DNA from: an uncultured Candidatus Saccharibacteria bacterium | GTDB taxonomy: Bacteria > Patescibacteriota > Doudnabacteria > UBA920 | Reading direction: 5' to 3' | DNA length: 64,000 bases | Assembly: GCA_964436545.1 (NCBI GenBank) | Contig: CAYTCJ010000003.1 | Coordinates: forward strand, 3,168 to 67,167 | Shown here: positions 1 to 64,000 of the stretch, one piece after another | How the letters are laid out: each line of letters starts with the position of its first letter | Numbering within the stretch: the first letter of the stretch is position 1 | Made by a program: the position numbers and the translations under genes | The notes under the pieces: generated by a model | What the model was told of the DNA's origin: nothing | Seen by the model: only the letters and a program-made list of their open reading frames with translations | Databases searched by the model: none

Positions 1-673
1 GTTTTTAGGTAAGCCGTTAATTACTCATTTATTGGGCAGAATTGCCCGAATTGCAAAAAGTCAAAAACCCATAATTGTGGTGGGTTTTTTGGCGGACAAA
101 GTTAAGCAGGCTCTAGGGACTAGGTATGAATATGTGCTCCAAGCCGAGCAGTTAGGCACAGCTCATGCGGTGAAGTGCGCAAAAGATGCGGTGGATGCCG
201 AGAATCTGTTAGTGCTATATGGCGACATGCCGTTTATTACCGAAGAAAGTTTAAGAAAATTTATTCGCATGCACCACGATAACCAAGCTCAAATTAGCAT
301 GCTCACCACCAAAGTGCCTAATTTTCAAAAAGAGTATGCGGGCTTTGAACATTTTGGGAGAATTGTGCGCAGTCCCTCGCTTCTCGCCAAGGGTAAAGAC
401 ATAGTTAAAATTACGGAATTTAAAGACGCCAGCGAAGCCGAAAAGGCCATTAAAGAAATTAACCCCGGAGTATACATGTTCAGCACAGCGTGGCTGTGGC
501 CGAACCTTAAAAAAATTAAAAATAAAAACGCGCAAAAAGAATATTACTTAACCGATATTGTGGAAATTGCCATTGCCCAAAAAGTAAAAATTTATAGTTT
601 GGAAGTCTCGCCCAAAGAAGTTATGGGGATTAATTCACTTGAAGATTTGGAATTGGCGGAAAAGGCTTTTTAG
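1..673 (+). CDS. Sugar-phosphate nucleotidyltransferase, GlmU N-terminal-domain-like (5' partial, continues upstream of window)
   Basis: Frame 2 is open from nt 2 (FLGKPLITHLLGRI...). The QLGTAHAV motif matches the GlmU/RmlA-type NTP-transferase fold. No left-handed beta-helix acetyltransferase domain follows, so this is the pyrophosphorylase domain only. Confidence 0.7.
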   Translation, partial: FLGKPLITHLLGRIARIAKSQKPIIVVGFLADKVKQALGTRYEYVLQAEQLGTAHAVKCAKDAVDAENLLVLYGDMPFITEESLRKFIRMHHDNQAQISMLTTKVPNFQKEYAGFEHFGRIVRSPSLLAKGKDIVKITEFKDASEAEKAIKEINPGVYMFSTAWLWPNLKKIKNKNAQKEYYLTDIVEIAIAQKVKIYSLEVSPKEVMGINSLEDLELAEKAF

Positions 674-932
674 GTTTTGGGTTTTTTAAGATTAGGTTTT
701 AGGTGTAAAAGATAAGTGTTGGACTGCGAAGTCAATTAATTTTAAAAAATAGTGGATATTTACCCAGCAAGTCATTTTTAATTTTCATATAACTTTAAAT
801 TTTGGTTATCAATGAGTTTGTGATTAATGTTTGTGGGTAAGTAAAGTTGTACTGCTGGGTCATACTCTGTTTCCGCATAGCTTAGCGGGATTTTTTTATT
901 GCCTTTTTAAGTAATTTGGAGTACTATTTATA

Positions 933-959
933 TATGATAAAGTATGATAGTATCATACT
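933..959. promoter_or_regulatory. Palindromic operator-like site with TATGATA half-sites: TATGATAaagTATGATAgTATCATAct
   Basis: A perfect 9-1-9 palindrome AGTATGATA-G-TATCATACT at 941-959 plus an extra direct half-site at 933-939. The same palindrome core recurs at 2616-2632. Confidence 0.55.
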
Positions 960-1281
960 TTTTTGTTCTTTCCAGTTTGGAATGGCTCGTCTCCCTACGG
1001 GAGACAGGCAAGTTTTGGTAGCAAAATTGTTCTGATATTGCAAGTAAAGCAATTTTATTATTGTCATGCTGAATTTATTTCAGCATCCAGTTGACATATA
1101 GATTCTGAAACCCACCAGAGGTTGGCAGGCAAGTTCAGAATGACAGAGGAAATTTATTTTCTTTATATTGCTATACAATGATAGGTGTTTTGCTCCCCAA
1201 GCTTGCCTTGCCTTGGTTCTATCCCATGGACTTTAAGGCAGGGTCATTCCTCCAAATCTCAAAAGGGGGAGTGAATAGAAA

Positions 1282-2466
1282 TTGAAGAAGGAGAAGGAAA
1301 TGCGGAATTTTATAGCAGAGAGAATTAATGCCGTCCCCCCTTCAGGGATACGGCGTTTTTTTGATATTATTGCTACCATGCCCGAGGTGATCAGTCTCGG
1401 GGTGGGAGAGCCTGACTTCGACACCCCGGAGCAGATCGTATCCGCGGGTGTTCAATCCCTCCACGCTGGCCGGACTCACTACACTTCCAACTACGGGACG
1501 ATTGAGTTGCGTCGGGCGCTCGCGGATCATCTCGATCGTCGTTACGGCGTCCAGTACGACCCACCCACGGAGATCCTGATCACCGTAGGCGCGTCCGAGG
1601 CCGTGGACCTGGCGCTTCGGGCTACCTGCGACCCGGGCGATGAGGTGATTCTCCACGAGCCGAGCTACGTCGCTTACGTTCCCGCGATCGTGTTCGCCGG
1701 CGGCACGGTCGTGCCGGTCGCCACGTGCTTCGAGGACGACTTCGCGCTGGACCCGACGGCGGTGGAGGCCGCGATCACGCCGAGGACAAAGGCACTGTTC
1801 CTGGGCTACCCGTGCAACCCGACCGGCGCGGTATTGCCGGATGCCGTGCAAGACGAGCTGGCCCGGATCGCCGAGCGCCATGACCTGATTGTGTACAGCG
1901 ACGAGATCTACGACCGCCTGGCCTACGGTAGCTACCGCCACCGGGCGTTCAGCTCGCTGCCCGGGATGCGCGAGCGAACGATATTGATGGGCGGCTTCTC
2001 CAAGGCTTACGCGATGACCGGCTGGCGGGTCGGCTACGTCGCGGCACCCGCCCCGATCCTCGAGGGGATGCTGAAAGTCCACCAGTACGGGATCATGTCG
2101 GCGTCCACCGTCGCCCAGGACGCGGCGCTGGCCGCGCTCCAGGCCGGCGAATCCGCGGTCGTCTCGATGGTCGCCGAGTACGACCGACGTCGGCGCTTGT
2201 TGGTCGACGGCCTCAATTGTATCGGCCTCGAGACCTTCGAGCCGCGTGGCGCGTTCTACGCGTTCCCGCGGATCACCTCGACGGGTCTCACGTCCGACGA
2301 GTTCACCGAACGGCTCCTGACCGAGGAGCACATCGCGGTCGTCCCGGGGAGTGCTTTCGGTCCGTCGGGCGCTGGGCACGTGCGCATGTGCTATTGCACT
2401 GCGTACGAAAAGCTCGAGGAGGCTTTGCGCCGAATTGAGCATTTCGTACGTAAAATTAAGGGCTAA
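1282..2466 (+). CDS. PLP-dependent aminotransferase class I/II (aspartate/aromatic aminotransferase-like); strongly high-GC gene body
   Basis: 394 aa. The N-terminal stretch (GVGEPDFDTP...) and the SFSKAYAMTGWRVGY PLP-lysine region are typical of AspC-family enzymes. GC is roughly 65% versus a background under 40%. The first ~20 and last ~25 codons are AT-rich. Confidence 0.85.
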   Translation: MKKEKEMRNFIAERINAVPPSGIRRFFDIIATMPEVISLGVGEPDFDTPEQIVSAGVQSLHAGRTHYTSNYGTIELRRALADHLDRRYGVQYDPPTEILITVGASEAVDLALRATCDPGDEVILHEPSYVAYVPAIVFAGGTVVPVATCFEDDFALDPTAVEAAITPRTKALFLGYPCNPTGAVLPDAVQDELARIAERHDLIVYSDEIYDRLAYGSYRHRAFSSLPGMRERTILMGGFSKAYAMTGWRVGYVAAPAPILEGMLKVHQYGIMSASTVAQDAALAALQAGESAVVSMVAEYDRRRRLLVDGLNCIGLETFEPRGAFYAFPRITSTGLTSDEFTERLLTEEHIAVVPGSAFGPSGAGHVRMCYCTAYEKLEEALRRIEHFVRKIKG

Positions 2467-2615
2467 ACGCCCGGCCTTCCCCCGCGCTTGCCGGCGCTGG
2501 GGGCGGGAAACCATTTTCTCCTAACAAACCCAAGAAGCGGAAATGCACCTAGAGGTTTTTAGCCTACCAGCTAAGAATTTTTAGGAGCTTTCCGCTTCTT
2601 CATTTTTTTTGAAGA

Positions 2616-2632
2616 GTATGATACTATCATAC
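2616..2632. promoter_or_regulatory. Palindrome GTATGATA-C-TATCATAC immediately upstream (4 nt) of the RHH-NTase start codon
   Basis: A perfect 8-1-8 inverted repeat with the same core as 941-959. It sits where an autoregulatory operator of the downstream RHH-domain protein would be expected. Confidence 0.55.
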
Positions 2633-2636
2633 ATAT

Positions 2637-3566
2637 ATGCGAGAACGACTTACCATTACTTTAAAACAAGACTTGTTAGAGGCTTTAGATGCCAATATTG
2701 ATGGCGATAAACTTAGAAACAGAAGTCATGCCATTGAATATTATTTGTCTAAAAGTTTAGGGCAAAAAGCTCTTAAAGTGTTAATTTTAGCCGGAGGCAA
2801 ACCGGTAGATTTTGGTAAAGCTCATGGCGGAAAATTACCCAAGGCAATGGTAAAAATTGCGGGTAAGCCACTCTTAGAACAAACTTTGCTAAAATTAAAA
2901 TCTGCCAAATTTAAAGATATCATTATTTCTCTGGGTGAAGGGGGTAAAACTATTAGAGACTATTTTAAAACCGGCGAAGCTTTAGGTTTGCATATTCAAT
3001 ATATTGAACAAGACAAGAGTGTTACCGGGCCGGCCAGCGCCCTCCTTCAGGCAAAAAAATGGGTAGACAATAGTAATTTTTTGTTAATTTATGGAGATGT
3101 GCTTTCGGATATAGATTTTTCTGATTTAATCCAATTCCATTCTTTAAACAAACCCTCCATTTGCACTATGACTTTAACTTCCACTGAAAGCATTGGGCTT
3201 TGGGGTTTGGCCAAACTGCAGGGCAGTCGGGTGGTGGAATTTGAAGAAAAACCGCAAAATCCTAAAACTTTTTCTCGGCTCATTAACGCCGGTATATATT
3301 TAATGGAACCGGGAATTTTTAAATACATTTCACCCCCTCCCAGCCTCCCCCCTCCCTCCTACGCCAAGGCTTCGGAGGACAGCCAAGGGGGAGGAATAAA
3401 GGTGGGGGGAAGTAAATTAGAAAGTGGAATTTTGCCTCGGCTCGCGGAAGAAGGAAAGTTATATGGGTATGTGTATGAAGGTTTATGGTTAGATATTAGT
3501 AATAGCGCAGTGTATAAACAAGCCATAAAAGAAATGAACAAGAATGACAAAAATGAACAAGAATGA
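2637..3566 (+). CDS. Ribbon-helix-helix (CopG-like) DNA-binding domain fused to NDP-sugar pyrophosphorylase (mannose-1-P guanylyl / glucose-1-P thymidylyltransferase-like)
   Basis: The N-terminus MRERLTITLKQDLLEALDANIDGDKLRNRSHAIEYYL has a strand-helix-helix RHH pattern. It is followed by LILAGGKPVDFG...GKPLLEQTL, the G-rich NTP-transferase signature loop. The gene also contains an in-frame GC-rich palindromic insert (see 3333-3410). Confidence 0.7.
   Translation: MRERLTITLKQDLLEALDANIDGDKLRNRSHAIEYYLSKSLGQKALKVLILAGGKPVDFGKAHGGKLPKAMVKIAGKPLLEQTLLKLKSAKFKDIIISLGEGGKTIRDYFKTGEALGLHIQYIEQDKSVTGPASALLQAKKWVDNSNFLLIYGDVLSDIDFSDLIQFHSLNKPSICTMTLTSTESIGLWGLAKLQGSRVVEFEEKPQNPKTFSRLINAGIYLMEPGIFKYISPPPSLPPPSYAKASEDSQGGGIKVGGSKLESGILPRLAEEGKLYGYVYEGLWLDISNSAVYKQAIKEMNKNDKNEQE
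3333..3410. repeat. GC-rich palindromic element inserted in frame in the nucleotidyltransferase gene
   Basis: Sequence ccccctcccagcctcccccctccctcc...ggaggacagccaagggggagg...ggtgggggg has C-run and G-run inverted symmetry. It encodes a Pro/Gly-rich stretch (ISPPPSLPPPSYAKASEDSQGGGIKVGG) that interrupts an otherwise ordinary low-GC gene. Confidence 0.6.
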
Positions 3567-3623
3567 CAAAAATCAGCGGAAATTAATTTTGTCAATTTTG
3601 TCATTTATTTAATTTTTGTCATT
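3534..3623. repeat. TGACAAAAAT inverted/direct repeat module (copy A)
   Basis: A 19-nt tandem duplication of atgaacaagaatgacaaaa is followed by three inverted TTTTGTCA(T) copies. A near-identical module lies at 55801-55891. Its TGA supplies the stop codon of the upstream gene. Confidence 0.7.
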
Positions 3624-3656
3624 AAGCCATAGAGGCACATTTTTTATAAAAAATAT

Positions 3657-4679
3657 ATGAATAAAAGAATATCAGCAAACTCTAAAATACGCATTGCACT
3701 TAATGGTTTGGGTAGAATTGGCAGGATTTTTTTACGCCAAGCTTGGAATAACCCAAAGTTTGAAATTGTAGCTTTACATAGCCGTTCAGGTTTAGAGATG
3801 TATGCCCATTTATTAAAGTACGATTCCACCTACGGGGTGTGGGAGAAAGCGGTAAGCGTGAAAGGTAATAATTTAGTGATTGCCGGGAAGGTTTTTCCGT
3901 TTGTGAGCGATGAAGGCGGTTTGCCTTGGGGGGATTTAAAGGTAGATATGGTAGTTGATGCCACGGGGAGATATACCAAAAAAAGTGAAGCTACTAAACA
4001 TTTGGCGCAAGGGGCAAAATATATGGTATGCACCGCGCCCATGGACGATGCGGACGAGACTTTTGTGTTTGGTGCCAACCATAAAACTTTCAATCCCAAA
4101 AAGCATAAAATTATTTCGGCCGGCAGTTGCACTACCGTGTGCAGTACTTTAAGTTTAAAAGTGTTAGAAGAAAATTTTGGCGTTAAGCAAGGGGTAATTA
4201 ATACCGTGCATGCGTTTACGGGCGACCAAATGCTCTTGGATGGGAGCCATAAAGATTTAAGACGCGCGCGCGGAGCCAGCCAGAGCATTATCCCAACTAC
4301 CAGTGGTGTATCTAAAACCATTGTGGGGCTTTACCCTCATTTGAAGGGAAAAATTTCCGCGTTATCTTTGCGGGTGCCGGTGCCTGACCCTTCGGTGGTG
4401 GTGTTAAGCGCGGAGCTAAAAACCGCAATTACCGAAGCGCAGTTACGCCAAGCTTTTATTCAGGCTTCCCGTAATAACTTAAAAGGTTTATTGGCGGTGA
4501 GTGAATTGCCTTTAGTATCCGTGGATTTTAAAGGGAACAGTCACGGGGCTGTGGTGGATTTATATAGTAGCAGTCTGGTTAATGAAAAGTTAATTAATCT
4601 TTTAGCTTGGTACGATAACGAGTGGGGTTATGTAGCGCAAACCATAAAGCTTTTAGAGTACTTGGCCAGTAAAATTTAA
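3657..4679 (+). CDS. gap: Glyceraldehyde-3-phosphate dehydrogenase, type I
   Basis: 340 aa with the NGLGRIGR Rossmann motif, an SAGSCTTVC catalytic-Cys motif and a WYDNEWGY C-terminal motif. Confidence 0.9.
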   Translation: MNKRISANSKIRIALNGLGRIGRIFLRQAWNNPKFEIVALHSRSGLEMYAHLLKYDSTYGVWEKAVSVKGNNLVIAGKVFPFVSDEGGLPWGDLKVDMVVDATGRYTKKSEATKHLAQGAKYMVCTAPMDDADETFVFGANHKTFNPKKHKIISAGSCTTVCSTLSLKVLEENFGVKQGVINTVHAFTGDQMLLDGSHKDLRRARGASQSIIPTTSGVSKTIVGLYPHLKGKISALSLRVPVPDPSVVVLSAELKTAITEAQLRQAFIQASRNNLKGLLAVSELPLVSVDFKGNSHGAVVDLYSSSLVNEKLINLLAWYDNEWGYVAQTIKLLEYLASKI

Positions 4680-4680
4680 T

Positions 4681-4721
4681 AAAAAAAACTCGCTCCGATG
4701 AACAACGGAGCGGGTTTTTTT
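4681..4721. terminator. Bidirectional rho-independent terminator between gap (+) and the suhB-like gene (-)
   Basis: A run of A, then a ctcgctccg/cggagcggg stem, then a run of T. Confidence 0.75.
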
Positions 4722-4728
4722 ATATTTT

Positions 4729-5517
4729 TTAGATTAAGACTGCCTTTTTAAATTCACTTAACATTTGTTTGTGAATGTGTTGGTTACTGCACAAGAAATT
4801 GGTGGTCTGGGTGGTTAACGGTTGGCCGTTAATTTCGGTAATTTTTCCACCCGCTTCAAGCACAATTACCGCTGAGGCGGCAAAATCCCACAGATTGATT
4901 TCATTTTGCAAATAAAAATCATACACACCTTCGGCCACCAAACACATTTCCAGCGTGGCTGAACCCAAAGTTCTCACTTTGTGTAAAATGGGTAAAAGTT
5001 TAGGAAAATTAATTTGGGCTTTTTTAACATTTCTGCCCCAACCAAAACCTCCGTAGGTAAAATTCAGCGATGTTTTATGGGATGCGGAAATTTTTTGCTT
5101 ATTTAAAAATGCGCCTTGGCCTTTTTTTGCCGTCCAGAGTTGTTTGGTAATGGGGTTGAATACCACCCCCACTAAGGGTGTATTGCCTTGCCATAAGCCT
5201 AAAGAAATGCAAGCAAACGGCAGACCTTGAATGTAGTTGGTGGTGCCGTCAATGGGGTCGATTATCCAAACTAAGTCGGTGGGCTTCACTTTGTCTTTGC
5301 TAAATTCTTCACCAATAATTTTATGGGTAGGGAAATGTTGGTGTAAAATTTTTCTAATTTGAAGTTCTATGTTTTTATCGGCGCGACTGACTAAATTGCC
5401 AAAATCATTATTTTTAATTTGGACATTTTTGGCTCTGCCAAAATCTTGTATAAACAGTTTGGCAGAAGCTTTTACCGCGGTTTGTGCGGTTTGTGAAAAT
5501 TTGTGAAGGTTAAACAT
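4729..5517 (-). CDS. suhB: Inositol monophosphatase family protein (SuhB/IMPase-like)
   Basis: WIIDPIDGTTNY metal-binding motif. The track ORF extends to 5616, but the likely true start is the ATG at 5517 (MFNLHKF...). Confidence 0.75.
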   Translation of the reverse strand: MFNLHKFSQTAQTAVKASAKLFIQDFGRAKNVQIKNNDFGNLVSRADKNIELQIRKILHQHFPTHKIIGEEFSKDKVKPTDLVWIIDPIDGTTNYIQGLPFACISLGLWQGNTPLVGVVFNPITKQLWTAKKGQGAFLNKQKISASHKTSLNFTYGGFGWGRNVKKAQINFPKLLPILHKVRTLGSATLEMCLVAEGVYDFYLQNEINLWDFAASAVIVLEAGGKITEINGQPLTTQTTNFLCSNQHIHKQMLSEFKKAVLI

Positions 5518-5652
5518 ATTACTGATTATACCTGAAAAAGTGATATAATAGAAGTGTGATACTAATCTACTAATACCTACCAATGATACTAATAATACGA
5601 ATCTATTCGTAGTCATTTGTAGATTCGTTTAATTCGTTGATTCGATATACTT

Positions 5653-7023
5653 ATGAGGATAATTGCCGACCTCCAAATTCATAGTAAATATTCTCGTGCT
5701 TGTTCCCAAGACCTTAATCCACAAAATATTGGCTTGTGGGCGCAAAAAAAAGGTATTCAGGTTATTGGCACCGGGGATTTTACGCATCCCAAATGGCTTT
5801 TGGAGTTAAAGGAGAATTTGGTAGAAGCAAAACCGGGGTTGTATCGATTGCGATCTAATTCGGGTCATTCAAATACTATTCGTGGATTCGGGTCGGCTCA
5901 TTTTATGCTTACTGCGGAAGTTTCGAGTATTTACAAACAAGGCGACAAAGTAAGGCGGGTGCACAATATGATTCTGGCGCCGAACTTTCAGGCAGTTGAT
6001 AAAATTATTGCCGGCTTAGAAAAGCGAGGAGCTAATTTAAAAAGTGACGGCCGACCGATTATGGGCATTAAGTGTCCGGATTTGGTAAAGCTGGTTAAAG
6101 AGGCCTCCTTAGAAGCGGAAATTATTCCGGCGCATGCTTGGACTCCGCACTTTGGCGTGTTTGGTTCCTTGTCGGGTTTTAATAGCATAGAGGAAGCGTT
6201 TGGTGAGGAGGCAAAACACATTTTTGCCATTGAAACCGGCCTGTCAGCTGACCCAAAAATGAATTGGCAAATTTCATCGCTCGACCAGTATGCTTTGGTG
6301 TCTAACAGCGATGCGCATAGTTTAAGAAAACTGGGGCGGGAGGCCAATGTGTTTGAAATAGAGGAGAAAAAATTATCTTATGCGGAAATAATTCGCGTGA
6401 TTCGGAATAAAGATCCCAAAGAATTTCTTTACACTTTGGAATTTTTTCCCGAGGAAGGCAAATACCATTTAGATGGCCATGCCGATTGCAAATTTTCTTG
6501 TGAACCTTTGAAAACCCAAAAATTAAAAGGGGTTTGTCCGGTGTGTGGAAAAAAATTATTGGTGGGTGTGTTAAGTCGGGTAGAGGCTTTGGCCGATAGA
6601 GCCTATGGGTTTATGCCGAAACGGGCTGTGCCTTTTAAAAATGTAATTCCGTTAGAAGAAATTATTGCCGATGTGCTGGGTGTGGGGGTGGCATCTAAAC
6701 GAGTGGTGGAGATGTATGAGCGAATGGTGAACTCCTCCCGACCTCCTCTTTCGAAAAGAGGAGGGGTATTGCAGTCACCCCCTCTTTCTTTAAAGAGGGG
6801 GGAGGGGGAGTTGTGTGATGAGTTTTCCATTCTTCTCGATTTAACCGAAGCGCAAATTACCGCCATCTCGAATCCAGCCATAGCCCAAGCCATCATCCGC
6901 GTTCGCGAAGGTAAGGTTAAACTAGAAGGTGGGTATGATGGCGTGTTTGGTAAAATTGAAATTTTTAGCCAAGCAGAAAGGGAAAAATTGTTTTTAAAAC
7001 CTAAACAAGTAACTTTATTTTAA
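5653..7023 (+). CDS. PHP-domain nuclease, endonuclease Q-like (TIGR00375-like) with C4 zinc finger
   Basis: The N-terminal IADLQIHSKYS motif is PHP-type. CEPL...CPVCGKK forms a zinc ribbon. The overall length and layout resemble EndoQ. The gene carries an in-frame palindromic insert (6733-6812). Confidence 0.6.
   Translation: MRIIADLQIHSKYSRACSQDLNPQNIGLWAQKKGIQVIGTGDFTHPKWLLELKENLVEAKPGLYRLRSNSGHSNTIRGFGSAHFMLTAEVSSIYKQGDKVRRVHNMILAPNFQAVDKIIAGLEKRGANLKSDGRPIMGIKCPDLVKLVKEASLEAEIIPAHAWTPHFGVFGSLSGFNSIEEAFGEEAKHIFAIETGLSADPKMNWQISSLDQYALVSNSDAHSLRKLGREANVFEIEEKKLSYAEIIRVIRNKDPKEFLYTLEFFPEEGKYHLDGHADCKFSCEPLKTQKLKGVCPVCGKKLLVGVLSRVEALADRAYGFMPKRAVPFKNVIPLEEIIADVLGVGVASKRVVEMYERMVNSSRPPLSKRGGVLQSPPLSLKRGEGELCDEFSILLDLTEAQITAISNPAIAQAIIRVREGKVKLEGGYDGVFGKIEIFSQAEREKLFLKPKQVTLF
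6733..6812. repeat. Tandem pair of GC-rich hairpins inserted in frame in the EndoQ-like gene
   Basis: Two perfect hairpins, cctcctctttcgaaaagaggagg and cccctctttctttaaagagggg(ggaggggg). They encode SSRPPLSKRGGVLQSPPLSLKRGEGEL. Confidence 0.65.
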
Positions 7024-7025
7024 AT

Positions 7026-7769
7026 ATGTTTGGAAAATTGTTTGATAGACTTACTTATTTTGAGCCAACTCGTTTTGAGTTTCTAGATTTAAAACAAGAG
7101 CAAAAAAATCGAGCTCAACATGTTTTGGCTTGGTCAAAAGCAGGTTTGCCTAAAACCGCGTTTGCCTATATGGGAGCGAGTGAGCATACCTTAGAAACTT
7201 ACATTCGCACTGGAAAATTAACGGAGTTTTTTCCAATGGGTGGTGTTCCGATTAATTCTCAAAATGCTCACGCAGAAAGTTTTGGAATTATGAGAGTGAA
7301 TATTTCCCCATATCCTTTAACTGAAAATAGTTTTGAGTTTATTAGAGATAATGATGCAGTTATCTTAGCCCGCAGTCATTTTATTTTGCAAAGTTTAGGT
7401 TTGCCCATAAATCCAGAAACAGTTATGTTGGCTAAAAATTTACCCCTAACACCAGAGGGTGTACTCATTCAGAAAGATTTAGAGACACTCATTGCCATGG
7501 TAGTTGCTAGGGATAGAATTACGGGTGCTGATGCAAGAAATAAAATTTTTGACTTTATGGTTCAAGGACAAGCTTATAAAGGTTATGTGTTAGCTTTAAG
7601 CACCGCAGTAGATAAACCAGAGGTATTATATAGAAATGAAGATCCATATAATGATCAAGTAATTATTTCGCCGGGTTTTGAACAATATATTCTTGGTTTA
7701 GAGGCTTTAGGTGAACATGAAAAAAGTTTTTTAAAAGGTATTGGCAGAGCAACATCCAAAGTCGTTTAA
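7026..7769 (+). CDS. Hypothetical protein, tightly coupled downstream of the EndoQ-like gene
   Basis: 247 aa with a 2-nt gap after the upstream stop. No motif recognised. Confidence 0.5.
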   Translation: MFGKLFDRLTYFEPTRFEFLDLKQEQKNRAQHVLAWSKAGLPKTAFAYMGASEHTLETYIRTGKLTEFFPMGGVPINSQNAHAESFGIMRVNISPYPLTENSFEFIRDNDAVILARSHFILQSLGLPINPETVMLAKNLPLTPEGVLIQKDLETLIAMVVARDRITGADARNKIFDFMVQGQAYKGYVLALSTAVDKPEVLYRNEDPYNDQVIISPGFEQYILGLEALGEHEKSFLKGIGRATSKVV

Positions 7770-7779
7770 TTTATTTGAA

Positions 7780-9057
7780 TTAGTTTATTAGTAATTCCTC
7801 AATCTTCATTAACCGGTTATATTTACACACCCGCTCGCCTCGGGTGGGGCCGACTTTAATCCACTCACTACCCATGGCCACGGCAAGGTCAACTAAGAAA
7901 GTGTCATTGGTTTCGCCCCCGCCTCGGTGGGAGGGAATAGTGATGAAATTATATTTTTTAGCTAAAAGGCAAGCCTCGACGGTTTCACTCACCGTGCCGG
8001 CTTGGTTAAGTTTAATTAAAATCGCATTGGCGCATTTTTCATCTATGGCTTTTTGCCAAAGTTTTGCATTAGTTACGGTTAAGTCATCGGCCACAATTTT
8101 TACTGTGCCCGCTTGGCTCATTAATTTTGGCCAATTGCTCCAGTCAAATTCCGAGAGACCGTCTTCCAAAGCTATAATCGGATATTTACGAAACCAATCC
8201 GCATACATAGCAATTATTTCGTCGGAAGTTAGCAGTTTTTTATCCACTTTTAAACTATATTTATTATCACTCAGGAATTCCGAAGCCGCAGCGTCTATGT
8301 AAATGCCCGCATCTGTGATAGCTTGATAGCCGGCTTGTTCTATGGCCTTAGTAAGAATTTGTAAAGGCAGTTCATTGCTGGTAATTCCGGCCGGCGCAAA
8401 AGCGCCTTCGTTGCCGACGTTGGTGTTAAACCCTTGTTGTTTTAAAAGGGTTTTGGTGGCTTGATAAATTTCTTCCATCATTTGCACGTTGGCCTTAGCA
8501 GATTGGTTTTTATTTACCGCTAAAATATACTCTTGTAAATCGGTAGAATTATCGGCATGTTTACCGCCTTCAATAAACACGGCAAGGGGACGAGGTAAGT
8601 TGTAAGTTGTAAGTTGCCTGTCTGCGGACAAGGCAGGTAAGTTGTAAGTATTAGCTAGATATTCATATAATTCCAAGTTTGCATCAGTGGCAGCAGCGCG
8701 GGCAATGGCCATGGAAACCCCCAAAATGGCATTGGCACCCAAATTACTTTTGTTTTCCGTGCCGTCTGCGTCAATCATAAGCCTATCAATTTCCTGTTGA
8801 GCTTTTGCCTCTTTGCCAATTAGTAGAGGTGCGATTTTTGTATTAACATTTGCCGTGGCCTGAAGCATACCTTTGCCGTTATAGCGTTTCACTTCACTAT
8901 CGAGCAAAACAAAAGCTTCTTTACTGCCTGCCGACTCGCCATAAGACACGCTGGCTGTGCCGACACAATTATTTTCTAAGACAACGTCCACCTCTAAAGA
9001 GGGCGCGCCACCGCTAGCTAAGATTTCTCTTGCAAAAATGTGTTTGATTTTGGTCAT
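7780..9057 (-). CDS. eno: Enolase (phosphopyruvate hydratase)
   Basis: The SHRGGGETNDTF(LV)DLAVA signature and the overall 425-aa alignment pattern match Eno. The gene contains an in-frame repeat insert (8595-8650). Confidence 0.9.
   Translation of the reverse strand: MTKIKHIFAREILASGGAPSLEVDVVLENNCVGTASVSYGESAGSKEAFVLLDSEVKRYNGKGMLQATANVNTKIAPLLIGKEAKAQQEIDRLMIDADGTENKSNLGANAILGVSMAIARAAATDANLELYEYLANTYNLPALSADRQLTTYNLPRPLAVFIEGGKHADNSTDLQEYILAVNKNQSAKANVQMMEEIYQATKTLLKQQGFNTNVGNEGAFAPAGITSNELPLQILTKAIEQAGYQAITDAGIYIDAAASEFLSDNKYSLKVDKKLLTSDEIIAMYADWFRKYPIIALEDGLSEFDWSNWPKLMSQAGTVKIVADDLTVTNAKLWQKAIDEKCANAILIKLNQAGTVSETVEACLLAKKYNFITIPSHRGGGETNDTFLVDLAVAMGSEWIKVGPTRGERVCKYNRLMKIEELLIN
8595..8650. 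repeat. Palindromic unit flanked by GTAAGTTGTAAGT repeats, inserted in frame in eno
   Basis: Plus strand reads gtaagttgtaagttgtaagttg-cctgtctgcggacaaggcagg-taagttgtaagt. On the coding strand it encodes TYNLPALSADRQLTTYNLP, which has a duplicated TYNLP flank. This sits where other enolases have a short loop before the GGxHADN motif. Confidence 0.65.
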
Positions 9058-9190
9058 ATGGAATGGTTAATCTTTTAGGTATTATATGCAAAATTGGTTA
9101 AATCCGCAAAAATTGATATAATCGTAATAGATTTAGATTAATTAGGTTTTGTCAGGGGAGAGGAGTAAAAAAAAGTAAAAGAATAAAAAA

Positions 9191-9832
9191 ATGCTAGAAA
9201 GTAAAGAATTTTGCACAATTTATATTGTTCGGCACGGGGAAACCGACCATAATATTCAGGGGATTATTCAAGGTCAAATAGATACGGAATTAAACGCGCA
9301 AGGTGTTGAGCAAGCCACGCAAGCTGGTAAAAGATTGGCGCCCATAAATTTTGATGTAGTGTTTGCTTCAGATTTGCTCAGAGCAAAAAGAACAGCGGAA
9401 ATAATTGTGGCGGAAAAACAATTAGCGATTAATACCACTAAATTGTTAAGAGAAAGAAACTATGGTCAATATGAAAATAAAAAACATTCAGAATTTAAAG
9501 AAGTTAATAAAGCTCTCTTGTTAAAATTACAAGCCATGGCAACTGAGCAAAGGCGAGAGTATAAATTTGATGCCGAATACGAAAGCGATAATCAGGTAGC
9601 CGGCCGGTTGCTAACTTTTTTAAGAGAAGTGGCTATAACTTATGCCGGAAAAACCGTGTTAATGGTTTCGCATGGCGGAGTAATGAGAATTTTATTGGAA
9701 CATTTAGGTTTTAAAACCACCGAAGAAATGAAAAAGATTTTTATTGAAAATACCGCTCACATAAAATTAGCCAGCAATGGGGTGGAGTTTAATTTATTGG
9801 AAACCAATGGCTTTACAATTAAAGAGGTTTAA
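9191..9832 (+). CDS. Histidine phosphatase family protein (phosphoglycerate mutase-like)
   Basis: The IYIVRHGETDHN catalytic motif is characteristic of the histidine phosphatase superfamily. The gene sits between eno and pyk. Confidence 0.75.
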   Translation: MLESKEFCTIYIVRHGETDHNIQGIIQGQIDTELNAQGVEQATQAGKRLAPINFDVVFASDLLRAKRTAEIIVAEKQLAINTTKLLRERNYGQYENKKHSEFKEVNKALLLKLQAMATEQRREYKFDAEYESDNQVAGRLLTFLREVAITYAGKTVLMVSHGGVMRILLEHLGFKTTEEMKKIFIENTAHIKLASNGVEFNLLETNGFTIKEV

Positions 9833-9834
9833 CT

Positions 9835-11229
9835 ATGCACAAAAAAACGAAAATTATTTGCACCTTGGGACCGGCGAGTGAAAGTATAAAAATCATTGAA
9901 CAAATGGTGAGGGCGGGAATGAATGTGGCACGCTTAAATTTTTCGCATGGCGACCACGAGAATCATAAATTATTAATAGACAATATCCGCCGGGTGTCTG
10001 GCAAAGTGGGCGTGCCGATTGCTATTATTCAAGATTTGCACGGTCCAAAAATTCGGATTAAAGATTTAACCGCGCCAATAGCGGTAAAAGTCGGCGATAA
10101 GGTGGTCATTGGTAAAGATTTTAATTTAGACACTGAAGTTTTTAAATCGATTCGCACGAAACAAAGAATTCTAATTGAAGACGGACTAATTGAATTGGAA
10201 GTGGAGAAAGTAACCGGTAAACAGATTACTTGCACGGTGCTGTCGCCGGGAAAAATTCAAAATCATAAGGGGGTCAATTTGCCCAGAACCAAATTAAAAA
10301 TTCCCATTCTTACCACCAGAGACATTGAGGACTTGAAGTTTGGTTTAAAGAACAATGTGGATTATGTGGCGTTATCTTTTGTAAGGACTGCCAAAGACGT
10401 GAGGAATTTAAAAAAATTGATTGCCAAGTTTAATCCTAAAACCTTACTGCCTCCGAAGATTATTGCCAAAATCGAAAAGCCGGAAGCGGTAAAGAATTTT
10501 AATGCAATTTTAAGAGAATCAGACGCCGTAATGGTGGCTAGGGGCGATTTGGGTGTGGAAATGCCGGAGTCGCAAGTGCCAATTTTACAAAAGGAAATTA
10601 TTCAAAAATGTTTAAGGTCGGCTAAGCCGGTAATTGTCGCCACGCAAATGTTAGACAGTATGATACGAAACCCCAGGCCAACTCGGGCGGAAGTGAGCGA
10701 TGTGGCAAATGCGGTAATTGACCAAAGCGATGCGGTTATGCTTTCGGGCGAGAGCGCGTTTGGTAAGTATCCGGTGAAAACTGTACAAGAAATGGCTAAA
10801 ATTATTGAAGTCACGGAGAAATCCCATTTTTTGCCCCCGCATAAACATTTGCAAGACAAAGTGGTAAGCAAAGTGGAAGCAATTTCCGAAGGTGTGTTTG
10901 ATTTGGCTGAACATACGAAAGCCTCTGCGATTGTTGGGGCTACGGAGAGCGGGTTTACTGCCAGACAAGTGGCTCACGAAAGGCCGTTCCATCCCAAACT
11001 TGTGATGTTTACACCGAAAGAAAAAACTTTGAGACAAATGGCATTAATTTGGGGAGTGGAGAGTTTTTATATGCCTCAAGTAAAAACTTTGGAACAGTTA
11101 ACTGCCACTATGTTTAAAATTTTAAAAGCTAAACGAGTTTTAAGAACCGGGCAAAAGGTAATTATGGTAACCGGCGAACCTATTGGCACTAAAGAGAGTT
11201 TAAATTTAGTGGAAGTTAAAGTAATTTAG
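9835..11229 (+). CDS. pyk: Pyruvate kinase
   Basis: 464 aa with TKIICTLGP, the MVARGDLGVE motif and a C-terminal regulatory domain. Confidence 0.9.
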   Translation: MHKKTKIICTLGPASESIKIIEQMVRAGMNVARLNFSHGDHENHKLLIDNIRRVSGKVGVPIAIIQDLHGPKIRIKDLTAPIAVKVGDKVVIGKDFNLDTEVFKSIRTKQRILIEDGLIELEVEKVTGKQITCTVLSPGKIQNHKGVNLPRTKLKIPILTTRDIEDLKFGLKNNVDYVALSFVRTAKDVRNLKKLIAKFNPKTLLPPKIIAKIEKPEAVKNFNAILRESDAVMVARGDLGVEMPESQVPILQKEIIQKCLRSAKPVIVATQMLDSMIRNPRPTRAEVSDVANAVIDQSDAVMLSGESAFGKYPVKTVQEMAKIIEVTEKSHFLPPHKHLQDKVVSKVEAISEGVFDLAEHTKASAIVGATESGFTARQVAHERPFHPKLVMFTPKEKTLRQMALIWGVESFYMPQVKTLEQLTATMFKILKAKRVLRTGQKVIMVTGEPIGTKESLNLVEVKVI

Positions 11230-11233
11230 CCAG

Positions 11234-11966
11234 ATGGGCATCTTCAAGGGGATTCCCCTTGAAGATGCCCATCGAGGGAATATGAATCATCGAGATTATA
11301 AACAATTTGCCCCTTTAACCTCCCATCATATTTATAATCGGGGAAATGGAAAGCGAGATATTTTTTTGGATGCGGATGATTATAATTTTTTTCTATATCG
11401 CCTGAAAGAAAATCTTTTTCCCACCTTGAAGATGCCCATCGAGGGGAGTGTATTTAATAATTCGCATACTCCATATAAACGCAAAACCTTGCCTAGCGGA
11501 GCATTTTCTTTATTGGCTTATTGTTTGATGCCAAATCATTTTCATTTACTAATCCAACAGAATTCGTTATTGCCTGTGAGTAAGTTATTAGCCAAAGTTT
11601 GTACAAGTTATAGTAAATATTTTAACAAAAAATATGATAATATTGGTGGAGTCTTTCAAGATCAATTTAAAGCAGTTTTAGTTGTTAGTGATACTCAACT
11701 GCTTTGGCTTTCAGCGTATATTCATCAAAACCCGGTAATAGCAGGAATTATAAAAAAGATAGAGGATTATCAATGGTCTAGTTATTTAGATTTGGTGGGT
11801 TTAAGGCAAGGGAGTCTTTGTGATAAAAGTTTTTTTGTGAAAATGGTTGGTTCTAAAAATTCTTATAAAAAATTTGTTGATGAAAGTTTTGAAAAAATTA
11901 AACAACGGAAGGACATTAAGAATTTACTAATAGAATAGTACCCCCCTTGAAGATGCCCATCAAGGG
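11234..11966 (+). mobile_element. RAYT (REP-associated tyrosine transposase) unit flanked by REP hairpins
   Basis: REP-like hairpins cccTTGAagatgcccatCgAggg occur as an inverted pair at 11234-11273, again at 11425-11447 (inside the gene) and again at 11941-11966. The enclosed CDS has HuH and Tyr motifs. Confidence 0.7.
11283..11938 (+). CDS. IS200/IS605-like Y1 HuH transposase (REP-associated tyrosine transposase)
   Basis: HFHLLI is the HuH motif, and YIHQNPV supplies the downstream catalytic Tyr. The track ORF start at 11234 is encoded by the REP palindrome, so the ATG at 11283 is the more likely start. Confidence 0.7.
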
Positions 11967-12143
11967 TATTTTAAGGTTTAAATGACATTCGTTGAAAATT
12001 AGGTTATAATAGTAGAAATCATTTATCATACAAACCCCATTAGAGAATTATTGGGAGTAAGATATTAATAGGCTTTAGGTTATTGTTTTATTTTTATTTA
12101 CAAAGCTTTATTCTATATTCTCTAACGGGGCAAGTCATACTTT

Positions 12144-14609
12144 ATGGAAAAAGATAAGCAATTTGTTTTATGGTTTGACGAAATTAGCAAAGGCGACGTG
12201 GGTTTAGTGGGGGGAAAAAACGCCAATTTGGGAGAAATGTACCAAAATTTAACCAAAGCGGAAAGTCCGCTTTTTAAAGGCGAAAAGATTAATGTGCCTT
12301 ATGGGTTTTCTGTAACCGCTTATGCCTATCGGCAGTTTATTAGTGCGAATCAATTAGATCAAAAAATTAAAGAACTATTAAAAGATTTAGACACGCATAA
12401 CATTAAACAACTGGAAGAAAAAGGTCATAAAGTTAGACAAATTATTTTAGAAGCCAATTTTCCGGAAGACTTGTCTACCGCTATAAAAACCGCTTATGCG
12501 GAAATGGCTAAAAAATTAAAATTGCCCGCCGAAGAGTTAGATGTAGCGGTTAGGTCTTCTGCCACGGCCGAGGATTTACCGGATGCGAGTTTTGCCGGAC
12601 AACAAGAGAGTTATTTAAACATTAAGGGTGACCACGAGTTGTTGGAGAGTATTAAAAAAGCCTTTTCGTCGTTGTTTACCAACCGCGCAATTTCTTACCG
12701 GCAAGACAAAAATTATGACCACTTTAATGTTGCCTTGTCCGTAGCTGTGCAAAAAATGGCGAGGTCAGATCGCGGTTCTAGCGGAGTATTATTTACCATA
12801 GATACGGAGAGCGGGTTTAAAAATTGTTTAATTATTAACGGCGCTTGGGGTCTGGGTGAGTTTGTGGTTAAAGGGATTGTGAACCCCGATGAGTTTAAAG
12901 TGTTTAAACCTACCCTAAAACAGGGTTTTAAATCTATCATCAATAAAAAGTTAGGCAGTAAAGAGAAAAAGTTAATTTATGCTTCGGAAGGCACAGAGCC
13001 CACAAGGGAAGCGCCGGTAGCCGAAGCCGACCGGCACCGCTTTGTGCTCAACGATGAGCAAATTTTGCAATTGGCCAAGTGGGGAGTAATTATTGAAGAG
13101 CATTACCAAAGACCCATGGATATTGAATGGGCGTTGGACGAAACTACTAACCAGCTCTACATTGTGCAGGCCAGACCCGAGACCGTGCATGCGCACCGCG
13201 ATGCTAATTTTTTGGAAGAATTTGTTTTGGAAGAAAAAGGCAAGGTAATTACGCAAGGTGCTGCGGTGGGTGCTAAAATCGGACAAGGCAAGGCACACTA
13301 TATAAAAGATGCGGGCAAAATTTCGGAATTCCAAAAAGGTGAGGTGTTAGTGACGGAAATTACCGATCCCGACTGGGAACCGATTATGAAGATTGCTTCG
13401 GCGATTGTGACCAATTCCGGCGGGCGAACCTCGCACGCTGCCATTGTGTCGCGGGAGTTAGGGATTCCGGCTGTGGTGGGCACGGGGAATGCCACAACGA
13501 TAATTAAAGACGGGCAGGAAATTACCGTTTCTTGCGCTGAGGGTGAGTTAGGTAAAGTTTACGAAGGTTTGCTGAAATTTAAAATCAATAAAACCGACCT
13601 TACCGGCTTTACGCCTCCGAAGACCGATATTAAAATGATAGCGGCTGATCCGGAATTGGCTTTTGGCTATTCATTTTTGCCCAATAAAGGCGTTGGCTTG
13701 GCTCGTCAGGAATTTGTGATTTCCAATTCCATAAAAATTCATCCCAATGCGTTAATTAATTATGACACACTGGAAGACCAAGAAGTTAAAAAACAGATTG
13801 ATGTGCTAACCGTGGGGTATGAAGATAAAACTAAGTATTACGTGGAAAAGTTGGCATTTGGTTTGGGGCAGTTAGCCGCAGCCTTCTACCCTTACGATGT
13901 GCTGATGCGGTTTAGTGATTTTAAAAGCAATGAATACGCCAATTTAATTGGGGGAAAATTGTTTGAGCCTGTGGAAGAAAACCCCATGCTCGGGTGGCGA
14001 GGGGCGAGCCGGTATTATTCTCCGGCATACGAAAAAGCGTTCGCGTTTGAGGTGGAGGCGGTTAAGCGCGTAAGGGAAGAAATGGGTTTAATGAATTTAA
14101 GCGTAATGGTGCCGTTTTGTCGCATGCCGGAAGAAGGCAAAAAAGTGGTGGAGTTAATTAATCGCCACGGTTTAACCAATCGCATTTCTCCGGAAGCTCG
14201 CAAACAAAAAAAGAACGGTGATTTGGTGGCCGGTTTGGAAATTTGGGTGATGGCAGAAATCCCTTCTAATATTTTACAAGTTGAAGAATTTGCGGAAATT
14301 TTTGACGGCTTTTCTATTGGCAGTAATGATTTAACCCAGTTAACTTTGGGGTTAGACCGAGACAGTAAAGACATTGCCCATATTGGCAATGAACGCAGTC
14401 CGGCCGTCAGAAAATTAATTAGTATCTTAATTAAAGAAGCTCATGCGCGGGGCTTAAAGGTGGGAATTTGCGGACAAGGGCCGAGTGACTTTCCGGATTT
14501 TGGGGAATTTTTGGTGAAAGAGGGAATAGATAGCGTGTCTTTAAACCCGGACACGGTAATTAAAGCCACCTTAAAACTTAAAGCAGTGGAAGAAAAGATA
14601 GGAAAATAA
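12144..14609 (+). CDS. ppsA: Phosphoenolpyruvate synthase (pyruvate, water dikinase)
   Basis: 821 aa. The N-terminus VLWFDEISKGDVGLVGGKNANLGEM, the phospho-His region GGRTSHAAIVSRELGIPAVVG and a C-terminal PEP-utilising TIM barrel are all present. Confidence 0.85.
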   Translation: MEKDKQFVLWFDEISKGDVGLVGGKNANLGEMYQNLTKAESPLFKGEKINVPYGFSVTAYAYRQFISANQLDQKIKELLKDLDTHNIKQLEEKGHKVRQIILEANFPEDLSTAIKTAYAEMAKKLKLPAEELDVAVRSSATAEDLPDASFAGQQESYLNIKGDHELLESIKKAFSSLFTNRAISYRQDKNYDHFNVALSVAVQKMARSDRGSSGVLFTIDTESGFKNCLIINGAWGLGEFVVKGIVNPDEFKVFKPTLKQGFKSIINKKLGSKEKKLIYASEGTEPTREAPVAEADRHRFVLNDEQILQLAKWGVIIEEHYQRPMDIEWALDETTNQLYIVQARPETVHAHRDANFLEEFVLEEKGKVITQGAAVGAKIGQGKAHYIKDAGKISEFQKGEVLVTEITDPDWEPIMKIASAIVTNSGGRTSHAAIVSRELGIPAVVGTGNATTIIKDGQEITVSCAEGELGKVYEGLLKFKINKTDLTGFTPPKTDIKMIAADPELAFGYSFLPNKGVGLARQEFVISNSIKIHPNALINYDTLEDQEVKKQIDVLTVGYEDKTKYYVEKLAFGLGQLAAAFYPYDVLMRFSDFKSNEYANLIGGKLFEPVEENPMLGWRGASRYYSPAYEKAFAFEVEAVKRVREEMGLMNLSVMVPFCRMPEEGKKVVELINRHGLTNRISPEARKQKKNGDLVAGLEIWVMAEIPSNILQVEEFAEIFDGFSIGSNDLTQLTLGLDRDSKDIAHIGNERSPAVRKLISILIKEAHARGLKVGICGQGPSDFPDFGEFLVKEGIDSVSLNPDTVIKATLKLKAVEEKIGK

Positions 14610-14611
14610 AT

Positions 14612-14938
14612 ATGAAGCCAAAAAGACAGGGTGAAAAAATCGGCGGTGAGCATTCAACTTTTAATGACCTAGCCGTGGGGGTGGCTGATTTTTTGCAAAA
14701 ACTGCCTGAAGTTCACAAAATTTCTCCAGGCTATATTACTTCTGGTATTGGGGGCGGTGCGGGTAGGCGCCATGTAAAAATTATTGATGAAACAGGTTGT
14801 ATATTATTAACTTGTAAACAATCAAGTTCAGTTCAGGAAGTTAGAGTATTTACTAAAAATCCTCAGTCGGTAAAATTGGCTTTAGCTCGGTGGTTAAGGG
14901 ATAGTAAGATAGAGATTAGTTTTGACAGCCATACATAA
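14612..14938 (+). CDS. Hypothetical small protein
   Basis: 108 aa. The start overlaps the ppsA stop region. No motif recognised. Confidence 0.4.
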   Translation: MKPKRQGEKIGGEHSTFNDLAVGVADFLQKLPEVHKISPGYITSGIGGGAGRRHVKIIDETGCILLTCKQSSSVQEVRVFTKNPQSVKLALARWLRDSKIEISFDSHT

Positions 14939-14945
14939 ACCCACT

Positions 14946-14975
14946 AAAAAACCAATCTGGTAAGATTGGTTTTTT
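14946..14975. terminator. Rho-independent terminator (aaaaaaccaatct-ggta-agattggtttttt)
   Basis: A perfect 13-bp stem flanked by an A-run and a T-run. It could serve both the upstream + gene and the - strand tRNA. Confidence 0.75.
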
Positions 14976-14977
14976 AG

Positions 14978-15067
14978 TGGCGGAGAGAGGGGGATTCGAA
15001 CCCCCGAAGCCTTTTACAGCTTACTCGCTTTCCAAGCGAGCGCACTAGACCACTATGCGATCTCTCC
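14978..15067 (-). tRNA. tRNA-Ser (anticodon GGA)
   Basis: The reverse complement folds as a class II tRNA. It has a 7-bp acceptor stem (ggagaga/tctctcc), the anticodon loop tt-GGA-aa, a long variable arm, a T-arm ggttcgaatcc and a CCA end. Confidence 0.85.
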
Positions 15068-15190
15068 TTGGGTAATAAAACAAATGAAATACCAACAAAT
15101 CTTACCATTTTTTTACCGGCTTGTCGAGATTAAGAATTTATTATAGAATAGTAAGGCAATTAAAACATTTATTCTCTAATAAACACCAAT

Positions 15191-15766
15191 ATGACCGCAC
15201 TTAGCCCAAAAATTTTGAAAGCTTTGGAGTTTGCTTCTATTGCTCATAAAGGTCAACTGCGCAAATTTCCCACCAATGTGCCTTATATTTCTCATTTGGG
15301 AGCGGTAGCCCTTATTTTATCTAACGCCGGTTATGCGGAGAATGTGGTGGTAGCGGGGATTCTGCACGACGTTATTGAAGACACGCCGTTTAAAGCTGAA
15401 GATATTATGGAAAATTTTGGTACCGAGGTTTACGAGTTAGTGGTGGTGGTTACAGAAAATAAAAGTTTGCCGTGGCAGGAACGCAAGGAGCGTTATTTGG
15501 AACAAATTAAAAATGCTTCGGTGGAAGCTCAAGCCATTTCCGCTGCGGATTTATTTGCCAATCGGTTATCCAATTTATTGGGTTTAAGAAAAGGCGAGAA
15601 TCCGTGGATAAAGTTTTCCAAACAACCTAAAGAATATGCCCAAAGAATTTTTGATATTGACGAAAAACGTTTAGCCATTATTAAAAACAGTCCCATTCCG
15701 TTTGTGTCCGAGTTAGAGCGAGCCATGCGAGAAGTGGAAGATTTAACTTGGCAGATGCTGGGTTAA
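15191..15766 (+). CDS. HD-domain phosphohydrolase, SpoT/RelA-hydrolase-like (small alarmone hydrolase candidate)
   Basis: 191 aa. It has the HxxxxxHD-type metal motifs including HDVIEDT, typical of (p)ppGpp hydrolase domains. Confidence 0.6.
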   Translation: MTALSPKILKALEFASIAHKGQLRKFPTNVPYISHLGAVALILSNAGYAENVVVAGILHDVIEDTPFKAEDIMENFGTEVYELVVVVTENKSLPWQERKERYLEQIKNASVEAQAISAADLFANRLSNLLGLRKGENPWIKFSKQPKEYAQRIFDIDEKRLAIIKNSPIPFVSELERAMREVEDLTWQMLG

Positions 15767-15890
15767 GCCCGAAATTCTAAAGTCTAAAATCTAAATAAAA
15801 GATAAATTACAAATTCTAATAAAATATTTGGAGTTTAATTTTTTGAGTTTGTTTAGGTTTTGTTTTTAGATTTTAGTTATTGACTTTTTT

Positions 15891-17648
15891 ATGTCAGATA
15901 ATCAGTCGCAGGAAGTTAAAGATCGCTTAAATATTGCCGATGTAATTGGCGGTTATTTGCCATTAAAAAAAGCGGGCGTGAATTTTAAAACCACTTGCCC
16001 GTTTCACCATGAAAAAACGCCCTCGTTTAATGTGAACGTGCCAAAACAAATTTGGCACTGTTTTGGTTGCGGAGAGGGAGGCGATGTGTTTAGTTTCGTA
16101 ATGCGGTATGAAAATTTAGACTTTAAAAGCGCTTTAAAACTCTTGGCCGATAAAGCCGGAGTGAGCTTGCCCAGTTATAAGCCCCAAAATCCGGAAGTGG
16201 AACAGGAAAGGGAGCGACTTTTGAGAGTGAATGCTTTTGCCGGCAAGCTCTATCATCAAATTTTGTTAAAAGACGCCAAAGGCAGTTTGGCCAAAAACTA
16301 CTTACTTCACCGCGGGCTAACTTTAGATACTTTAACCACTTGGCAGATTGGGTTTGCACCCAAAGAGTTTGGTTTTTTAAGAAGTGCTTTAGCGGTTAAG
16401 CGAGTGTCCGATGCGCACATGGTAAAAGCCGGTGTGGTGGTGAGCGGAGAGAATAATAAATTTTACGATAGGTTTCGTGGTCGTCTGACTTTTCCGATTT
16501 TTGATTTATCCGGCCAAGTGGTGGGTTTTTCCGCTAGGATTCTGCCCGAATTCGACGATGGCAAAACCGCCAAATATATTAATTCTCCTGAAACTCTTAT
16601 TTATCAAAAAGGTAAAATTTTGTTTGGTTTGAATTTTGCCAAATCAGCTATTCGTAAACAGGACGAAGCCATTGTGGTGGAAGGACAAATGGATTGCGTG
16701 GCCAGCCACCAGGCCAAAGTGGCGAATGTGGTGGCCAGTAGCGGAACGGCCTTAACTGCGGAACAGTTGGGCCAAATAAAAAAACTTACCTCCAATTTAA
16801 AACTATGTTTCGATGCCGACTCGGCCGGACAAATCGCTTTAAGCCGAGCCGTGGAATTGGCCGTGCCTATGGGTTTTAATCTTAGCGTCATTAATTTACA
16901 AACTGCCAAAGACCCCGATGAGTTAATTAAACAAGACAGTAAATTGTGGTTAGAGGCCATTGCCCAAGCAGTGCCATATTTTGAATATTTTTTACACAGA
17001 GCTTTAAAGCAGTTTACCGGCACAGTAGAACAAAAAAAAGCCATTGCGCATCAGTTAATGCCCGTGGTATCCAAAATTCCCGATCCCGTGGAGCAAGACC
17101 ATTATTTAGTTAAACTGGCCAGAGCTCTGGGCACTGAGGTGAAAGCTTTAAGTCGGTTATTAACTCACTCGCCGGCGAATCACTCGCTCCCGCCTAGTAG
17201 AGAGGCTCCGGCTGTGGCCTCGGTTTTAGAACCTGTGGGTGGGTTATCGGAAGAAAAGTTAGTGCTGGGAGGACTGTTAACCATGCCGGAATTTTTTAAA
17301 CAAATTGCACATGGCTTGGAGTTAGAGGATTTTCGGATTTTGGAAATTCGGGAGGTGGTGGCTGACTTTTTAAACCCTGCCACCCAAACTCAAGCGTTAG
17401 CCGGTTCGCTTGCCAAAGAAGCCATATTTGTGGTAGAATCTTTGGTAGAACAGCAAGGTCAAAAGCCGATTTTACGGCAACTTTTAAAGTCATATTCCTT
17501 GCTCAAAATAAAGCAGTTAAAAAAGAAACAAAAACAATTACAATTGGAGTTAAGTTTATTGGAAACATCCGGCAAATTGGCGGAAAGCGCTCTTGTTCGT
17601 TCCGAGTTTGCTCGGGTTTCCAAGGCGATTGTGTTTTGGCAAAAGTAA
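15891..17648 (+). CDS. dnaG: DNA primase
   Basis: A CHC2 zinc finger (CPFHHEKTPSFNV...CFGCG) and a TOPRIM region (EGQMDCV). Confidence 0.9.
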   Translation: MSDNQSQEVKDRLNIADVIGGYLPLKKAGVNFKTTCPFHHEKTPSFNVNVPKQIWHCFGCGEGGDVFSFVMRYENLDFKSALKLLADKAGVSLPSYKPQNPEVEQERERLLRVNAFAGKLYHQILLKDAKGSLAKNYLLHRGLTLDTLTTWQIGFAPKEFGFLRSALAVKRVSDAHMVKAGVVVSGENNKFYDRFRGRLTFPIFDLSGQVVGFSARILPEFDDGKTAKYINSPETLIYQKGKILFGLNFAKSAIRKQDEAIVVEGQMDCVASHQAKVANVVASSGTALTAEQLGQIKKLTSNLKLCFDADSAGQIALSRAVELAVPMGFNLSVINLQTAKDPDELIKQDSKLWLEAIAQAVPYFEYFLHRALKQFTGTVEQKKAIAHQLMPVVSKIPDPVEQDHYLVKLARALGTEVKALSRLLTHSPANHSLPPSREAPAVASVLEPVGGLSEEKLVLGGLLTMPEFFKQIAHGLELEDFRILEIREVVADFLNPATQTQALAGSLAKEAIFVVESLVEQQGQKPILRQLLKSYSLLKIKQLKKKQKQLQLELSLLETSGKLAESALVRSEFARVSKAIVFWQK

Positions 17649-17660
17649 ATTAATTTTATT

Positions 17661-18995
17661 ATGGGAAAAAAGCATAAGCTCAAAAAGAAAGCGGTAAAAA
17701 AAACCAAGGTCGCTAAACCGGCTAAGCGATTTATTAAGAAAGTAATTAAAAAGCGAATTTGGGCGAGAAAAGCCAAAAAAATTCGCAGTGTTAAACCTAA
17801 GTCCACTAAATTCAAGCGCAAGTCCGGTTCCGGAGCGAAAAGTGAAAAATCGCCAGTGGTGGAAATGTTATTAAGTGAAGGTGAAAGACAAAAATTATTT
17901 GCCGATTTAATGCAAAGAGGTTTAAGTCGGGGTTTTGTCACCGAAGCGGAAATGCTTCACACTTTTCCCGATTTGGAAAATGACTTAGTGGGTTTGGAAT
18001 TGGCCATGGAGGCTTTGGAAAAACGAGGCATAGAAATTGTTGACCAAGAAGTGGCGAGCGTGTGGGAGCAGAATAAAAAACCGGAAATTAAGGAAGGCGA
18101 AAAACCTTTAAAAGGCAGAAAGTTAAAAAAAGCCGAAGAAGCTTTGGAAGCTTTTGATTTGGGCGATATTTACGATGACAGTATTCAAATGTATTTGCGG
18201 GAAATTGGCAAGGTGGGGTTATTGTCCGGCACAGAGGAAATCGATTTGGCCAAACGAGTGGCCAAGGGCGATGTGGCGGCCAGAAAACGCCTGACCGAAG
18301 CCAACTTGCGCTTGGTGGTGAGTATTGCCAAAAAATATATGGGGAGGAATTTGGGTTTGTTAGATTTGATTCAAGAAGGGAATTTGGGTTTGTTTCGGGC
18401 CGTGGAAAAATTTGACTGGACTAAAGGTTATAAATTTTCCACTTATGCCACGTGGTGGATTAGGCAAGCCATTACTCGTGCTTTGGCAGATCAATCTCGT
18501 ACCATTCGGATTCCCGTGCATATGGTGGAAACTTTAAATAAGTATGCGCAGGCGGAAAGACAATTGGTGCAAGATTTAGGCCGAGAACCTCTGCCGGAAG
18601 AAATTGCCGCGGAAATGGGGATTGAAGTGGAGAAAGTCTATCATTTAAAAAAGATTTCTCAGGAAACTGTTTCCATAGATTCGCCGGTGGGGGAAGACGA
18701 AGGCGAAGATTCCTCACTCGGCGATTTTATTGTGGACGAAGATACCACCAAGCCTAATGAAATGGCGGGTAGGCAAATTTTAAAAGAATATGTGGGCAAT
18801 ATATTGTTAGATTTAGACCCCAGAGAGCAGAAAATTTTAAAAATGCGGTTTGGTTTGGAAGATGGCGTGACGCATACGTTAGAAGAAGTGGGGGAAGAGT
18901 TTGGCGTAACAAGGGAACGCATAAGACAAATAGAGAGTAAAGCTCTGGAAAAAATCCGCGAGCATATAGATGTAAATAAATTAAGAGATTATTAA
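17661..18995 (+). CDS. rpoD: RNA polymerase sigma-70 (primary sigma factor) with Lys-rich N-terminal extension
   Basis: Region 2 ([31 protein letters not shown]) and region 4 are present, in the classic dnaG-rpoD arrangement. Confidence 0.9.
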
Positions 18996-19064
18996 ATATA
19001 ACGTTTAGCGATTAGGGGTTAGCGTTTAGCCTTAAAAATCGTTAAAGGTAAAAAAGGAAAAAAT

Positions 19065-19244
19065 ATGTCATTAGAAAAGCGTTTGGGAGAACCACGAGAG
19101 TTAAATATCGATGACTTAGCTTTTCAGCTTAATCATTTGACTAGAGAACAGTGGGAAGCATTAGTATCAGGTTTAGAATCAGAAACTAGAGAATTGTTAG
19201 AAACAGCTTTAAATTCTAATCTTGGAGTAGAGCACGGAGCTTAA
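19065..19244 (+). CDS. Possible small ORF (59 aa) not in supplied track
   Basis: ATG preceded by aaaaaggaaaaaat. The product is MSLEKRLGEPRELNIDDLAFQLNHLTREQWEALVSGLESETRELLETALNSNLGVEHGA. Coding status is uncertain. Confidence 0.25.
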   Translation: MSLEKRLGEPRELNIDDLAFQLNHLTREQWEALVSGLESETRELLETALNSNLGVEHGA

Positions 19245-19662
19245 GTTTTTAGCATAAACAAAACCAAAAATATTTTTTTATTTATACTTAACAGGAATTT
19301 AAGAGTTATCCACTTTTCTACTCTTGAAGCCGGAGAAGTTCAGGCGTAAAATGTAAGTAGAAAGGAAAAAGAAAGCAGATGATTAACAGGTTTAGTAGCG
19401 TCAAGTAAGGTAGCTTTTCCCGCCCCATATGGGCGAACAGCGAAAAAGCCTTATAGGTGCTTAACCTACAACTACGTCTGGCTAGTAGAATACGAACTTG
19501 CCGGACAAAAAAAGAAAATCGCATATGGGAAAAGTTATCTCAGTATAAACCCTCTTGCTCCTCAATTAGGACAAGGGGGTTTATCATATTTACAAAACTT
19601 AAAATTTATGTTAAAATTTTGAGTTAATTTAGAATAAGTCCTTAACTAAAACGTTCAAAATC

Positions 19663-22005
19663 ATGAAGTCCATTGGGTTTATTTTACAAGGGATTTTTAC
19701 CGGCATTTTAACAGTAATATTACTAGTGGTGGCTGGTGGGTTTTTTGTTTGGTATGGTTACCATCAGTTGGTTTCGGCGGTACAGCCGGATATTAAATAT
19801 TTGTTAAATAAAAATTTTCCTGAATCAAGTAAAATTTACGATAAAGATGGCGGGCTACTTTACGAGCTCAGTCGAGAAATCAAAAGAACCCCGGTGCCTT
19901 TAACCGAAATTGCCGATAATTTTCAAAAGGCAGTAGTGGTAATTGAAGATAAAGATTTTTTTGTGCATCAAGGTGTGTCTTTACCCAGTATTGTTCGATC
20001 CGGTTTGATGAATTTTGTGTTAGGCGAACCGGCTTATGGCGGGAGTACTATCACTCAGCAAGTGGTAAAGCTAACTATTTTGCCCAAAGATAAAACTTTA
20101 GCTAGAAAAATTTCCGAAGCCATTTGGGCGAGGGAAGTGGAGAAAGTTTTATCCAAAAAAGAAATTTTAGAAATTTACTTAAACCAATTGCCTTTTGGCG
20201 GTAATTTATATGGAGTGGAAGCAGCGGCTAGAAGTTATTTTGGCAAACCGGCTAAGCAATTAAGTTTGGCAGAAAGCGCTTATTTGGCTAGCATTCCCAA
20301 TGCTCCCAGTTTTTTAAATCCGTTTGGAGAGAATCGTTTACAGTTAGAGGATCGAAAAAATAAAGTTTTAGGTTTGTTATATACTCATGGGTATATTAGC
20401 CAAACAGATTATAATTTGGCTAAAAGCCAAACAGTTAAGTTTTTGTCACCCCAAGCATCGATTTTTGCTCCTCATTTTGTATTTTACATTACTGAGGCGC
20501 TAATTAAGGAGTATGGCGCAGAGCGAGTGTATAATGGTGGTTTGAAAGTTTACACCAGTTTAGATAGACACTTGCAAAGTTTGGGTGAACAGGTGGTAAA
20601 AAGTCAATTGGCAACCTTAACTCAGAAATATAAAAACGCTAATGCCGGTTTGGTGGCAATTGATCCTAAGAGTGGCAGGATTTTAGCCATGGTGGGCAGT
20701 AAGGATTATTTTGCTCCCAGCGAGCCGGCTAAGTGTGTATCTGGACAAACTTGTCGGTTTGATCCGTTTACGAATGTGACCACTGCGCTCTTACAGCCCG
20801 GCAGTAGCTTTAAGCCCTATATTTATGCTACGGCTTTTGACCGAGGCAATGGTTATTATCCGGGTTCTGTAATATTAGATATAGCTAAAAATTTTAGTCC
20901 GCCGGGATCGGTGCCTTATATACCGAAAAATTATAATTTTTTTCAATATGGTCGAGTGAGTTTGAGAAAGGCCTTGGCTGGGAGTTTGAATATTGCCACT
21001 GTAAGATTAGCGAGTGAGTTGGGTTTGGATAAAATCAACAATAGTTTAAAAAAATTTGGTTTTAAAAGGGATTTTCGTACTTGCGGTTTGGCAACGGCTT
21101 TGGGTGCTTGTGAAGTGACTTTGTTAGATCATACAGCCGGTATGGCGGGTTTGGCGAATTTGGGTAAGCTGTATAAAGCCAATGGGATAGTTAAAGTGTT
21201 AGACGCTCGGAATAATGTAATTTCCGAATTGTTTAATTCTGCTACGCAAGTAGTCGATGAGCAGTCAGCTTATGAGGTGGTTAGCATTTTAAAAGACAGT
21301 CAAGCCAGAAAATATATTTTTGGCAATAATCCTAATTTGGTTTTTAATCAGAGAGAGGTAATTGTTAAGACTGGCACCACCCAAAACTGGAAAGATGGCT
21401 GGACTGTGGGTGCTACGCCAAGTTTAGCCGTCGGAGTGTGGACAGGTAATAATAATGGTCAAGTAATGACCAAAGGGGCAGATGGAGTTTTTTCTGCCGC
21501 GCCCATTTGGCATCAGTTTATGGAATTGGCTTTGGAGCATTCATTTAAAGAAGTTTTTGTTCCACCAAGTGGCATTGCTGAATATAAAATTAATCCTTAT
21601 ACGGGCAAGTTAGCCGGCTCTGGACAAAGAGCTCAAGTGGAAATTGCTTCGGATTATACGGAATTATCAGCTCCAAATTTAACTTTAACCGGTCAAGTTG
21701 AACCGGTCGATCCGGCGCTCGCTTATGAATTTTCTCCCGTAAAATTTATAGGTATCGCTTCCGGTGAAGTTTGGAAAACCGAAGGTTTAAAAATTGTTGC
21801 CGTGCAGGCAGAGGAAAATTTTGGAACTCGTGCGAGTTTATATGTAGATGGGAATTTATATTCTAGCATTCAAGGCCCCAATTTTTATTGGCAATTACCC
21901 GGCGATTGGTTGACTCCTGGGGAACATTTGTTAAAAGTTTTGGCAGTGAACCAGGCGGGGTACCGAAGCGAAGACACGGTTAAAATTACAGTCGCCACCA
22001 ATTAA
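19663..22005 (+). CDS. Class A penicillin-binding protein (PBP1A-type bifunctional transglycosylase/transpeptidase)
   Basis: An N-terminal TM segment, then GT51 motifs (EDKDFFVHQGVS, GGSTITQQVVK), then a transpeptidase domain. Confidence 0.85.
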   Translation: MKSIGFILQGIFTGILTVILLVVAGGFFVWYGYHQLVSAVQPDIKYLLNKNFPESSKIYDKDGGLLYELSREIKRTPVPLTEIADNFQKAVVVIEDKDFFVHQGVSLPSIVRSGLMNFVLGEPAYGGSTITQQVVKLTILPKDKTLARKISEAIWAREVEKVLSKKEILEIYLNQLPFGGNLYGVEAAARSYFGKPAKQLSLAESAYLASIPNAPSFLNPFGENRLQLEDRKNKVLGLLYTHGYISQTDYNLAKSQTVKFLSPQASIFAPHFVFYITEALIKEYGAERVYNGGLKVYTSLDRHLQSLGEQVVKSQLATLTQKYKNANAGLVAIDPKSGRILAMVGSKDYFAPSEPAKCVSGQTCRFDPFTNVTTALLQPGSSFKPYIYATAFDRGNGYYPGSVILDIAKNFSPPGSVPYIPKNYNFFQYGRVSLRKALAGSLNIATVRLASELGLDKINNSLKKFGFKRDFRTCGLATALGACEVTLLDHTAGMAGLANLGKLYKANGIVKVLDARNNVISELFNSATQVVDEQSAYEVVSILKDSQARKYIFGNNPNLVFNQREVIVKTGTTQNWKDGWTVGATPSLAVGVWTGNNNGQVMTKGADGVFSAAPIWHQFMELALEHSFKEVFVPPSGIAEYKINPYTGKLAGSGQRAQVEIASDYTELSAPNLTLTGQVEPVDPALAYEFSPVKFIGIASGEVWKTEGLKIVAVQAEENFGTRASLYVDGNLYSSIQGPNFYWQLPGDWLTPGEHLLKVLAVNQAGYRSEDTVKITVATN

Positions 22006-22026
22006 AAAATTCTATATAATAGTTAT

Positions 22027-23547
22027 ATGGCTAATGATAACGTAATTTTAAGGTTTGCAAATGTGAGTTTTGAGCATACGCACAATAAACCGCTGTTAGA
22101 AGAAGCGAGTTTTTCGGTAAGGCAAGGCAGTCGGATTACTTTAATGGGGCAAAATGGTGCGGGGAAATCCACTTTGTTTAAACTGATTACCGGTGAATTA
22201 AAACCCACCAGTGGGGAAATTTATATTACTCCTAAAACCGCAAGTATTGCCATTGCTCGGCAAGTTATGCCGAAAGCTTTGGCGGAATTGAGTGTGCGTG
22301 AATATTTTGCCACTGCTTTTTCCGGCGCAGATGGGCAGAGTCAACCCCCTGTGGAGGAAAATCACGAATGGGAAAATAAGGTGCCCTATAATTTGGATAA
22401 ACTCATTCGCGAAGTGTTTGAGGTGGTAAATGTTAATTTGCCCTTAGAGCAAACGGTTAAAACTCTGTCGGGTGGCCAACAAGCCAGATTGCTGTTGGCT
22501 TATGCGCTCATTCAAAACCCCGATATTTTGTTATTAGACGAACCGACGAATAATTTAGACGCTCAAGGTATAGAACACTTAACCGGATTTTTAATGCTGT
22601 ATGAAAAAACCGTGCTGGTAATTTCTCACGACGCGGATTTTTTAAACGCCTTTTCCGATGGCGTCTTGTATTTGGATTATTTTAGTAAAAAAATTGAGCA
22701 GTATTCCGGCAATTATTACACGGTGGTGGAAGAAATTAAGAATCGGATTGAGCGGGAAAATTTGCAAAACGCCCGGATGCAAACACAAATTAAAGAAAAA
22801 CGAGCTCAAGCCGAAGTGTTTGCGCATAAGGGTGGTAAGCTTCGGGCCGTGGCCAAAAGAATGCGGGAAACTGCCGAGGAGGCGGAAGAGAATATTGTGG
22901 AGGTTCGGCAGGAAGACAAAACCATTCGTGACTTTACCATTCCTTGCCAAGAATTTAGTCCATTTTTCGATGGCAAGTTGTTGGAATTTAGCGCGGTTTC
23001 TGCCATAAAAGCCGGCGAGGCAGTAAGTAAACCTTTGGAATTAGTGGTAAGAAAAAATACTCACGTGTTAATAGCTGGTCCCAATGGGATTGGCAAGTCT
23101 ACGCTGTTGGAAAAATTGGCCACTCATAACGGTGAAGGATTTACAATTGCCAAAGACATAAAAGTGGGTTATTACAAACAAGATTTTAGTAATTTAGATT
23201 TTACCCAAACCGCTTTTGATTGTTTAAAGGCGGTAATGGAAAAGTTGGACGAACACTTTTTGCGTTCTACGGCAGCCGGGTTTTTGTTAGACGGTAAGCT
23301 CTTGGGCCAAACTATTGAATCTTTGTCCGAGGGGCAAAAAGGCCTTTTGGCTTTTTGTCGGTTGGTCTTAATGAAGCCTGGGTTGTTAATTTTAGACGAA
23401 CCAACCAATCACATTAATTTTCGGCATTTACCCGTTATTGCGAGGGCTTTAGATGCTTACGAGGGAGCCAGTTTAATGGTATCCCACATTCCGGATTTCG
23501 TTTCGCAAATTAGAATAGATGAAGTAATAGACTTAGAAACGGTTTGA
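22027..23547 (+). CDS. ABC-F family ATPase (tandem ABC domains, no TMD)
   Basis: Two Walker A motifs (GQNGAGKST, GPNGIGKST), two signature motifs (LSGGQQ, LSEGQK) and an inter-domain linker. Confidence 0.85.
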   Translation: MANDNVILRFANVSFEHTHNKPLLEEASFSVRQGSRITLMGQNGAGKSTLFKLITGELKPTSGEIYITPKTASIAIARQVMPKALAELSVREYFATAFSGADGQSQPPVEENHEWENKVPYNLDKLIREVFEVVNVNLPLEQTVKTLSGGQQARLLLAYALIQNPDILLLDEPTNNLDAQGIEHLTGFLMLYEKTVLVISHDADFLNAFSDGVLYLDYFSKKIEQYSGNYYTVVEEIKNRIERENLQNARMQTQIKEKRAQAEVFAHKGGKLRAVAKRMRETAEEAEENIVEVRQEDKTIRDFTIPCQEFSPFFDGKLLEFSAVSAIKAGEAVSKPLELVVRKNTHVLIAGPNGIGKSTLLEKLATHNGEGFTIAKDIKVGYYKQDFSNLDFTQTAFDCLKAVMEKLDEHFLRSTAAGFLLDGKLLGQTIESLSEGQKGLLAFCRLVLMKPGLLILDEPTNHINFRHLPVIARALDAYEGASLMVSHIPDFVSQIRIDEVIDLETV

Positions 23548-23600
23548 TTTGTGGTTTTTTTGGGTGTATAGTAAAGGTAAATAATTAAGTTTATAAATTT

Positions 23601-23930
23601 ATGCTAGAAAATATACCACCGAAAGAAGTACAACCAAACATGGAAAGTAAGTGGCAAGAACATAGGCGTACTGAAGTAACCGGAGACGATAGAATACTAA
23701 CAGATGATACTAGATTTGAAGGACCAGAGTGGGAAGTTTTAGTAGAAGGCCCAGCACAAGCCATGAGGGATTATACAAACACACCTCATGACTTACTTAG
23801 AAAGTATAGGACTAGAAAGGTTCGTGGCAGAAAAATTAAACAAGCTGATGGAACAGAAGTAGATATGTGGCATACTCAAGAGCTACCATACCATCAGCGT
23901 GATTTAACCACCGAAAAAAAAGTCAGTTAG
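23601..23930 (+). CDS. Hypothetical protein
   Basis: 109 aa, charged. A strong terminator follows. Confidence 0.4.
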   Translation: MLENIPPKEVQPNMESKWQEHRRTEVTGDDRILTDDTRFEGPEWEVLVEGPAQAMRDYTNTPHDLLRKYRTRKVRGRKIKQADGTEVDMWHTQELPYHQRDLTTEKKVS

Positions 23931-23942
23931 GAAAATAAAAAA

Positions 23943-23972
23943 CCCTTCCGATATTTGTCGGAAGGGTTTTTG
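23943..23972. terminator. Rho-independent terminator (cccttccga-tatttg-tcggaaggg-ttttt)
   Basis: A 9-bp GC-containing stem followed by a T-run. Confidence 0.75.
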
Positions 23973-24006
23973 AAACTAATTTCATATTTTCGCGTATAAT
24001 AAGTTA

Positions 24007-24546
24007 ATGGACATTGACCCAGAGATTATTACCAAGGCAATACATAAAGACTTAACCGCTTTTGAAGAAGTGGTGTTTGCCTTTGAAAAACCCATTTTTA
24101 ATTACTTATTTCGGTTATTAGGGAGCCGGTTAGATGCCGAAGATGCTGTGCAAACTACTTTCATTAAGGTGTATAAGCATTTGACTTCCTATAAACCGGA
24201 AAAGAAATTTAGCACTTGGGTGTTTGCCATTGCCACCAATACGGCTTATGACCTGCTTAGAAAACGCAAATACGTTATTGAGACCGATTTAAGCGAAGCC
24301 GATACCTACATAAATGAAACCAAACTGGGTGAAGATCCGTATTATACTGCAGAGAGGGAGGTTAATGCTCAAATGGTGCAAAAGCATTTAAACCAGTTAA
24401 AGCCAGTACAAAAAAACTTAATCCTCCTCTATTATTATAAAGAGTTTTCTTTGCAGGAGATTGCAGACTTGCTCAATATGCCCCTAGGCACGGTGAAAAC
24501 TAATTTATTTAGAGCCAGAGAAGAGTTAAAAAAATTAATTATGTAG
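24007..24546 (+). CDS. ECF-type RNA polymerase sigma factor (sigma-24 family)
   Basis: Sigma-70 region 2 (DAEDAVQTTFIKVY) and region 4 HTH (LQEIADLLNMPLGTVKTNLFRAR). Confidence 0.8.
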   Translation: MDIDPEIITKAIHKDLTAFEEVVFAFEKPIFNYLFRLLGSRLDAEDAVQTTFIKVYKHLTSYKPEKKFSTWVFAIATNTAYDLLRKRKYVIETDLSEADTYINETKLGEDPYYTAEREVNAQMVQKHLNQLKPVQKNLILLYYYKEFSLQEIADLLNMPLGTVKTNLFRAREELKKLIM

Positions 24547-24639
24547 GACTTTCGGGACTGTCGTTTTATCTTGGGCAAAGCCCAACCTGGGGATGGTGTC
24601 GTATTCAGCTCAAACCCGTAAGTCCTAACTTAATTAAAT

Positions 24640-24993
24640 ATGAATAAATTTGCTTTAAAAAATTTAGCCGATGAAGCCTTACCGGAAAATTTGCATAATA
24701 AAATTATGCGAAAAATTTTACTTATTAAATTTCGCAATGTAGCAATTCTAACCGGAATTTTTTTAGCTATAAATTTGTGGTTTATTGTGGATAAAATTAT
24801 TACCAATGCTTCGGAGAACCAAGCTGTGCCGGTAATGGTTAGTTTTTTAAAAGAGTTAGAATTTAGCGTGGCTTATTTTAAAGTATTATTGAGTGTCAGC
24901 ACAGCTGTGTTACCTTGGGGTTTAATGCTGTTTGCTTTAGTAAATATTGTGTTATCCTCTTATATTTTTCGGGTTTATCAAAAAGAATTTTAA
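24640..24993 (+). CDS. Small membrane protein, candidate anti-sigma factor partner of the upstream ECF sigma
   Basis: 117 aa with two predicted TM helices, placed directly downstream of the ECF sigma gene. The assignment rests on position only. Confidence 0.4.
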   Translation: MNKFALKNLADEALPENLHNKIMRKILLIKFRNVAILTGIFLAINLWFIVDKIITNASENQAVPVMVSFLKELEFSVAYFKVLLSVSTAVLPWGLMLFALVNIVLSSYIFRVYQKEF

Positions 24994-25055
24994 TTTGGCA
25001 CAGATAGGACTTACCCATTACGTATGTTCTAACAGAGCCAAAAGAAAGGCAAATT

Positions 25056-25466
25056 ATGCAAATAAAAGAATTAGTTGGAGCATTGGGAATTTTAAGTGTA
25101 ATACTAACCGCGACTCCGGCGTTAGCTTCGGAAAATACTACTACCCCCGAATTTAGACACCAAGAAAGGGAGGAAAAAAAGATTTTAAGAAAAGAATATA
25201 AGATGGCGCTGAAAGCTTTAAAGGAAGTTAAACAAACAGCCATTAAAAAAGCCAGAGAAGAATTTACCCAAAGCGTCAAGACTGCCAAAGAAGTTAGAAA
25301 AACCGCTTTAGAAAAAGCTACCACCGAGGCGGAAAAGAACACGGCTAAGGAAGCCTTTCGGCAAACCGTGAAGTTAGCTCAAGAAAAATTTGCCCAAGCA
25401 AAAAAGTTGGCAAACGAGAAATTTGAAGCAGATAAAAAAGTTTTAATGGAAAAATATAAAAAATAA
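25056..25466 (+). CDS. Secreted Lys/Glu-rich coiled-coil protein
   Basis: Signal peptide (ILSVILTATPALASE) followed by a low-complexity KE-rich helical region. Confidence 0.5.
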   Translation: MQIKELVGALGILSVILTATPALASENTTTPEFRHQEREEKKILRKEYKMALKALKEVKQTAIKKAREEFTQSVKTAKEVRKTALEKATTEAEKNTAKEAFRQTVKLAQEKFAQAKKLANEKFEADKKVLMEKYKK

Positions 25467-25485
25467 GGTTTAATCTTATTAAACA

Positions 25486-25514
25486 AAAATCCTCTTACAT
25501 GGAGGATTTTTGTT
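25486..25514. terminator. Bidirectional rho-independent terminator (aaaaatcctc-ttacatg-gaggattttt)
   Basis: A perfect stem with A and T runs, lying between convergent genes. Confidence 0.75.
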
Positions 25515-25537
25515 TGCACGGGTTTTGTAAATAGGTG

Positions 25538-27379
25538 TTAGTAGGCCCGAGAAGCTTTGTTATTACTAAAAATGGCGTCTTTACCTGTGTCGCCGGTAAA
25601 GGGACCGGTGGAGGTTTGGTTGTAGAGATTTTCGTCTATCCATTCCCAAGCGGTTAATTTTAAGTTGTAACTATAAGTTTCACCTGTGCAGTTAAGGGTG
25701 CATTGGGTGAAATTTGAGGTGTCAGCTGAAATAATTAAGTAGCCCTCTCCGTCAGCCGGAGCAATTACCCCGCCGGACATGATGGCGGAGTTTAAATTTA
25801 ATTTAATTTTAGAAGTGGTAGATCCGTCTAATACGCCAATACCCACAGGTTGGCTTAAGCTGTGTGAGCCATCGTAAACATAGTAGGTAACCGGAGAAGT
25901 GGTGCCAGTGGGTAAGGCACTACCGGATTGCTGTAAACTAATTTCTAACAGGCGCATATTGGTGCCCGATAAACTTTTAGGTTTAAAAATCCCCATAATT
26001 TCCAAAGTTGTAGGCGTGCCCTTACTTGAAGCCGTGGCATAGAGACCGTTTTTATTAAATGAGGCTACGGAAGAAAAGGTTACGGGCTGTTTAATAATGG
26101 TAGTAGTACTCGAGAGAGCTTGGTTTAGAATAGATGGCACTAGATTCATTCGCGAGTTTTCTCCACTTACAGTGACATCGTCGGGTGAGGCTATAAAAAA
26201 ACTCCAAACCGAATTAGCGGAGGCCTCCATAAGCCAAGGGTTTACTTCGGCTTTGAGATTTAAAGTTATAGTGCTACTGGACGCAACGGTTAAATTTAAG
26301 GGTGAGTTAGTAAAGTAGTCAATTAAATAAGTTTGTTCGCCACTGCCACTTACTCCACCGGGTCTGGGCGGTGTTTCGCTGGACCAAGTAGGTCTTACTA
26401 AAGTGGTGGTGCCACTGGTTAGGGTAAAGTTTTTTAAAGTATAGTAGGCGGAATTGGTAATGAGATTATTTAAAGTGGTGCCTCCTAAAATTTTAGCTCG
26501 GATTTTTAGGCCTTTTAATTTAGCTCCTTCCATTCCGCTGGTTTCTTGTAAATTTAGGGTGTAGAGTAAAACATCTTTGGTATCCATTATTACTTTTTGG
26601 GTAGCCGGAGAGTTGGTGTCTGTACTCAGGGTAACGGCTCCTCGGGGGGTGTAGAGGGGACCTTGAGTTTCGTATGGAGTTTGTGGTGCAGAGTTAAGTG
26701 AGTTAGTATTAGATTTTGGATTTATATTTAACGGGCTTAATTGTCCACTCTTTTGGGTTGGCATAATGCCACTTTTGGGTTTTTGTTTGTCGGCCGTGTT
26801 GGCCGGTACTACATCTTTGTAAGCATAACCCCAAGATTTAAAAGTATTTTCAGTGGGAATGCCCATTAGGCCTTCTGGGCCAACTAAAAAAATAGTTCCG
26901 TTGTCGTTAATGAGTACACCGGGACTGTGGGCTTCGGACGCGCTTTGAATGGTAGATAAAAGAGTTAAGAAAGATACATCGCCGGTTTCGGCATTTTTAA
27001 AACTAAACCCTTGGCCAAGAAAGACTTCTGCCGAGGGAAAAGCCACTCGGGCACTTTGGGAAATTAAATAACAAGTGCCTTTGTCGTTGCCTCGGTCGGA
27101 GCAAATTATTTTCCCGTCTTGAGGAGGAATGAAAACACCGGTAGTGAGGGCCATATCTTCGGCAGTGGCTGGTAAAGTGCCGGCAATGGAATTTAAACCA
27201 TAAGATAAAAACGCGCCGGCTGAAGTGTAGGGACGTTTTTGATTCGCCTGTGTAATAAAATATATGGTGCCGTCGGATCCCAAAACATTTTGTCCGGGTG
27301 AGTGGGCAACGGCTTGGGCTGGGTGGTGGTTTGCTAAAAATATTCCGGCTAAGGCCAATGTAATAATAAGCTTCTTCAT
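25538..27379 (-). CDS. Large secreted Ser/Thr-rich protein of unknown function
   Basis: 613 aa with an N-terminal signal peptide (ALAGIFLANHHPAQA) and no recognisable catalytic motif. Confidence 0.55.
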   Translation of the reverse strand: MKKLIITLALAGIFLANHHPAQAVAHSPGQNVLGSDGTIYFITQANQKRPYTSAGAFLSYGLNSIAGTLPATAEDMALTTGVFIPPQDGKIICSDRGNDKGTCYLISQSARVAFPSAEVFLGQGFSFKNAETGDVSFLTLLSTIQSASEAHSPGVLINDNGTIFLVGPEGLMGIPTENTFKSWGYAYKDVVPANTADKQKPKSGIMPTQKSGQLSPLNINPKSNTNSLNSAPQTPYETQGPLYTPRGAVTLSTDTNSPATQKVIMDTKDVLLYTLNLQETSGMEGAKLKGLKIRAKILGGTTLNNLITNSAYYTLKNFTLTSGTTTLVRPTWSSETPPRPGGVSGSGEQTYLIDYFTNSPLNLTVASSSTITLNLKAEVNPWLMEASANSVWSFFIASPDDVTVSGENSRMNLVPSILNQALSSTTTIIKQPVTFSSVASFNKNGLYATASSKGTPTTLEIMGIFKPKSLSGTNMRLLEISLQQSGSALPTGTTSPVTYYVYDGSHSLSQPVGIGVLDGSTTSKIKLNLNSAIMSGGVIAPADGEGYLIISADTSNFTQCTLNCTGETYSYNLKLTAWEWIDENLYNQTSTGPFTGDTGKDAIFSNNKASRAY

Positions 27380-27500
27380 AAGCTGATTATAACATACTAA
27401 TTTACTAAAGAATCCGGAATGTTGACGTTAGGTATACTTTACTGGGGTATAAGCTTGATTTTTGTTTTATTTATGTTAAAATATCCAAAGGTATTCGGGA

Positions 27501-27565
27501 GTTCCGCCAGCTGGCGGATCAGCGGTACCTGCCTCTACCTGTCGGCAGACAGGTGCCGGCAGGCA
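27501..27565. repeat. Cluster of GC-rich palindromic units (ccgccagctggcgg; cctgtcggcagacagg; gccggcaggcagg)
   Basis: Perfect short palindromes lie in an otherwise AT-rich intergenic region. The same units recur at 61356-61373, 55731-55750, 45491-45512 and 8617-8635. Confidence 0.65.
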
Positions 27566-27595
27566 GGGAGCAATCGGCTTCAGAATAAAGAAAAT

Positions 27596-27874
27596 ATGTA
27601 TTGTGTTTATGCAATCATTAGCCAAATAAAAAATAGAATTTATGTAGGACTGTCCCACGATCCCTTTAAAAGGCTTACCGAACATAATTTAGGAGAATGT
27701 AAATCCACTAAAGGTTATACACCTTGGAAATTGTTTTTTATCGAAACTGACCATCAATCTTTAAATTCTGCAAGAAATAGTGAAAAGAGATTGAAGAGCG
27801 GTTTTGGTAAAGAATTTTTAAAAACTTTACCGAAAGAAAAAATTTCATATTATTCGGGAGTAGCTCAGCGGTAG
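27596..27874 (+). CDS. GIY-YIG nuclease family protein (small, standalone)
   Basis: MYCVYAII...RIYVGLSHDPFKRLTEHN matches the GIY-YIG core. The 3' end overlaps the tRNA-Asn 5' end, and the track start at 27419 lies in repeat DNA. Confidence 0.6.
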   Translation: MYCVYAIISQIKNRIYVGLSHDPFKRLTEHNLGECKSTKGYTPWKLFFIETDHQSLNSARNSEKRLKSGFGKEFLKTLPKEKISYYSGVAQR

Positions 27875-27928
27875 AGCAATCGGCTGTTAACCGATGGGTC
27901 CTGGGTTCGAATCCCAGCTCCCGAGCCA
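27854..27928 (+). tRNA. tRNA-Asn (anticodon GUU)
   Basis: Acceptor stem tcgggag/ctcccga, D-arm gctcagcggtagagc, anticodon loop ct-GTT-aa, T-arm ctgggttcgaatcccag, discriminator G and an encoded CCA. Confidence 0.85.
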
Positions 27929-27967
27929 CGCTAAGCGTGGCTGTACCCCCGCTTAGCGGGGGAGCCA
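27914..27967. repeat. 54-bp direct repeat copy 1 (tRNA-Asn 3' end + two downstream hairpins); attL-like
   Basis: ccagctcccgagccacgctaagcgtggctgtacccccgcttagcgggggagcca is identical over 54/54 nt to 32357-32410. Confidence 0.8.
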
Positions 27968-28038
27968 CAGATACGTTTAGTGCAGTTAAGAAAACCTTGC
28001 TAGTTGCGAGGTTTTTCTTTTAGGTTTAAAATTTAATC

Positions 28039-28308
28039 ATGTTTTATGTATACATCTTGCATAGTCAAAAAGATGGTTTGTTATATACTGGCTACACACC
28101 TGATCTCAAAAATCGGATAAAGTCCCACACAGCAGGTTATGTTATAGCAACTAAACATCGCCGTCCTTTAAAGCTTATTCATTATGAGGCTTTTTTGTTC
28201 GAGTCAGATGCCAAACGGCGTGAACTGTATCTTAAAGGTGGTAATGGTAAAAAAGAGTTAGAACAAATTTTAGAAGATTATTTTAAAAGCAATCCTTGGA
28301 ATAAATGA
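28039..28308 (+). CDS. GIY-YIG nuclease family protein (second paralog)
   Basis: MFYVYILHSQKDGLLYTGYTPDLKNRIKSH matches the GIY-YIG core (YVYIL...YTGYT...R...H). Confidence 0.65.
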   Translation: MFYVYILHSQKDGLLYTGYTPDLKNRIKSHTAGYVIATKHRRPLKLIHYEAFLFESDAKRRELYLKGGNGKKELEQILEDYFKSNPWNK

Positions 28309-28375
28309 TAGGTTAGCTTTATTAAATATAAAAGCTTGTCAAAAATTCAGACTTGCCTCTTATTTTTTTATATAT

Positions 28376-28909
28376 ATGTACAAAAAGTTTATTTTTTGCC
28401 GAGATATTAAAAATAAGAAATATAAGGTTAAAATTGACCAATTAAATTTTCGTCCGGCAGTATACGGACTGATTTTTAAAGGTAATAAAATATTATTAAG
28501 TAGACAAGGAGACGGTTATGATTTTCCAGGTGGTGGTGTAGACAAGGGAGAGAAACTTGAAGATGCATTAAAACGTGAGGTTTGGGAAGAAACAGGAGTA
28601 AAAATAACGTCTGGAGATTTAGTTTATGTTACCCAAGATTTTTTTATTAGCATCCAGAGTAGAAAAAGAATTCATTCCATTCTTGTATATTATCTATGCA
28701 AGAAACCAAGTGGTAAAATTTCGACCAAGCATTTTGATGGTTATGAAAAGAGCTATTTAAAAGCAGCAGAGTGGATTGATTTAAAAGATGTAAAAAAACT
28801 GCATTTCTACAATGCAGTTAATAGTCCAAAACTTATCAAGCAAGGTTATGAACTTTATAAAAGGCTTTATGAATCAACAATACAAGTTTCAATTAGCAGG
28901 CAACAATAG
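28376..28909 (+). CDS. NUDIX hydrolase
   Basis: Nudix box GGGVDKGEKLEDALKREVWEETGV (GX5EX7REUXEEXGU). Confidence 0.8.
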   Translation: MYKKFIFCRDIKNKKYKVKIDQLNFRPAVYGLIFKGNKILLSRQGDGYDFPGGGVDKGEKLEDALKREVWEETGVKITSGDLVYVTQDFFISIQSRKRIHSILVYYLCKKPSGKISTKHFDGYEKSYLKAAEWIDLKDVKKLHFYNAVNSPKLIKQGYELYKRLYESTIQVSISRQQ

Positions 28910-28921
28910 AAAATAAATTAT

Positions 28922-29785
28922 ATGCCAGAAAGGCCAACATCAGAAGAATTAAATAGATCTATTGAAGAAGGAATTATGACATTCCAAGAGTATGCAAAAA
29001 AGGAGCACGATGTTCCTTATGTTTTTGAATTGAAGGAAGGGAGTAAATCACTTACCTATTACGGGGCTGGTCACTCGCATAATCCTGAAGATCCTATGTT
29101 TGTAGATATTGAACAAAGATTTAAAGCGCCACATCCTCAAGTAGTTATAGTTGAAGGAGTAAATCAATTAGTAGAACAAAAAGAACGATTCAGAAGTACC
29201 TTGAGAGGGGTAACTCGTGAAGGAGTAATAAAAAAAATGGGTGAATCTGCTTTCGCTCTAAAATTAGCAATGGATTCCAATATAGAAGTAGAATCACCGG
29301 AACCGCAATTAAGCGAAGAAATACAATATTTAATACAAACAGGTTTCGAGAAAGAAGATATTTTTGCTTTTTATCTTTATCGTTCGGCAAATCAATATCA
29401 AAGAACTCCCCAGACCCCAAGTATAGAAGAATATTTACAGCCAGACGCAGAGGAGTTTAAAGCCGCAACAAATTGGGAAAATTTTGATTATTCAATTGAA
29501 AATCTAAAAACCATCGGTCATAGGTTATGGGGAAATAGGAGTGCTTTAGATAGTGCAGAATTTTCAGAAGAACGTATTGACCCTGTCCCTTGGGATGAAA
29601 AGAAAGATGAACAAACAGTAGTAAATCAAATAGCGGCTCAGTCCAGCTTTTTTCGTGATAGATTTATGGTAAAACGATTACAAAAAATACTAAAAGAAAA
29701 AGATAGTGTGCTTGTAGTTTTTGGTGTAAGTCATGCATATATGCAAGAACCAGCTTTAAGAAAAATATTTGAAAGTTTTAAATAA
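28922..29785 (+). CDS. TraB/GumN/Tiki-family-like protein (tentative)
   Basis: An N-terminal YYGAGHSH and a C-terminal VVFGVSHA resemble the paired GxxH motifs of the Tiki/TraB/PrgY family. Similarity is judged by eye only. Confidence 0.35.
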   Translation: MPERPTSEELNRSIEEGIMTFQEYAKKEHDVPYVFELKEGSKSLTYYGAGHSHNPEDPMFVDIEQRFKAPHPQVVIVEGVNQLVEQKERFRSTLRGVTREGVIKKMGESAFALKLAMDSNIEVESPEPQLSEEIQYLIQTGFEKEDIFAFYLYRSANQYQRTPQTPSIEEYLQPDAEEFKAATNWENFDYSIENLKTIGHRLWGNRSALDSAEFSEERIDPVPWDEKKDEQTVVNQIAAQSSFFRDRFMVKRLQKILKEKDSVLVVFGVSHAYMQEPALRKIFESFK

Positions 29786-29850
29786 GAAAGTATGTGCTCA
29801 TTAGACTGCCTAAATAAGGTCCCAACCATTTCTACTGTGTTGAACCAAAC

Positions 29851-29880
29851 AAAAACCACTATTTAGATAGTGGTTTTTGT
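29851..29880. terminator. Rho-independent terminator (aaaaaccactat-ttag-atagtggttttt)
   Basis: A perfect 12-bp stem followed by a T-run. Confidence 0.75.
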
Positions 29881-30115
29881 TTGGGGAAAGTGGTAATATA
29901 TTAAAAATAAGCAGGTTATATTTTTGTCAAAAATTCAGACTTGACCCTATTCTAGACAGTGGGTTTATCTTGGCATGATAAATTGGCACCGACTAAAGGC
30001 ATATTTGGTTTTAATGATTGGGGTAGTTTGCTATTTGGGTATGGTATTTTGTTCTTTATCGTGGGAAAAGTTGTAGCATGGTTTCAACGCCCTTAACTGT
30101 AAATTTGTTAGCGTT

Positions 30116-30144
30116 AAAAGCCTGGACGAAACCAGGCTTTTTTG
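30116..30144. terminator. Rho-independent terminator (aaagcctgg-acgaaa-ccaggctttttt) just upstream of the MOSC gene
   Basis: A 7-bp GC-rich stem followed by a T-run. Confidence 0.7.
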
Positions 30145-30160
30145 ATAGACTAAAGGGTCT

Positions 30161-31069
30161 TTGAATCAAATCGAAGAAGAAAGGAGCAGGAGGGTGAAAG
30201 TATCAGAACTCTACGTTTACCCAATTAAATCGTGCCGTGGAATTGGGCTTTCGGAAGCTCGAGTCAACGCGCGCGGAATTGAACACGACCGGGAGTATAT
30301 GGTCATAGACGCCGATACGGGCATGTTCGTAGCCCAGCGGCAGGACAACGGTCTCGGCATCGAAATCAAGAGCATGTGCCAGGTGAAGACGAAACTCCAA
30401 CCCATGAACTTCATTCACATCTGGGCACCGGAAATGAGGGGCGTGCACATTAACCCCAAACTGGCCGGTAGCGAGATGCGGGTTCAGGTCTGGAAGAACG
30501 GCGGCATCCTGGCTTATGACATGGGCGACTTTTTGGCCGATTGGTTTACCAAGTTCCTAAGTCGCGAACGGCCTGGCAAGTATCGTCTGGTGCGTATGAC
30601 CGACGACTTCATCCGGCGGGCCAAGATCGGTGACGCTCAAGTGGGTTTCGCCGACGCTTACCCGTTCATGGGGATCGGCTGCAGCGCACTCGGGGAACTC
30701 AACCGACGGTTGGCGGTCAAACGCCATCCCGAACTTCCCATGAACCGCTTCCGGCCGAACATCGTGTTTGGCGACGCTGCTCCGCACTCCGAAGACCACA
30801 TGAAGGTCATCAAAATCGGCGACGAGGGCGGCGTAATCCTCGACGGTATGACGCTATGCGAACGCTGCCCCTTGCCCTGCACGGATCAGGAAATCGCTGT
30901 GCGGACCAAGGAACCCAGCGCCACCTGGGCGGAATATCGTCGCGGTCGGCACATCGGTATCACCGATCCGACAAAACAGGGAGCTGTCTTCTTCGGGCGT
31001 AACTTCAACCACCGCGGACCCGGTTACATCAAGGTCGGCGACTACGTGGAGATTCTGGAATCGGACTAG
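30161..31069 (+). CDS. MOSC-domain protein (MOSC N-terminal beta-barrel + MOSC; YcbX/mARC-like), high-GC
   Basis: VSELYVYPIKSCRG is the MOSC_N signature. The more likely start is the GTG at 30194, preceded by aaggagcaggagg. GC is about 60% against a background under 40%. Confidence 0.75.
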   Translation: MNQIEEERSRRVKVSELYVYPIKSCRGIGLSEARVNARGIEHDREYMVIDADTGMFVAQRQDNGLGIEIKSMCQVKTKLQPMNFIHIWAPEMRGVHINPKLAGSEMRVQVWKNGGILAYDMGDFLADWFTKFLSRERPGKYRLVRMTDDFIRRAKIGDAQVGFADAYPFMGIGCSALGELNRRLAVKRHPELPMNRFRPNIVFGDAAPHSEDHMKVIKIGDEGGVILDGMTLCERCPLPCTDQEIAVRTKEPSATWAEYRRGRHIGITDPTKQGAVFFGRNFNHRGPGYIKVGDYVEILESD

Positions 31070-31170
31070 CACTCGAGGCGTGGGCCGTTGACCTTAACCG
31101 GCAACGATTCACGCTTCTCATCTTAGCAAATCAAGGATTGGTTTATTGAGATGAGAAAAGAAGGAGGAGT

Positions 31171-31437
31171 ATGTTAGCAATCGCACGCTTAATGGTGCAT
31201 ATGCACCACCACATTTGGGCGATTCTTGTGGTGTTTCTTGTAGGAGTCGGAGCTTTTGTTCTCGGCTCTTACATCCAAAACGCAATTGCCCGCAACGTGG
31301 TTTTCGGTATCGCAATCATCGCTGTGGCGTTTGTCATGGCGACGGGCGCTTCTATCGGCCCTATGGACGACTGGCAGCACCAGCACGGAAGCTGCCTGCT
31401 CGAAACAATCGACCAAATGCAGAGAGGTAAAAAGTGA
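31171..31437 (+). CDS. Small hydrophobic membrane protein, His-rich N-terminus, high-GC
   Basis: 88 aa with two predicted TM helices. It is translationally coupled (ATGA-type overlap) to the downstream amidase. Coding status is moderately likely. Confidence 0.45.
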   Translation: MLAIARLMVHMHHHIWAILVVFLVGVGAFVLGSYIQNAIARNVVFGIAIIAVAFVMATGASIGPMDDWQHQHGSCLLETIDQMQRGKK

Positions 31438-32117
31438 AGCTACGCAATCTGTTGTTCGTGCTCATGGTTCTGTCTGTCGCTTTCGGGTGCGCCAATGCGC
31501 AGTCGCCGCAAAAGCAGCCCGAATGGCAGGCCAACTGGTTCCCCATTAACTGGGAGGCGGAGAAGATTGAGAAACAAATCGTCACCGATACAATCTTCAT
31601 CCACCATACGGCATGGGAACCGAACGCCACATGGCAGCGGCTGTCCGAGGAGCAGAAAAAACGGCTCTACGATGCCCGCTACGCCATCGCCGACAAAGAC
31701 CCGTTCGTGCAAGGCGAGCCGTCGCACTCGGGTCACTATCGCTTAGTGGACGGCAAATTGGTGGAAGTGTTTTACGCCTACCACTGGATAGTCCGGCAAG
31801 ACGGTAAGGTCGAACGGCTTCTGGATGACCGCGAAGTCGGCTGGCACGCCGGCAACTGGGCGGAGAACATGCGGTCAGTGGGTATTGTTTTCGATGGCGA
31901 CTACAGCAAAAAGCCGCCGCCGAAGAAAGCGCTCAAGGCAGCAGCCAAGCTCATCCAGCAATACGTCCAGCAGTATCCGACAATTACCCGCCTCAAGGCA
32001 CACCAGGACGTGCGCAAGACCGAGTGCCCGGGTGCATGGTATCATGCGGCAGACAAGCACGGGCAGACCGGCCGGGACCGACTGCTCAAATACGCAAAGC
32101 TAATATTGTCCGAGTAA
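31434..32117 (+). CDS. N-acetylmuramoyl-L-alanine amidase, Amidase_2/PGRP (T7-lysozyme-like) family, secreted; high-GC
   Basis: Signal peptide. IFIHHTAWEP, GWHAGNWAENMRSVGIVFDGDY and HQDVRKTECPG match zinc amidase_2 catalytic motifs. Confidence 0.75.
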   Translation: MKLRNLLFVLMVLSVAFGCANAQSPQKQPEWQANWFPINWEAEKIEKQIVTDTIFIHHTAWEPNATWQRLSEEQKKRLYDARYAIADKDPFVQGEPSHSGHYRLVDGKLVEVFYAYHWIVRQDGKVERLLDDREVGWHAGNWAENMRSVGIVFDGDYSKKPPPKKALKAAAKLIQQYVQQYPTITRLKAHQDVRKTECPGAWYHAADKHGQTGRDRLLKYAKLILSE

Positions 32118-32137
32118 GTGTTCGGACTAACTGTGGG

Positions 32138-32173
32138 GCGCACGTTCAAGCTGGACGTGCGCTTCTTCTTTTT
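32138..32173. terminator. Rho-independent terminator (gcgcacg-ttcaagctgga-cgtgcgc-ttcttcttttt)
   Basis: A GC-rich 7-bp stem plus a T-rich tail directly after the amidase stop. Confidence 0.7.
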
Positions 32174-32356
32174 CCATATAAGCCTTTCTAATACGCTGCA
32201 CATATCGGAGCCATAAGAAATTCATTCCATTTTGGGATGGATTTTTTATTTCTAGATACTGGTATGAGAAGTTTATCCGCCTCTGGCGGAAATCCCGCCT
32301 ACAATAATTTGAATTGCTTTAGCAATTCATAGTGGAAGTGCCATAAAACTTTATGG

Positions 32357-32410
32357 CCAGCTCCCGAGCCACGCTAAGCGTGGCTGTACCCCCGCTTAGC
32401 GGGGGAGCCA
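32357..32410. repeat. 54-bp direct repeat copy 2 (partial tRNA-Asn 3' end + hairpins); attR-like
   Basis: Identical to 27914-27967, but no full tRNA precedes it. It is preceded by the palindrome gccataaaactttatggc. Confidence 0.8.
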
Positions 32411-32456
32411 AGAGAAAACATCCAATAGGCAAGGTTAGGGTGTTTTTTGCTATAAT

Positions 32457-32822
32457 ATGATTATGGATAAAAACCGAAAACTCAGAAATAAAATGAAGCT
32501 GGGCAAACCCAAGCAAATGATTGTTTATCTTTGCGGGGAATGTGGGTTTAAGTTTGGCAGGACAGAATTGCATACGCCTATTTGTTCTTATTGCCAAGCA
32601 AAAAGTGGTTTTACTATTGTTAAAAAACAAAAACTTACTCCTAGTGCTATTGCCGAAAGGTTAAAAGAATCCACAGACAATATGATGAATGCGTTAATGG
32701 GCGCTTACCAAATTCGGCCCAAAGAAATTGATGAAAAGGAACTTTTAAAAGTTATGCAAAAAGCCAAAAGCTTTACGCAAAAAATACAAAAGTTAAAACT
32801 TAAAAAATCATTTAAAAAATAA
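32457..32822 (+). CDS. Basic zinc-ribbon protein (CxxC...CxxC)
   Basis: 121 aa. LCGECGFKF...CSYCQAK forms a C4 ribbon. The protein is Lys-rich. Confidence 0.45.
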   Translation: MIMDKNRKLRNKMKLGKPKQMIVYLCGECGFKFGRTELHTPICSYCQAKSGFTIVKKQKLTPSAIAERLKESTDNMMNALMGAYQIRPKEIDEKELLKVMQKAKSFTQKIQKLKLKKSFKK

Positions 32823-32915
32823 TTGACCATACTTGAGTTATTCACCTAAGGTGTGAACAAGATTTAAAAATGGTATAATAGTCAGGTAAATAAAATTAAA
32901 CAAAATTAAAATTAT

Positions 32916-33713
32916 ATGGGTAATTTAATAGAAAAAATCTTTAATCCTAAAGTGCTTTTAGTTACTAACCTGTTAATTATACTTATTGCCGAGCTTAGCG
33001 GGGAATTGTTTGACACTTTGGGCCTAATTCGGATTTTTTCTTTTTTCTTTGTGGGTTTAGGTTTTATAAGAATCTTTGTCCACTACAAACTTTACGATCA
33101 ATACTTACAACCTTTAATTTTTTCCGCCATCGCTTCCTTGATTATTTTAGCGGGCACGAATTTTTTAGGGATTCATGGGTTTGAGGAAAGTGTAGAGCAT
33201 GAGGAAATGCTCTTTGTGAATTCGGTGAATTTGTATATTGTGAGCATGTTAGTTATTAGTTTCGGGGTAGAATTCTTTTTAAGAAAAGTGCAAAGAAGAT
33301 CCTCGCTGGGTTTGTGGGTTTTAGGAGGCATTACCCTAGGGGTTTTAGCTTTGGCTTTATTAATTTTAAACGAACGCATAGAAGTATCTTTGGAGCCTGA
33401 TCAATTTGGACCTTATGGCTTTTTACTGGCGCTGTTTGGCACATTCTTTTATGCTATTGCCAAATTAATCAAACTTAAAAAAGTCGTATTAATTATGAAG
33501 GATTTTGCCAACTATTATATTTATGCGTTTATTTTATTTACCATTGGCGGAGTATTAATCTTGTTATACCAATATTTAGATTTACCCGAGTACCAAATAA
33601 CTTACATCTTCCACTTTTTGTTTTACGGGGCCCTTTCCATGATGTATTTAGCCTTTGCCTTCTTTAAGACCTTACCCGGACTTTACCAAACGTTAAACAG
33701 TCAATCCCAATAA
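32916..33713 (+). CDS. Polytopic membrane protein, unknown function
   Basis: 265 aa with about 7-8 hydrophobic segments. Confidence 0.5.
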   Translation: MGNLIEKIFNPKVLLVTNLLIILIAELSGELFDTLGLIRIFSFFFVGLGFIRIFVHYKLYDQYLQPLIFSAIASLIILAGTNFLGIHGFEESVEHEEMLFVNSVNLYIVSMLVISFGVEFFLRKVQRRSSLGLWVLGGITLGVLALALLILNERIEVSLEPDQFGPYGFLLALFGTFFYAIAKLIKLKKVVLIMKDFANYYIYAFILFTIGGVLILLYQYLDLPEYQITYIFHFLFYGALSMMYLAFAFFKTLPGLYQTLNSQSQ

Positions 33714-33824
33714 GTTTATAATTTAGACGTTTAAATTGAAAACTTGGTAAAGTAAGTAATATCTTTGTAAATAAAACCAATTTAGCCTATATCATTTTAA
33801 TCAATAGTTTGTTATTATTAAACC

Positions 33825-34295
33825 ATGGAAGAGATTGATTACCAAAAAACTAAAGATTCAATGGTCGCCTTCTTGAAGGACCATTTTGTTATGGCTTTGG
33901 CTACGGCAAATGAAGAAAGTCCGGCTGTGGCTCCGGTGGTTTACATTATAGATGAAGATTTAAATGTTTATTTTGTCACTTATCGGATGTCTTACAAGGC
34001 TCAAAATTTGATTAAGAATCCTAAGTGTAGTTTTTCTGTCTGGGAATTTTTAAAAATGTCAGTGCAGGGTTCCGGAGATGCCTCGATTGTTGAAGATGAA
34101 AAACAGCAAGGTTGGGTTATGGACGCGTTTGCCGACGCAGCCACTAAAGATCCGAATTTTTGGGCACCAATTTTTAGAATTAAACGGGGAGATTACTGTG
34201 TTTTTAAGATAAAGCCCACTTGGCTCAGGGTGCTCGATTTGACTCATAACACAGTCAGACAACAAACATCACCCTTTACCGAAATTAAATTATAA
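33825..34295 (+). CDS. Pyridoxamine 5'-phosphate oxidase-like FMN-binding split-barrel protein
   Basis: FVMALATANEESPAVAPVVYIIDEDLNVYFVT is the typical PNPOx-like N-terminal pattern. Confidence 0.6.
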   Translation: MEEIDYQKTKDSMVAFLKDHFVMALATANEESPAVAPVVYIIDEDLNVYFVTYRMSYKAQNLIKNPKCSFSVWEFLKMSVQGSGDASIVEDEKQQGWVMDAFADAATKDPNFWAPIFRIKRGDYCVFKIKPTWLRVLDLTHNTVRQQTSPFTEIKL

Positions 34296-34297
34296 AT

Positions 34298-34690
34298 ATG
34301 AGCAATAATAAGCAACCCTCCATTCTGTTTTTAATTGCCGATAATGATCCGGTTTTGGCTCGAGTGATACGGAATAAATTTGAGAAAGAAATGGGTTGGC
34401 AATCATTTATTGTTTCCACTTATAAAGATGCCTTGGAAACCATAACTCATCAAAAACCCAGTGCAGTAATGACAGAAATTATTATTAAAGATGATTCGGG
34501 TAAAACCGGTTTTGATTTGATTGCCGAAATCAAAAGTCAAAATCAAAATATTCCCATTATAGTTTTTTCGGATTTGGGCCAGACAGAGGACAAGGAAAAA
34601 GCTATGCAGGCGGGTGCTACACATTATTTCTCCAAAAATGATGTTAGCATTGTTCAGCTTATGGATGAAGTAAAGAAAATCTTGAAATAA
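34298..34690 (+). CDS. Stand-alone response-regulator receiver (REC) domain protein
   Basis: 130 aa, CheY-like. It has the DND acidic pocket, the SDLG Thr/Ser position and a C-terminal YFSK lysine. The phospho-Asp position is ambiguous. Confidence 0.6.
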   Translation: MSNNKQPSILFLIADNDPVLARVIRNKFEKEMGWQSFIVSTYKDALETITHQKPSAVMTEIIIKDDSGKTGFDLIAEIKSQNQNIPIIVFSDLGQTEDKEKAMQAGATHYFSKNDVSIVQLMDEVKKILK

Positions 34691-34723
34691 AGCTTAAGTT
34701 AATGATTTGCTTTAGGCAGAAAT

Positions 34724-35089
34724 ATGGACATGAACATTACCAAAACCAAATTTGTCATAATTTTTTTAGTCTGTGGGTTTGTTTTTCAATTCCTCACCAC
34801 TTCGCTGTTGGGGTCAACCGGTTTGCGGGGCATGCCCAAATACCCCGATACTTTTTTACATACCGCTTCACCCATTGCTTGGAAGCAAACTGCCTCTAAT
34901 TTTATTTTGCCTCTGAAAGTCGTGTTAACCGGGCCCTTAGTCTTATCTGAAGTAAAGTTTTTAAAAGATGATCCACCTCCACCGTTTGTGGCTTTTTATT
35001 TTATGGTTTATTGGTCGTTGCTGGCCATAAGTTTACATTATTGTTTTAGTAAATGGTTCTTTACACCCAAAAAACCCTCACCGAAGTGA
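34724..35089 (+). CDS. Small membrane protein, unknown
   Basis: 121 aa with hydrophobic segments. A terminator overlaps the stop. Confidence 0.4.
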   Translation: MDMNITKTKFVIIFLVCGFVFQFLTTSLLGSTGLRGMPKYPDTFLHTASPIAWKQTASNFILPLKVVLTGPLVLSEVKFLKDDPPPPFVAFYFMVYWSLLAISLHYCFSKWFFTPKKPSPK

Positions 35090-35097
35090 GGGGTTTT
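35071..35097. terminator. Rho-independent terminator (aaaaccctcac-cgaag-tgaggggtttt)
   Basis: A perfect stem followed by a T-run. Confidence 0.7.
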
Positions 35098-35116
35098 AGT
35101 TGGAAAACACAGCAGA

Positions 35117-36355
35117 TTAATTTACGCCGGCTGATTGTAGATAAGAGTCAAAGAACTTTTTACAGTCTAAATCGTCTTCGGTGGTAGAGCCATGGCCACA
35201 GCCGTCGGTTTTGGGGTCGGGTTTACCGCAGAGCATACCATGACAATGGTAATAAGCGCACTTGTCGGGTTTGGCTAAGTGCAGAGCGGTCGGAAATTTT
35301 TTATTTCGTTCGGCATTTTCCTGATTAATTTTTGCCAGTCTGGCAGTAATTTGGGCTTCTACAGTTTTTAGTTCATCTTCCAGTTTTTGTTTTTCCGCTA
35401 CTTTTCTAGCTAGTAAATTTTTATAAAATTCCAAAGCGGATTCAATCGAGACTTTGCGTTCCGCGCGAAGAGCGTTTAAAGCTCCTTCGTATTGGGTTTT
35501 AGTGCTTTCCGGCGGGATATAAGTATCCACCTCTTTTAAAGCTCGCTGTAAAGGGTTCATTCTTTTTTGAATGTTTTCTAAACTGGTTTGTAAAGTGGGA
35601 AGTTCTGCCGAAATTTCTCCTGCCCGTTTGCGGAGGGCTAATAGTTCCGAATCTAAATTAGCATTTACAGGTCTGCAACTTAAGAGATTTTCCGACACCT
35701 CATTGTTGGTCCCATCTTTAGCCTGTGGCGGATCGGTAAATTTTTCTTTCCCTTGTGGTGGGTGGCAGGCTTTTTCTCGAGCTGATAAACCGGCTAAGGC
35801 AGTGTTTAGAGCAGTGCGCATAGCTTGCGTATTTTGGTCAAAAGTGGTTTGCATTTGCACAAGGCTTTTGTCGTAGGCATCAAAGCAAGCTTTGGTGTCG
35901 GACTGTTCGTAAGTCACCACGGGTTTAGGGGGGTTGGCTAACCGGCAAGCGTCTAAGGCTGTCTTGGCGGTTTTGTAACTATTGTAAGCTTCGTCGCGTT
36001 TTTTAAAATAAGCTTGAAAGTCTGCATAAGGTGCCTCGTTCGCCGGAGCAGGGATATTGTTATAGTTGGCCACGGCGTTATCTCTTTGGGCTTGTGCCTC
36101 TGCACAGGGATCTACCGGTTTGGCATTGATACATTGGCTGAGTTGTGCCTCGGCTTCGGCTTTGGCCTCGGCAAATACTTGTACACTCGCCGTTACTCCG
36201 GTATCGTATAGATTTTGCAGTTCTAAGCGAGTTTCGTTAATTTTATTGCAAGCAATTTTGTTAGCATCAAAATTGCGCAAAGAAAAAATGACTCCCACAA
36301 CCACGGCCGAAGCCACGGCTACGGAGCCGACTAGTTTTGCCAGACTTGTATTCAT
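35117..36355 (-). CDS. Membrane-anchored/secreted long coiled-coil protein with Cys/His-rich C-terminal module
   Basis: 412 aa with an N-terminal hydrophobic anchor and extended heptad-like Ala/Gln/Glu-rich helices. The C-terminus is CAYYHCHGMLCGKPDPKTDGCGHG...DC. Confidence 0.55.
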   Translation of the reverse strand: MNTSLAKLVGSVAVASAVVVGVIFSLRNFDANKIACNKINETRLELQNLYDTGVTASVQVFAEAKAEAEAQLSQCINAKPVDPCAEAQAQRDNAVANYNNIPAPANEAPYADFQAYFKKRDEAYNSYKTAKTALDACRLANPPKPVVTYEQSDTKACFDAYDKSLVQMQTTFDQNTQAMRTALNTALAGLSAREKACHPPQGKEKFTDPPQAKDGTNNEVSENLLSCRPVNANLDSELLALRKRAGEISAELPTLQTSLENIQKRMNPLQRALKEVDTYIPPESTKTQYEGALNALRAERKVSIESALEFYKNLLARKVAEKQKLEDELKTVEAQITARLAKINQENAERNKKFPTALHLAKPDKCAYYHCHGMLCGKPDPKTDGCGHGSTTEDDLDCKKFFDSYLQSAGVN

Positions 36356-36450
36356 AAATTAGTAGTTAGTGATTAATAATTTATTATAACATTTAATTCG
36401 GAATTGTATATAAATGGAGTGGTTTTTGGAGTAAAAAAATGGTATTATGA

Positions 36451-36675
36451 ATGCATAAAACTATGAAACCCACCAAAGAAGATTTAAATCAATTCCAGCA
36501 GTATTTAGCCGATCATAAAGGTGAGGCGTTTTCATCTGATACTTTAGGTGCAGTTGTGACAGATGAAATCAGAGAACAAGAACGGAGGTTAGAGGCAAGA
36601 TTAAGTTATAGTCGTGAATATAATCACCCGCCTGATTTAATACCTAAGCGAGAAGTAGCCGAAGAAGAAATCTAA
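36451..36675 (+). CDS. Small hypothetical protein
   Basis: 74 aa. The stop overlaps the DedA start (ATGG). Confidence 0.35.
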   Translation: MHKTMKPTKEDLNQFQQYLADHKGEAFSSDTLGAVVTDEIREQERRLEARLSYSREYNHPPDLIPKREVAEEEI

Positions 36676-37299
36676 ATGGGAATTATAGATTTTATTTTAC
36701 ATATCGATGTGCATTTAGCCAACTTGATTGCCCAGTATGGCTTTTTGGCTTATGGCATAATCTTTTTAATTATTTTTGCGGAAACCGGTTTAGTAGTGGC
36801 GCCATTTTTACCCGGCGATTCCTTGCTGTTTGCAGTAGGGGCGTTTAGTGGCGCGGGGCATTTAAATGTATTTTTAGCGTTCTTGCTTTTAACGTTGGCG
36901 GGAATTTTGGGTGATACCACTAATTATTTATTAGGTCGACATGTGGGCGCGAAAGCTTTTGCGAGAGAGAATTCCAAAATTTTTAAACCTGAATATTTGG
37001 AAAAAACCCAAAATTTTTATGTGCAATACGGGGCAAAAGCCATTGTGCTCGCCAGATTTTTGCCGATTCTAAGAACTTTTGCGCCGTTTGTAGCCGGGGT
37101 GGGTAAAATGGATTACGTTAAATTTTTTGTGTTTAATGTTTTGGGTTCGGTATTGTGGGTAAGTGTGTTTTTATTCTTAGGTTATTTTTTCGGCCAAATT
37201 GCCGTAGTCAAAAATCACTTTCAATATGCCGTGTTGGGGATTATTTTTTTATCTTTTCTCCCTATGATTTGGGAATATATTAAATATCATAGAAAGTAA
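36676..37299 (+). CDS. DedA/SNARE-associated family membrane protein
   Basis: FAETGLVVAPFLPGDSLLFAVGAF is the DedA signature. Confidence 0.8.
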   Translation: MGIIDFILHIDVHLANLIAQYGFLAYGIIFLIIFAETGLVVAPFLPGDSLLFAVGAFSGAGHLNVFLAFLLLTLAGILGDTTNYLLGRHVGAKAFARENSKIFKPEYLEKTQNFYVQYGAKAIVLARFLPILRTFAPFVAGVGKMDYVKFFVFNVLGSVLWVSVFLFLGYFFGQIAVVKNHFQYAVLGIIFLSFLPMIWEYIKYHRK

Positions 37300-37312
37300 G
37301 TTGGTACTAAAA

Positions 37313-37346
37313 AATCACCCCTCCGGTGTTCATCGGAGGGGTGATT
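37313..37346. terminator. Bidirectional rho-independent terminator (aatcacccctccg-gtgttcat-cggaggggtgatt)
   Basis: A perfect 13-bp stem between convergent genes. Confidence 0.75.
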
Positions 37347-37365
37347 GCCTAAATCGGAGCTTAAG

Positions 37366-38091
37366 TTATTTAACTTCGCCTAAAACCGCAATTTTAACGG
37401 TAAACATATCGTCAATTACGGCATTGCCTAATTTGCTGGAACCGTAGTTAACTCCCCATTTGGTTCGGTCTAATTGGAGTTGGGATTCCAAAGTTGCCAT
37501 AGTGCCTAAAATGGTGACATCGCCTTTAAAAGTAACGGGTTGGGTAATGCCTTTTATTGTGAGGGTGCCGGAAAATTCATATTGTTTGCCAGTAGGGGTT
37601 TCGCTTAAGACTTTAGCGGTAGTAATGGCTAATTCAGCCGTTGGGTATTTTTCTGCGTCAAAAAAATCCGGAGATTTTAAATGCTTTGAGAGCATATCCA
37701 TTCCATCACCTTTGCCGGTGGTAAGGGCGGTAATGGAAGTCATATCAATGGTGGCGTTAGCTTTAACAATAACTCCATCTTTAATTTCCGCACTGCCTGA
37801 TTTGACATTAATGCTTCCCGCGTCTTCATAATTGGCCACAATTACTTTTCTGCCCACCCAAGCCATTTTGGTGTTTTCGGCAGTTAAAGCCACAGTGCCA
37901 TTTTTGGCATTTTCTTTGGGTAAGGTTTCGGCTGTTTTTTCCTCGGGAGTCTCACTGGGGTTTTTGGTTTGGTTTATATAATCGTCAGAAACTTTTTCAC
38001 TATTTTTTTGTGATTGTTTAGACATAATTACGCCTCCGGCAACAATTATGGCTACAACTACGACTCCCACGCCTAAAACTTTTTTATTCAT
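37366..38091 (-). CDS. YceI-like periplasmic protein
   Basis: Signal/TM at the N-terminus. FDAEKYPTAEL, TLTIKGITQPVTF and the LDRTKWGVNYGS region match the YceI-family pattern. Confidence 0.65.
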   Translation of the reverse strand: MNKKVLGVGVVVVAIIVAGGVIMSKQSQKNSEKVSDDYINQTKNPSETPEEKTAETLPKENAKNGTVALTAENTKMAWVGRKVIVANYEDAGSINVKSGSAEIKDGVIVKANATIDMTSITALTTGKGDGMDMLSKHLKSPDFFDAEKYPTAELAITTAKVLSETPTGKQYEFSGTLTIKGITQPVTFKGDVTILGTMATLESQLQLDRTKWGVNYGSSKLGNAVIDDMFTVKIAVLGEVK

Positions 38092-38183
38092 GCTTTTTTC
38101 CTTTCAATTAATTTTTTTAACTTCAAAATTATAACTAATTTATTTTTGGATTGTCAATTAAAACGCAAATCCTTTATTGTAGT

Positions 38184-39149
38184 TTATTTGTTTGAGACTT
38201 CGGCAGGGGGAGTTTGGGAGTTTTGGTAAGACAGGGCGGTAATGGCACCTAGCAGAATCAGCCCGCCTACAATTTGCATTATCGCCAGTTGACCCCCTGG
38301 AATAAATATCCAATTAATAATTACTGCAGAAAAGGGGAAAGCTAATTCGCACAAAGTGGCAATGCTCGCTTTGGTATGCTGTAAGCCTTTGTAGTAAATA
38401 AATAAAGAAACAAAGCCCGCAATTGTGGCAATAATTAAAACAAATAGCCAATCTTTAGTGGTGGCGTGAGCAATTTCGCCCCAATGGCCTTGGTATGTTT
38501 GGAAGGCCAATAAAAATCCGCCTGCGGTTAAAAACCGAATAGCAGTTAAGGCCTGAAAAGAGAGTTGATTTAAAAGTTTTCTGCCAAACACAGTCGAGCC
38601 TGCCCACAGCCCGGCTGCCAGTAAAGCTAATAAGACGCCTTTGAGGTTAGGGTTAAAGCTTTCGCCCGGGTAAAGTTGAGGTGTAAAGTTAGGGAAACTT
38701 AGCAAATACGCGCCCAAGATCGCAAAGCCAGACCAGAGCCAAAATTTGGCTGAAAGTTGTTCTTTTAAAAAGATAACGGCTAACAGAATGGCAATAATGG
38801 GCTGAATTTTTTGGAGGAGAATGGCTACCGAAGGGTTAACATAGTGAAAGCTTTGGGTAAAGGCTATGGTAGCCAGTGCACTGCCTCCTATACCAATAAA
38901 GACAACATACCCCCACTCTAGGCGGGTTAAAGTTTTTAGTTCGGACAGGTATTTATTTAAAAACCATAACACTAAAACCGCAATCACCAAATGCTCCATA
39001 AGCACAATAGTGCCGGAAGATAGATCGCCGGTTAAATATTTTCTAAAGGGCGCATCTATAGTCCAAAGCAGAGCAGAGAAAAAAACTAACCAAGGCGCAA
39101 AACGAGATGAAAGCATAGGGGAAATAGAGTTATGAATTATGTCCCGCAA
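38184..39149 (-). CDS. DMT-superfamily transporter (EamA-like, 10 TM)
   Basis: Two EamA-like halves with about 10 hydrophobic helices. Confidence 0.7.
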   Translation of the reverse strand: MRDIIHNSISPMLSSRFAPWLVFFSALLWTIDAPFRKYLTGDLSSGTIVLMEHLVIAVLVLWFLNKYLSELKTLTRLEWGYVVFIGIGGSALATIAFTQSFHYVNPSVAILLQKIQPIIAILLAVIFLKEQLSAKFWLWSGFAILGAYLLSFPNFTPQLYPGESFNPNLKGVLLALLAAGLWAGSTVFGRKLLNQLSFQALTAIRFLTAGGFLLAFQTYQGHWGEIAHATTKDWLFVLIIATIAGFVSLFIYYKGLQHTKASIATLCELAFPFSAVIINWIFIPGGQLAIMQIVGGLILLGAITALSYQNSQTPPAEVSNK

Positions 39150-39180
39150 AGCGGGATCCGCCTTTGGCGGAAATTATGAA
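39141..39180. repeat. Palindromic element: gtcccgcaaagcgggat + ccgcctttggcgg + aaattatgaa
   Basis: Two perfect hairpins. A longer version with an extra middle unit lies at 55711-55770. Confidence 0.7.
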
Positions 39181-39292
39181 GTATGAATAAAGCTTCAGAC
39201 AGAGTGGTTAAGAGTCAGATGACAAAGCTTTGGGTTTTTGCTAAAGTAAATTAATTAGCGATGGATAAATTATACCATAATAATAAAAAAAT

Positions 39293-39673
39293 ATGTTTAT
39301 TGACGAAGACGAATTAAAAGCTAAATTAAGTCCCAAGCAGTACCAAATTTTAAGAGAAAAAGGCACAGAAGCGCCGTTTTCCAGTGAACTGCTGAACGAA
39401 AAGCGTCCCGGACAGTTTAAGTGCGTTGTATGTGGCAACCAGTTATTTGCTTCCGACGCCAAGTTTGACAGTGGCACAGGTTGGCCGAGTTTTGATAAGG
39501 CCCTCCCCGGAGCAGTAAACTTCACAGAAGATTTGAGCCATGGCATGCGCAGGACGGAAATTACTTGCGCTGAATGTGGCAGTCATTTGGGGCATATCTT
39601 TGATGATGGCCCCACTTCCACAGGTAAGCGGTTTTGCATTAATGGGGCGTGTTTAGTTCACAAACCAAATTAA
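39293..39673 (+). CDS. msrB: Peptide methionine-(R)-sulfoxide reductase
   Basis: The CVVCGNQLF...CAECGSHLGHIF SelR zinc and catalytic motifs, with GWPSF. Confidence 0.9.
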   Translation: MFIDEDELKAKLSPKQYQILREKGTEAPFSSELLNEKRPGQFKCVVCGNQLFASDAKFDSGTGWPSFDKALPGAVNFTEDLSHGMRRTEITCAECGSHLGHIFDDGPTSTGKRFCINGACLVHKPN

Positions 39674-39726
39674 AATAGGACTTACAGTCCGTATGTTCTA
39701 TAGTGGGTAGGATTCTAAAAAACAGT

Positions 39727-39849
39727 TGTCATTCCGGAACCCTGAGTGCATCCGAAGTGGTATCCGGAATCTACACAAAAATAGCATGGATCCCGGATAT
39801 CCCGCCTTTTGTTCCCAAGAGCGGAATTCCGGGATGACACAACAAAGAT
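39727..39849. repeat. MITE-like element with 13-bp terminal inverted repeats (tgtcattccggaa / ttccgggatgaca)
   Basis: The terminal inverted repeats have one mismatch. Inside are repeats of atccggaat / atcccggat and a ccgcctttt unit. The track ORF at 39726-39908 is probably non-coding. Confidence 0.6.
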
Positions 39850-39868
39850 TGCGTTTAGAATTCAAACA

Positions 39869-40975
39869 CTATATAAAATTTTTGGATTCTGCGCCCACAG
39901 CTTCTTGAATGTGGTGGTAGTTGTCTTGTTTTAAAAGTTTAACTAAATCGTAATTAATTTCGCCAATCAGTTGGGGACCTTGGTAGATCATACCGGTAAT
40001 CAGCTGAATTAAAGACGCGCCCAATTTAATTTTTTTATACGCATCTAAAGCATTAAAGACTCCGCCACAACCAATTATCAATTTTTTTCCGTGGTAAAAA
40101 TTATAGACTGTGGCAATTAATCGGTTGGTTAGGGCTTCTACAGCCTTGCCGGAAAAACCGCCTTTGCCCACGTGGTTAAATACATTATTTTTGGTTAAAT
40201 TGGCACACACAAAACCATCTACGGGGTAGGTGGCACAAACCGTGAGGATTTGAGTGAGCTGGGCTTCGGGTAAATCGGGCGAGAGTTTAATAAAAACCGG
40301 TTTGGGTTTAGGGAGTTTAAAAATTTCGGTTAACAATAAAGTTAAATTTTCCGGTTCGGCAAAAATGGGTTTTTCTTCACAGGTGTTAGGACAGCTAATG
40401 TTAATGGTAATATAGTGCCCCAAATCGTGAAAGATGTGGTAGCTGGTTAAGTAGTCACGAATGCCGTTTGCTACGTTAGAGGTGGTGGGGGAATTGGTTT
40501 TAGCCAAACTAATTCCCACGGGGAAAGTAAAAGTTAAGGGTTTTAAAAATTGGTAAATGGCCGGAGCGCCAAAATTTTTAAGCCCGTAATTGACTCGTAA
40601 AGTTTGTTGTTCGGGTAAACGCCATAATCTGGGTGGCTGGTTGCCTTGATAGGGTAGCGCGGTAAGGGATCCAACTTCTTCAAAACCAAAACCCACACTG
40701 GGTAAAATTTGGGTGAGTTTAGCGTCTTTGTCAAAGCCCGCAGCCAGCCCAATGGGGTTATTAAACCGGATGCCTAAAAGGGTTTGCTCTAAGGCAGGGT
40801 GAGTGTAGGAGAAGCTCTGTTTGGTGAGGGCTGTTAAAATTTTTGATTGGCCGGCCAAAAACCCAATCTTTCCCACCCAATCATGCACGGTTTCCGGATC
40901 AAACAGAAAGAAGAGTTTTTTAATTAAGTGTCTGTACCAAAAGCCAAAAATTTTAGCTCTTAAAAACATATACAA
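39869..40975 (-). CDS. pyrD: Dihydroorotate dehydrogenase (quinone), class 2
   Basis: N-terminal membrane-association helix, FNNPIGLAAGFDKDA and the C-terminal GGV/IIGxGG FMN-binding motifs. Confidence 0.85.
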   Translation of the reverse strand: MYMFLRAKIFGFWYRHLIKKLFFLFDPETVHDWVGKIGFLAGQSKILTALTKQSFSYTHPALEQTLLGIRFNNPIGLAAGFDKDAKLTQILPSVGFGFEEVGSLTALPYQGNQPPRLWRLPEQQTLRVNYGLKNFGAPAIYQFLKPLTFTFPVGISLAKTNSPTTSNVANGIRDYLTSYHIFHDLGHYITINISCPNTCEEKPIFAEPENLTLLLTEIFKLPKPKPVFIKLSPDLPEAQLTQILTVCATYPVDGFVCANLTKNNVFNHVGKGGFSGKAVEALTNRLIATVYNFYHGKKLIIGCGGVFNALDAYKKIKLGASLIQLITGMIYQGPQLIGEINYDLVKLLKQDNYHHIQEAVGAESKNFI

Positions 40976-40978
40976 AAT

Positions 40979-42334
40979 GTGTTAAAATATACTCGCATCA
41001 TAACACTCCTTATGTTAAATCGCAAAATTATCTATTGGGGCGAACAAACCCAAAAAGCTTTGGCTAATTTTCCTTTTTCCGCTCCCAAAACGCCTTGGGG
41101 GTTAATTGTGGCGTTTGCGCAAATTAAATTATCCGCAGTGACGGCAAATTACGCCAGCAAACGGGTAAGTAAAAAACAGTTTGAGGCCATCTCCCGCGCT
41201 TGTAAAGAAATTATCCAAGGCCAGTGGGCCGAGCAATTTGTTTTGCCCGCTTTGCAAGGCGGAGCCGGCACTTCTTTGCATATGAATGTTAACGAAGTAA
41301 TTGCCACTCGGGCCACGGAAATTTTAGGGGAAACTATCCATCCCAATGACTTGGTAAATTTAGGTCAATCCACCAACGATGTTAATCCTTCCGCCTTAAG
41401 AATAGAAAGTTTTCGGCAGGTTAACCAGTTAGCGGAGGTTGTGAGGGAGGCGATTAAAACTTTAAAGCGGTTGGCGCATAAAAATCGGCATCATTTAAAA
41501 CTCGGACGGACGCATTTGCAAGATGCCGTGCCCATTACTTTAGGCGAGGAGTTTTTGGCTTATGCCGACACTTTGGACAACGAATTAAATAAAGTTATGG
41601 GCGCGCAAAAAGCTTTACTAAACTTAAATTTGGGCGGTACGGCAGTGGGTAATAGTGTTAATGCGCCTGTGGCGTTTAGGCAGGCCATGTATAAAGCGTT
41701 AAGAACAATCACCCAAATTAATTTTCGGGAAGCGAAAAATAAAATGGCGCAAACCGGTACTGCCGGAGATTTTTTTTCCCTGTCTGGTGCGCTTACCGGT
41801 TTAGCCGGAGCTTTGAGTAAAATGGCGAATGATTTAAGATTACTGGCCAGCGGGCCCAAAGGGGGTTTAGGCGAAATTAGTTTGGCGGAATTGCAGAAAG
41901 GTTCCAGCATTATGCCCGGTAAGGTTAATCCGGTATTGCTGGAAGCTCTTAATCAAGTTTATTTTTTAGTCTCGGGCAATAACCACACCATTGAACTCGC
42001 TATGTCAGGGGCTCAACTGGAGCTTTCGGCTATGGGTCCGGTAGTGGCGTTTCGGCTACTGGAAAGTTTAACGTTGTTACGGGAAGTGGTGCAGGTGACC
42101 ACTGAGAAGTGTATAAGATTAATTGAGCCAGTGCCGGCTAACTGTTTTAAGCATTTAAAAGCTTCTACCGCGGTTGCCACTCTGTTTACTCCGGTACTGG
42201 GGTACGATGTCGTAGCCGGTTTGGTTAAAGAGAGTTTAAAACAGCAGGTAGACTTTTTAAGTCTAATTCAAACCAAGCAGTTATTGAATCAACAGCAAAT
42301 TGATAAACTTTTAAAACTAAAACCCTCGGCTTAA
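40979..42334 (+). CDS. Aspartate ammonia-lyase / class II fumarate hydratase family lyase
   Basis: GSSIMPGKVNP is the fumarate-lyase signature. The likely start is the ATG at 41012 (MLNRKIIYWGEQTQ...). Confidence 0.8.
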   Translation: MLKYTRIITLLMLNRKIIYWGEQTQKALANFPFSAPKTPWGLIVAFAQIKLSAVTANYASKRVSKKQFEAISRACKEIIQGQWAEQFVLPALQGGAGTSLHMNVNEVIATRATEILGETIHPNDLVNLGQSTNDVNPSALRIESFRQVNQLAEVVREAIKTLKRLAHKNRHHLKLGRTHLQDAVPITLGEEFLAYADTLDNELNKVMGAQKALLNLNLGGTAVGNSVNAPVAFRQAMYKALRTITQINFREAKNKMAQTGTAGDFFSLSGALTGLAGALSKMANDLRLLASGPKGGLGEISLAELQKGSSIMPGKVNPVLLEALNQVYFLVSGNNHTIELAMSGAQLELSAMGPVVAFRLLESLTLLREVVQVTTEKCIRLIEPVPANCFKHLKASTAVATLFTPVLGYDVVAGLVKESLKQQVDFLSLIQTKQLLNQQQIDKLLKLKPSA

Positions 42335-42347
42335 TGCAGAGGGTTTT
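42319..42347. terminator. Bidirectional terminator (aaaaccctc-ggcttaatgca-gagggtttt)
   Basis: A perfect 9-bp stem between convergent genes. Confidence 0.65.
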
Positions 42348-42351
42348 AAGT

Positions 42352-42753
42352 TTAGCTAACTGGAGAAGTGCAGAAAGCACATTTTTTCGCTTGCAGGGGA
42401 ATTTCGCTAAAACATTCGGAGCATTTTTTGCTCGTAGGGTCCGCGGGCGGAGCTTTTTTCATTTTAGCGAGCAGAGTGTTCATGGGTAAAACCACAAAGA
42501 AGTACACCGCGCCGGAAACCATTAAGAAAGCAATGAGCGCATTAATAAACTTGCCCAGCATAAATTTACTGCCATTGAGAGTAAAGGTTAAATTGCTAAA
42601 ATCCGGCACTTTGGCAATGGCGCCAATTAAGGGAGTTAAGACATCGGCCACTAAGGAGCTGACAATTCCGCTAAAAGCCGCGCCAATTACCACCCCAACG
42701 GCGAGGTCCACTACATTTCCGCGTAAAATAAATTGTTTAAAACCATTGAGCAT
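42352..42753 (-). CDS. mscL: Large-conductance mechanosensitive channel with C-terminal Cys4 tail
   Basis: NVVDLAVGVVIGAAF is the MscL signature. The C-terminus CSECFSEIPLQAKKCAFC resembles a zinc ribbon. Confidence 0.8.
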   Translation of the reverse strand: MLNGFKQFILRGNVVDLAVGVVIGAAFSGIVSSLVADVLTPLIGAIAKVPDFSNLTFTLNGSKFMLGKFINALIAFLMVSGAVYFFVVLPMNTLLAKMKKAPPADPTSKKCSECFSEIPLQAKKCAFCTSPVS

Positions 42754-42790
42754 ATTTTTTCCTTTTTACGATGTAAAAAACATCGCTTAA

Positions 42791-43471
42791 TTATGAAGGT
42801 TGAATATTTATTTTTTTAATGATTTTTATTAATTCCCCCATATGGTGAATAATAAAGTGGGGCTTGTGTTGTTTTAAGCGTTTTTCGGTATTATAACCGC
42901 CGGTAATGCCTACGGTATAATAGCCTAATTGTCTGCCAATTTCAATTTCTTCTTCGGTATCGCCAATGCTTAAGACTTCGTGGGGTTTAAATTTTTGAGT
43001 TTTCACATAACTCGCTAATTTTTCGCCTTTACTGCGTTTGTGAAGCAAGCCTTCGTCTTTATGGGTTCTGGCTAAAATGGTGGTAATGTAAGGTTTTAAA
43101 TGTAAACGGTGGAGTTGCCGGTTAATTAATTCCACAATATGGTTGGAATAAATAATGCTGTGATAGTGGTTGGTTTTTAGCCAAGTGAGGGTTTGGCGAA
43201 CGCCGGCTCGGCTCCGGCATCTGGTAGCTTGGCTTTCGTAGATATCGTTATAGATTTTTTCTATTTCATCCATATGCTGGGAAAAAAATTGTTCATCCAT
43301 ACCCACTCGTTTCCAATATTCAATAATGGGAATATGAAAGCACTGGCGAAATTTATTTATGCCAATGGGCGGGTGACCAAATTTTTTTAAGGCAATGTTT
43401 TCGGCCTTGACCGCAGTTTGGGTGTCGGACAAAAGCGTGCCGTTCCAGTCAAAAGCAATGAGTTTGAGCAT
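42791..43471 (-). CDS. HAD-superfamily hydrolase (phosphoglycolate phosphatase-like)
   Basis: FDWNGT motif I, with motifs II and III present. The track ORF extends to 43576 through repeat DNA, so the ATG at 43471 is the likely start. Confidence 0.7.
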   Translation of the reverse strand: MLKLIAFDWNGTLLSDTQTAVKAENIALKKFGHPPIGINKFRQCFHIPIIEYWKRVGMDEQFFSQHMDEIEKIYNDIYESQATRCRSRAGVRQTLTWLKTNHYHSIIYSNHIVELINRQLHRLHLKPYITTILARTHKDEGLLHKRSKGEKLASYVKTQKFKPHEVLSIGDTEEEIEIGRQLGYYTVGITGGYNTEKRLKQHKPHFIIHHMGELIKIIKKINIQPS

Positions 43472-43790
43472 AGAGAAGAGGGGCAGGTTGGTAAGTTGTA
43501 AGTAAGTTGTAAGAAGAGATATTAGAGAAGCAGGGTAAGTTGCCTGCCGGCAGGTAAGTAAAGTATACCAGCTCATTGAGACTCAGTAAACAAGCGAGAG
43601 AAGATAAGTTAAATTGCGATGCTAATATGCGAATACATGCTAATAATGCGAATAAATCCATATAGCCATTGGCTAATAGGCAGGTAAGGAGAGAGGGATA
43701 GAGATTAGAGAAGAGGGATTAGAGATTAGAGAAGAGAGAAGTAGGGAGTAGATAGGGAAAAAGAAAAAAGTAAAAAAATTAACAAGGTGC
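43472..43790. repeat. Low-complexity/short tandem repeat region containing a gtaagttg-cctgccggcagg-taagt unit
   Basis: It holds GTAAGTTGTAAGT, AGAGATTAGAGAAG and GAGAAGAG repeats. The 43533-43557 unit is of the same kind as the eno in-frame insert. Confidence 0.6.
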
Positions 43791-44851
43791 GTAAAAAGTT
43801 GTATAATTGGGATATGTTACCAGCCAAGTCAAAATTTAATCCGGAATTAAGACGCGTAGCCCAAATGGCTAAAGAGGCGGGTATGAATGAAGACCAAAGA
43901 CGCGTGCTGTTATCTAGACAAGAAGTTCCTCCGCCAAACGGATATAAATATGAGTTGCCATATACGAGCGGAGATGTGGGTTTTGCGGAAGTGATGGCAG
44001 AGGCAGGTAAAAATGGAAAATTAAAACAAACTTTATTTGAAAGTTTAACTTTTCAGGGCATACCTAAAATTCAGGCCGAAGATATTCGGATTTTGGCAGA
44101 AAGGTTAAGGTGCGCTAGAGAAGCATTAGAGCACAGACCTCAAGTGGAATTACAGAATGCTTATAAGGTTTCTTTAACCGAAAGTGAAATACAGTCTTTT
44201 AATTGGGCAGTAAGGTTTTTTGAAGAGTGGTTTTATCGGGGTAAATGGGCGGAATTGTCTAAACCACGGTCTTATGCCAGAGAAAATGCTTGGGCGGATT
44301 TTTTTGTACCCGCGACTTTGTTAAACACTATGGCTAAAATTAAAGAACAGTCTCTTGATGTGAGTCGATTGAAGCAAATTAATAGAGAAAAAACAGATGA
44401 GTTTGTCGGTCGGGTAAAGGGTTATGCAGAAAATGTGCTTAAAAAAGCATCGTCCAGTTTAAAATTGTTTGACTCAGCGACAGAATTGTTAGTCGGCGAT
44501 TTAGAAGAAACATATAGTAACGCCGAGGTAGGTACTCGCGGATCAATCTGGGCTGACGATTTATATTTTATGAAAGTTTCGCTTATTGCGGGGGAATTTG
44601 CCAGAAGAGATTATTGTCAAGCTCAAGCACATAATCAAGTTTACGAGTTTGACCCGGAAAGTATACTGGTAGATTTACATGGTAATCCAATTACAACCGG
44701 TAATGATTTAACGGAACCAGATAAAATTTGTTTACAACCAATTCATGAAGATTTTCTTTATTCCATGCATTATAGAAGATATGAACTCCCTTTTGCTCGT
44801 GTGGCGTTTGAATATTTTAGGCAACAACAAAATCATAAAAATAATCATTAA
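43787..44851 (+). CDS. Hypothetical protein (354 aa)
   Basis: A long ORF with normal composition and no recognised motif. Confidence 0.5.
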   Translation: MRKKLYNWDMLPAKSKFNPELRRVAQMAKEAGMNEDQRRVLLSRQEVPPPNGYKYELPYTSGDVGFAEVMAEAGKNGKLKQTLFESLTFQGIPKIQAEDIRILAERLRCAREALEHRPQVELQNAYKVSLTESEIQSFNWAVRFFEEWFYRGKWAELSKPRSYARENAWADFFVPATLLNTMAKIKEQSLDVSRLKQINREKTDEFVGRVKGYAENVLKKASSSLKLFDSATELLVGDLEETYSNAEVGTRGSIWADDLYFMKVSLIAGEFARRDYCQAQAHNQVYEFDPESILVDLHGNPITTGNDLTEPDKICLQPIHEDFLYSMHYRRYELPFARVAFEYFRQQQNHKNNH

Positions 44852-44871
44852 TTTAAAAAATATGCTAAAAC

Positions 44872-45050
44872 AAGAAAACTGGGAGCTGGGCGAAAGACAG
44901 CCGGTGCCCACACCCGAAGCCGATAAGGCACAAGAACAAAAACCAATTTATCACGAAGGAGATGTCGCGGATGGTGGAGATGGTAATAGATATAAGACCG
45001 ATGGTCAGGGTAGGTGGGAAAAAGTCAGGCCGAGTGATGGAATGTTTTAA
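44872..45050 (+). CDS. Possible small acidic/Gly-rich protein (59 aa)
   Basis: The first ATG after the upstream stop. The upstream part of the track ORF overlaps the previous gene. Confidence 0.25.
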
Positions 45051-45254
45051 CGCATTAGTAAGTTTACTAAAGGCGATCTTCGTCATTTTGACAGTTTACC
45101 AATTAAGTGACATATGTCACTTAATTGGTAATGGTAAAAATTATTTTTAGCTGTGGTATAATACAGTTATGCTAAATATCCAAGAAATAAAAAAAAATTT
45201 ACCCCGTTAGAGAAATGAAATTTCGTTTTCTTATTCGGGTGAAAGGTTAGTTAA

Positions 45255-47081
45255 ATGCTTAATGATAATTTATCAGCATTACATTCTCTAATGGGGTTTG
45301 AGGGGGAAGTAGACAACAGTGAAGATACTTTAATCAAATACAGTCATGATGCCAGCATTTTTGAAGTGAGGCCCATGGGTGTGGTGCATCCGAAAAATAG
45401 TGAAGATGTAAAGAATGTGGTGAAGTGGGTGGTAAGCCAAAGGCAAGATAGTTTAACTTTGAATACAGATGACTCAGAGCGTCATCCTGAACCTGCCTTG
45501 TCGTCAGGCAGGCTTGTTTCAGGATCCCATATAAATGGATTCCGAAATAAATTCGGAATGACAAATGGAGATAAAGCTTCTGTAAATAAAGGGGGGGAGT
45601 TATCTATTACAGCTCGGAGTGCCGGCACAGATATGTCGGGCGGGCCACTTAATACTGGAATAATTGCCGACTTTACCACGCATTTTAATAAAATTTTAAA
45701 CTTTGGGCCGAATTTTGTAGAAGTAGAGCCGGGGGTATATTACCGCGACTTTGAAGTAGAAACTTTAAAACGCGGACTACTTTTGCCATGTTATACGGCT
45801 TCCAAAATGCTGAATACCGTGGGCGGAATGGTGGGCAACAATAGCGCGGGTGAAAAAACTTTGGCGTATGGGCAAACTAAAGATTTTGTAGAAGAATTAA
45901 GCGTGGTATTGAGTGATGGAAATGAATATCAATTTAGTGAATTGGAAAGTAGAGAATTAGAGAGTAAACTAAAACTCCCGAATTTTGAAGGTGATATTTA
46001 CCGAAAAATCTATCAGCTCATTAAAGATAATCGCGATTTAATTCAAAACGCCAAACCCAAAACCAGTAAAAATTCCGCCGGATATTTACTGTGGGAAGTA
46101 TGGGATGGTATAAAATTTAATTTAGCCAAATTAATTGTAGGCAGTCAGGGGACATTGGGCCTTGTTACGAAAATTCGGTTTCGGCTGGTAGAGCCTAAGC
46201 CTAAGTCTGCTTTGCTGGTGATGTTTTTAAAAGACTTGAATAATTTGGGAGAAATTGTGGCAGATGTGGTAGAACATAAGCCGGAAAGTTTTGAAAGTTA
46301 TGATGATAAAACTTTAAAACTGGCCATAAAGTTTTTGCCCGCCATGGTAAAGAAGATGTCCAAAACCGCTGGGTCGGCTTTTGGTGGCATTCTAAACATG
46401 TTAAGTTTGGGTTGGCAGTTTATGCCCGAAGCGGTTATGACTTTAACTGGCGGAATGCCTAAGCTGGTATTAATTTGTGAGTTTACCGGCACGAGCCAAG
46501 AAGCAGTAAATGAAAAAGCCAGTTTACTCCAGCGGGAAGTGGAAGGGAAATTTCATATCCAAACTCGGATTTGTCAAAATAAACAAGAAGTGGAAAAATA
46601 TTGGACCATAAGGCGGGAGTCGTTTTCTCTTTTACGGGAGCGCATTAAAGACCGGCACACCGCCCCCTTCATAGATGACATTGCGGTCCTGCCCAAAGAT
46701 ATGCCAGCATTTTTACCGCGGTTAAATAAAATTTTGGAAAAATATCAGGACAAAATTATTTACACCATTGCCGGACATGCGGGGAATGGCAATTTTCACA
46801 TCATTCCCTTAATGAATTTGGCGGACGAAAACCAGCGCGCGATAATTCCTCAACTTTCCGAAGAAGTTTATAGTTTGGTTTTGGAATTTCATGGGACAAT
46901 TACGGCAGAGCATAACGACGGACTGATTCGCACCCCTTTTTTACAAAAAATGTATGGGAAAGAGGTAATAGGTTTGTTTGAAGCAGTAAAAAATATTTTT
47001 GATCCGCACAATATTTTTAACCCCGGCAAAAAAGTTCACGGGGATTTGGGGTATGCGATGGAGCATATTAAAAGAAGTTAG
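45255..47081 (+). CDS. FAD-linked oxidase (GlcD / D-lactate dehydrogenase-like, PCMH-type FAD-binding)
   Basis: ARSAGTDMSGGPLN and an N-terminal FAD-binding-4 pattern. The C-terminal domain ends NIFNPGK. Carries an in-frame ~80-nt palindromic insert (see 45480-45562). Confidence 0.75.
   Translation: MLNDNLSALHSLMGFEGEVDNSEDTLIKYSHDASIFEVRPMGVVHPKNSEDVKNVVKWVVSQRQDSLTLNTDDSERHPEPALSSGRLVSGSHINGFRNKFGMTNGDKASVNKGGELSITARSAGTDMSGGPLNTGIIADFTTHFNKILNFGPNFVEVEPGVYYRDFEVETLKRGLLLPCYTASKMLNTVGGMVGNNSAGEKTLAYGQTKDFVEELSVVLSDGNEYQFSELESRELESKLKLPNFEGDIYRKIYQLIKDNRDLIQNAKPKTSKNSAGYLLWEVWDGIKFNLAKLIVGSQGTLGLVTKIRFRLVEPKPKSALLVMFLKDLNNLGEIVADVVEHKPESFESYDDKTLKLAIKFLPAMVKKMSKTAGSAFGGILNMLSLGWQFMPEAVMTLTGGMPKLVLICEFTGTSQEAVNEKASLLQREVEGKFHIQTRICQNKQEVEKYWTIRRESFSLLRERIKDRHTAPFIDDIAVLPKDMPAFLPRLNKILEKYQDKIIYTIAGHAGNGNFHIIPLMNLADENQRAIIPQLSEEVYSLVLEFHGTITAEHNDGLIRTPFLQKMYGKEVIGLFEAVKNIFDPHNIFNPGKKVHGDLGYAMEHIKRS
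45480..45562. repeat. Compound palindromic element inserted in frame in the FAD-oxidase gene
   Basis: atcctgaa-cctgccttgtcgtcaggcagg-cttgtttcaggat followed by attccgaaataaattcggaat-gaca. It encodes ERHPEPALSSGRLVSGSHINGFRNKFGMTNG between the conserved FAD-binding segments. Confidence 0.65.
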
Positions 47082-47121
47082 CAATCAGTAGTCAGTAAAT
47101 CAGTAATCAGTAGACAGCGAA

Positions 47122-47613
47122 TTAGTAGTTAGAAAATAAATGAAATTGCCGGACCGAGCGCCCCGTGGGGGGCGAAGGTCCGGCTTTGCGTTGCGCGCTG
47201 TCTTTTTTTGCCGGAGGGCGCGCCACCTCCAGCAAAACCGATTTGAACTCTTCTACTGCCTTTTGGGCAGCCGGGACACGTGCCCCTTCCAAAATGAGCT
47301 CAAGCTGATAAACAGCACGAGCTCCGTCCGGCCGGAGTTCAATCCGGAATCGTCGTTTTTTAACTTCCACGACATGGACGGTTATGCTCAGAGCCTTGCC
47401 CGATTCAACATCGGGATTTGACTTGAGCCATGGAACCAAGGTTTCCGACACCGCGCCGTAAAGGACGCGGTAGTCCTCGCCGGCTTCGTCCGGCGGAACT
47501 TTAGGCAGGAGTTCAACCTGCCGGTCGGTCGCCCCCTCAAGAGAGGGTATAAAATAGCAAGAAATAAAAAAAAGACCCACCCTCAATAATATCACCAAAA
47601 ATTTCCTCATCAT
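47122..47613 (-). CDS. Secreted hypothetical protein, high-GC body with AT-rich signal-peptide region
   Basis: 163 aa. The signal peptide is encoded at low GC and the body at about 60% GC. Low-complexity AATCAG/CAGTAG repeats flank it (47085-47135, 47950-48035). Confidence 0.45.
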   Translation of the reverse strand: MMRKFLVILLRVGLFFISCYFIPSLEGATDRQVELLPKVPPDEAGEDYRVLYGAVSETLVPWLKSNPDVESGKALSITVHVVEVKKRRFRIELRPDGARAVYQLELILEGARVPAAQKAVEEFKSVLLEVARPPAKKDSAQRKAGPSPPTGRSVRQFHLFSNY

Positions 47614-48042
47614 TCTCTCCTTTTAGGAAGTTCGCGTCCGTTTTGCCTCTGTGGCCAAGAACGCTTAAAAGAGAGTATAAAAGAAAAATTAAAAAATGAC
47701 AAAAAATAAAAAAATCGCGCTTTGGACAATTACCAAAGGCGATTTGGACTAATTAAAATTAGTCCTCCTATTTTATCCGGCTCCCTCAGGCGAAGGAAAT
47801 GCTAAAACCCACCCTTGGGAGCCGGAACCCTGTTCAGCAAAAGTAGAACAGGGCCACAATTAATTGATAGTATAAAGCTGGTTTGCGATTAAAGCAAGGC
47901 GCTGGTTTTTTATTGGCAGATAGTGGTATAATTGTTAGGTTATTGATTGTAGGTGATAAGTCGGTCAGCAGACAGAAATTAGCTAATCAGCTGACAGCTA
48001 ATCAGCAGTCAGCTGATCAGCAAGTAAGTTGAAGAAAATTAT

Positions 48043-48324
48043 TTGAATAAACTATATATGGTTAAACATCTTAAATTAAAAATTTATGGCCGAGTGCAGG
48101 GCGTCGGGTTTCGGTGGTGTACCTACGAAAAGTTTGTAGAATTCGGTTTGGTGGGGAAAGCGGAAAATCGGGAAGATGGCACAGTAGAAATTTTTGCACA
48201 AGGGGAAACCGAAGCTTTGGAAAAATTAATTGCTTGGGCGCACACAGGCCCCGAGGGGGCTAAGGTGGAAAAATTAGAAACCGAGGAATTAAAGGAACCT
48301 TTTGTGCCTTTAAAAAACTCTTAA
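48043..48324 (+). CDS. acyP: Acylphosphatase
   Basis: YGRVQGVGFR signature. The true start may be the internal ATG at 48058. Confidence 0.8.
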   Translation: MNKLYMVKHLKLKIYGRVQGVGFRWCTYEKFVEFGLVGKAENREDGTVEIFAQGETEALEKLIAWAHTGPEGAKVEKLETEELKEPFVPLKNS

Positions 48325-48327
48325 CGT

Positions 48328-48924
48328 ATGGAAAATTATTCCACAATTTTTGTTTTATCCGCTGTGCGTTTAAACAGCGAGGGTGAATTTCCCAATTTTG
48401 AACCCAGCCCACAAAACCCTGAGCAAGAAATTTATACCGGTGGAGGTGTGAGAATGGAAGCTATGCGTCAGTTTTCAAATTTACACCCACAAACCCAAAT
48501 AATTACCGTAGGGGGTTTAGAAAGCGACCATCAAACACAGTTTTCTAAAGCGAAAGAAATGGCCGAGTGGTTAAAAAATAAAAATCCCCAAGCACAAGTT
48601 GCTTATATAGATTCCACAACTTCCACTCAAGGTAATTTACAAAAGATAGCCGAGTATTTATTAGAGAAGGGAATTTTGGCGGGTAGTTTTGCTCTATTAA
48701 CCAATGAGTATCATCAAGAGAGAATTCAAGCTTTGTGGGGTAAATTACAACAAGAATACTCAAACTTACCGGCATTAAATTTTATTACACCAAAGGCTCT
48801 GGAAGTATGGGAAGTAGTTAGTGAAGATGACCCCAGGTATTTACACAGGAAAGAAATGGAAAGGCAAGGGATAGATAAAATTCATAGCGGGGAATATGTG
48901 AGTTTTCGTGAAAAAAGGCTTTAA
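48328..48924 (+). CDS. DUF218 / YdcF-ElyC-like protein
   Basis: The IITVGG...STTSTQGN...LLTNEYHQERI pattern resembles the DUF218 family. Confidence 0.5.
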   Translation: MENYSTIFVLSAVRLNSEGEFPNFEPSPQNPEQEIYTGGGVRMEAMRQFSNLHPQTQIITVGGLESDHQTQFSKAKEMAEWLKNKNPQAQVAYIDSTTSTQGNLQKIAEYLLEKGILAGSFALLTNEYHQERIQALWGKLQQEYSNLPALNFITPKALEVWEVVSEDDPRYLHRKEMERQGIDKIHSGEYVSFREKRL

Positions 48925-49140
48925 CTTTAAGATAAAAAATTTTAAATTATGCCCAATCTATATCAGCCCAGAGAATCATATCCTGTAAGGCCACCGGTTT
49001 TAAGACTGGGTGATGGATTAAGCTTGCCAGAAGCGAGAGTAGCTAACAGTAGGCCACAGGAAAAAGCCTTTATTGGCAAACCCTATCCAATGGTGGAAGT
49101 GTAAGCGGATTTAAGCAGAGTAGTCAGTTTAAAAGCCAGA

Positions 49141-49839
49141 ATGGAAAGAGACACAAAGCAGGAAGGTCATGTATTAGAAGGCGTGGTGGCTAAGGGTATA
49201 AACGATTTTAAATGGTTAGGACCACATGCAGTTTGGAATCAGACCACAGAATTTGATGACATAGTTAACGGGGTTGATGGCGTAGTGGAATTTCATTCAG
49301 GACCAGATAAACATAATTCTATGTGGGCTTTAGCAATAGATGTAACCGAAAACTCCGGAAGAATTTTGGGTAAAGGCATAAGACCAAAATTAGGGGAAAT
49401 TAAAGCCGGTTTACAGAGTGGGGAAATGGGCAAAGTAAAATATTTTCGTCCGAATCGGCCGGGTTTACAAATGAGAGGCGAATGGCGAGGTTTGCCCAAA
49501 ATGTTGTTAGTGGGTTCGGGAAATTTAGAGGAGCTTCAAAGGCTTAAGAGACATCAACAACAGGCGTCGGGAGCATTAGAAAAAGACCCCGTCGCTATGG
49601 ATTTATTAATTCAACTGCGGATACAAGCTCAAGTGTATGCAGAATATTGCCGAAGTTTGGGTAAAAATCACTCCGCTGTAATCTTTAAAAATATAGATGA
49701 AAAATTAGAACAAATTTTTAAAACTAAATTTCCAGAGGCAGTTTATCATTCCAAGGATTTTGCCACTAACCCAAATGATTTAGGGTTGTTAAGCGCCTTA
49801 AGTGATTTAGGGTATAAAGTAGATGCAGTAAAGTTATAG
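49141..49839 (+). CDS. Hypothetical protein
   Basis: 232 aa with no motif recognised. Confidence 0.45.
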   Translation: MERDTKQEGHVLEGVVAKGINDFKWLGPHAVWNQTTEFDDIVNGVDGVVEFHSGPDKHNSMWALAIDVTENSGRILGKGIRPKLGEIKAGLQSGEMGKVKYFRPNRPGLQMRGEWRGLPKMLLVGSGNLEELQRLKRHQQQASGALEKDPVAMDLLIQLRIQAQVYAEYCRSLGKNHSAVIFKNIDEKLEQIFKTKFPEAVYHSKDFATNPNDLGLLSALSDLGYKVDAVKL

Positions 49840-49842
49840 CCT

Positions 49843-51288
49843 ATGAGCAAAGCGTTAATTTATAGAAGTATATTGTTTACCGCTTTGGCGGTTTTTATAT
49901 TTTTATTTTCAGCCAGTAAACCGCATGGGCCGGCGGTAGAACATTATTCGTATTTTAGCCAAGCGGAGTTTTTTGAGGAAGCGTATGCTATGGCAGGCAA
50001 TAGCCAAGGTGAGCCGGTTTTTAAAGGCATCATTGTTAACCATCACCTATTAGCCAAACAATTTATAGCTGAAGCGTTTAAACAGGTTGCCACAACCGCA
50101 CCAATAACTGTGCTTTTAGTTAGTCCGAATCATTTTGCCACCGGAAAGTTTCCCATAATTACCTCCGGTGCGGTTTGGAAAACTCCGTTTGGGGATTTGG
50201 AACCGGATACAGGGTTGATAAATCAGCTTACTACAAAAGGGTTGGTCAGTTTAGAAGAACAACCGTTTGAGCAAGAACATGGGGTAAGCGGGATAGTGGG
50301 ATTCATTAAAAAATCTTTGCCCAATGCCAAGCTGGTGCCCATAATTGTTAAAGACCGGTTAAGTTTAACATCAGCGAAAAAAATTGCTAATCAGTTGCAT
50401 CAAATTTTGCCAAATCAACAGTGGATGGTAGTGGGCTCGTTTGATTTTTCCCATTATTTAACCAGTCGAGCCAGTGACTTTCACGATGCGCAAAGTTTAG
50501 CGGTTTTGGAAAATTTGGATTTTAATAAATTAAAAACTTTAGATGTAGATTCTCGGCCGGGTTTGGCTGTATTTTTAGAATTGATGCGGTTAGCCTCAGC
50601 AAATAAGTTTACTCTGTTTAAGCAGAGTAATTCCGCGAAGTTGGTTAGACAAGATATTTTAGAAAGCACGAGTTATCTTACCGGTGGGTTTAGTGTAGGA
50701 GAAAATCAACCACAGCCGATTGATACTTTGTTAAGCCTGGGTAATGTGGCGGGGTATAATTCTAAAATTTCTTTAGAATTCATAAACCGGTTATTCTGGG
50801 GACAAGATTATACGTTAAGTTTTGTATCTGACTCTGCATCAAATGTATTTTTAACAAGAGAGATTGAGAAGACATTGGAAAATATTATTTACAAACAGTT
50901 AGGAAATAACAGAATTGCTTTGGTGAATGGTAAAAAAGTATCAGATGAGGTTTTGTTTCAAGTGGTTAAACATGGGGTAAGTATGGTAATTTGCCAAGGT
51001 GCCAAAGCAAATAAAGTGGAAATTTATGAAAACGTTCCCATTATTTACGCCCAAGGTAATTTATTAGATGAAAATCCCATTTCCCCTGTAGGTCGGAGTT
51101 TAGCTGTGGGCGTAGTAAGTAAAGCAAGTAAGTTAGAAGTATATCTTTTGCCTATGGGGGTAAAAGATAACCAAATTCAGTTGCTGATTGGCAAGGAAAA
51201 TGATACAGTATTAAGAGAAATGGCCAATAATTCTAGGGTGCCAGAAGATATAAAAATCAGGATACAAAAAGGAATAATTAATTTTTAA
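49843..51288 (+). CDS. Memo-like (AmmeMemoRadiSam system protein B family) N-terminal domain fused to CapA-like metallophosphatase C-terminal domain
   Basis: N-terminal TM segment, then GIIVNHHLLA...VLLVSPNHF (Memo-like). The C-terminal VSMVICQGAKANKVEIYENVPIIYAQGNLL resembles the CapA/PGA_cap HHPH..LGNF region. Confidence 0.5.
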   Translation: MSKALIYRSILFTALAVFIFLFSASKPHGPAVEHYSYFSQAEFFEEAYAMAGNSQGEPVFKGIIVNHHLLAKQFIAEAFKQVATTAPITVLLVSPNHFATGKFPIITSGAVWKTPFGDLEPDTGLINQLTTKGLVSLEEQPFEQEHGVSGIVGFIKKSLPNAKLVPIIVKDRLSLTSAKKIANQLHQILPNQQWMVVGSFDFSHYLTSRASDFHDAQSLAVLENLDFNKLKTLDVDSRPGLAVFLELMRLASANKFTLFKQSNSAKLVRQDILESTSYLTGGFSVGENQPQPIDTLLSLGNVAGYNSKISLEFINRLFWGQDYTLSFVSDSASNVFLTREIEKTLENIIYKQLGNNRIALVNGKKVSDEVLFQVVKHGVSMVICQGAKANKVEIYENVPIIYAQGNLLDENPISPVGRSLAVGVVSKASKLEVYLLPMGVKDNQIQLLIGKENDTVLREMANNSRVPEDIKIRIQKGIINF

Positions 51289-51291
51289 ACT

Positions 51292-53127
51292 ATGGAACAA
51301 ACACCAACAGGTCAAAATCCCAATAATCAACCTATCATTTCCCCCGAAAACCCTTCCCAGCCAAGTAAAAAAACTTGGGGGATAGTTGGCGGAGTGGTAG
51401 TTTTGGTGTTGGTGGGTTTAGCTTTAGGTTATGGGCAATATAAAAAACAGTTAGCCAATAATTTATTAAACCCAGCCAACCGGCCTAACAATATTAAAGT
51501 AGTGGATAATCCTTTTGATACTGCCAATCCGGTTACTAATCCGGAAAATCAACTGCCTCCTTTTGCGGAGAATCCGGCCATTTTAGACCCGCTTTCGTAT
51601 TCGCGTTGCAAAAATTTTGGTGCAACTTTAGCCAGTAAATCCGGTTTAATCGTTTGGCAAAAACCGGAGTTATTGGCGGATGTAAAAATCTTTCAATCGG
51701 CTGTCGGACCGGACAATACGGAAGTTTATAGTGATTATGGTAGTGACTATAGTTATAAAGTCGGGCATTTTACTTCCGGGCAGTTTAAGGGAGGTGATTT
51801 ACTGCTTACTTATATTACTTACAATGCTCCCGGTCGGCCGGTAGTGTATCGAATCGTTAAGCAAGACAATCTTTACACGGTTTTAAGTAAGTATTCGGAA
51901 AGTTTGCCAGACGCTAAATACACTCCACCTCAAGTTAAATTGGCAGTTGACCCCAGTTTTGAATTGGCGGATTTGAATTTCCCCGCCAATTTACAAGCGG
52001 AAAATCCCAAGTTGAGCTTGGAAGCCGTGAGTTCCATAGCCTTTTTTAAAAGTGGCGGTGAATTTTTTTGCCAAGATGGTTTAGTTAAAATATTTTCAGA
52101 CCCTCAGGTCGGTGATGTTTATACCATGACGGAACCGAAGATTGAAACGCCAATATTTCCTAAGTTTGGTTTTTATGTAAAATCTCCGGACAGCACGGTG
52201 CAGTATTATAAAATGGGCGTTAGTTTTATGGGTCAAAATAAAGTGCCCTTAATTACTTGGAAAAATGGAGAAGCAAATACTAAAGAATATGATAATGCTC
52301 ATGTGGGCGGGTGCGGAGCCGGTGAATTTTTGGCGGTTAGAGACATTCCAGCCGACCAATTAACTCCCGCAGGAATGACTTTTGACGGTCAAACGGTTTA
52401 TGTTTATAAAGATAGTCAAACTACTGCCCTTAAAGATTTATATGAGGGGATGTTTGTGCCGGAGGGAAAAACTAAAATGACTTATCAGACCTTTGTGAAT
52501 TCTCGGCCAATTTTTTTCTGGCAAGATCCTTTGGGCAGAATGGTGGAATTTAAATCCAGAGATTACCAGCCTTTGGCTGAATGTGGCAAGCCGGTGATTT
52601 ATTTATACCCAACAGAGACGCAAAAAATTTCCGTAAAAGTTGAACCTCAAGGCGGTATGAGCGTATCGATTCCCGCTTACCACCAAGGCTGGGAGGTGGA
52701 GTCAGATCCGCAAAGTAAAATAAAAAATTTAGCCGACGGCTTAACCTACCCTTATTTGTTCTGGGAAGGCAGAGGGGGAATTTACCAGACACCGGAAAAA
52801 GGGTTTGTGGTAAGTAAGGCCGAGGTAAATAACTTTTTACACGAAAAATTGCATCAATTAGGGTTAAATGCGCAGGAAACCGCTGACTTTATGGAGTTTT
52901 GGTATCCCAAGATGCAAAGTAGTCCTTACTATTTTATAACTTTTCTGGGTAATTCGGCCATGGATGAATTAGCGCCTTTAACCATTACACCTAAACCTGA
53001 CACTATCATTCGAGTATTAATGGATTTTGTGCCGTTAGAAAAACCCATTCGTGCGTCGGGATTTAAGATTCGCACGCCGGAACGAAAAGGGTTTACCGTG
53101 GTGGAGTGGGGCGGAGTCTTAAAATAG
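51292..53127 (+). CDS. Membrane-anchored extracellular protein, unknown function
   Basis: 611 aa with a Pro/Asn-rich N-terminus, one TM segment and a large C-terminal domain. Confidence 0.5.
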   Translation: MEQTPTGQNPNNQPIISPENPSQPSKKTWGIVGGVVVLVLVGLALGYGQYKKQLANNLLNPANRPNNIKVVDNPFDTANPVTNPENQLPPFAENPAILDPLSYSRCKNFGATLASKSGLIVWQKPELLADVKIFQSAVGPDNTEVYSDYGSDYSYKVGHFTSGQFKGGDLLLTYITYNAPGRPVVYRIVKQDNLYTVLSKYSESLPDAKYTPPQVKLAVDPSFELADLNFPANLQAENPKLSLEAVSSIAFFKSGGEFFCQDGLVKIFSDPQVGDVYTMTEPKIETPIFPKFGFYVKSPDSTVQYYKMGVSFMGQNKVPLITWKNGEANTKEYDNAHVGGCGAGEFLAVRDIPADQLTPAGMTFDGQTVYVYKDSQTTALKDLYEGMFVPEGKTKMTYQTFVNSRPIFFWQDPLGRMVEFKSRDYQPLAECGKPVIYLYPTETQKISVKVEPQGGMSVSIPAYHQGWEVESDPQSKIKNLADGLTYPYLFWEGRGGIYQTPEKGFVVSKAEVNNFLHEKLHQLGLNAQETADFMEFWYPKMQSSPYYFITFLGNSAMDELAPLTITPKPDTIIRVLMDFVPLEKPIRASGFKIRTPERKGFTVVEWGGVLK

Positions 53128-53151
53128 ATAAAAGTTAAAAACTAAAAAGGT

Positions 53152-55008
53152 TTGGAGGTAAAAAATCGTGTGGTTAAAACAAATACTTATCATCAAAAAT
53201 CAAAACTAGTAAAAACCGGTGCCGGATTTACCATTATAGAGCTGGTTGTGGGACTGGCGGTATTCGCACTTTTGGCCAGCGGAGTGATTGCCGCGTTTTT
53301 AGCTTTGTCCACCACAGTTAAACAAGCAAGGGAAAAAACCGTGCTCGCATCTTTGGCCTCCAGCAACTTAGAAGTGGTGCGCAATATGCCGTATAGCCAA
53401 ATTGGCACATTGAATGGCAATCCGGTTGGCACTTTATTGGATTTGGCTAATGCCACGACGACTAAAATTGAAGGCTTTACTTATAAAATATATTACGAAG
53501 TAACTTATATAGATGATCCGGCCGATGGTACTGTGGGCGGAACTCCCAACGATACGGCGCCGGCAGACTACAAGCAAGTAAAAATGAGTGTGCAAAATGT
53601 GCAAACCGGCATTGTGACCGATTTTTTAACCAATGTTGTGCCCAAAGGTTTGGAAGGCACCACGAATGCCGGTGCTATTCGGATTAAAGTTTTCAATTTT
53701 GCCGGTCAGCCGGTAAGTGGGGCGGATATCCGCATACAAAGGCCCACTTCCACTCCCACCTTAATATTAGATAGGCAAACCGACAGTAGTGGTCAGTGGA
53801 CCGAAGTTGGGCTTCCCGCTGACATTAATAATTATCGGATTGTGGTGAGTAAAACGGGTTATAACTCGGACCAAACTTACCCCATTACCGCTGAAAACCC
53901 CAATCCCACTAAGCCGGATGCCACGGTAATCAACGGACAAGTGACGGAAATCAGTTTTAGTATAGATTTATTAGCTAATTTAACTATTAAAACTTTAAAT
54001 GAATATTGTCAGAATTTAAGCGGAGTGAATGTGAATATTCGGGGCGACAAGCTAATTGGTACTAATCCGTTTGTGTATAAATTTAATAATAATTTTACTT
54101 CCGCTTTGGGACAAATTGCCCTCACGAATCTGGAGTGGGATACCTATACGCCGACACTTTTGACGAATCAAAATTTGGTGGTGCGAGGCACTTCGCCCAT
54201 CCAAAAAATTGATGTGCTCCCCGGCAGTAGCCAAACTTTTACCATGATTTTAAGTCCGAATTCCACAGCCAATAGTTTTTTGGTGATTGTCAAAGACAGT
54301 GCCACGAACGCGGCTTTGGAAAATGCTTTGGTGCATTTACAAAAAGGCGGAAGTGAACCTCAAGATTATTACGGGGTTACCGGGGGGAGTGTGTGGACGC
54401 AAAACAGTTGGACCGGTGGGAGTGGGAGTAGTGTTTGGTCCACAACTTCCCCGAGCGTGTACTATGCCGATGATGGCAATATAGACGTCAATTCCAATCC
54501 AACCGGAGTGAGACTCAAAAAAACCAGTGGGAGGTATGCGTTAAGCGGGTGGCTGGAGAGTGCAGTTTTTGATTCGGGGACTGACAGTAGTAATTTTACT
54601 ACCATCTCTTGGGAACCAACCAGTCAAACCGCTAATACCACGCTGAAATTTCAATTGGCTACTGCCAATGCTTTAGAGGGTCCGTGGAATTATTTGGGCC
54701 CCGATGGGACGGCAAATACTTATTATACTACCTCGGGTAATAATATTTCCTCTGCCCACGATAACCAACGCTACATTCGCTATAAAGCTTTTTTAGCTAC
54801 CACGGATGATAAAAAAACCGCAGTGTTAACCGGAATCAGTTTAAACTATGTTTCGGGTTGTTTTACTCCCGGACAAGTGTATTTTGGCGATTTAACTTCG
54901 GGAAATAATTATGATTTGGAAATTAGTTTAGATGGATACCAAAATTTTGAATTAGACAATAACACCATAGATGGCGATGATGTTTTGGAAGTTTTTTTAA
55001 GCCCATAG
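53152..55008 (+). CDS. Type IV pilin-like protein with prepilin N-terminal methylation motif and very large extracellular domain
   Basis: KTGAGFTIIELVVGLAVFALLA is a class III signal (G|FTxxE). 618 aa. Confidence 0.75.
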   Translation: MEVKNRVVKTNTYHQKSKLVKTGAGFTIIELVVGLAVFALLASGVIAAFLALSTTVKQAREKTVLASLASSNLEVVRNMPYSQIGTLNGNPVGTLLDLANATTTKIEGFTYKIYYEVTYIDDPADGTVGGTPNDTAPADYKQVKMSVQNVQTGIVTDFLTNVVPKGLEGTTNAGAIRIKVFNFAGQPVSGADIRIQRPTSTPTLILDRQTDSSGQWTEVGLPADINNYRIVVSKTGYNSDQTYPITAENPNPTKPDATVINGQVTEISFSIDLLANLTIKTLNEYCQNLSGVNVNIRGDKLIGTNPFVYKFNNNFTSALGQIALTNLEWDTYTPTLLTNQNLVVRGTSPIQKIDVLPGSSQTFTMILSPNSTANSFLVIVKDSATNAALENALVHLQKGGSEPQDYYGVTGGSVWTQNSWTGGSGSSVWSTTSPSVYYADDGNIDVNSNPTGVRLKKTSGRYALSGWLESAVFDSGTDSSNFTTISWEPTSQTANTTLKFQLATANALEGPWNYLGPDGTANTYYTTSGNNISSAHDNQRYIRYKAFLATTDDKKTAVLTGISLNYVSGCFTPGQVYFGDLTSGNNYDLEISLDGYQNFELDNNTIDGDDVLEVFLSP

Positions 55009-55033
55009 CGGGCAAGAAGTAAGTAGTAAGTTT

Positions 55034-55699
55034 ATGAATAAAGAAGTTAGCGTCAAATTTAATAAGTCAATTGTTAAAGGTCAATGGTTAAGTGTTAACC
55101 GAGGTTTTACTTTGGTAGAACTGATTGTCGCTTTGTTTGGGTTTGTTATTTTAGTGTTCGGGGTGGTGGCTTTGGTGAGTAATGTGTTTTTTGCTTCCAC
55201 AAAGCAAGCCAATTTATTAGCCGACTCCGATTCAGCCAGAAGTTTAAGTAATAAAATTATTAATGAATTACGAAATGCCAGTTTATCGGCAGTGGGGGCT
55301 TATCCGTTAGATACCGCCGGAGCGCAAAGTTTAATTTTTTACAGCAATGTAGATACCGATGCGGATATGGAACGAGTTCGGTATTTTGTGCAGAACGGTA
55401 AGCTCCTTAAAGGTATAATTAACCCTAGCGGAAATCCTTTAAGTTATAATTCCGCAAACGAAAGAATTCTCACTGTGCAGGATAATTTAGCCAATGGCAA
55501 TAGCCCGCTGTTTTATTATTACAACGGTGCCTATACGGGTAAAGAAGCCCCTTTAGCCCAGCCGTTAAATGTAACAGAAGTTAAAACCGTAAAAATGGAT
55601 TTACGAATTTTAAATAAAGCCGGAGTCACGAACACTAACTATTATTCTGTGGTAACCAGCGGAGTGATGCGAAGTTTAAAAACGAATTTAGGAGAGTGA
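55034..55699 (+). CDS. Type IV minor pilin / pseudopilin
   Basis: NRGFTLVELIVALFGFVIL prepilin motif. 221 aa. Confidence 0.7.
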   Translation: MNKEVSVKFNKSIVKGQWLSVNRGFTLVELIVALFGFVILVFGVVALVSNVFFASTKQANLLADSDSARSLSNKIINELRNASLSAVGAYPLDTAGAQSLIFYSNVDTDADMERVRYFVQNGKLLKGIINPSGNPLSYNSANERILTVQDNLANGNSPLFYYYNGAYTGKEAPLAQPLNVTEVKTVKMDLRILNKAGVTNTNYYSVVTSGVMRSLKTNLGE

Positions 55700-55710
55700 G
55701 CAGGAAGCAT

Positions 55711-55770
55711 GTCCCGCAAAGCGGGATCCCTGCCTTGTCGGCAGACAGGCGCCTTTGGCGGAAATTATGA
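55711..55770. repeat. Three-unit palindromic element: gtcccgcaaagcgggat + cctgccttgtcggcagacagg + gcctttggcggaaattatgaa
   Basis: A longer form of the 39141-39180 element. Its middle unit equals the eno and FAD-oxidase insert cores. AGAGAATAG tandem repeats follow it. Confidence 0.7.
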
Positions 55771-55800
55771 ATAGAGAATAGAGAATAGAGAATAAAGCAA

Positions 55801-55891
55801 ATGACAAAAATGAACAAAATTAATAAAAATGAACAAAAATTAAAATCTCCATATTTTCGGCGTTTTTGTCATTTTTTTAATTTTTGTCATT
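55801..55891. repeat. TGACAAAAAT inverted/direct repeat module (copy B)
   Basis: atgacaaaaatgaacaaaa...tttttgtcatttttttaatttttgtcattg. The right arm is 27/29 identical to copy A. Its ATG is used as the apparent start of the downstream ORF. Confidence 0.7.
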
Positions 55892-57285
55892 GCCAAAAAG
55901 GCAGTGTGTTGATTTTTAATGTGGTGTTGATTTTTATTTTTTCCACCGTGATGCTCGGGGTTTTGTCTTACGCGGTCATTCAACTCAGGGTGATTCGGGG
56001 GAGTGTGAATAGAGAACTGGCGTTTCAAATTGCCGAAGCCGGAGCGAATTATTATCAATGGCGGTTGGCGCATTTTCCCACCGATTATTACGACGGCAAT
56101 GCTTCCACTACCCCAGGACCCTATGTGCATAATTTTTTAGATACTGACACTAACCAAAAATTAGGTGAGTATAGTTTACAAATTATTCCGCCACCGGTTG
56201 GCTCAACTGTAGTAACTATTAAATCTACCGGTTATACTTTGGATAATCCAAACCAAAAACGCACTATTACAGTGCGTTATGGGGTGCCCTCTTTGGCCAA
56301 ATATGCGTTTTTAACCAATACCGATGTCTGGATAGGGAACACCGAAACTATAAATGGCGAAATGCATGCTAACGGTGGTATTCGGTTTGATGGCATTGGC
56401 AATGCCCCGATTAAATCCGCTAAGCCGAATATTCCGCCGGGGCCGGGGTATCAATGTTATTGGTATCACGGGTGTAGTAATCCGTTTCAATGGAAGCCGG
56501 GGATTTGGGGGAGCGCCGCGACTTCTACCAAAAATTATTGGAAGATGTCAGAACCGAATGTGGATTTTACTACCATTACGGCTGACTTGCAAACGCTAGA
56601 GAGTTTGGCCGATGGGCAGGCCGATATTCCACCATCTAATGCCCAAGGTTATTCTTTGGTGTTTAATGCCAATGGCACGGTGAGCGTTTATAAGGTAACT
56701 TCCTTAAGAGCGCACCAGACCGGTTGGGACGTGAATAACGTAGCCCACAATGAAGATTTAGACTATCAAAATCGAAGTTTTCAATACACCATGAACCTTC
56801 CCACCAATGGGGTAATTTTTGTGAAAGATCATGTGTGGGTGGAAGGCGTGGTAAACGGCCGGGTGGTAGTGGGAGCCACCAAGTATTCCACCAATCCCAA
56901 TTTGCAGGCGAGAATTTTAATTCCCAATAACTTAACTTATTTAGCCAAAGATGGCAACCATAGTTTAGGTTTAATTGCGGAAAAAGATATTTTAATTACA
57001 TATTATGCGCCGAGCAATTTGGAAATTAATGGCGCTTTAATTGCGCAAAAAGGCAGTGCGCAAAATTATTATTTTCCCAATAACACTAAAACTTCAATAA
57101 ATATTTTTGGTTCAGTGGCCAGTTTTGGAGTATGGACTTGGAGTTGGGTAAATGGCAGTAATCAATGCACTAGTGGATATTGCTCTACTGCCACCACTTA
57201 TGATGCCAATTTATTGTATTATCCACCTCCCTCGTTTCCTTTGTCCAGCGAAGGGTATAGACAGTTAAGCTGGAGTAGTGACTGA
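55801..57285 (+). CDS. PilX-N-like pilus assembly / minor pilin-associated protein
   Basis: A hydrophobic segment followed by ELAFQIAEAGANYY matches the PilX N-terminal pattern. The start is uncertain because the first ~30 codons are encoded by the repeat module. Confidence 0.55.
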   Translation: MTKMNKINKNEQKLKSPYFRRFCHFFNFCHCQKGSVLIFNVVLIFIFSTVMLGVLSYAVIQLRVIRGSVNRELAFQIAEAGANYYQWRLAHFPTDYYDGNASTTPGPYVHNFLDTDTNQKLGEYSLQIIPPPVGSTVVTIKSTGYTLDNPNQKRTITVRYGVPSLAKYAFLTNTDVWIGNTETINGEMHANGGIRFDGIGNAPIKSAKPNIPPGPGYQCYWYHGCSNPFQWKPGIWGSAATSTKNYWKMSEPNVDFTTITADLQTLESLADGQADIPPSNAQGYSLVFNANGTVSVYKVTSLRAHQTGWDVNNVAHNEDLDYQNRSFQYTMNLPTNGVIFVKDHVWVEGVVNGRVVVGATKYSTNPNLQARILIPNNLTYLAKDGNHSLGLIAEKDILITYYAPSNLEINGALIAQKGSAQNYYFPNNTKTSINIFGSVASFGVWTWSWVNGSNQCTSGYCSTATTYDANLLYYPPPSFPLSSEGYRQLSWSSD

Positions 57286-57377
57286 AAACATTAAAACAAT
57301 TATCATTCTAACATTCTAACAAAGCAGAAATCCGCAGGCGTTAAGATCTTTATATGTTAAGAAGTTAGAATGATAAG

Positions 57378-57761
57378 ATGTTAAAATTTTTTATGACGAA
57401 ACATATGTACTATTTGGGTTTATTATTTGCGGTGTGGGTTTTTTTCTCACAGCCGGTTTTGGCAGTGCGTTTGGTGCCGGGGAGTGTGCCGACTACTACC
57501 CCGCTTCAGCCGATACCCGCAGGCAGTGTCCCCAATTATAGTGGCAATGTTAACTTTCAGGCTTTACCGGCTCCCGAAGCGGTTGACAAACCTCATGAGA
57601 ATCCGCAAGATAGCTTTAAGCCAACTAGTCCTCTTAAACCAGAGCCAGTGGATTTAACATCCGGACATCCAAGTAGTGGTAAAATTCAGTTGGGTCTAAT
57701 TGTGGCGGGGATTTTAGGCTTACTTTATGTGTATGTCAAATTCAAAAAAACTTTGCGTTGA
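57378..57761 (+). CDS. Small Pro-rich surface protein with signal peptide and C-terminal TM anchor
   Basis: 127 aa. Confidence 0.4.
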   Translation: MLKFFMTKHMYYLGLLFAVWVFFSQPVLAVRLVPGSVPTTTPLQPIPAGSVPNYSGNVNFQALPAPEAVDKPHENPQDSFKPTSPLKPEPVDLTSGHPSSGKIQLGLIVAGILGLLYVYVKFKKTLR

Positions 57762-57957
57762 GTGTGGAAAAAATCCGGTTCCGCATTTTTTATATTGGTA
57801 TTTTGAAAGTATAAATATTTTTTTTGGCCCCATCCGCCGATGGTTTTTAAACCAGTCGTGGTTTTATAGAGTAAGCTTACTGTCCAGTTATGGAAATTGG
57901 GCTCAAAAATTTTTTTGGTTGGGTAAGCAACTAAAAATAATTCGGGTGAATTGGGAA

Positions 57958-58983
57958 ATGGCTCAATGTAAGATTCCGAGAGCCAAAGTTTTATGGGAAG
58001 AAGCAAAACAACGCGGAATAGTTATGGGAGAATTGCTTTTGTTCGGTAAATCTTTCGATACCTATATAGCGCAAAAAACAGAATTTTCAATTTTTAGTTC
58101 TCAATTTTTAAAAAAGGTAAAAAATCAAAACGACAAACTAAATAAAAGTAACACACTAATATTTAGTGGCTTACCCAGACCCCATAATTACTACAATTCA
58201 GCTTTGGATTGGATGGATGACAAGTGGTTATTGAAGCAAAAATTTCAAGCACTGAATTTGCCTGTGCCCGAAGGCGGGAGCGCCTTAACATTAAAGCAAG
58301 CTTTAGAAATCTTTAACCGAATTAGCAAGCCGGTAATTGTAAAGCCCAGAGCAGGAAGCCGAGGTCGGCACACCAGGATTTTTGTAAATACCCCAGAGCA
58401 GTTAGAAGTGGCAGTAAAATCGGCTAAAAAATTATGCGCCTGGGTGATGGTGGAAGAGCAGTTAAGGGGGCCCATTTATCGCGCCACGGTTATTAATTTT
58501 GAATTATGCGGAGTTTTAAGAGGTGACCAACCTTTGGTGGTGGGTGATGGACAACAGACCATTCGGGCATTGGTAGAGCAAAAAAATCGGCAGTTATCTT
58601 TACCGGTAAAGCCCATTGTGTTAGATAGCTACACGGAAAGATTTTTAAATTTACAAGGCTTATCTTTAAATTCGGTTTTGCCCGCAGGGCAAGTAATTAC
58701 TCTGTCTGAGAAAGTGGGCGTGAATTATGGCGGGTCTTCCAAAGAAGAATTGGCACTGTGCCATCCGGACACCCGTGAGTTATTTGTGCGAGCTGCGAAA
58801 GTTTTAAAGGAGCCGATTGTGGGTTTTGATTTTATTATTCCAGAGATTACCCAAACCTATAAAACCCAAAAGTGCGGGTTTATTGAAGCCAATAGTTTAC
58901 CGTTTATTAATTTACACCATACCCCACTATTGGGTGAACCGCAAAACGTGGCCAAAAAAGTTTGGGATATGGTGGGGATGTAA
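57958..58983 (+). CDS. ATP-grasp domain protein (cyanophycin-synthetase-N-terminal / RimK-like)
   Basis: KPVIVKPRAGSRGRH and VVGDGQQTIRALVE resemble the CphA-type ATP-grasp (VGDGxHTI). The track start at 57727 overlaps the upstream gene, so the ATG at 57958 is proposed. Confidence 0.55.
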   Translation: MAQCKIPRAKVLWEEAKQRGIVMGELLLFGKSFDTYIAQKTEFSIFSSQFLKKVKNQNDKLNKSNTLIFSGLPRPHNYYNSALDWMDDKWLLKQKFQALNLPVPEGGSALTLKQALEIFNRISKPVIVKPRAGSRGRHTRIFVNTPEQLEVAVKSAKKLCAWVMVEEQLRGPIYRATVINFELCGVLRGDQPLVVGDGQQTIRALVEQKNRQLSLPVKPIVLDSYTERFLNLQGLSLNSVLPAGQVITLSEKVGVNYGGSSKEELALCHPDTRELFVRAAKVLKEPIVGFDFIIPEITQTYKTQKCGFIEANSLPFINLHHTPLLGEPQNVAKKVWDMVGM

Positions 58984-59011
58984 AAAAACAAAATCAAAAC
59001 CGTCCTGTGGG

Positions 59012-60316
59012 ATGAGTGAGAAAGTTATGATGATACAAAATTTTCAAAAATTAGCCAGTTCTCAATTACGCAAAGATGCTTTGCTCATTGCTGAGGCGGG
59101 CTTGTCAGCCATTAATACCGAGCAGGCCTTTGAGCAGAATTTGATGTATAGTCGCAGGACAAATGTTTTGAAGATTTTAGGTAAACGTTATTATTTAGGT
59201 AAATTTAAACATATTTATTGTATTGCTTTCGGTAAATCCGCGTTTGTGGGCATAGCTTCTGTGGCGAAAATTTTAGGGCCTAAATTAACTGGCGGTTTTG
59301 CCATAGATGTATCTAATCAGATTCCAAATATTTCCAATATCCAATTCCGGACTGGCACACATCCGCACCCCAGTGAGCAAAATGCGCAGATTGCTTATGA
59401 GATGGAGGGATTTTTATCTAGAGTGAAAGCCGATGATTTGGTGTTATGTTTAATTTCCGGTGGAGGCAGTTCGCTGTTATGCCATCCGCACAGTTTGAGT
59501 GTGGAAAATCAGGCTAAAATATTAAAGGAGTTAATGAATTCCGGCGCAGATATTTTTGAAATGAATGCAGTTCGCAAGCATTTGAGTTTAGTTAAGGGCG
59601 GACAGTTGGCAAAATTAATTTACCCGACTAAATTAATTAGTTTAATTTTTTCCGACGTGCCGGGGAATGATTTGTCCACCATTGCCTCAGGTCCGACTGT
59701 GCCAGATAAGACAACGGTGAAAGAAGCTCAAGGGATTTTAGAACGTTATGACATTTTAAAAAAAGTTGGCATTACTCAAGTGGAGTTTAGGGAAACTCCC
59801 AAAGACAATAAATATTTTAAAAATGTGGAAAATATTTTGTTTGTCTCGGCCAAGACTGCGCTTAAAGCCATGCGCGAAAAGGCTGAGGATTTAGGTTATG
59901 AGGCTCAAGTGTTTAATGAGCAGTTTCAAGGGGAAGTAAAAAAGTTATCTCAGGAAATAATTTCAGCAGGCAATAAAAAACATTTGTGTTTGCTGGGGTC
60001 AGGGGAAAGCACAGTGCAGGTACTGGGCAAAGGCGTAGGGGGGCGAAACCAAGAATTGGCTTTGCGAGTTTTGCCGTTTTTGCATCAGCACCAAGTGTTT
60101 GTGAGTTTGGCCTCGGACGGGCATGATAATTGCGAGTCAGCCGGAGCGATTGTGGACTTGTCCACTTTAGCCAGAGCCAAAAATTTAAATTTAAACTTAG
60201 ATGAGTATTTGCAAAATAATGACAGTTTTAATTTTTTGGAAGCAGTGGGAGATAGTTTGCACACCGGACTTACCGGAAGTAATGTCGCGGATTTATTTAT
60301 TTGGTTAAATGAGTAA
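59012..60316 (+). CDS. Glycerate kinase, MOFRL family (glycerate 2-kinase / hydroxypyruvate reductase TtuD-like)
   Basis: LISGGGSSLL and GSGESTVQVLGKGVGGRNQELAL are MOFRL motifs. The track start at 58817 overlaps the upstream gene, so the ATG at 59012 is proposed. Confidence 0.7.
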   Translation: MSEKVMMIQNFQKLASSQLRKDALLIAEAGLSAINTEQAFEQNLMYSRRTNVLKILGKRYYLGKFKHIYCIAFGKSAFVGIASVAKILGPKLTGGFAIDVSNQIPNISNIQFRTGTHPHPSEQNAQIAYEMEGFLSRVKADDLVLCLISGGGSSLLCHPHSLSVENQAKILKELMNSGADIFEMNAVRKHLSLVKGGQLAKLIYPTKLISLIFSDVPGNDLSTIASGPTVPDKTTVKEAQGILERYDILKKVGITQVEFRETPKDNKYFKNVENILFVSAKTALKAMREKAEDLGYEAQVFNEQFQGEVKKLSQEIISAGNKKHLCLLGSGESTVQVLGKGVGGRNQELALRVLPFLHQHQVFVSLASDGHDNCESAGAIVDLSTLARAKNLNLNLDEYLQNNDSFNFLEAVGDSLHTGLTGSNVADLFIWLNE

Positions 60317-60343
60317 ATGTATGGTATAATTTGTGGGTAAATT

Positions 60344-61339
60344 ATGAAAATTCTATTTTTAGAAACTAAAGAATGGGAAGCGGAATATTTAAAAACCAAA
60401 TTTAAGCATAAGGAGTTGGTGTTTTGTGAGAGCGGAGATTTGGCAATGCACAAAGATTGTGAAATCCTCTCTAACTTTGTTAATTCCCCCGTGAATGCAG
60501 AGGTTTTAAATCAGTTACCAAATTTAAAATACATTACCACCCGAAGCACGGGGTTTGACCATATAGATTTAAACGCATGCAAGACCAGAGGCATACTGGT
60601 AAGCAATGTGCCCACTTATGGCGAAAACACCGTGGCGGAATTTACTTTTGCTTTGCTGTTGGCTTTAACTCGGAAACTTTATTTAAGTATTAAGCAAGTC
60701 AAGGAGCAAGGGAAATTTTCTACGGAAAATTTAATGGGGCAAGATTTAAAAGGTAAAGTTTTAGGCGTGGTCGGTACCGGACATATTGGCGAGCATGTGG
60801 TCCGAATGGCCAAAGGGTTTGAAATGCAAATTAAGGCCTACGATCCCCACCCAAAAGCTGAGTTAACCAATAAGTATCAAGTTGAATATTTGGATTTAGA
60901 TCGTCTATTAGAGACCGCTGATATTATCACACTGCATATGCCGTATTTGCCGGCTACTCACCACATTATTAATGCGGAAAAATTTCAGTTATTTAAACCG
61001 GGGGCTATTTTAATTAATACTTCTCGGGGTGGACTGGTAGAAACTTCGGCTTTAATTACGGCTTTAAAAACCGGACAAGTGGCAGGCGCCGGGCTGGATG
61101 TGTTAGAAGAAGAAGGTATGCTTGTTCACGAAGATGCCCTGTGGCAAAATGCCCACCCAAACGCCAACGCTTTAATGACCATTTTAGCCGATCATGAATT
61201 AATGCACATGGAAAATGTAATAATTACTCCCCATAATGCGTTTAACTCCAAGCAAGCCGTGGAAAGAATTTTAGATACCACAGTAGAAAATATTACGGCT
61301 TTTATTGCGGGTCATCCAATTAATGTGATTAAGTGTTAA
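60344..61339 (+). CDS. D-isomer-specific 2-hydroxyacid dehydrogenase (NAD-binding)
   Basis: GVVGTGHIGEHV Rossmann motif. The catalytic R/E/H pattern includes TPHNAF. Confidence 0.8.
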   Translation: MKILFLETKEWEAEYLKTKFKHKELVFCESGDLAMHKDCEILSNFVNSPVNAEVLNQLPNLKYITTRSTGFDHIDLNACKTRGILVSNVPTYGENTVAEFTFALLLALTRKLYLSIKQVKEQGKFSTENLMGQDLKGKVLGVVGTGHIGEHVVRMAKGFEMQIKAYDPHPKAELTNKYQVEYLDLDRLLETADIITLHMPYLPATHHIINAEKFQLFKPGAILINTSRGGLVETSALITALKTGQVAGAGLDVLEEEGMLVHEDALWQNAHPNANALMTILADHELMHMENVIITPHNAFNSKQAVERILDTTVENITAFIAGHPINVIKC

Positions 61340-61355
61340 CATGGATCTACCGATA

Positions 61356-61373
61356 ATCCGCCAGCTGGCGGAT
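61356..61373. repeat. Palindromic unit atccgccagctggcggat
   Basis: Identical to the unit at 27503-27520. Confidence 0.7.
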
Positions 61374-61427
61374 TGATGCGGAATCTATAATTTATTTTCA
61401 ATTAGATTTTTATTTAAGGTAAGTCTG

Positions 61428-61516
61428 GATCCTGAAACCCCAATAGCAGAACCTTTGGTTCGCTACGGGGTAAACAAGTTTAGGATGACAATCAACAAGT
61501 TCAGGATCATTAAGAA
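61428..61516. repeat. Inverted-repeat element (ggatcctgaaac ... gttcaggatca)
   Basis: Terminal inverted repeats lie about 65 nt apart, using the same ATCCTGAA/TTCAGGAT arms as the FAD-oxidase insert. Confidence 0.5.
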
Positions 61517-61591
61517 ACAAATTTACAGTTCCTTGGTAAATATTAAAATATGACAAAAATTAGTTTTAGTTACTAGATCCGTGTTAAATAT

Positions 61592-64000
61592 ATGGACAAA
61601 GTAAAAATCAAAAGAACCAAAAGAAATAAAAAGAAATTATCTTTCAAAGAAAAGGCGCTGGCGGGCGTGGGTTTAACATCTACACTTGTGGGCGGTGTGG
61701 CGGGAGTGAGCCGAGGGATGCAAGAACAGAGAATGGTAAGCACCATAAAAGACATGCTTACTTCGGGCAAGAAAAAAAGCAATACCCAAAAAGCCAAAGA
61801 TGCCATTGCCAAAGTTTTTGGCATTAAAGAAGCCAAAGCCAGTTCGGCGACCATTAATTTTCGGAATTTAACTTCCGGTAACAACAGCCAAGTGCGGGTG
61901 GGTGAGAGTGTGCAAATTAACATTACCGGTCCTGCCGGTTCGGCAGTGTTTTATGATGGCGGAAAAAATGGAAGTCAGGAAAGAATTTATTTAACTAACG
62001 ACCAAGGCGAGCAAATGTATGTGGGTGAAGATGGCACCTTAAACCAAACCATAACCATGACGGCAGACTGGGTGGGTGATTGGAGTTTAGATTATAAATT
62101 ATTTACCCCGAGTGAAGAAGAAGTCTTTGCGGGTAATGTAAGTTTTAGCGTGATATCTACAGCTACCCAAAACCTCGGGAGGAATTCTGCCAACCCAACC
62201 AGAGTGGTGGCTTCGGAAAGTTCGTTTGATTTAAAAGTGGGGGAGAGTAAAACCGCTCGCGTGTGGGTAGATTACGATGATAATTCTCAAGATAGCGAAT
62301 TTAACGTAGAAACTTCTAACCCGAATGTGGTGAATTTTGTTTTAAATAACGACGGCAGTTTTAGTATGCAGGCCATTGGTCCGGGACAAGCGAGTATTAT
62401 AGTGAATGCCAAAAAAGATCCCAGTAAAGGGGTGCGGATACCGGTGAGAGTAAGCGAGGCAACGGCGACGGTATCCACTTTTAGAGTTACGCAAAATAAT
62501 CGAGAAACTAGCGGAGTGAATGTTAACGTGAATGGTAGAACTACTATTACCGCTTTGGCTACGTTGTCTGATGGGAGTTTAAGTCCGGCAGTGGAAATAA
62601 AAGTTTTAGATAGTAACAATGCCAATTATAGCCAGCACGTGAGTGCCTCGGTGGATAATAACGGGCTAATAACTATTCAAGCTGGCGACCCTTACCAAAA
62701 CGAAGATCCATATAATCAGATTTCAGATTATATGGCGACTTTAGTTTTGCACCCGATTTTAGCCGGCAGTGATACAAGCTTAGATAAAACTGTATCGGTG
62801 TTTGTGGAAAGAGCAAATCAAAATTTACCTACTCAACAAACCGAAACCAAAGAAATGCCTGCTTATATCTACCAAATGGGCGCGCAAACCAGATTAGAAC
62901 AATTAACCAAAGCCCAGCAAGATGAATTGGTAAATTGGTTTTTGGCCAACTCCGATGTTTTACCCGCCAGTTTTATTCCGGGAAGTTTTTTTGCAGACGC
63001 AGTTTTTCAAGTGGGTAAAAATCCGCCCACGCATAACGACGGAAATGCAGTAAGAGGCATTTTATGGGGTTATGAATATCAAAATGGACAATGGCGTCAT
63101 ATTTTTGAATTGCCTGGAAAGAATGCGATAAATATTGACCAAAGTTATTTTGCTAATAGGTGGTATAATTCTGATTTTGCAAGAGGATCAGCAATGGCTG
63201 CAGCTGGTATTACCTCTAGTTTAGGAGCTACTATTGCTTTAACGATGGGCTCGGTAAGTATAACTTACGCGGCAGGCACCGCAGTTCCTATAGTCGCTGA
63301 GGTAGTTTTAAATGGGGTTACTTATGCATTAGGACAAGCTTTAGGAACCGCAACAATGAGCAGTACAATGCTTTCTTTTCAGGCAACTATGACCGCTTTA
63401 ATGGCTCAACCGGTTTTTGTGGTTGCTATTGTGGCTGCAGTTATTTTAGGTAGTATAACTTTAATAAGTTGGTTAGATAATAAAAGAAAGATGGCACATT
63501 ACAGACAAGATGATAGTCGTTTAGCCAACGAAGCTTTTGTTAAAATAAATAAAATCGCGGATATTTATAATTCCAATGCTTTAGGCGACATAGATCTTGA
63601 GGGTGAGTATAAAGATCGAATTATAGAATTGATGAATAATATTTTTAATCAGACTTCGGCGTATTTTAAGTTGCAAAATTCCTCTGTGCAGAGTCAGCGT
63701 CAATACTTAAATTCAGCCATCAGTAGTATTAATCAGACTTATTATCAAAGAATGTCCGGCTATGAGCAAGGTTTGCAAAATATAGAGGTCTTTGAAGATA
63801 AAAACGGACACCGAGAAGCTTATGTAAATGAAAATTTTGGCATGGTGGTAGCATATAAAGATGGTTATCAGCATTCCCAAACCGGTAGGTTTGTTGGTCA
63901 ACGAACCGTAGAGGCGATAAGAAATAAAAGTAATACGATTAAAATAGATAGAATTACGTTTGACCCGGGTTGGGTGTATGGCAATCCGGCACAAGGTAAT
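61592..64000 (+). CDS. Large membrane/surface protein with Big_2-like Ig domains and multi-helix hydrophobic region (3' partial, runs off window)
   Basis: Manual translation from the ATG at 61592 finds no stop through 64000 (over 800 codons). A basic N-terminus and a TM segment are followed by Big_2-like repeats (…ASESSFDLKVGESKTARVWV…QAIGPGQASIIVNA…) and an Ala/Gly-rich TM cluster. The supplied ORF track lists no ORF for this stretch, presumably because no stop falls inside the window. Confidence 0.65.
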   Translation, partial: MDKVKIKRTKRNKKKLSFKEKALAGVGLTSTLVGGVAGVSRGMQEQRMVSTIKDMLTSGKKKSNTQKAKDAIAKVFGIKEAKASSATINFRNLTSGNNSQVRVGESVQINITGPAGSAVFYDGGKNGSQERIYLTNDQGEQMYVGEDGTLNQTITMTADWVGDWSLDYKLFTPSEEEVFAGNVSFSVISTATQNLGRNSANPTRVVASESSFDLKVGESKTARVWVDYDDNSQDSEFNVETSNPNVVNFVLNNDGSFSMQAIGPGQASIIVNAKKDPSKGVRIPVRVSEATATVSTFRVTQNNRETSGVNVNVNGRTTITALATLSDGSLSPAVEIKVLDSNNANYSQHVSASVDNNGLITIQAGDPYQNEDPYNQISDYMATLVLHPILAGSDTSLDKTVSVFVERANQNLPTQQTETKEMPAYIYQMGAQTRLEQLTKAQQDELVNWFLANSDVLPASFIPGSFFADAVFQVGKNPPTHNDGNAVRGILWGYEYQNGQWRHIFELPGKNAINIDQSYFANRWYNSDFARGSAMAAAGITSSLGATIALTMGSVSITYAAGTAVPIVAEVVLNGVTYALGQALGTATMSSTMLSFQATMTALMAQPVFVVAIVAAVILGSITLISWLDNKRKMAHYRQDDSRLANEAFVKINKIADIYNSNALGDIDLEGEYKDRIIELMNNIFNQTSAYFKLQNSSVQSQRQYLNSAISSINQTYYQRMSGYEQGLQNIEVFEDKNGHREAYVNENFGMVVAYKDGYQHSQTGRFVGQRTVEAIRNKSNTIKIDRITFDPGWVYGNPAQGN

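Follow-up and report, generated by a model that had tools for sequence, protein, structure and literature searches.

Rickettsia palindromic elements (RPEs), reportedly described by Ogata and colleagues in 2000 and 2002 and by Claverie and Ogata in 2003, are dispersed palindromic repeats that lie in frame in housekeeping genes and also between genes, their peptides occupying tolerated, probably surface, sites; RPE-1 is about 100–150 nt long and encodes 45–50 aa. The SDR4–6 repeats of the Nostocaceae, 21–27 nt in length, were reportedly recognized as mobile from filled and empty orthologous sites by Elhai and colleagues in Genome Research in 2008. In the IS200/IS605 family, recognition relies on a subterminal imperfect hairpin, 20–25 nt long, in which one base is unpaired, and IS608 targets TTAC, inserting 3′ of it. 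The GC clusters of yeast mitochondrial var1 are mobile GC-rich palindromes of 30–50 nt that occur as optional in-frame insertions. REPs, including intragenic units tagged with GTAG or CGTC, have been described (Di Nocera et al. 2013, PMC3733652); the same study assigns the short RPE-4 and RPE-6 to the CGTC type of REP. RAYT transposases and the general mechanism of IS200/IS605 single-strand transposition have also been described (PMC6006769), and SDRs have been reported only in Nostocaceae (PMC5861425).

The window analysed here is a 64-kb stretch of DNA whose enolase gene contains a short palindromic insert. The features of the enolase locus are:

7780–9057, minus strand: enolase gene, an intact ORF of 425 aa and host of the insert
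8594–8616, minus strand: CAACTTACAACTTACAACTTACC, heptanucleotide array downstream of the insert
8617–8637, minus strand: CCTGCCTTGTCCGCAGACAGG, inserted palindromic element of 21 nt, encoding PALSADR (residues 141–147)
8638–8649, minus strand: ACTTACAACTTA, array upstream of the insert, belonging to the pre-existing target

The minus strand at the site reads aat-ACTTACAACTTA-CCTGCCTTGTCCGCAGACAGG-CAACTTACAACTTACAACTTACC-tcgt, and the translation of the ORF across this region is ...LANTYNLPALSADRQLTTYNLPRP.... A domain search finds Pfam Enolase_N and Enolase_C in the protein, its best PDB matches are enolases (E=1e-99), and the catalytic and metal residues H167, E217, D255, E298, D324/D325, K349, H377 and K401 are invariant in enolase alignment A1. 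The dN/dS ratio is 0.12 against L002 and 0.20 against L005; judged from these sequences, purifying selection acts on the insert-bearing gene.

Comparison with close relatives delimits the insertion to the base. The window reads AAC TTA C|CTGCCTTGTCCGCAGACAGGC|AA CTT, whereas L002, whose enolase (P0007) is 93–95% identical in amino-acid sequence to that of the window, reads AAC TTA C|AA CTT. In the closest enolase relatives, 93–82% identical, precisely this stretch of 21 bases (7 aa) is missing, with empty sites in L002, L004 and L005; the 21 nt are the sole indel of the window gene against L002 and L005, and the alignment is gap-free once they are removed. Loop length could be measured in 99 of the best 120 homologs and is 31 residues in 81 of them (82%), while among those measured a loop of 38 residues occurs only in the window enolase and in P0012 (L003), a distant enolase whose corresponding site holds a related unit of 21 nt and which has an empty-site relative, P0063. 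The initial annotation had proposed the frame-preserving insertion of a palindromic repeat in the enolase loop preceding the GGxHADN motif, and the alignment of orthologs that it called for favours just that, as the close orthologs are without the segment; the length of about 19 aa that it gave is, however, reduced by empty-site comparison to 7 aa (21 nt, 8617–8637). The insertion is recent. In the predicted enolase structure, residues 141–147 are coil with a pLDDT near or below 50 and lie between helix 130–137 and strand 156–163. Mapping the insert onto this model, also suggested at the outset, places it in a low-confidence loop, and the model is consistent with a flexible surface loop of the enzyme.

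The TYNLP repeat around the insert had been read as a target or carrier duplication. It is actually an older (CTTACAA)n array that is present in the empty-site stretches L002, L004 and L005, running continuously as CTTACAA ×4 in L002 and as CCTACAA ×4 in L004; a target-site duplication at enolase is ruled out, since the TYNL repeat already exists at empty sites. The array encodes the linker joining the enolase N-terminal domain and the barrel, it is the sole CTTAC-type array in the 64-kb window, and no stem-loop is found at the target site. An arrangement of ACTTACAACTTA[21]CAACTTACAACTTACC recurs nearly verbatim, with constant array phase, in two other genes, one for a glycosyltransferase in a related genome (L130), the other LigA in a Saccharibacterium (L114). 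Four copies of the element, in three different genes, share the phase ACTTA|CA of CTTAC arrays. This shared phase puts the insert 3′ of TTAC.

The consensus of the 21-nt element, hereafter the 21-mer, is CCTGCCTTGTCGGCAGACAGG. It consists of a short 5′ tail and a 7-bp hairpin with one bulged T, an architecture like that of REPs, and the C directly after the 21-mer closes the hairpin, which is only moderately stable (DNA ΔG about −5 kcal/mol, z −1.5 to −3.3). The consensus contains zero stop codons over six frames. A search of the window with the 22-mer CCTGCCTTGTCNGCAGACAGGC returned three sites, against an expectation of 0 from 100 dinucleotide shuffles:

8616–8637, minus strand: 22-mer site, 0 mismatches
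45492–45513, plus strand: 22-mer site, 2 mismatches
55729–55750, plus strand: 22-mer site, 0 mismatches

This search verified the two further locations stated in the initial annotation, between genes near 55.7 kb and within the reading frame of the FAD oxidase, with the correction that the intergenic copy starts at 55729 and not at 55731. The occurrence of the core motif at these further sites and in public genomes favours insertion. One base sets the enolase copy apart from the others (CCGCAG versus CGGCAG).

The copy in the FAD oxidase gene is nested in another repeat, and repeats of the same type occur nearby and elsewhere in the window:

1061–1092, plus strand: further CGTC-type REP, TGTC-ATGCTGAA-TTTAT-TTCAGCAT-CCA, intergenic
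45480–45529, plus strand: CGTC-type REP around the second copy, CGTC-ATCCTGAA-[21-mer]-CTTGT-TTCAGGAT-CCCA
45492–45512, plus strand: second copy, CCTGCCTTGTCGTCAGGCAGG, encoding PALSSGR in frame in the FAD oxidase gene 45255–47081
45536–45563, minus strand: second CGTC-type REP, TGTC-ATTCCGAA-TTTAT-TTCGGAAT-CCA, in opposite orientation to that at 45480–45529

The unit at 45480–45529 matches the definition of a CGTC-type REP, which comprises a tag, an 8-bp stem, a 5-nt loop and a tail (PMC3733652), and its nested fold with the 21-mer has z = −5.2. Together with the unit at 45536–45563 it forms an in-frame REP pair, a segment of ~45 aa that is missing from more distant FAD oxidase homologs. P0121, a 95%-identical ortholog, lacks exactly the 7 aa of the second copy, and the DNA alignment of the window with L124 at this gene contains one 21-nt gap.

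The third copy is part of a larger composite, for which the window also holds an empty counterpart:

39142–39180, plus strand: paralogous empty site, TCCCGCAAAGCGGGATC|CGCCTTTGGCGGAAATTATGAA, the composite without the 21-mer
55711–55785, plus strand: three-hairpin composite, TCCCGCAAAGCGGGA, 21-mer, CGCCTTTGGCGGA-AATTATGAA, carrying the third copy
55729–55749, plus strand: third copy, identical to the consensus CCTGCCTTGTCGGCAGACAGG, intergenic, 30 nt past the stop of gene 55034–55699

The relative L124 has the three-hairpin composite twice (13863–13937 and 14648–14720), where it moves as one block. Including the enolase site, there are four polarised filled/empty pairs, the others being window 55729 (filled) versus window 39142 (empty), the FAD oxidase (filled) versus L124 (empty), and the two inverted repeats of a Maribacter RAYT gene (L092), the left one compared with the right. 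Each pair differs by exactly 21 nt, with C following, no duplication and a 1-nt junction ambiguity (C). An empty-site counterpart exists for every copy of the 21-mer examined. The 5′ flanks of the polarised events vary (TTA, ATC, GAA and GAG), TTAC preceding four copies and ATCC, GAAC and GAGC others. We read 8617–8637 as a mobile REP-like element of 21 nt that inserted seamlessly, with a probability of roughly 0.8 that covers the identity of the segment and not the enzyme.

A different route to the same pattern, which we consider unlikely, is spread by homology, in which recombination or gene conversion copies the 21-mer among copies of its host repeats (the CTTAC heptamer array, the CGTC REP and the two-hairpin unit); the enolase array would then have received its hairpin from an array-hairpin-array donor elsewhere in the genome. 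All polarised events do fall within sequence that is itself repeated, the array-21-mer-array composite recurs in L130 and L114 with its phase unchanged, the L124 composite moves as a block, and gene conversion predicts both exact 21-nt differences and no target duplication. However, this route leaves unexplained how each kind of host repeat first acquired the 21-mer, the unique, non-repeated flanks of the majority of listed copies, and the letter-perfect conservation across phyla; moreover, there is no second CTTAC array to serve as donor within the 64-kb window, and the enolase copy is one base off the others.

The 21-mer is present in at least 118 stretches of public genomes, against roughly 2–25 expected by chance on a rough estimate. 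The counts, frame and taxonomic figures that follow apply to the matches listed, and the taxonomy is a sample. The hosts include Bacteroidota, Ignavibacteriota, Patescibacteria, Omnitrophota and others, and 90 of 142 listed copies are exactly the consensus, with unrelated flanks; sequence variants comprise a GGCAGG form and the L003 form. The 21-mer begins with CCTG and ends with CAGG; G precedes it in 74% of copies and C follows it in 43%. Several genomes have the 21-mer on two or more contigs, and copies are found inside long contigs, at contig-internal positions and nested in other repeats. No cyanobacterial match is found among the at least 118 listed stretches, and the 21-mer is absent from 2.9 million viral contigs, which leaves carriage by phage unsupported.

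About 44% of listed copies (54/124) lie within open frames of at least 150 codons. Two Cys-free frames are over-represented (30 of 50 coding copies, p=1e-4), a statistic that overstates independence, because some coding copies are orthologous or paralogous. Five copies in L069 were considered as a possible CRISPR array, which is excluded by their irregular spacing and their location in a single open frame of 1364 codons. Non-coding copies lie in 37 tandem, 11 convergent and 9 divergent settings, with a median distance to the stop codon of 120 nt. Their orientation relative to the upstream gene is unbiased (26 versus 22), which argues for a DNA-level element and against an RNA-level function.

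Copies often sit at stem-loop boundaries of other hairpins, and perfect stems flank 12% of copies as against 6% of controls. The notion that insertion always occurs into hairpin loops was rejected, as this stem enrichment is only two-fold and the enolase target is no hairpin. The boundary positions would also suit copy-choice at stalled replication, whereby the polymerase, halted at a hairpin or repeat, takes a folded 21-mer at another site as template, copying it from foot to foot, and returns through 1-nt microhomology; such an event requires no element-encoded function and would agree with the junction ambiguity common to all four polarised events. We regard it as improbable, since the flanking stems are only ~two-fold over controls, the enolase target again is no hairpin, and one preferred donor sequence across many phyla is hard to explain.

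Loss rather than gain, with the segment ancestral in enolase and precisely deleted in relatives, is highly improbable. Hairpins are prone to deletion, HUH-type elements excise precisely, and P0012 has a related unit at the site; but at least three independent exact deletions would be needed (P0007, P0001/P0002 and P0003), the segment is absent from all but one (P0012) of the 99 loop-measured homologs, P0012 has its own empty-site relative in P0063, and the FAD oxidase and intergenic copies are likewise filled or empty against close relatives. An assembly chimera, adapter-like contamination or the chance similarity of a native loop can be put aside almost entirely: contamination can indeed look like this, with one short sequence recurring identically in many phyla between unrelated flanks, and the 21-mer has GTCGGCAG in common with a Nextera adapter, but the filled allele was assembled independently in Logan contig L001, the insert keeps the reading frame exactly in a gene subject to purifying selection, cultured isolates such as Arenibacter, Maribacter, Eudoraea and Algoriphagus carry the 21-mer, copies lie within long contigs, at contig-internal positions and nested in other repeats, variants exist, and the chance expectation in the window is 0.

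The seamless insertion of a mobile element raises the matter of the enzyme, for which the window contains one candidate:

11234–11938, plus strand: RAYT-like Y1 (HUH) transposase gene, with an alternative ATG at 11282, 2.6 kb from the enolase insert
11234–11272: perfect 18-bp inverted repeat, ATGGGCATCTTCAAGGGG att CCCCTTGAAGATGCCCAT, at the 5′ end of the RAYT gene

The ORF matches Pfam Y1_Tnp (E=1.6e-9, 38.4 bits against a cut-off of 23) and has the motifs NHFH and YIHQNP; its best NCBIfam match is the REP-associated tyrosine transposase, at 54 bits, below the cut-off of 80. Further copies of its palindrome lie at 11421–11446, in the gene and in frame, and at 11941–11966, past the stop. RAYT genes also adjoin or contain the 21-mer in L027, L032 and L092. 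The palindromes directly flanking RAYT genes (window, L032 and L092) are sequences other than the 21-mer, and the linkage may only mirror the habit of the 21-mer of landing in hairpins. Clustering of 1405 ORFs near 118 copies gave no strongly enriched mobile-element family, the clusters being common Bacteroidota families, with RAYT in 3 loci.

The 21-mer behaves as a REP-type non-autonomous mobile sequence that is multicopy, nests in REPs and hairpins, and is dispersed across phyla. At enolase, one copy of this dispersed palindrome has landed in the pre-existing (CTTACAA)n array. A Y1 HUH enzyme of the RAYT/IS200 type would act in trans, taking the hairpin out or copying it as single-stranded DNA and joining it to a new site; the RAYT-like gene 2.6 kb off is a candidate for such an enzyme, and selection would then retain only copies in loops and benign reading frames. 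A length of 21 nt and the lack of stops in any of the six frames mean that the unit adds seven residues (PALSADR) to a loop predicted to be flexible and would leave the enzyme functional. What the comparisons show directly is the insertion with its exact limits, the lack of a target duplication, the family, and the acceptance of the unit in coding DNA; the single-strand route and the ensuing selection we propose tentatively, at somewhat less than even odds.

Among the described systems, REPs resemble the 21-mer in being imperfect palindromes of 20–40 nt in multiple copies, the 21-mer occurring three times per 64 kb. In addition, the 21-mer lies mostly downstream of genes, seldom between divergent ones and sometimes within genes, and it is found grouped with other REPs; CGTC-type REPs proper occur in the window, one of them hosting a 21-mer. 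In a REPtron, REPs flank the RAYT gene; RAYT-like genes do occur in the window and close to three further copies of the 21-mer, but other palindromes directly flank them and no family-wide enrichment is seen. It differs from REPs in having neither a GTAG/CGTC (or TGTC/CCTC) tag nor a CCA tail, in that each RAYT seen is flanked by another palindrome, and in that one exact sequence is kept across phyla in place of a degenerate consensus. It differs from REPINs, being found mostly as single units and not as inverted dimers, with the four filled/empty pairs differing by one unit, and from MITEs, which exceed ~50 nt and carry terminal inverted repeats along with a target-site duplication, whereas the 21-mer measures 21 nt and has no duplication.

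The likeness to Rickettsia palindromic elements drawn in the initial annotation holds for behaviour, as the 21-mer too is found in frame in functional genes (enolase and FAD oxidase) and between genes. It does not extend to membership of the RPE family: the 21-mer measures 21 nt and 7 aa against the 100–150 nt and tens of residues of RPE-1, its sequence is presumably unrelated, and it is shared across phyla by Patescibacteria and other hosts rather than confined to Rickettsia; it differs from RPE-4 and RPE-6 in being without the CGTC tag. With the SDRs it shares the size of 21–27 nt, filled and empty loci, nesting in other repeats and the lack of a transposase of its own, but its sequence is presumably different and SDRs are reported from Nostocaceae only. 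As in yeast GC clusters, a GC-rich palindrome has spread in an AT-rich compact genome and forms an optional in-frame insertion; those clusters, however, belong to a eukaryotic organelle, have longer units and show no sequence relation. The likeness to the IS200/IS605 family lies in seamless insertion without target duplication, in four copies 3′ of TTAC, and in the resemblance of the 21-mer to a subterminal imperfect hairpin with an unpaired base. In contrast to that family, the 21-mer has no internal transposase; its other copies follow ATCC, GAAC and GAGC, and these varied flanks argue against a fixed-tetranucleotide target; and its single hairpin, with no distinct left and right, argues against a mechanism that uses two ends.

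A bolder and rather doubtful possibility is that the 21-mer represents an undescribed class of the smallest mobile DNA, a one-hairpin, seven-codon nano-element serving some widespread enzyme of single-stranded DNA as its recognition hairpin; such a role would account for the constancy of the exact sequence across FCB bacteria, Patescibacteria, Omnitrophota and others. Cited alongside this possibility are the enolase site, struck independently in two lineages, and the LigA, HisF-like, GltX-like and RAYT genes elsewhere. If true, the nano-element would be a general supplier of new protein loops in streamlined genomes. The base-exact filled and empty sites in themselves demonstrate, for a candidate-phyla-radiation bacterium, that essential genes can take up a 21-nt palindrome and retain it as seven extra residues, which provides one concrete source for the odd extra loops frequent in proteins of these lineages. 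For the question of how REP-like sequences spread, the 21-mer offers clear polarised insertions with RAYT genes close by; its identical presence in cultivable Bacteroidota (Maribacter, Arenibacter and Algoriphagus) suggests a possible tractable test system.

The exact 21-mer and several neighbouring module sequences were not found in the literature searched, nor was any report of such an element in Patescibacteria. No integrase was found in the segment bounded by the tRNA-Asn repeat. An Rfam scan of the window found two tRNAs only, with no match at the 21-mer elements or in the GC-rich stretch at 47–48 kb; an origin of the 21-mer from the anticodon arm of tRNA-Asp or from 16S rRNA was considered and set aside, the similarity being partial. 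In annotation and alignment, the peptides PALSADR, LSADKAG and PSTGSGQ call for caution, as they derive from repeats.

The window reads ACTTACAACTTA-CCTGCCTTGTCCGCAGACAGG-CAACTTACAACTTACAACTTACC on the minus strand of positions 8594-8649, within a 425-aa ORF (7780-9057) whose translation there is ...LYEYLANTYNLPALSADRQLTTYNLPRPLAVFIEGGKHADN.... The ORF encodes an enolase, with Pfam domains Enolase_N and Enolase_C, matches to PDB enolases at E=1e-99, and closest named relatives in Patescibacteria, e.g. Doudnabacteria and Shapirobacteria; the G+C content of the window is 41%. The initial annotation had placed a palindromic repeat unit inside the enolase gene, and this outline reading is confirmed by the sequence found there: the feature is real.

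In the nearest relative, P0007 (locus L002, 93-95% amino-acid identity), the site reads AAT GCT TAC AAC TTA C/AA CTT ACA ACT TAC AAC TTG CCT, and in the window AAT ACT TAC AAC TTA C/CTGCCTTGTCCGCAGACAGGC/AA CTT ACA ACT TAC AAC TTA CCT (slashes, junctions). The site is also empty in the enolases P0001 (L005, 88%) and P0003 (L004, 82%). Once 21 nt are taken out, the window gene aligns without a gap to L002 (978 nt) and L005 (1257 nt); the insert is therefore 21 nt, or 7 aa, PALSADR, at residues 141-147. The junction carries a one-base ambiguity (C), and comparison with the empty sites of relatives revealed no target-site duplication. The flanking "TYNL...TYNLP duplication", previously ascribed to the insertion, is instead a heptanucleotide array already present at empty sites. 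The array, which encodes the enolase linker (8594-8649 in the window), is uniform inside one gene and varies by lineage, with (CTTACAA)4 in L002, (CCTACAA)4 in L004, (CTTACCG)n in L128 and (CTTACAG)n in L003; this pattern suggests that a simple repeat undergoes concerted turnover within a conserved enzyme.

Of the 120 best homologs, 99 allowed the segment from LELYEYL to IEGG to be measured. It spans 31 residues in 81 of the 99 (82%) and 38 residues only in the window enolase and P0012, so that parsimony favours a gain of the 21 nt in the window lineage. An independent assembly, Logan contig L001, contains the identical filled allele. P0012 (L003, 70% identity), from another enolase subclade, has its own 21-nt unit at this very nucleotide position, behind AAC TTA C: CTGCCTCGCCGGCAGGCAGGC (PASPAGR). 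In its relative P0063 (L128) the site is empty. Four further Patescibacteria enolases (P0013, P0103, P0109, P0057) have different short inserts with a repeat-derived look, among them PSTGLGTSG in another loop, PSTGSGQV in the loop of the window insert, and a 19-aa insert in that same loop in P0057.

All catalytic and metal-binding residues of the enolase are conserved, and comparison with empty alleles gives dN/dS values of 0.12 and 0.20. An AlphaFold model with a mean pLDDT of 86 shows residues 138-150 as a coil linking helix 130-137 to strand 156-163, with pLDDT below 50 at residues 144-146, and the alignment to the best solved enolase has a gap across the insert segment. The most plausible reading of the insert is a flexible loop that the enzyme tolerates and that is probably surface-exposed.

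Three copies of the 22-mer CCTGCCTTGTCNGCAGACAGGC lie in the window, against none expected from shuffled sequence:

8616-8637, minus strand, copy in the enolase gene, sequence match
55729-55750, plus strand, intergenic copy, sequence match
45492-45513, plus strand, copy in the FAD oxidase gene, two mismatches

The FAD oxidase and intergenic copies are insertions too. P0121, a 95% identical ortholog of the FAD oxidase (45255-47081), lacks exactly PALSSGR, and the DNA alignment with the close relative L124 contains one 21-nt gap, gagcgtcatcctgaa(CCTGCCTTGTCGTCAGGCAGG)cttgtttcaggatcc. This copy sits in a CGTC-type REP, CGTC-ATCCTGAA-...-CTTGT-TTCAGGAT-CCCA, followed by a second, oppositely oriented REP on the other strand, TGTC-ATTCCGAA-TTTAT-TTCGGAAT-CCA. 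Both conform to the REP description given by Di Nocera et al. (PMC3733652), and the pair (45480-45563) makes up an in-frame segment of ~45 aa, absent from more distant homologs. This Patescibacteria-like genome also has an intergenic CGTC-type REP, by the 2013 definition of those authors, at 1061-1092. The intergenic copy (55712-55770) reads TCCCGCAAAGCGGGATC(CCTGCCTTGTCGGCAGACAGG)CGCCTTTGGCGGAAATTATGAA; positions 39142-39180 hold the same unit without the 21-mer, and in L124 the filled composite is repeated both upstream and downstream of an orthologous pilin-like gene. In addition, inverted repeats GCTAGCGCGAG/CGTCACGCTCGTGCC flank a gene for a REP-associated tyrosine transposase (RAYT) in Maribacter (L092), the left repeat containing the 21-mer exactly at the slash. 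In each of these four polarised events (enolase, FAD oxidase, intergenic, Maribacter) the unit is 21 nt, followed by C.

The 21-mer folds as a short 5' tail and GCCT(T)GTC-GGCA-GAC-AGGC, a 7-bp hairpin with one bulged T and a 4-nt loop that uses the C after the unit (DNA free energy about -5 kcal/mol; z -1.5 to -3.3). The GGCAGG variant has a perfect 7-bp stem, and nested forms are far above shuffles in stability (z = -5.2). The consensus contains no stop codon in any of the six frames; two frames (PALSADR and LSADKA(G)) are Cys-free, and the other four contain cysteine.

When 596 Gb of genomes, one per species, were scanned for CCTGCCTTGTCNNCAGRCAGG, at least 118 stretches with at least 124 copies emerged, with ~2-25 expected by chance in our own estimate, which varies with base composition. 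About ten of the matches listed come from GC-rich taxa (Binatia, Dehalococcoidia, Nitrosomonas, Paracoccaceae, Tectomicrobia, and the uncultured bacterium L069) and could reflect coincidence or normal coding sequence. The rest of those listed belong to Bacteroidota, including the cultured Arenibacter, Maribacter, Eudoraea, Algoriphagus, Croceitalea and Autumnicola, to Patescibacteria (labelled Paceibacterota, Saccharibacteria, Giovannonibacteria, Gottesmanbacteria), and to Ignavibacteriota, Chlorobiota, Omnitrophota, Neomarinimicrobiota and Bdellovibrionales. None was found among 2.9 million viral contigs. Among the matches listed, flanks are unrelated, 90 of 142 copies match the consensus exactly, G precedes 74% of copies and A follows only 2%, and many copies are nested in hairpin modules (CGTC REPs, TCCCCGC...GCGGGA, GTCACCCTGAG...GAAGGGTGA, GTCATTGCGAG...CAATCT); a strict perfect-stem test around copies gave an excess of only two-fold.

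Of 124 copies among the matches listed, 54 fall in open frames spanning 150 codons or more. The two Cys-free frames account for 30 of 50 coding copies (L069 counted once; one third expected, p=1e-4), a statistic in which some copies are orthologous or paralogous and independence is imperfect. In the LigA of Saccharibacterium L114, the unit lies in the linker preceding the BRCT domain (...QPYNL-PALSADR-QLTTYKLAGKTFVITG); HisF-like, GltX-like and recombinase genes also contain it, as does a RAYT gene (L027). A GT4-like glycosyltransferase gene (L130, same assembly as L004) carries it in a different frame, CLVGRQA, between aaaaacttacaactta and caacttacaacttacccc. Within CTTAC arrays, four copies in three different genes sit at one phase, ACTTA/CA. 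L069 has five 21-mers at irregular spacing (4061-5425) in one 1364-codon open frame, each within a repeated protein segment and read as GLSADKAG. In Chitinophagales (L012, L089, L103, L120), proteins with His-/Met-rich repeats contain the variant CCTGCCTTGTCGTCAGACAGG, read MPALSSDRDM; it occurs more than once in some of them and therefore seems to have been duplicated together with the protein repeat.

In Nostocaceae, mobile repeats as small as 21-27 nt were reportedly described by Elhai in 2008. The 21-mer works like these, RPEs and REPs, yet departs from known classes in several respects: its length excludes an RPE, it has neither the GTAG or CGTC tag nor the CCA tail of tagged REPs, as a single unit it is not a REPIN, and unlike a MITE it has no duplication and no terminal repeats. 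Intragenic palindromic repeats are already known as the RPEs of Rickettsia and as GTAG/CGTC REPs in genes of Rickettsia conorii, Opitutus terrae and others (PMC3733652), and REPs inserted within RAYT genes have been reported (PMC6006769). A literature search for the 21-mer sequence found no paper containing it. What appears new is the host lineage, a size at the lower limit with exact codon-length behaviour, one enolase site struck repeatedly, and one 21-mer conserved letter-perfect across phyla.

The 21-mer is gained seamlessly as 21 nt, without duplication and with constant unit boundaries, and nests in other repeats. Among the matches listed, its orientation relative to genes is unbiased (26 vs 22), and intergenic copies are mostly downstream of genes. 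We tentatively infer, at a probability of roughly 0.35-0.4, that a Y1 HUH enzyme would act on it in trans and move it as single-stranded DNA, because the unit architecture is REP-like, because the window encodes a RAYT-like gene with its own palindromes, because RAYT genes adjoin or surround the 21-mer at 3 of the 118 loci among the matches listed, and because four copies lie 3' of TTAC, the IS608 target. Specifically, the gene at 11234-11938 matches Pfam Y1_Tnp (E=1.6e-9), has the motifs NHFH and YIHQNP, and has as its best NCBIfam match, below cut-off, the REP-associated tyrosine transposase. However, the flanking palindromes differ from the 21-mer at every RAYT, the 5' flanks of the 21-mer are not constant, and among the matches listed the surroundings of the copies show no clear enrichment for any gene family. 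Spread by homology-driven conversion between repeat copies is less likely, and spread by template switching unlikely.

The window contains further repeats. Positions 11234-11966 form a REPtron, the RAYT-like Y1 transposase gene being preceded by a perfect 18-bp inverted repeat; one more copy of this palindrome (CCCCTTGAAGATGCCCATCGAGGG) interrupts the gene in frame (11421-11446), and another follows its stop (11941-11966). In gene 5653-7023, the GC-rich hairpins CCTCCTCTTTCGAAAAGAGGAGG and CCCCCTCTTTCTTTAAAGAGGGGG (6742-6801) read in frame as PPLSKRGG...PPLSLKRGEG, and the L002 and L004 orthologs have different sequences there. An exact 54-nt direct repeat (27914-27967 and 32357-32410) starts within tRNA-Asn (27854-27928), at its 3' end, and contains two hairpins; the intervening 4.4 kb, a possible integrated element, encodes NUDIX, MOSC and amidase_2 proteins but no integrase. 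The GC-rich, hairpin-dense region 47100-48040, without an Rfam match, barely aligns with L124, flanks being 85-90% identical, and Pfam gave no match for its ORF 47122-47613 (minus strand). Between the window and L124, most indels above 20 nt are due to hairpin composites and to AT-rich heptamer arrays in intergenic DNA, of the AGAGAAG/ATTAGAG and GTAAGTA types:

window 43600-43760 and 55010-55032, heptamer arrays/hairpin composites
L124 1405-2440 and 13837-13923, heptamer arrays/hairpin composites

The indels include an 87-nt block with the three-hairpin composite of the intergenic copy and one of 797 nt. The hairpin TCCGCCAGCTGGCGGA occurs twice (27503-27518 and 61357-61372), one copy falling within a GIY-YIG nuclease ORF (27419-27874), in its N-terminal portion, and related hairpins, TCCGCC...GGCGGA, lie at 32276 and 39157.

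Follow-up and report, generated by a model that had tools for sequence, protein, structure and literature searches.

Short palindromic units resembling mobile DNA in a candidate phyla radiation genome

Short GC-rich palindromic units recur in different combinations through a 64-kb stretch of DNA (the window) from a member of the candidate phyla radiation (CPR), which raises the question of whether such units are mobile and by what means they might move. The original prediction proposed a modular family of small palindromic units acting like mobile DNA, with no cognate transposase adjoining them, and this proposal is upheld. Each of the sites concerned (27501-27565, 32278-32300, 39141-39180, 43533-43557, 55711-55770 and 61356-61373, plus an element at 39727-39849) reads as described. 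The units are very probably mobile mini-insertion elements, for which the nearest precedents are the small dispersed repeats (SDRs) of cyanobacteria and the CGTC-tagged REPs.

Hairpin units of the window

The window has 43 perfect GC-rich hairpins with a stem of at least 6 bp, or about 2.4 times the 18 +/- 4.4 (maximum 28) of 40 first-order Markov simulations, and 11 with a stem of at least 7 bp versus 2.5 simulated. The families present are a 21-mer with 12- and 16-nt relatives, 15-nt hairpins paired as a 30-nt module, an 18-nt perfect palindrome, and REPs of 24-30 nt tagged with TGTC or CGTC that also occur as tail-to-tail dimers. The units had been described as perfect hairpins, a description that does not fit the 21-mer, which is an imperfect palindrome with a 5-bp stem. 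Units other than the tagged REPs are as follows.

3355-3384, plus strand: 30-nt hairpin unit CCTCCTACGCCAAGGCTTCGGAGGACAGCC in the loop of hairpin CCTCCCCCCTC/AAGGGGGAGG
8617-8637, minus strand: 21-mer in the enolase gene, in frame, adding the 7 residues ALSADRQ
27502-27519, no strand: U4-type palindrome TTCCGCCAGCTGGCGGAT (perfect core 16 nt), one mismatch against the 61356 copy
27528-27567, plus strand: nested hairpin CCTGCC-TCTA-[CCTGTCGGCAGACAGG]-TGCC-GGCAGG-CAGG, DNA fold -19.7 kcal/mol, z -3.2
32275-32293, plus strand: U2 variant ATCCGCCTCTGGCGGAAAT
39142-39171, plus strand: 30-nt two-hairpin module (TCCCGCAAAGCGGGA + TCCGCCTTTGGCGGA) within heptamer repeats TTATGAA / AATAAAG
43543-43554, minus strand: 12-nt palindrome CCTGCCGGCAGG inside GTAAGTT heptamer repeats
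45492-45512, plus strand: 21-mer variant GTCAGGCAGG in the FAD-oxidase gene, in the loop of a CGTC-tagged REP, in frame, adding PALSSGR
46359-46388, plus strand: degenerate old copy of the 30-nt two-hairpin module in the FAD-oxidase coding sequence
55712-55762, plus strand: three-unit composite, the 30-nt module with the 21-mer placed after its base 17
55729-55749, plus strand: canonical 21-mer CCTGCCTTGTCGGCAGACAGG, identical to 86 of the 125 collected copies
61356-61373, no strand: U4 palindrome ATCCGCCAGCTGGCGGAT

Several units are repeated beyond chance expectation, calculated for up to 3 mismatches. GTCCCGCAAAGCGGGAT is found at 39141 and 55711 (0.13 expected), the U4 palindrome at 61356 and 27502 (0.02), and the 21-mer at 55729, 8617-8637 and 45492-45512 (0.00); the latter two copies of the 21-mer, both within long ORFs, had been missed by the original prediction. 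Exact or near-exact copies of CCGCCTTTGGCGGAAAT lie at 39158, 55749 and 32277. The exact 27502 unit is also present in a Paceibacterota genome (L014), and the 30-nt two-hairpin module in three metagenome loci (L214, L220 and L241). In the nested hairpin at 27528, the last 14 nt of the inner 16-mer (TGTCGGCAGACAGG) are common with the 21-mer. DNA folds of the 21-mer and of the 15+15-nt module range from -4.6 to -6.8 kcal/mol (z -2.5 to -4.6), and the units are free of stop codons in all frames. A GIY-YIG gene starting at 27596 has the 27501 block immediately upstream. Units are flanked by heptamer tracts (GTAAGTT, TTATGAA and GAATAGA) that differ greatly from strain to strain, and AATTATGAA, contrary to the earlier description, belongs to these tandem tracts.

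The window holds seven tagged REPs, of which five carry extra hairpins in their loops and one dimer lies in a gene.

1062-1090, plus strand: TGTC-tagged REP, TGTC ATGCTGAA TTTAT TTCAGCAT CCAG
1098-1145, minus strand: TGTC-tagged REP, stem ATTCTGAA, loop with 24 nt, tail-to-tail with 1062-1090
39727-39774, plus strand: left half of the "MITE", a TGTC-tagged REP whose loop holds 24 nested nt
39786-39839, minus strand: right half of the "MITE", a TGTC-tagged REP whose loop holds 30 nested nt
45480-45529, plus strand: CGTC-tagged REP, CGTC ATCCTGAA (loop CTTGT plus 21-mer) TTCAGGAT CCCA, inside the FAD-oxidase coding sequence
45535-45563, minus strand: TGTC-tagged REP, TGTC ATTCCGAA TTTAT TTCGGAAT CCAT, tail-to-tail with 45480-45529
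61425-61490, minus strand: TGTC-tagged REP (ATCCTAAA/TTCAGGAT, one mismatch) whose loop holds a hairpin nested at two levels

The seven hairpins share the hallmarks of the CGTC superfamily, having an unpaired TGTC or CGTC at one end and a stem of 8-9 bp (8 bp in the window) that starts with complementary A-T. Their stems (ATGCTGAA, ATTCTGAA, ATTCCGGA, ATCCCGGA, ATCCTGAA, ATTCCGAA and ATCCTAAA) pair perfectly in six of the seven and with a single mismatch in the other. Superfamily loops are 4-5 nt long, and the uninterrupted loops here are 5 nt: TTTAT in two REPs, and CTTGT in the FAD-oxidase REP once the 21-mer is subtracted, a form that exists as an empty site in locus L003. The remaining four loops, at 24-39 nt, resemble nested inserts, and empty forms were found for none of these four. 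The 3' tails are mostly of the CCA type: five REPs have CCAG, CCAT, CCCA, CCAT and CCAG, the other two CTAT and CTAC. The element at 39727, which had been called a MITE-like element of 123 bp with terminal inverted repeats, does have inverted ends (11 of 12 bases match over 39727-39839), but it is really a dimer of TGTC-tagged REPs in opposite orientation; a MITE, at 50-500 bp, would have a target-site duplication besides its inverted ends, but here no duplication is visible and no empty site was found. A terminal tag is absent from the 21-mer, the 15-nt hairpins and the 18-nt palindrome, which are therefore not members of the CGTC superfamily.

CGTC- and TGTC-tagged REPs are known to form dimers, to occur in genes and to insert into other palindromes, and the CGTC-tagged REPs are described as having "no dedicated transposase" (Di Nocera, De Gregorio & Rocco 2013, PMC3733652). 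Head-to-head dimers predominate in that survey and tail-to-tail dimers are rare, whereas all three dimers in the window are tail-to-tail. The window differs further in its CPR host, which lies outside the coverage of PMC3733652, and in the systematic nesting of smaller hairpins in REP loops, which is undescribed there.

Insertions in genes and differences between lineages

The original prediction had suggested looking for presence/absence polymorphisms between strains, and close relatives do differ in the enolase and FAD-oxidase 21-mers and in the 30-nt hairpin at 3355-3384. In both the enolase and the FAD-oxidase gene, CCTGCCTTGTCGGCAGACAGG is an exact in-frame insertion without duplication, with empty sites in close relatives. 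All 11 of the 11 aligned enolase homologues lack it, and the empty enolase site in locus L002 differs by exactly 21 nt. The FAD-oxidase copy is missing from a 95% identical homologue (P0121) and from loci L003 and L004. The unit at 3355-3384 is located in the 3' part of an ORF (2637-3566), and the corresponding site in L002 is exactly empty, again with no duplication. In coding sequence the reading frame is kept because the units are 21 and 30 nt in size.

The FAD-oxidase gene contains further units. Its REP at 45480-45529 belongs to an inserted segment of about 40 residues, absent from most homologues, and the REP-dimer block as a whole is about 120 nt. The degenerate module at 46359 encodes SKTAGSAFGG, compared with SRKAGSAFGG from the intact module, and this 10-residue insert is patchily distributed, being present in P0121, P0123, P0136, P0140 and P0185 and missing from other homologues. 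In another locus (L072), paralogous WD40 repeats occur with and without the 21-mer.

The claim that the elements at 39141 and 55711 are the same element without and with a middle unit proved exact, as adding precisely 21 nt to the 39141 element gives the 55711 element. The orthologous composite in L003/L248 contains the 21-mer with one mismatch, and the composite at 55712-55762 is missing in three more distant relatives (L249, L250 and L251). The sister lineage has the complete three-unit composite twice, and the window shows an empty site at the second position. The sister lineage also has a variant unit at the site orthologous to 43543. Short direct repeats around some copies had been taken as possible target duplications. 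No such duplications accompany single units, and the one that was seen, the 12-bp TTATGAATAAAG, brackets the composite copy as a whole in L003/L248.

Some targets were used more than once. The target of the 43543 palindrome, CTTA^CAACTTAC, is also the enolase insertion target, and AACTTA^CAACTTAC was used by three independent insertions (enolase, 43543 and a DNA-ligase-like ORF in L118). Between locus L043 and the window, the 21-mer occupies the same REP-loop position in opposite orientations. The gain and loss events seen amount to a handful, and neither an excision product nor a new insertion was directly observed.

The 21-mer in other genomes

The motifs are not confined to the window. A scan of 185,579 species genomes matched the 21-mer in at least 118 stretches, far above a chance expectation of 3.6 (about 4) that supposes all DNA to be 40% G+C, and the matches listed come from Bacteroidota, Ignavibacteriota, CPR, Omnitrophota and others. 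This spread across phyla, like the copies in genes, was not part of the original prediction. Cultured isolates that carry the 21-mer include Algoriphagus marincola DSM 16067, Eudoraea adriatica DSM 19308, and Arenibacter, Maribacter and Croceitalea species, and the 21-mer is also present in chromosome-level MAG assemblies (OZ accessions). Cyanobacteria account for 0 of the at least 118 listed matches. IMG/VR contigs gave 0 matches and PLSDB no true match, and carriage of the 21-mer by phages or plasmids was rejected on these results.

Among the matches listed, the three free positions of the 21-mer read GG..A in 86 of 125 copies, G occupies position -1 in 88 of 125, and A follows at +1 in only 3 of 125, giving A-(A/T)-G^C as the preferred site. 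Seventeen percent of the listed copies lie within a host hairpin (stem of at least 6 bp) versus 6.8% of control positions, so that nesting in host hairpins is a tendency rather than a rule; for the 18-nt unit the excess is not significant. ORFs of at least 120 residues contain 44% of the listed copies. The 21-mer was also considered as joined IS ends or an excision footprint, an idea that was dropped when no split halves were found around larger segments and half-matches proved to be only point variants.

Other units are less informative. The 17-nt and 12-nt units of the window are missing from the 118 listed loci, and the 18-nt palindrome occurs once among them, in a Paceibacterota genome. 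Metagenome matches of the 18-nt unit were discounted as evidence of a shared element because the pattern is low in information. The unit GTCCCGCAAAGCGGGATC is widely found, but once base pairing is allowed for, no more than about 11 of its positions are independent and unrelated hairpins could converge on it, making its wide occurrence weak evidence. A protein-based metagenome search for the locus around 41 kb found nothing.

Mode of movement and related systems

On balance, the units are probably miniature palindromic insertion elements, non-autonomous and of the REP/SDR kind, that are moved in trans by a hairpin-recognising enzyme, for which Y1/HUH proteins are candidates. Each unit is a self-contained stretch of hairpin-forming DNA, and copies are added as precise blocks with no target duplication. 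The landing places are A/T-rich heptamer-repeat tracts, the loops or stems of existing hairpins, and coding sequence; landing in existing hairpins yields composites that appear modular. The comparisons with relatives thus show discrete, exactly bounded and nested insertions that were gained or lost recently between lineages. Movement would most likely take place in trans, through an enzyme that recognises extruded or single-stranded hairpins, and the candidate class is the Y1/HUH transposases, an example of which is encoded in the window.

11234-11938, plus strand: RAYT-like Y1 (HUH) transposase gene (Pfam Y1_Tnp), a candidate trans-acting enzyme only

This ORF has an HUH-like HFHLL motif and scores 54 bits against NCBIfam REP_Tyr_transpos, which is below the cut-off of 80. 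As predicted, it carries repeats of its own: it is flanked by the inverted repeat CCTTGAAGATGCCCATC, whose four copies in the window are all at the gene, and the ORF was rejected as the cognate of the units since these flanking repeats differ from the dispersed ones. It is missing at the syntenic site of L002. A Y1-like ORF occurs in 3 of the 118 listed 21-mer loci, which was judged unremarkable.

That a Y1 enzyme is the mover of the units is doubtful. No enzyme is linked to the units, and no protein family, and in particular no nuclease or transposase, recurs beside the 21-mer among 1,779 ORFs clustered from the 118 listed loci. A strict lagging-strand mechanism of the IS200/IS605 type would predict an orientation bias, and none is seen for the 21-mer relative to local GC skew (51 versus 64, p = 0.26), the 8-kb skew being a noisy proxy. 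No substrate shown so far for a Y1 transposase is, to our knowledge, as small as 21 nt with one hairpin.

Alternatively, the units could spread with no transposase at all, through templated copying of short patches, whether by replication template switching or by gene conversion, from one sequence to another with which it already has short homology in common, such as heptamer repeats, REP copies or other hairpins, where hairpin stalling and slippage-prone heptamer tracts would promote copying. Reuse of one 14-nt target and the 12-bp duplication at the composite copy fit such homology-driven copying equally well. Three insertions share the 14-nt flank AACTTA^CAACTTAC, and the target in enolase is a heptamer-like coding repeat in its own right; the hosts of the units (REP loops and the 30-nt module) are repeated; the L003/L248 composite has an extra heptamer-tract duplication beside TTATGAATAAAG; and heptamer tracts vary widely between strains. 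This explanation is nevertheless unlikely, as most of the 125 listed contexts of the 21-mer are unique with only A-W-G^C in common, and no other non-trivial 13-mer is common to 6 or more of the listed 21-mer loci, from which it follows that primary insertions cannot depend on flanking homology. The opposite orientations at one REP-loop position in L043 and the window also argue against it.

An RNA intermediate, with transcription, reverse transcription and integration, has reportedly been proposed earlier for cyanobacterial SDRs. The units closely resemble SDRs, as these are reported, in size, hairpin form, heptamer-tract context and nesting, and many copies lie in transcribed regions, coding sequences included. 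This route is nonetheless improbable, given that the window ORFs, of which 22 were scanned against Pfam or NCBIfam, gave no sign of a reverse transcriptase, no protein family recurs beside the copies, and the boundaries show no poly-A or other retro-element signature. Rfam matches in the window are two tRNAs only, so no known RNA family accounts for the units. It is still less probable that the units are immobile hairpins kept by selection as terminators, mRNA stabilisers or protein-binding sites. Their DNA folds are stable, several units lie between genes, and E. coli REPs bind gyrase and IHF (PMC3733652). The terminator version is largely refuted, since the units lack T-tracts: none of the intergenic units described in the original prediction has one, and a terminator scan calls none of them, flagging among the units only the 21-mer and one REP inside the FAD-oxidase coding sequence, and otherwise other hairpins. 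Rather than marking 3' ends, several units lie 5' of genes or between divergent genes, two are within essential-type genes, and units are present or absent among close relatives. A regulatory role of individual copies could coexist with mobility. The idea of assembly or library artefacts, such as adapter-like hairpins, has in its favour only that the units are short palindromes. It is refuted by an independent Logan assembly of SRR11567520, which is 100% identical over 15 kb covering the units at 8617, 27501, 39141, 39727 and 61356, by the preserved reading frame of in-gene copies, and by the 21-mer in cultured isolates and chromosome-level MAG assemblies.

Mobile insertion elements of this kind have several counterparts. 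In heterocyst-forming cyanobacteria, SDR1-8, which Elhai et al. are said to have described in 2008, are reportedly dispersed units some 21-27 nt long, of which several form hairpins; they are said to sit often within tandem heptamer repeats or within mini-transposons, and to nest inside each other. They were reportedly judged recently mobile, with the enzyme not known, and confined to one cyanobacterial subgroup. The window units show all four traits: the 21-mer and the 15+15-nt module match in size and hairpin form, units are dispersed in heptamers and mini-elements, they nest within heptamer tracts, REP dimers and the 30-nt module, and they are likewise judged recently mobile. They differ in host, for the names of homologues indicate Patescibacteria/CPR for the window, and the 21-mer reaches many further phyla with no cyanobacterium among the listed matches. 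They differ also in their frequent in-frame insertion in genes. By host and by the at least 118 listed matches they fall outside the SDR1-8 families, to which they are likened by described features and not by sequence. Mobile GC clusters, or double-hairpin elements, of fungal mitochondria are likewise GC-rich palindromes in A/T-rich genomes, found in spacers and sometimes in genes, and we know of no enzyme for them; being organellar and without sequence relationship to the units, they offer an analogy only.

In REPIN-RAYT systems the mobile unit is the REP doublet, which inserts without target duplication (Bertels & Rainey 2011, PMC3116915; Nunvar et al. 2010, PMC2817692). REP doublets, a Y1 transposase gene in the genome and the lack of target duplication are common to the window, but a RAYT flanked by the same REPs, the defining link, is not; in the terms of Di Nocera, the local Y1 gene resembles a TIR-flanked tyrosine transposase. 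Rickettsia palindromic elements (Ogata et al. 2000/2002), as summarised in PMC3733652 and PMC10969869, are repeats of about 100-150 bp in one genus that lie in frame in functional protein genes and are tolerated as surface peptides, their mechanism being given as not known. The window units share in-frame palindromic insertion in genes, but at 21-30 nt they are much smaller, and the 21-mer crosses phyla. No paper was found that contains the exact unit strings, shorter REP sub-strings match unrelated papers only, and a concept-level search leads only to REP, REPIN and MITE work.

If the modules are truly mobile, the lower size limit of transposable DNA would fall to about 20 nt and the phenomenon would reach well past one cyanobacterial subgroup; the 21-mer may rank among the smallest mobile DNAs that are widely shared. 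A bolder and tentative possibility is that CCTGCCTTGTCGGCAGACAGG is the smallest known self-contained mobile element shared across bacterial phyla, moved by unrecognised machinery or a ubiquitous housekeeping enzyme, exchanged horizontally without phages or plasmids and routinely adding 7 residues to proteins, with the CPR window showing it active amid a local community of similar hairpin modules. How REP-like hairpins move without a dedicated transposase is a long-open question, and because the 21-mer is unchanged in cultured Bacteroidota, it becomes testable in the laboratory. The units are also an overlooked source of protein length variation, as in enolase, FAD oxidase, the DNA-ligase-like ORF and WD40 repeats, and can give rise to spurious small ORFs. 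For reduced CPR genomes they provide fine-scale strain markers. They may also break short-read assemblies, as two Logan contigs (L246 and L247) stop at a REP or a repeat or shortly beyond it.

Anatomy of the palindromic units

The original prediction of a modular, mobile-like family of palindromic units is essentially right and the finding is real; every unit position that it claimed was borne out on re-reading the window. The window has a G+C content of about 40%, positive GC skew throughout and most of its genes on the + strand, and for its enolase and FAD-linked oxidase the nearest homologues are those of uncultured Patescibacteria (CPR), several of them named Doudnabacteria. The 17-mer GTCCCGCAAAGCGGGAT occurs in two exact copies, the 18-mer ATCCGCCAGCTGGCGGAT in one exact copy and one with a single mismatch, and CCGCCTTTGGCGGAAAT in three copies, all far over shuffle expectation. 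The 21-mer CCTGCCTTGTCGGCAGACAGG has three copies at two or fewer mismatches (0.00 expected), of which those at 8617-8637 (minus strand) and 45492-45512 are additional to the prediction. Perfect GC-rich hairpins with stems of at least 6 bp number 43, compared with 18 +/- 4.4 in simulated sequence, and a stable DNA hairpin fold was computed for every unit. An artefact is excluded by the independent Logan assembly of SRR11567520, in which four contigs (15 kb in total) are 100% identical to the window and span five of the discussed unit sites. A terminator scan of the window excluded the reading of the units as terminators.

The 39141 element consists of two 15-nt hairpins, TCCCGCAAAGCGGGA and TCCGCCTTTGGCGGA, which form a 30-nt module, and the 55711 element is this module with the 21-mer placed after module base 17. 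The two had correctly been read as one element with and without a middle unit. The module also occurs in three metagenome contigs of low GC. A degenerate copy within the FAD-oxidase gene (46359-46388) encodes SKTAGSAFGG, compared with SRKAGSAFGG for the intact module, and is patchily distributed among homologues. An element does lie at 39727 as predicted, and it is made of TGTC-tagged REP hairpins. In the window REPs a 5' tag (TGTC or CGTC) precedes a stem of 8 bp that starts with AT; the tail is mostly of the CCA type and the loop, where uninterrupted, has 5 nt (TTTAT or CTTGT). The loops of five of the seven carry 21-39 additional nt that fold into further hairpins, and three loci hold tail-to-tail REP dimers. 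One dimer lies in the FAD-oxidase coding sequence with the 21-mer nested in it; this dimer belongs to an insert of ~40 residues that is absent from most homologues. Hairpins are typically set within tandem heptamer tracts (GTAAGTT, TTATGAA, GAATAGA).

REP loci and heptamer tracts
39727-39839, REPs (the predicted MITE-like element)
1062-1145, REPs
45480-45563, REPs
61425-61490, REPs
43471-43565, heptamer tract
39115-39195, heptamer tract
55765-55800, heptamer tract
47960-48030, heptamer tract
14590-14650 of L003 (sister lineage), heptamer tract
610-700 of L249 (relative), heptamer tract
355-410 of L250 (relative), heptamer tract

Heptamer tracts occupy many gene leaders and are wholly different between close strains. 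AGCTAAT/AGCTGAC also occurs, as do ACGAAAT, GGTATTA and ACAAATT in relatives, and the ACAAATT tract of L249 and L250 extends into the 5' end of the PilX-like coding sequence. A GTC-tagged palindrome, GTCACCCCCTC...GAGGGGGG, lies at 6774-6809 close to the 3' end of the ORF at 5653..7023, and about 19 nt of it are missing in the ortholog of the relative L002. In the FAD-oxidase protein alignment, the same two surface positions (window residues ~60-115 and ~365-380) hold short inserts that differ between CPR lineages (for example PPLTPPFEKGG or TTPSASQTPLLEKEG), and at two additional positions long inserts occur in other lineages. The pattern suggests that the oxidase has recurrent insertion hot spots.

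Filled and empty sites

The short hairpin modules enter DNA as exact blocks and leave no target duplication. Their sites show a weak sequence preference and tend to lie in other hairpins or in heptamer tracts, and the modules build up by nesting. Two housekeeping genes of the window carry the 21-mer.

Genes carrying the 21-mer
7780..9057, minus strand, enolase
45255..47081, FAD oxidase (21-mer encodes PALSSGR)

The enolase copy adds seven residues, ALSADRQ, which are missing in all 11 aligned homologues, including ones that are 88% and 83% identical. The empty site in L002 reads ...ACCTACAACCTA^CAACCTACAACC... and the filled site in the window ...ACTTACAACTTA[CCTGCCTTGTCCGCAGACAGG]CAACTTACAAC..., a difference of exactly 21 nt with no duplication save possibly a single C. 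The FAD-oxidase copy is absent from the 95% identical protein P0121 and its loci L003 and L004. At 3355-3384 a 30-nt hairpin interrupts the loop of a host hairpin, and L002 has this host without the interruption. The composite at 55712-55762 has an orthologous copy in the sister lineage (L003/L248) and is missing in three more distant relatives, which have heptamer repeats alone at the site. The sister lineage has an extra copy of the complete three-unit composite upstream of a pilin-like gene, for which window positions ~55020-55045 represent the empty site. A perfect 12-bp duplication, TTATGAATAAAG, brackets this second copy; single units were inserted without duplication. Two lineages with ~81-91% DNA identity are therefore separated by three or more gains or losses of units.

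Locus L118, which shares its assembly with L248, contains a 640-residue ORF with BRCT-like and zinc-finger-like motifs by eye, which looks like a DNA ligase. The 21-mer is placed in it at CCTTATAACTTA^CAACTTACC, a target that also received the 21-mer in the window enolase and, at 43543, its 12-nt relative CCTGCCGGCAGG. The main rival to transposition-like movement is short-patch templated copying between sequences that share short flanks. Such copying accounts both for the target used three times and for the duplication around the second composite copy, yet it leaves primary insertions into unique sequence unexplained. An RNA route, reportedly proposed in Elhai's work on cyanobacterial small dispersed repeats (SDRs), is a lesser reading.

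The 21-mer in other genomes

A scan for CCTGCCTTGTCNNCAGNCAGG in one genome per species (596 Gb) matched at least 118 stretches, compared with 3.6 chance matches expected if all DNA had 40% G+C and 17 at 50%.

Matches listed, by record title
Bacteroidota, at least 72
Ignavibacteriota/Chlorobiota, at least 15
CPR, at least 8
Proteobacteria, at least 7
Neomarinimicrobiota, at least 4
Omnitrophota, at least 3
Bdellovibrionales, at least 2
Others (including Binatia, Dehalococcoidia and Tectomicrobia), at least 7

Cultured isolates are among the carriers in the matches listed, as are chromosome-level MAG assemblies; a few odd variants of high-GC genomes are probably chance. Of 125 copies in these matches, 86 have GG..A at the three unspecified positions (chance probability ~0.012) and 88 have G at base -1; A/T is favoured two and three bases upstream, and the next downstream base is hardly ever A. 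Contexts are otherwise unrelated, with no non-trivial 13-mer outside the unit common to six or more of the loci listed. The listed copies lie inside a host hairpin (stem of at least 6 bp) 2.5 times as frequently as control positions, and some of these hosts are TGTC-type REPs interrupted at the same loop position in either orientation. ORFs of at least 120 residues hold 44% of the listed copies versus 77% of random positions. In an uncultured bacterium with 64% G+C (L072, 3900-5600), six of 13 consecutive repeats of a WD40-repeat gene contain the 21-mer in frame, reading LSADKAG on the coding strand, and it is exactly missing in the remaining repeats, which implies repeated insertion or conversion-driven spread among repeats. 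There were no matches in IMG/VR viral contigs and no true match in PLSDB plasmids. Among the matches listed the remaining window units show no comparable spread, and only the 18-nt palindrome was found, in another CPR genome; its many metagenome matches carry little weight because paired bases cut its information content.

Possible movers, related repeats and neighbouring regions

Exact, duplication-free and nesting hairpin blocks point to non-autonomous elements, which would be copied in trans. Among known mechanisms, HUH/Y1 single-strand transposases (IS200/IS605 TnpA, RAYTs) are characterised by duplication-free insertion beside a short target and by reliance on hairpins, and such enzymes are candidate movers. 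This step stays conditional because no enzyme gene was found to recur beside the 21-mer and its orientation has no bias relative to local GC skew, both among the matches listed, and because to our knowledge no substrate as small as a single 21-nt hairpin has been demonstrated for them. A further reason is that the one HUH/Y1-type protein encoded in the window (11234..11938), a candidate only, has its own, different repeat, as had been predicted for this RAYT-like gene. The gene is bracketed at 11229-11965 by the 17-19-nt inverted repeat CCTTGAAGATGCCCATC.

Copies of the Y1-associated repeat
11233, minus strand
11257, plus strand
11945, plus strand
11424, additional copy in the ORF

The syntenic site in L002 has a PIN-domain gene instead, so the Y1 gene itself was gained or lost between lineages. 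RAYTs have been proposed as movers of REPs (PMC2817692, PMC3116915).

The units belong to a known general kind, the REP/SDR-type miniature palindromic repeats. Seven tagged window hairpins have the tag, the stem and, mostly, the tail published for the CGTC-tagged REPs, with the short loop where uninterrupted; this superfamily has no dedicated transposase, occurs in Bacteroidetes and Chlorobi, and can sit in genes and in other palindromes (Di Nocera 2013, PMC3733652). The untagged 21- and 30-nt modules, matched by reported description, are like Elhai's SDRs in their size and hairpin form and in being nested and set among heptamers, and differ in occurring in other phyla. The likeness to Rickettsia palindromic elements extends only to in-frame tolerance. 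What appears to be new is the occurrence in CPR, the systematic building of hairpins into hairpins together with dated gains and losses in housekeeping genes, and a unit of 21 nt kept letter for letter across phyla. A literature text search found no paper with the exact 21-mer or 17-mer string. The words 'nested', 'hairpin' and 'smallest' are absent from a 2024 review of prokaryotic MITEs, and its available passages describe no element so small.

Window positions 47144-48033 and L003 5785-6829 do not align between the two lineages; each has one GC-rich minus-strand ORF (163 and 189 residues) dense in GC hairpins, with no NCBIfam match for the former and no Pfam family on record for the latter. 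Positions 61340-61542 comprise 200 nt with the 18-nt palindrome and a nested REP, where L248 (14045-14760) instead carries an ORF of 224 residues for which no Pfam family is recorded; the difference reflects either insertion of this gene or its loss, with hairpin elements marking the scar. At 27854-32410, a 4.4-kb segment immediately 3' of tRNA-Asn is bounded by a perfect 54-nt direct repeat (27914-27967 and 32357-32410) that holds the last 15 nt of the tRNA gene and two GC hairpins. Its G+C is uneven (~0.33 at 28-30 kb, 0.54 at 30-32 kb), and its products include a NUDIX hydrolase, an amidase, a MOSC protein and the second of two small GIY-YIG proteins. The segment looks like an integrated island, but a Pfam scan of five ORFs showed no integrase. 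Two small stand-alone GIY-YIG nuclease-domain genes flank the tRNA gene, one at 27596-27874 (92 residues), 30 nt downstream of the 27501 hairpin block, and one at 28039-28308 (89 residues).

Follow-up and report, generated by a model that had tools for sequence, protein, structure and literature searches.

In the 64-kb stretch of DNA from a Patescibacteria-type bacterium analysed here (the window), both sides of a single tRNA-Asn gene appear to have been colonised by one family of miniature cassettes, each encoding only a ~90-aa stand-alone GIY-YIG nuclease. We consider it about an even bet (probability roughly 0.5) that these are homing-endonuclease-like selfish cassettes built on proteins of the uncharacterised UPF0213 family, that they preserve an intact tRNA by duplicating part of it, and that one such cassette heads an integrase-free cargo island. 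The recurring nuclease-tRNA arrangement suggests integrase-free insertion of DNA at tRNA genes, of which we found no published description. All comparisons (L numbers) are with MAGs and metagenome contigs.

The tRNA-Asn(GTT) gene lies at 27854–27928 on the plus strand and encodes its CCA, as identified by both ARAGORN and Rfam (72.5 bits) and in agreement with an earlier, sequence-only reading of this DNA. It is intact, and all 75 nt are identical in 13 MAG loci. A repeat search also bore out the perfect 54-bp direct repeat described in that reading, returning a single 54-nt family with two 100%-identical copies:

27914–27967, plus strand: copy 1, made up of the tRNA's final 15 nt and 39 nt of hairpin sequence
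32357–32410, plus strand: copy 2, a tRNA 3' fragment (32357–32371) and then the twin palindromes

The twin hairpins are very stable in folding (z about -5.6), and the window holds the two hairpin sequences nowhere else (0.06 expected per search), so within these 64 kb the 54 bp is not a common terminator module. Logan contigs break at both copies; linkage across the repeats is therefore supported by the original 135-kb assembly alone. Downstream of the tRNA, the following features were identified:

27924–27967, plus strand: P1 AGCCACGCTAAGCGTGGCT and P2 CCCCCGCTTAGCGGGGG, forming the twin palindrome module, after which the tail AGCCA recurs
27990–28016, plus strand: terminator-like hairpin separating the hairpin module from GIY-YIG#2
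28039–28308, plus strand: GIY-YIG#2, 89 aa, UPF0213 family (Pfam GIY-YIG, E 2e-15)
28336–28360, plus strand: 25-nt repeat copy 1 (TTGTCAAAAATTCAGACTTG..., containing GTCAA-N10-TTGAC), from the repeat search
28376–28909, plus strand: NUDIX hydrolase (Pfam), cargo, 31% GC
28922–29785, plus strand: 287-aa protein, cargo, 35% GC, with a sub-threshold TraB/Tiki-like match only
29845–29884, plus strand: perfect inverted repeat of 18 bp that serves the low-GC cargo block as terminator
29924–29948, plus strand: 25-nt repeat copy 2, promoter-like (TTGTCA-18-TATTCT), ahead of the high-GC block
30161–31069, plus strand: MOSC_N+MOSC protein (Pfam; annotated start 30194), cargo, 57% GC, GC3 71%
31171–31437, plus strand: 88-aa membrane protein, cargo, 51% GC
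31434–32117, plus strand: Amidase_2 peptidoglycan amidase with a signal or lipoprotein-like N-terminus, cargo, 57% GC
32135–32165, plus strand: GC-rich terminator hairpin, opening the right-end motif
32158–32213, plus strand: conserved right-end motif (...TTCTTCTTTTT...TTTCTAAT...CGGAGCCA), ~56 nt (nhmmer profile, E 1e-16)
32214–32356, plus strand: older layer, comprising a terminator hairpin and decayed sequence rich in hairpins, as after tRNA-Asn in relatives

Comparison with relatives confirmed an insertion of DNA at the 3' end of the tRNA. In L016, 3.9 kb separate the tRNA from a flank that directly follows the tRNA in L015 and L010 (93% over 57 nt), and L012 carries 1,153 bp where L015 has none (shared flank 88% over 89 nt); in these occupied/empty pairs the insertion point lies exactly after the tRNA-terminal GAGCCA. 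The L016 insert forms one block of hairpins, GIY-YIG#2, cargo and right-end motif, while L021 and L022 share an identical hairpin plus GIY-YIG#2 module with different sequence ahead of it. Copies of the right-end motif were found in L004, L012, L016, L018 (two) and L021, on islands of unrelated cargo, and in relatives the motif is followed by the empty-site flank. GIY-YIG#2 is the left-end gene of the island. Nucleotide homology to relatives ends at its stop codon, and homologues 79–85% identical follow tRNA-Asn plus hairpins in L011, L016, L018, L021 and L023. The island comprises 27929–32213 (~4.3 kb) and has only GAGCCA in common with its target. It is this stretch, and not the interval between the 54-bp copies, as had been proposed, that corresponds to the discrete insertions of relatives; likewise, of the proposed attL/attR signature, insertion at the tRNA 3' end stands, but the 39-nt hairpin half is not a simple att core. 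Positions 32214–32410 represent an older layer, its hairpins part of a conserved right flank common to strain L108 (~91% identical), in which an unrelated kinase gene lies left of the second hairpin copy and homology begins at 32366. The 17-nt hairpin TATCCGCCTCTGGCGGA within 32214–32356 is identical to one in L005.

The enclosed genes are compositionally mosaic and the cargo foreign in composition, with 31–35% GC over 28000–30100 and 51–57% over 30160–32120 (window, 40.9%), which substantiates the high-GC block of the sequence-only reading. The join between the two blocks is real, since Logan contig L104, from the same sample and independent, is identical to the window across 29525–31906. Pfam upheld the NUDIX, MOSC and Amidase_2 assignments; the TraB_PrgY_gumN match behind the "Tiki/TraB-like" label exists but is sub-threshold (E 0.013; 15.8 versus a 26.8-bit cut-off). 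No recombinase domain was detected by Pfam in any island ORF, as had been stated for tyrosine and serine recombinases.

Further comparison shows that the tRNA-Asn 3' site is an insertion hot spot in relatives, with tandem arrays formed by two right-end motifs in L018 and by a motif that abuts the next island in L021 and L023. These arrays, together with the precise insertion at a tRNA 3' end with a short shared core, the conserved ~56-nt arm beside that core, reminiscent of an attP arm, and the perfect 54-bp repeat in the window, would suit integrase-less, cis-mobilisable (CIME-like) remnants accreting at the tRNA 3' end through a recombinase encoded elsewhere. Under that explanation, the 54 bp or a 6–7-nt GAGCCA core would be the att crossover, and the GIY-YIG genes passengers or independent parasites. 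Tyrosine recombinases indeed use a 6–8-bp identical overlap, and tRNA-targeted islands and CIMEs are characterised by tRNA 3'-end insertion, a direct repeat of the tRNA end, foreign composition, accessory or defence cargo, tandem arrays and no internal recombinase, all of which match the islands here. We nevertheless regard this explanation as unlikely. No integrase was found in or adjoining ~8 islands or within 10 kb of them (window, L012, L016, L018, L021, L023), nor among 20 further large window ORFs screened, and none of the arrays showed a cognate integrase-bearing element. The islands here also differ from tRNA-targeted islands and CIMEs in that the core shared in relatives is GAGCCA only, the one conserved gene is a predicted GIY-YIG nuclease, and the tRNA 5' half is duplicated by a second cassette that lacks cargo, a rare outcome of integrase activity. 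A recombinase acting from elsewhere also leaves unaccounted for both the 300-bp GIY-YIG-only units with tRNA 5' duplications, present at 21 anticodon types, and the rebuilding of palindromes from each tRNA's own tail.

The second cassette lies on the 5' side of the same tRNA:

27455–27482, plus strand: promoter-like site TTGATT-16-TGTTAAAAT for transcription of the 5' fragment, GIY-YIG#1 and the tRNA
27492–27579, plus strand: displaced, decayed copy of tRNA-Asn positions -2 to +32, in three collinear exact blocks (11, 9 and 12 nt)
27596–27874, plus strand: GIY-YIG#1, 92 aa (Pfam GIY-YIG, E 2e-11)

The decayed copy of the tRNA 5' half upstream of GIY-YIG#1 is absent from the sequence-only reading. 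Two hairpins, one of 16 nt (TCCGCCAGCTGGCGGA) and a GC-rich one of 40 nt, interrupt it. The segment folds stably (z = -3.9), and a break falls at the same tRNA position, 20/21, in L007, whose homologue of GIY-YIG#1 at the same position is 74% identical. The catalytic residues of GIY-YIG#1 are intact, and its stop codon lies inside the tRNA, with its last 21 nt overlapping the tRNA 5' end. Pfam supports both members of the GIY-YIG pair noted earlier, and GIY-YIG#1 represents a separate 5'-side insertion with its own displaced tRNA 5' fragment. Among loci with the identical tRNA-Asn, this site is found in four states: empty (L013, L009), solo fragment (L015), occupied (window, L004, L007, L008, L010, L014, L016) and double (L006, L012). 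The box TTGAtaaaaa...TGnTAAAATATCcAAAG precedes the 5' fragment in occupied relatives and directly precedes the tRNA in the empty L013 and L009.

These states bear on the distinctly unlikely alternative of no mobility at all, in which the small GIY-YIG genes would be conserved tRNA-linked host genes, for example co-expressed nucleases in nucleic-acid maintenance. On this view, local duplication, gene conversion and illegitimate recombination, acting where tRNA genes are heavily transcribed, would have produced the fragments, hairpins and variable genes. The 54-bp identity would be maintained by gene conversion, with which the second hairpin copy, lying within a conserved flank, is compatible. 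Strict same-strand adjacency suggests co-transcription, the GIY-YIG-tRNA-Asn pairing is kept across MAGs labelled Saccharibacteria and Doudnabacteria, and UPF0213 proteins are widespread and, to our knowledge, not known to be mobile. Against this explanation stand the empty, solo, occupied and double states at an identical tRNA behind the same promoter, the discrete insertions with exact junctions and a conserved end motif, the two to three copies of the units per locus and per MAG, the foreign composition of the adjoining cargo and the breaking of assemblies at GIY-YIG units.

The association with tRNA genes extends across the family. Among 80 metagenome loci, a tRNA was found within 200 nt of 49/93 homologous GIY-YIG genes, on the same strand in all 49 and covering 21 anticodons, while random re-placement of tRNAs within the same loci gave 14.0 +/- 3.0 (maximum 26 in 2000 trials), strongly supporting the earlier suspicion about the GIY-YIG pair; the other 44 homologues had no called tRNA within that distance. 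Cognate tRNA fragments accompany GIY-YIG genes at many different tRNAs: a 69-nt copy of tRNA-Ser 1–69 upstream of the gene (L046), 5' tRNA copies (L056, L083), 14-nt tRNA 3'-end repeats bracketing the gene (L089), tRNA-Cys followed by GIY-YIG and a 3' copy (L092), and three tandem 44-nt tRNA 3' halves (L095). GIY-YIG is the only gene common to these units, none of which has a recombinase domain. Viral contigs yielded only three matches to these otherwise chromosomal proteins, two of which have the GIY-YIG-tRNA arrangement.

The palindromes show a similar association. The 5' arm of P1 is the tRNA tail, the twin design recurs at other tRNAs, each time built with that tRNA's own tail, and GCTNAGC-centred palindromes also adjoin GIY-YIG#2-type genes at tRNA-Gln, Lys, Leu, Glu, Tyr and Met. 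Of 36 GCTNAGC palindromes, 33 have a GIY-YIG gene no more than 300 nt away, whereas the stretches within that distance of such genes make up 17% of the sequence (P about 1e-22). The 39-nt twin hairpin is a palindrome signature of this cassette family, present at many different tRNAs. Short GC-rich palindromes and insertion beside a short fixed sequence are also features of REP/RAYT and IS200/IS605 systems, and a RAYT-like gene is present in the window (11234–11938; Pfam Y1_Tnp, 1.6e-9; NCBIfam REP-associated tyrosine transposase, 54 bits) with an HUH motif NHFHLL and a tyrosine motif YIHQNP. Hairpin-ended segments might accordingly insert 3' of GAGCCA without duplicating the target, by "peel and paste" single-strand transposition with a Y1/HUH transposase supplied in trans (IS200/IS605 PATE or REP/RAYT-like), the GC-rich hairpins being REP-like. 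In keeping with this, the fixed sequence recurs at the element's right end, hairpins occupy its left end, further small GC-rich hairpins are scattered through the window, and the 16-nt hairpin of the window also occurs in L004 at a different tRNA position. We hold this to be very improbable, as the NCBIfam score is under the 80-bit cut-off, no island contains a Y1 gene, the palindromes accompany GIY-YIG genes and are not scattered in the manner of REPs, their arms vary with the tRNA tail, the right-end hairpin lies ~48 nt from the element end, and known IS200/IS605 elements are small.

Phage SegB appears to be the closest known analogue of the selfish cassettes that we favour. SegB is a GIY-YIG homing endonuclease encoded inside a tRNA cluster, with the tRNA T-psi-C motif as its recognition element (PMC2330249). 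Its gene is enriched beside tRNAs of many isotypes, and the tRNA 5' region recombines with the segB 3' region (PMC13096335). The free-standing SegB of phages T4/T6 thus shares with our proteins the GIY-YIG catalytic domain and a tRNA-gene setting across many isotypes. SegB acts on a target that contains a conserved tRNA element and drives the non-reciprocal inheritance of its gene along with adjoining DNA, and its recombination with tRNA 5' regions recalls the GIY-YIG#1 stop codon inside the tRNA and the duplicated tRNA pieces here. In contrast, the proteins here are chromosomal, consist of the catalytic domain alone (89–92 aa) and are scarcely represented on viral contigs, and GCTNAGC palindromes, displaced tRNA halves and kilobase cargo islands are not reported for SegB. 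The phage protein is also roughly twice as large, with a DNA-binding part. Free-standing GIY-YIG elements of fungal mitochondria, such as that at Allomyces atp6, bring a replacement end of the host gene and leave the original end displaced as a pseudo-fragment; they resemble our cassettes in placing a GIY-YIG ORF at a conserved gene's end with a substitute terminal segment, but have protein-coding targets, an organellar setting and larger endonucleases, with no palindrome module or cargo.

The anatomy of the locus, the site of insertion, the occupied and empty states and the linkage to tRNA genes throughout the family are shown by the data, while nuclease activity and the route of mobility are inferred. 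By analogy with SegB, the nuclease would break an unoccupied tRNA gene and the cassette would be copied from an occupied allele during repair; a duplicate of the displaced segment, either carried by the cassette or created by it, would keep the tRNA functional. The 5' cassette consists of a decayed tRNA 1–32 fragment, GIY-YIG#1 and the intact tRNA, transcribed from the tRNA's own promoter; the GC-rich hairpins splitting the fragment may, speculatively, guard against cassette loss by repeat recombination. The 3' cassette (GCTNAGC palindromes on the tRNA tail, terminator and GIY-YIG#2) heads the 4.3-kb island with its two compositionally distinct cargo blocks. The island ends in the right-end motif, which closes with a repeat of the target GAGCCA. 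We assign the second 54-bp copy to the older layer, its perfect identity reflecting a recent recombination event or gene conversion between hairpin modules. Several points weigh against this selfish-cassette reading. We know of no cleavage activity or specificity for UPF0213 proteins, which at 89–92 aa are without the DNA-binding domain that gives SegB and I-TevI specificity, and targeting of 21 different tRNAs by one fold is left unexplained. Homing further requires two-sided homology, which does not account for the right-end motif or for spread between differently flanked genomes; some islands carry the motif without a GIY-YIG gene (L012; the second L018 island), and the co-location with tRNAs could alternatively stem from a tRNA-related cellular role or co-expression.

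Across 15 proteins 28–85% identical to GIY-YIG#2, the catalytic residues Y5, Y16, G18, R26, H30 and E62 are invariant. A profile of this group matches, nearly full length, the stand-alone UPF0213/COG2827 structures 1zg2 (BH0048; E 7.6e-10) and 1ywl (EF2693; E 7.2e-9), which are the same size as GIY-YIG#2 and labelled hypothetical by their depositors; our literature searches on these two proteins turned up neither a function nor any link to tRNA genes or mobility. Homing-endonuclease PHROGs and NCBIfam models matched the GIY-YIG proteins weakly, at the N-terminus only.

Finally, the 20-mer described earlier as shared by two island genes is part of the 25-nt repeat, whose copies at 28336 and 29924 are 92% identical. 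It is not island-specific, as the repeat sequence also occurs 63 nt after GIY-YIG#2 in L018, whose cargo is different.

ARAGORN and Rfam both identified the tRNA-Asn(GTT) as an intact gene with an encoded CCA, and a repeat finder returned the direct repeat at its 3′ end as the sole 54-nt repeat family found at that size, present in two copies of 100% identity. The tRNA and the perfect repeat described in the sequence-only reading were thus confirmed, and the locus comprises the following features:

27492-27579, copy of tRNA-Asn positions -2 to +32, interrupted by hairpins
27596-27874, GIY-YIG#1 (Pfam E 2e-11), with a 21-nt overlap with the tRNA 5′ end
27854-27928, tRNA-Asn(GTT)
27914-27967, first copy of the 54-nt repeat
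28039-28308, GIY-YIG#2 (Pfam E 2e-15)
28376-28909, NUDIX hydrolase (Pfam)
30161-31069, MOSC_N and MOSC domains (Pfam)
31434-32117, Amidase_2 (Pfam)
32158-32213, right-end motif
32357-32410, second copy of the 54-nt repeat

Each repeat copy begins with the final 15 nt of the tRNA and continues with two perfect palindromes, both of which fold very stably (z ~ -5.6). When up to three mismatches were allowed, either palindrome was found at only those two sites of the 64-kb window (0.06 expected), and the suggestion that the 54-bp module might be a common terminator is therefore rejected for the window. Assignment of the downstream structured segments to a known RNA was likewise rejected, as Rfam matched the tRNA only. 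One related locus (L018 1098-1143; L-numbers denote loci of relatives on MAGs, metagenome or viral contigs) contains the twin-hairpin module in inverted, diverged form (80%) between convergent rpoD and arginase genes, with no tRNA near. tRNA genes are classic landing sites of genomic islands, whose insertion is generally attributed to an integrase. Insertion at a tRNA gene with direct repetition of a part of it, as expected of integrase-type islands, was found here in the form of the 54-bp repeat and, in relatives, of GAGCCA junctions. The 39-nt half of the repeat is the GCTNAGC palindrome module of the GIY-YIG#2 subgroup described below, and the two copies may be perfectly identical over 54 bp owing to recent recombination or to gene conversion between the two hairpin modules.

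Pfam searches revealed no recombinase domain in any ORF across 27596-32117, and no hidden recombinase was detected in the 287-aa ORF of the window, the 473-aa protein of L018 or the 265-aa protein of L012. The island proteins of the window, L012, L016 and L018 carry no recombinase domain, none is on record for L021 and L023, and no IntI-type integrase of an integron-like array was found beside the islands. The earlier observation that no tyrosine or serine recombinase is present was thus borne out and extends to the islands of relatives. The 287-aa protein had been labeled Tiki/TraB-like; a match to the TraB/Tiki model does exist, at sub-threshold scores only. Cargo in the islands examined includes AbiEi/AbiEii, SocA/Panacea, methyltransferases and kinases.

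The composition of the window's island is a mosaic, with a low-GC block (GIY-YIG#2, NUDIX and the 287-aa ORF; 31-35% GC, GC3 20-27%) and a high-GC block (MOSC, the small membrane protein and the amidase; 51-57% GC, GC3 60-73%) against a window average of 40.9%, so that the high-GC block noted from the sequence stood up to a per-gene GC check. The junction is covered by a same-sample Logan contig (L104) that matches the window with full identity (29525-31906); the two halves are therefore physically joined, and a chimeric assembly of the high-GC block is ruled out. Logan contigs end at both 54-bp copies, and linkage across the repeats is therefore provided solely by the 135-kb NCBI contig. The tRNA-Asn island is not the sole high-GC import in the window, since a class I/II aminotransferase ORF (1282-2466, 64% GC) and a further ORF (47122-47613, 53% GC) are also compositionally foreign. 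The closest MOSC homologs (66-77% identity; L105 and L106, ~8001-8876) have a GC content of 52-55% vs 41-47% in their flanks and lie among small accessory genes (NUDIX, glyoxalase, DinB, OmdA); L106 also encodes a RibD_C-GIY-YIG fusion protein.

A 20-mer located 28 nt past GIY-YIG#2 and again before the high-GC block, thus bracketing the NUDIX and 287-aa segment, contains GTCAA-N10-TTGAC and a promoter-like match. Its proposed role as an island-specific promoter or operator was not sustained, because L018, with different cargo, has the 20-mer after its GIY-YIG#2 as well, and a variant is found at the end of the downstream region of L016. It is instead a lineage-level regulatory or junction element.

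On the 3′ side, island boundaries were defined using context loci obtained through GIY-YIG#2 homologs of 79-85% identity (L016, L018, L021/L022 and L023). At the nucleotide level, these loci and L011 have in common a module of tRNA-Asn, twin palindromes, terminator and GIY-YIG#2; homology with the window stops at the GIY-YIG#2 stop codon, past which the genes differ in every locus. The other end is marked by a motif of ~56 nt, in which a GC-rich terminator hairpin is followed by TTCTTCTTTTT...TTTCTAAT...GGAGCCA. Copies were identified in the window (32158-32213), L016, L021, L012 and L004, and twice in L018 (ending at 13244 and 16363), together with a diverged version in L023; searches of more distant GIY-YIG loci did not recover the motif, which is thus specific to the tRNA-Asn lineage. 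Its derivation from a diverged tRNA segment spanning the T-loop to CCA was rejected, as shuffle tests (p 0.016-0.9) showed no significance beyond the common GAGCCA. The terminator lying immediately 3′ of the tRNA in L015 and L010 comes after the motif in L016 (93% over 57 nt with L015). In L012, the motif gives way to sequence found in L015 behind a tRNA 3′ fragment (88% over 89 nt); L012 therefore contains a discrete insertion of 1,153 bp whose only ORF encodes 265 aa. Furthermore, L021 and L022 contain a 100%-identical hairpin and GIY-YIG#2 module, preceded by the tRNA in L022 and by the right-end motif of another island in L021. These flanks mark the motif as the end of an island. The same comparisons show that insertions land exactly after the tRNA-terminal GAGCCA and end in ...GGAGCCA; by homology, the insertion unit of the window spans 27929-32213.

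Intact empty sites, and hence presence/absence polymorphism, were found for L016 vs L015/L010, L012 vs L015 and L021 vs L022. The empty tRNA-Asn site expected in related genomes was thus recovered among relatives and not for the window's own genome, whose flank proteins were found only in same-sample Logan contigs broken at the repeats. The 265-aa flank protein has a single homolog cluster, and its best contig (L108, with a flank protein of 96% identity and DNA of ~91%) shows different content and no empty site. Homology between L108 and the window begins exactly at 32366, at the first palindrome, and runs through three flank genes; the sequence to the left of this point in L108 is unrelated and encodes a P-loop kinase. 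Strains therefore vary in what lies left of the second hairpin copy, while the copy itself belongs to the conserved flank. Between the right-end motif and this copy (32214-32356), the window contains a terminator and a decayed, hairpin-laden region like those 3′ of tRNA-Asn in relatives, including a 17-nt hairpin also present in L005.

The 5′ side of the tRNA displayed a second kind of unit. The GIY-YIG paralog reported there is present, with the overlap listed; what had been missed is the displaced tRNA 5′ half directly upstream of it, which consists of three collinear exact blocks of 11, 9 and 12 nt with a 16-nt hairpin (TCCGCCAGCTGGCGGA) and a GC-rich hairpin of 40 nt between them. A promoter-like TTGATT-16-TGTTAAAAT lies immediately 5′ of this fragment, so that the left side reads promoter, displaced tRNA 5′ half, GIY-YIG#1, intact tRNA. 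The 16-nt hairpin occupies different positions of the tRNA fragment in the window and in L004. Scanning reference genomes with the tRNA body yielded 13 loci in MAGs labeled Saccharibacteria or Doudnabacteria, which share a tRNA of identical sequence over its full 75 nt. A same-strand GIY-YIG gene lies directly 5′ of the tRNA in L004, L006, L007, L008, L010, L012 and L014 (74% identical to GIY-YIG#1 in L007), and the 3′ end of a GIY-YIG gene can likewise be read in the short upstream sequence available for L005 and L011. Upstream of each of these ORFs lie the same promoter box and a tRNA 5′ fragment interrupted by a GC-rich hairpin, at tRNA position 20/21 in L007 as in the window; in several lineages, the ORF stop codon is one of two TAG triplets in the tRNA 5′ region. 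L006 and L012 repeat the fragment and hairpin unit on both sides of the ORF, L015 carries the unit without an ORF, and in L013 and L009 the tRNA comes directly after the promoter and leader. The identical tRNA-Asn is thus seen in empty, solo, occupied and double states, a presence/absence pattern expected of a homing endonuclease.

Several further observations were made on these upstream genes. The closest relative, L018, has a GIY-YIG#1-type ORF 5′ of its tRNA-Asn (9578-9796) that has no canonical start codon, is not called as a gene and is probably a decaying copy. Two MAGs hold two tRNA-Asn copies each (L003 and L006; L004 and L010), and the tRNA gene itself may have been transferred horizontally with the cassette. 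In L016, a GIY-YIG gene (2969-3211, minus strand) lies directly upstream of a tRNA-Ser(GGA) (2758-2847, minus strand) near dnaG, while the tRNA-Ser(GGA) of the window (14978-15067, minus strand), also near dnaG, has no GIY-YIG gene; this may be another presence/absence case.

The encoded proteins are 89-92 aa long. Residues Y5, Y16, G18, R26, H30 and E62 are retained in 15/15 aligned proteins, as expected of a GIY-YIG catalytic domain; this domain occupies residues 1-71, and no extra DNA-binding domain was found. Matches to phage homing-endonuclease models were weak and N-terminal only. The profile of the GIY-YIG#2 group matched the structural-genomics UPF0213 proteins 1zg2 (1zg2_A, E 7.6e-10, query 2-72) and 1ywl (1ywl_A, E 7.2e-9, query 2-82), and full-length similarity and size (~90-107 aa) place the proteins in UPF0213/COG2827.

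A metagenome scan with GIY-YIG#2-like proteins as the query returned >536 relatives, of which 80 loci were kept. A tRNA was located within 200 nt of 49 of the 93 GIY-YIG genes in these loci, against 14.0 ± 3.0 (maximum 26 in 2000 trials) when the tRNAs were randomly re-placed in the same loci, bearing out the suspicion that had fallen on the GIY-YIG pair at the tRNA. All 49 genes lie on the strand of their tRNA, 25 upstream and 24 downstream, and 21 anticodon types are represented. Exact pieces of the neighboring tRNA flank many of these genes:

L046, tRNA-Ser 1-69 copy upstream of the ORF
L056, L083 and L074, tRNA 5′ pieces
L089, 14-nt tRNA 3′-end repeats on both sides of the ORF
L092, tRNA-Cys, ORF and 3′ copy, in that order
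L095 (6362-6561; L096 likewise), three tandem 44-nt copies of tRNA-Cys 30-73 at 78-nt spacing, 3′ of a GIY-YIG and tRNA-Cys pair
L068, tRNA-Trp and two 3′ copies

A non-mobile, tRNA-linked host gene combined with local rearrangement would explain the same-strand adjacency, but leaves the empty, solo, occupied and double states and the discrete insertions unexplained. Accretion by a recombinase acting in trans, as in CIME-like elements, fits the precise core and the tandem arrays; against it, no integrase was found, and the cargo-free 5′ cassettes are unaccounted for. A phage origin was rejected, as 2.9 million viral contigs contained only three relatives, two of which are beside a tRNA. Both ends of one 16.3-kb predicted viral contig (IMGVR_UViG_3300027819_000412; L111 and L112) carry a GIY-YIG homolog nearby, one of them followed by a tRNA-Lys.

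Perfect GCTNAGC-centered palindromes proved to be a signature of the GIY-YIG#2 subgroup. In the metagenome loci, 33/36 of them lie ≤300 nt from a GIY-YIG gene, although such windows make up 17% of the sequence (P ~1e-22), and in 10/30 of the tRNA-ORF pairs of this kind they fill the spacer. The outer arm of the first palindrome is always formed by the last 4-6 nt of the tRNA itself (AGCCA, AACC, ACAAC, TCACCA, etc.), and this tail is usually seen again behind the second palindrome. With target-derived arms, these palindromes are a concrete candidate recognition site. In one subfamily, the codons for a conserved D-A-K-R-R-E peptide, the catalytic R/E region, form a GCTNAGC-centered perfect palindrome, TCGCGACGCTAAGCGTCGCGA (L026 6165-6185; L028, L031, L034 and L035, at ~nt 165 of the ORF), and the signature is thus also found inside the nuclease gene.

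Alternatively, the hairpins and the insertion on the 3′ side of a short target could be the work of a Y1/HUH transposase, and a RAYT-like ORF is present in the window at 11234-11938. Yet the GCTNAGC palindromes are tied to GIY-YIG genes and occur in the window only at the tRNA-Asn locus, with no REP-like dispersal, and no Y1 gene was found inside the islands. The RAYT-like ORF (plus strand, 234 aa, 33% GC) matches Pfam Y1_Tnp at 1.6e-9 and the NCBIfam REP-associated tyrosine transposase at 54 bits, below the 80-bit cut-off, and contains NHFHLL and YIHQNP motifs. The ORF may have a connection to small, dispersed GC-rich hairpins of the TCCGCC...GGCGGA or TCCCGC...GCGGGA type (39142-39171, 55712-55726, 45492-45512, 32276-32290 and 27503-27518); the window gave 23 GC-rich hairpin calls vs 1.45 expected in a 41% GC genome, some of them being one hairpin with two loop lengths.

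The closest documented system is phage SegB, a GIY-YIG homing endonuclease encoded inside a tRNA cluster, whose recognition site includes the conserved T-psi-C motif and which leads to preferential inheritance of its own gene and neighboring tRNA genes (PMC2330249). segB is enriched beside tRNAs of many isotypes, and breaks made by SegB result in recombination of the segB 3′ end with a tRNA 5′ region (PMC13096335). The tandem tRNA-Cys 3′ halves of L095 and L096 recall SegB-driven segmental amplification. The favored interpretation of the units at the tRNA genes is that of homing-endonuclease-like selfish cassettes exploiting tRNA genes. The anatomy, junctions, polymorphism and statistics were observed here; the cleavage, specificity and copying step of such a cycle are inferred. 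The cassettes would duplicate the tRNA segment that they displace, and the host would not be killed; the 3′ cassette would have acquired cargo, or would travel with it, up to the right-end motif, and islands without a GIY-YIG gene may be passive. A catalytic domain of ~90 aa might find its target through the GCTNAGC palindromes or the secondary structure of the tRNA gene, and the hairpins in displaced fragments may, speculatively, guard the cassette against deletion between repeats. We assign a probability of about one in four to the fuller reading that UPF0213 mini nucleases are the mobility enzymes of a new class of integrase-free, tRNA-end-targeting Patescibacteria elements, in which palindromes built on the tRNA 3′ tail mark the junction, partial duplication keeps the tRNA intact, and kilobase cargo may be carried up to the right-end motif.

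Islands targeted to tRNA genes are already known, as are GIY-YIG homing endonucleases associated with tRNAs. By contrast, a chromosomal UPF0213 mini-nuclease family tied to Patescibacteria tRNA genes, displaced tRNA halves, target-templated palindromes and integrase-free islands with a conserved end motif look undescribed: full-text searching with incomplete coverage turned up no account of these four features, nor anything on small GIY-YIG genes at CPR tRNA genes or on YhbQ. Here, a recurrent, precisely placed, integrase-free island family has a 90-aa GIY-YIG nuclease as its one common gene, and across Patescibacteria at least 21 anticodon types are represented among the tRNA genes to which this nuclease family is linked. 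Should the nuclease drive the insertions, this would be the first function for the widespread, uncharacterized UPF0213 family, would extend SegB-type tRNA-linked homing from phages to the chromosomes of ultra-small bacteria and would offer one route by which reduced genomes gain defense and cell-wall genes; if it is indeed the mobility enzyme, genomic islands would be built at tRNA genes by a new mechanism.

Annotation can easily miss or misread displaced tRNA halves, ORF stop codons that overlap the tRNA, and a group I intron within that tRNA. The intron, of ~330 nt, lies in the anticodon loop of tRNA-Asn in L016 (9483-9810; also in L017) and matches Rfam RF00028 at 63.7 bits vs a 50-bit cut-off; the 5′ exon ends in ...CTGT, the intron ends in G, and ARAGORN calls no tRNA there.
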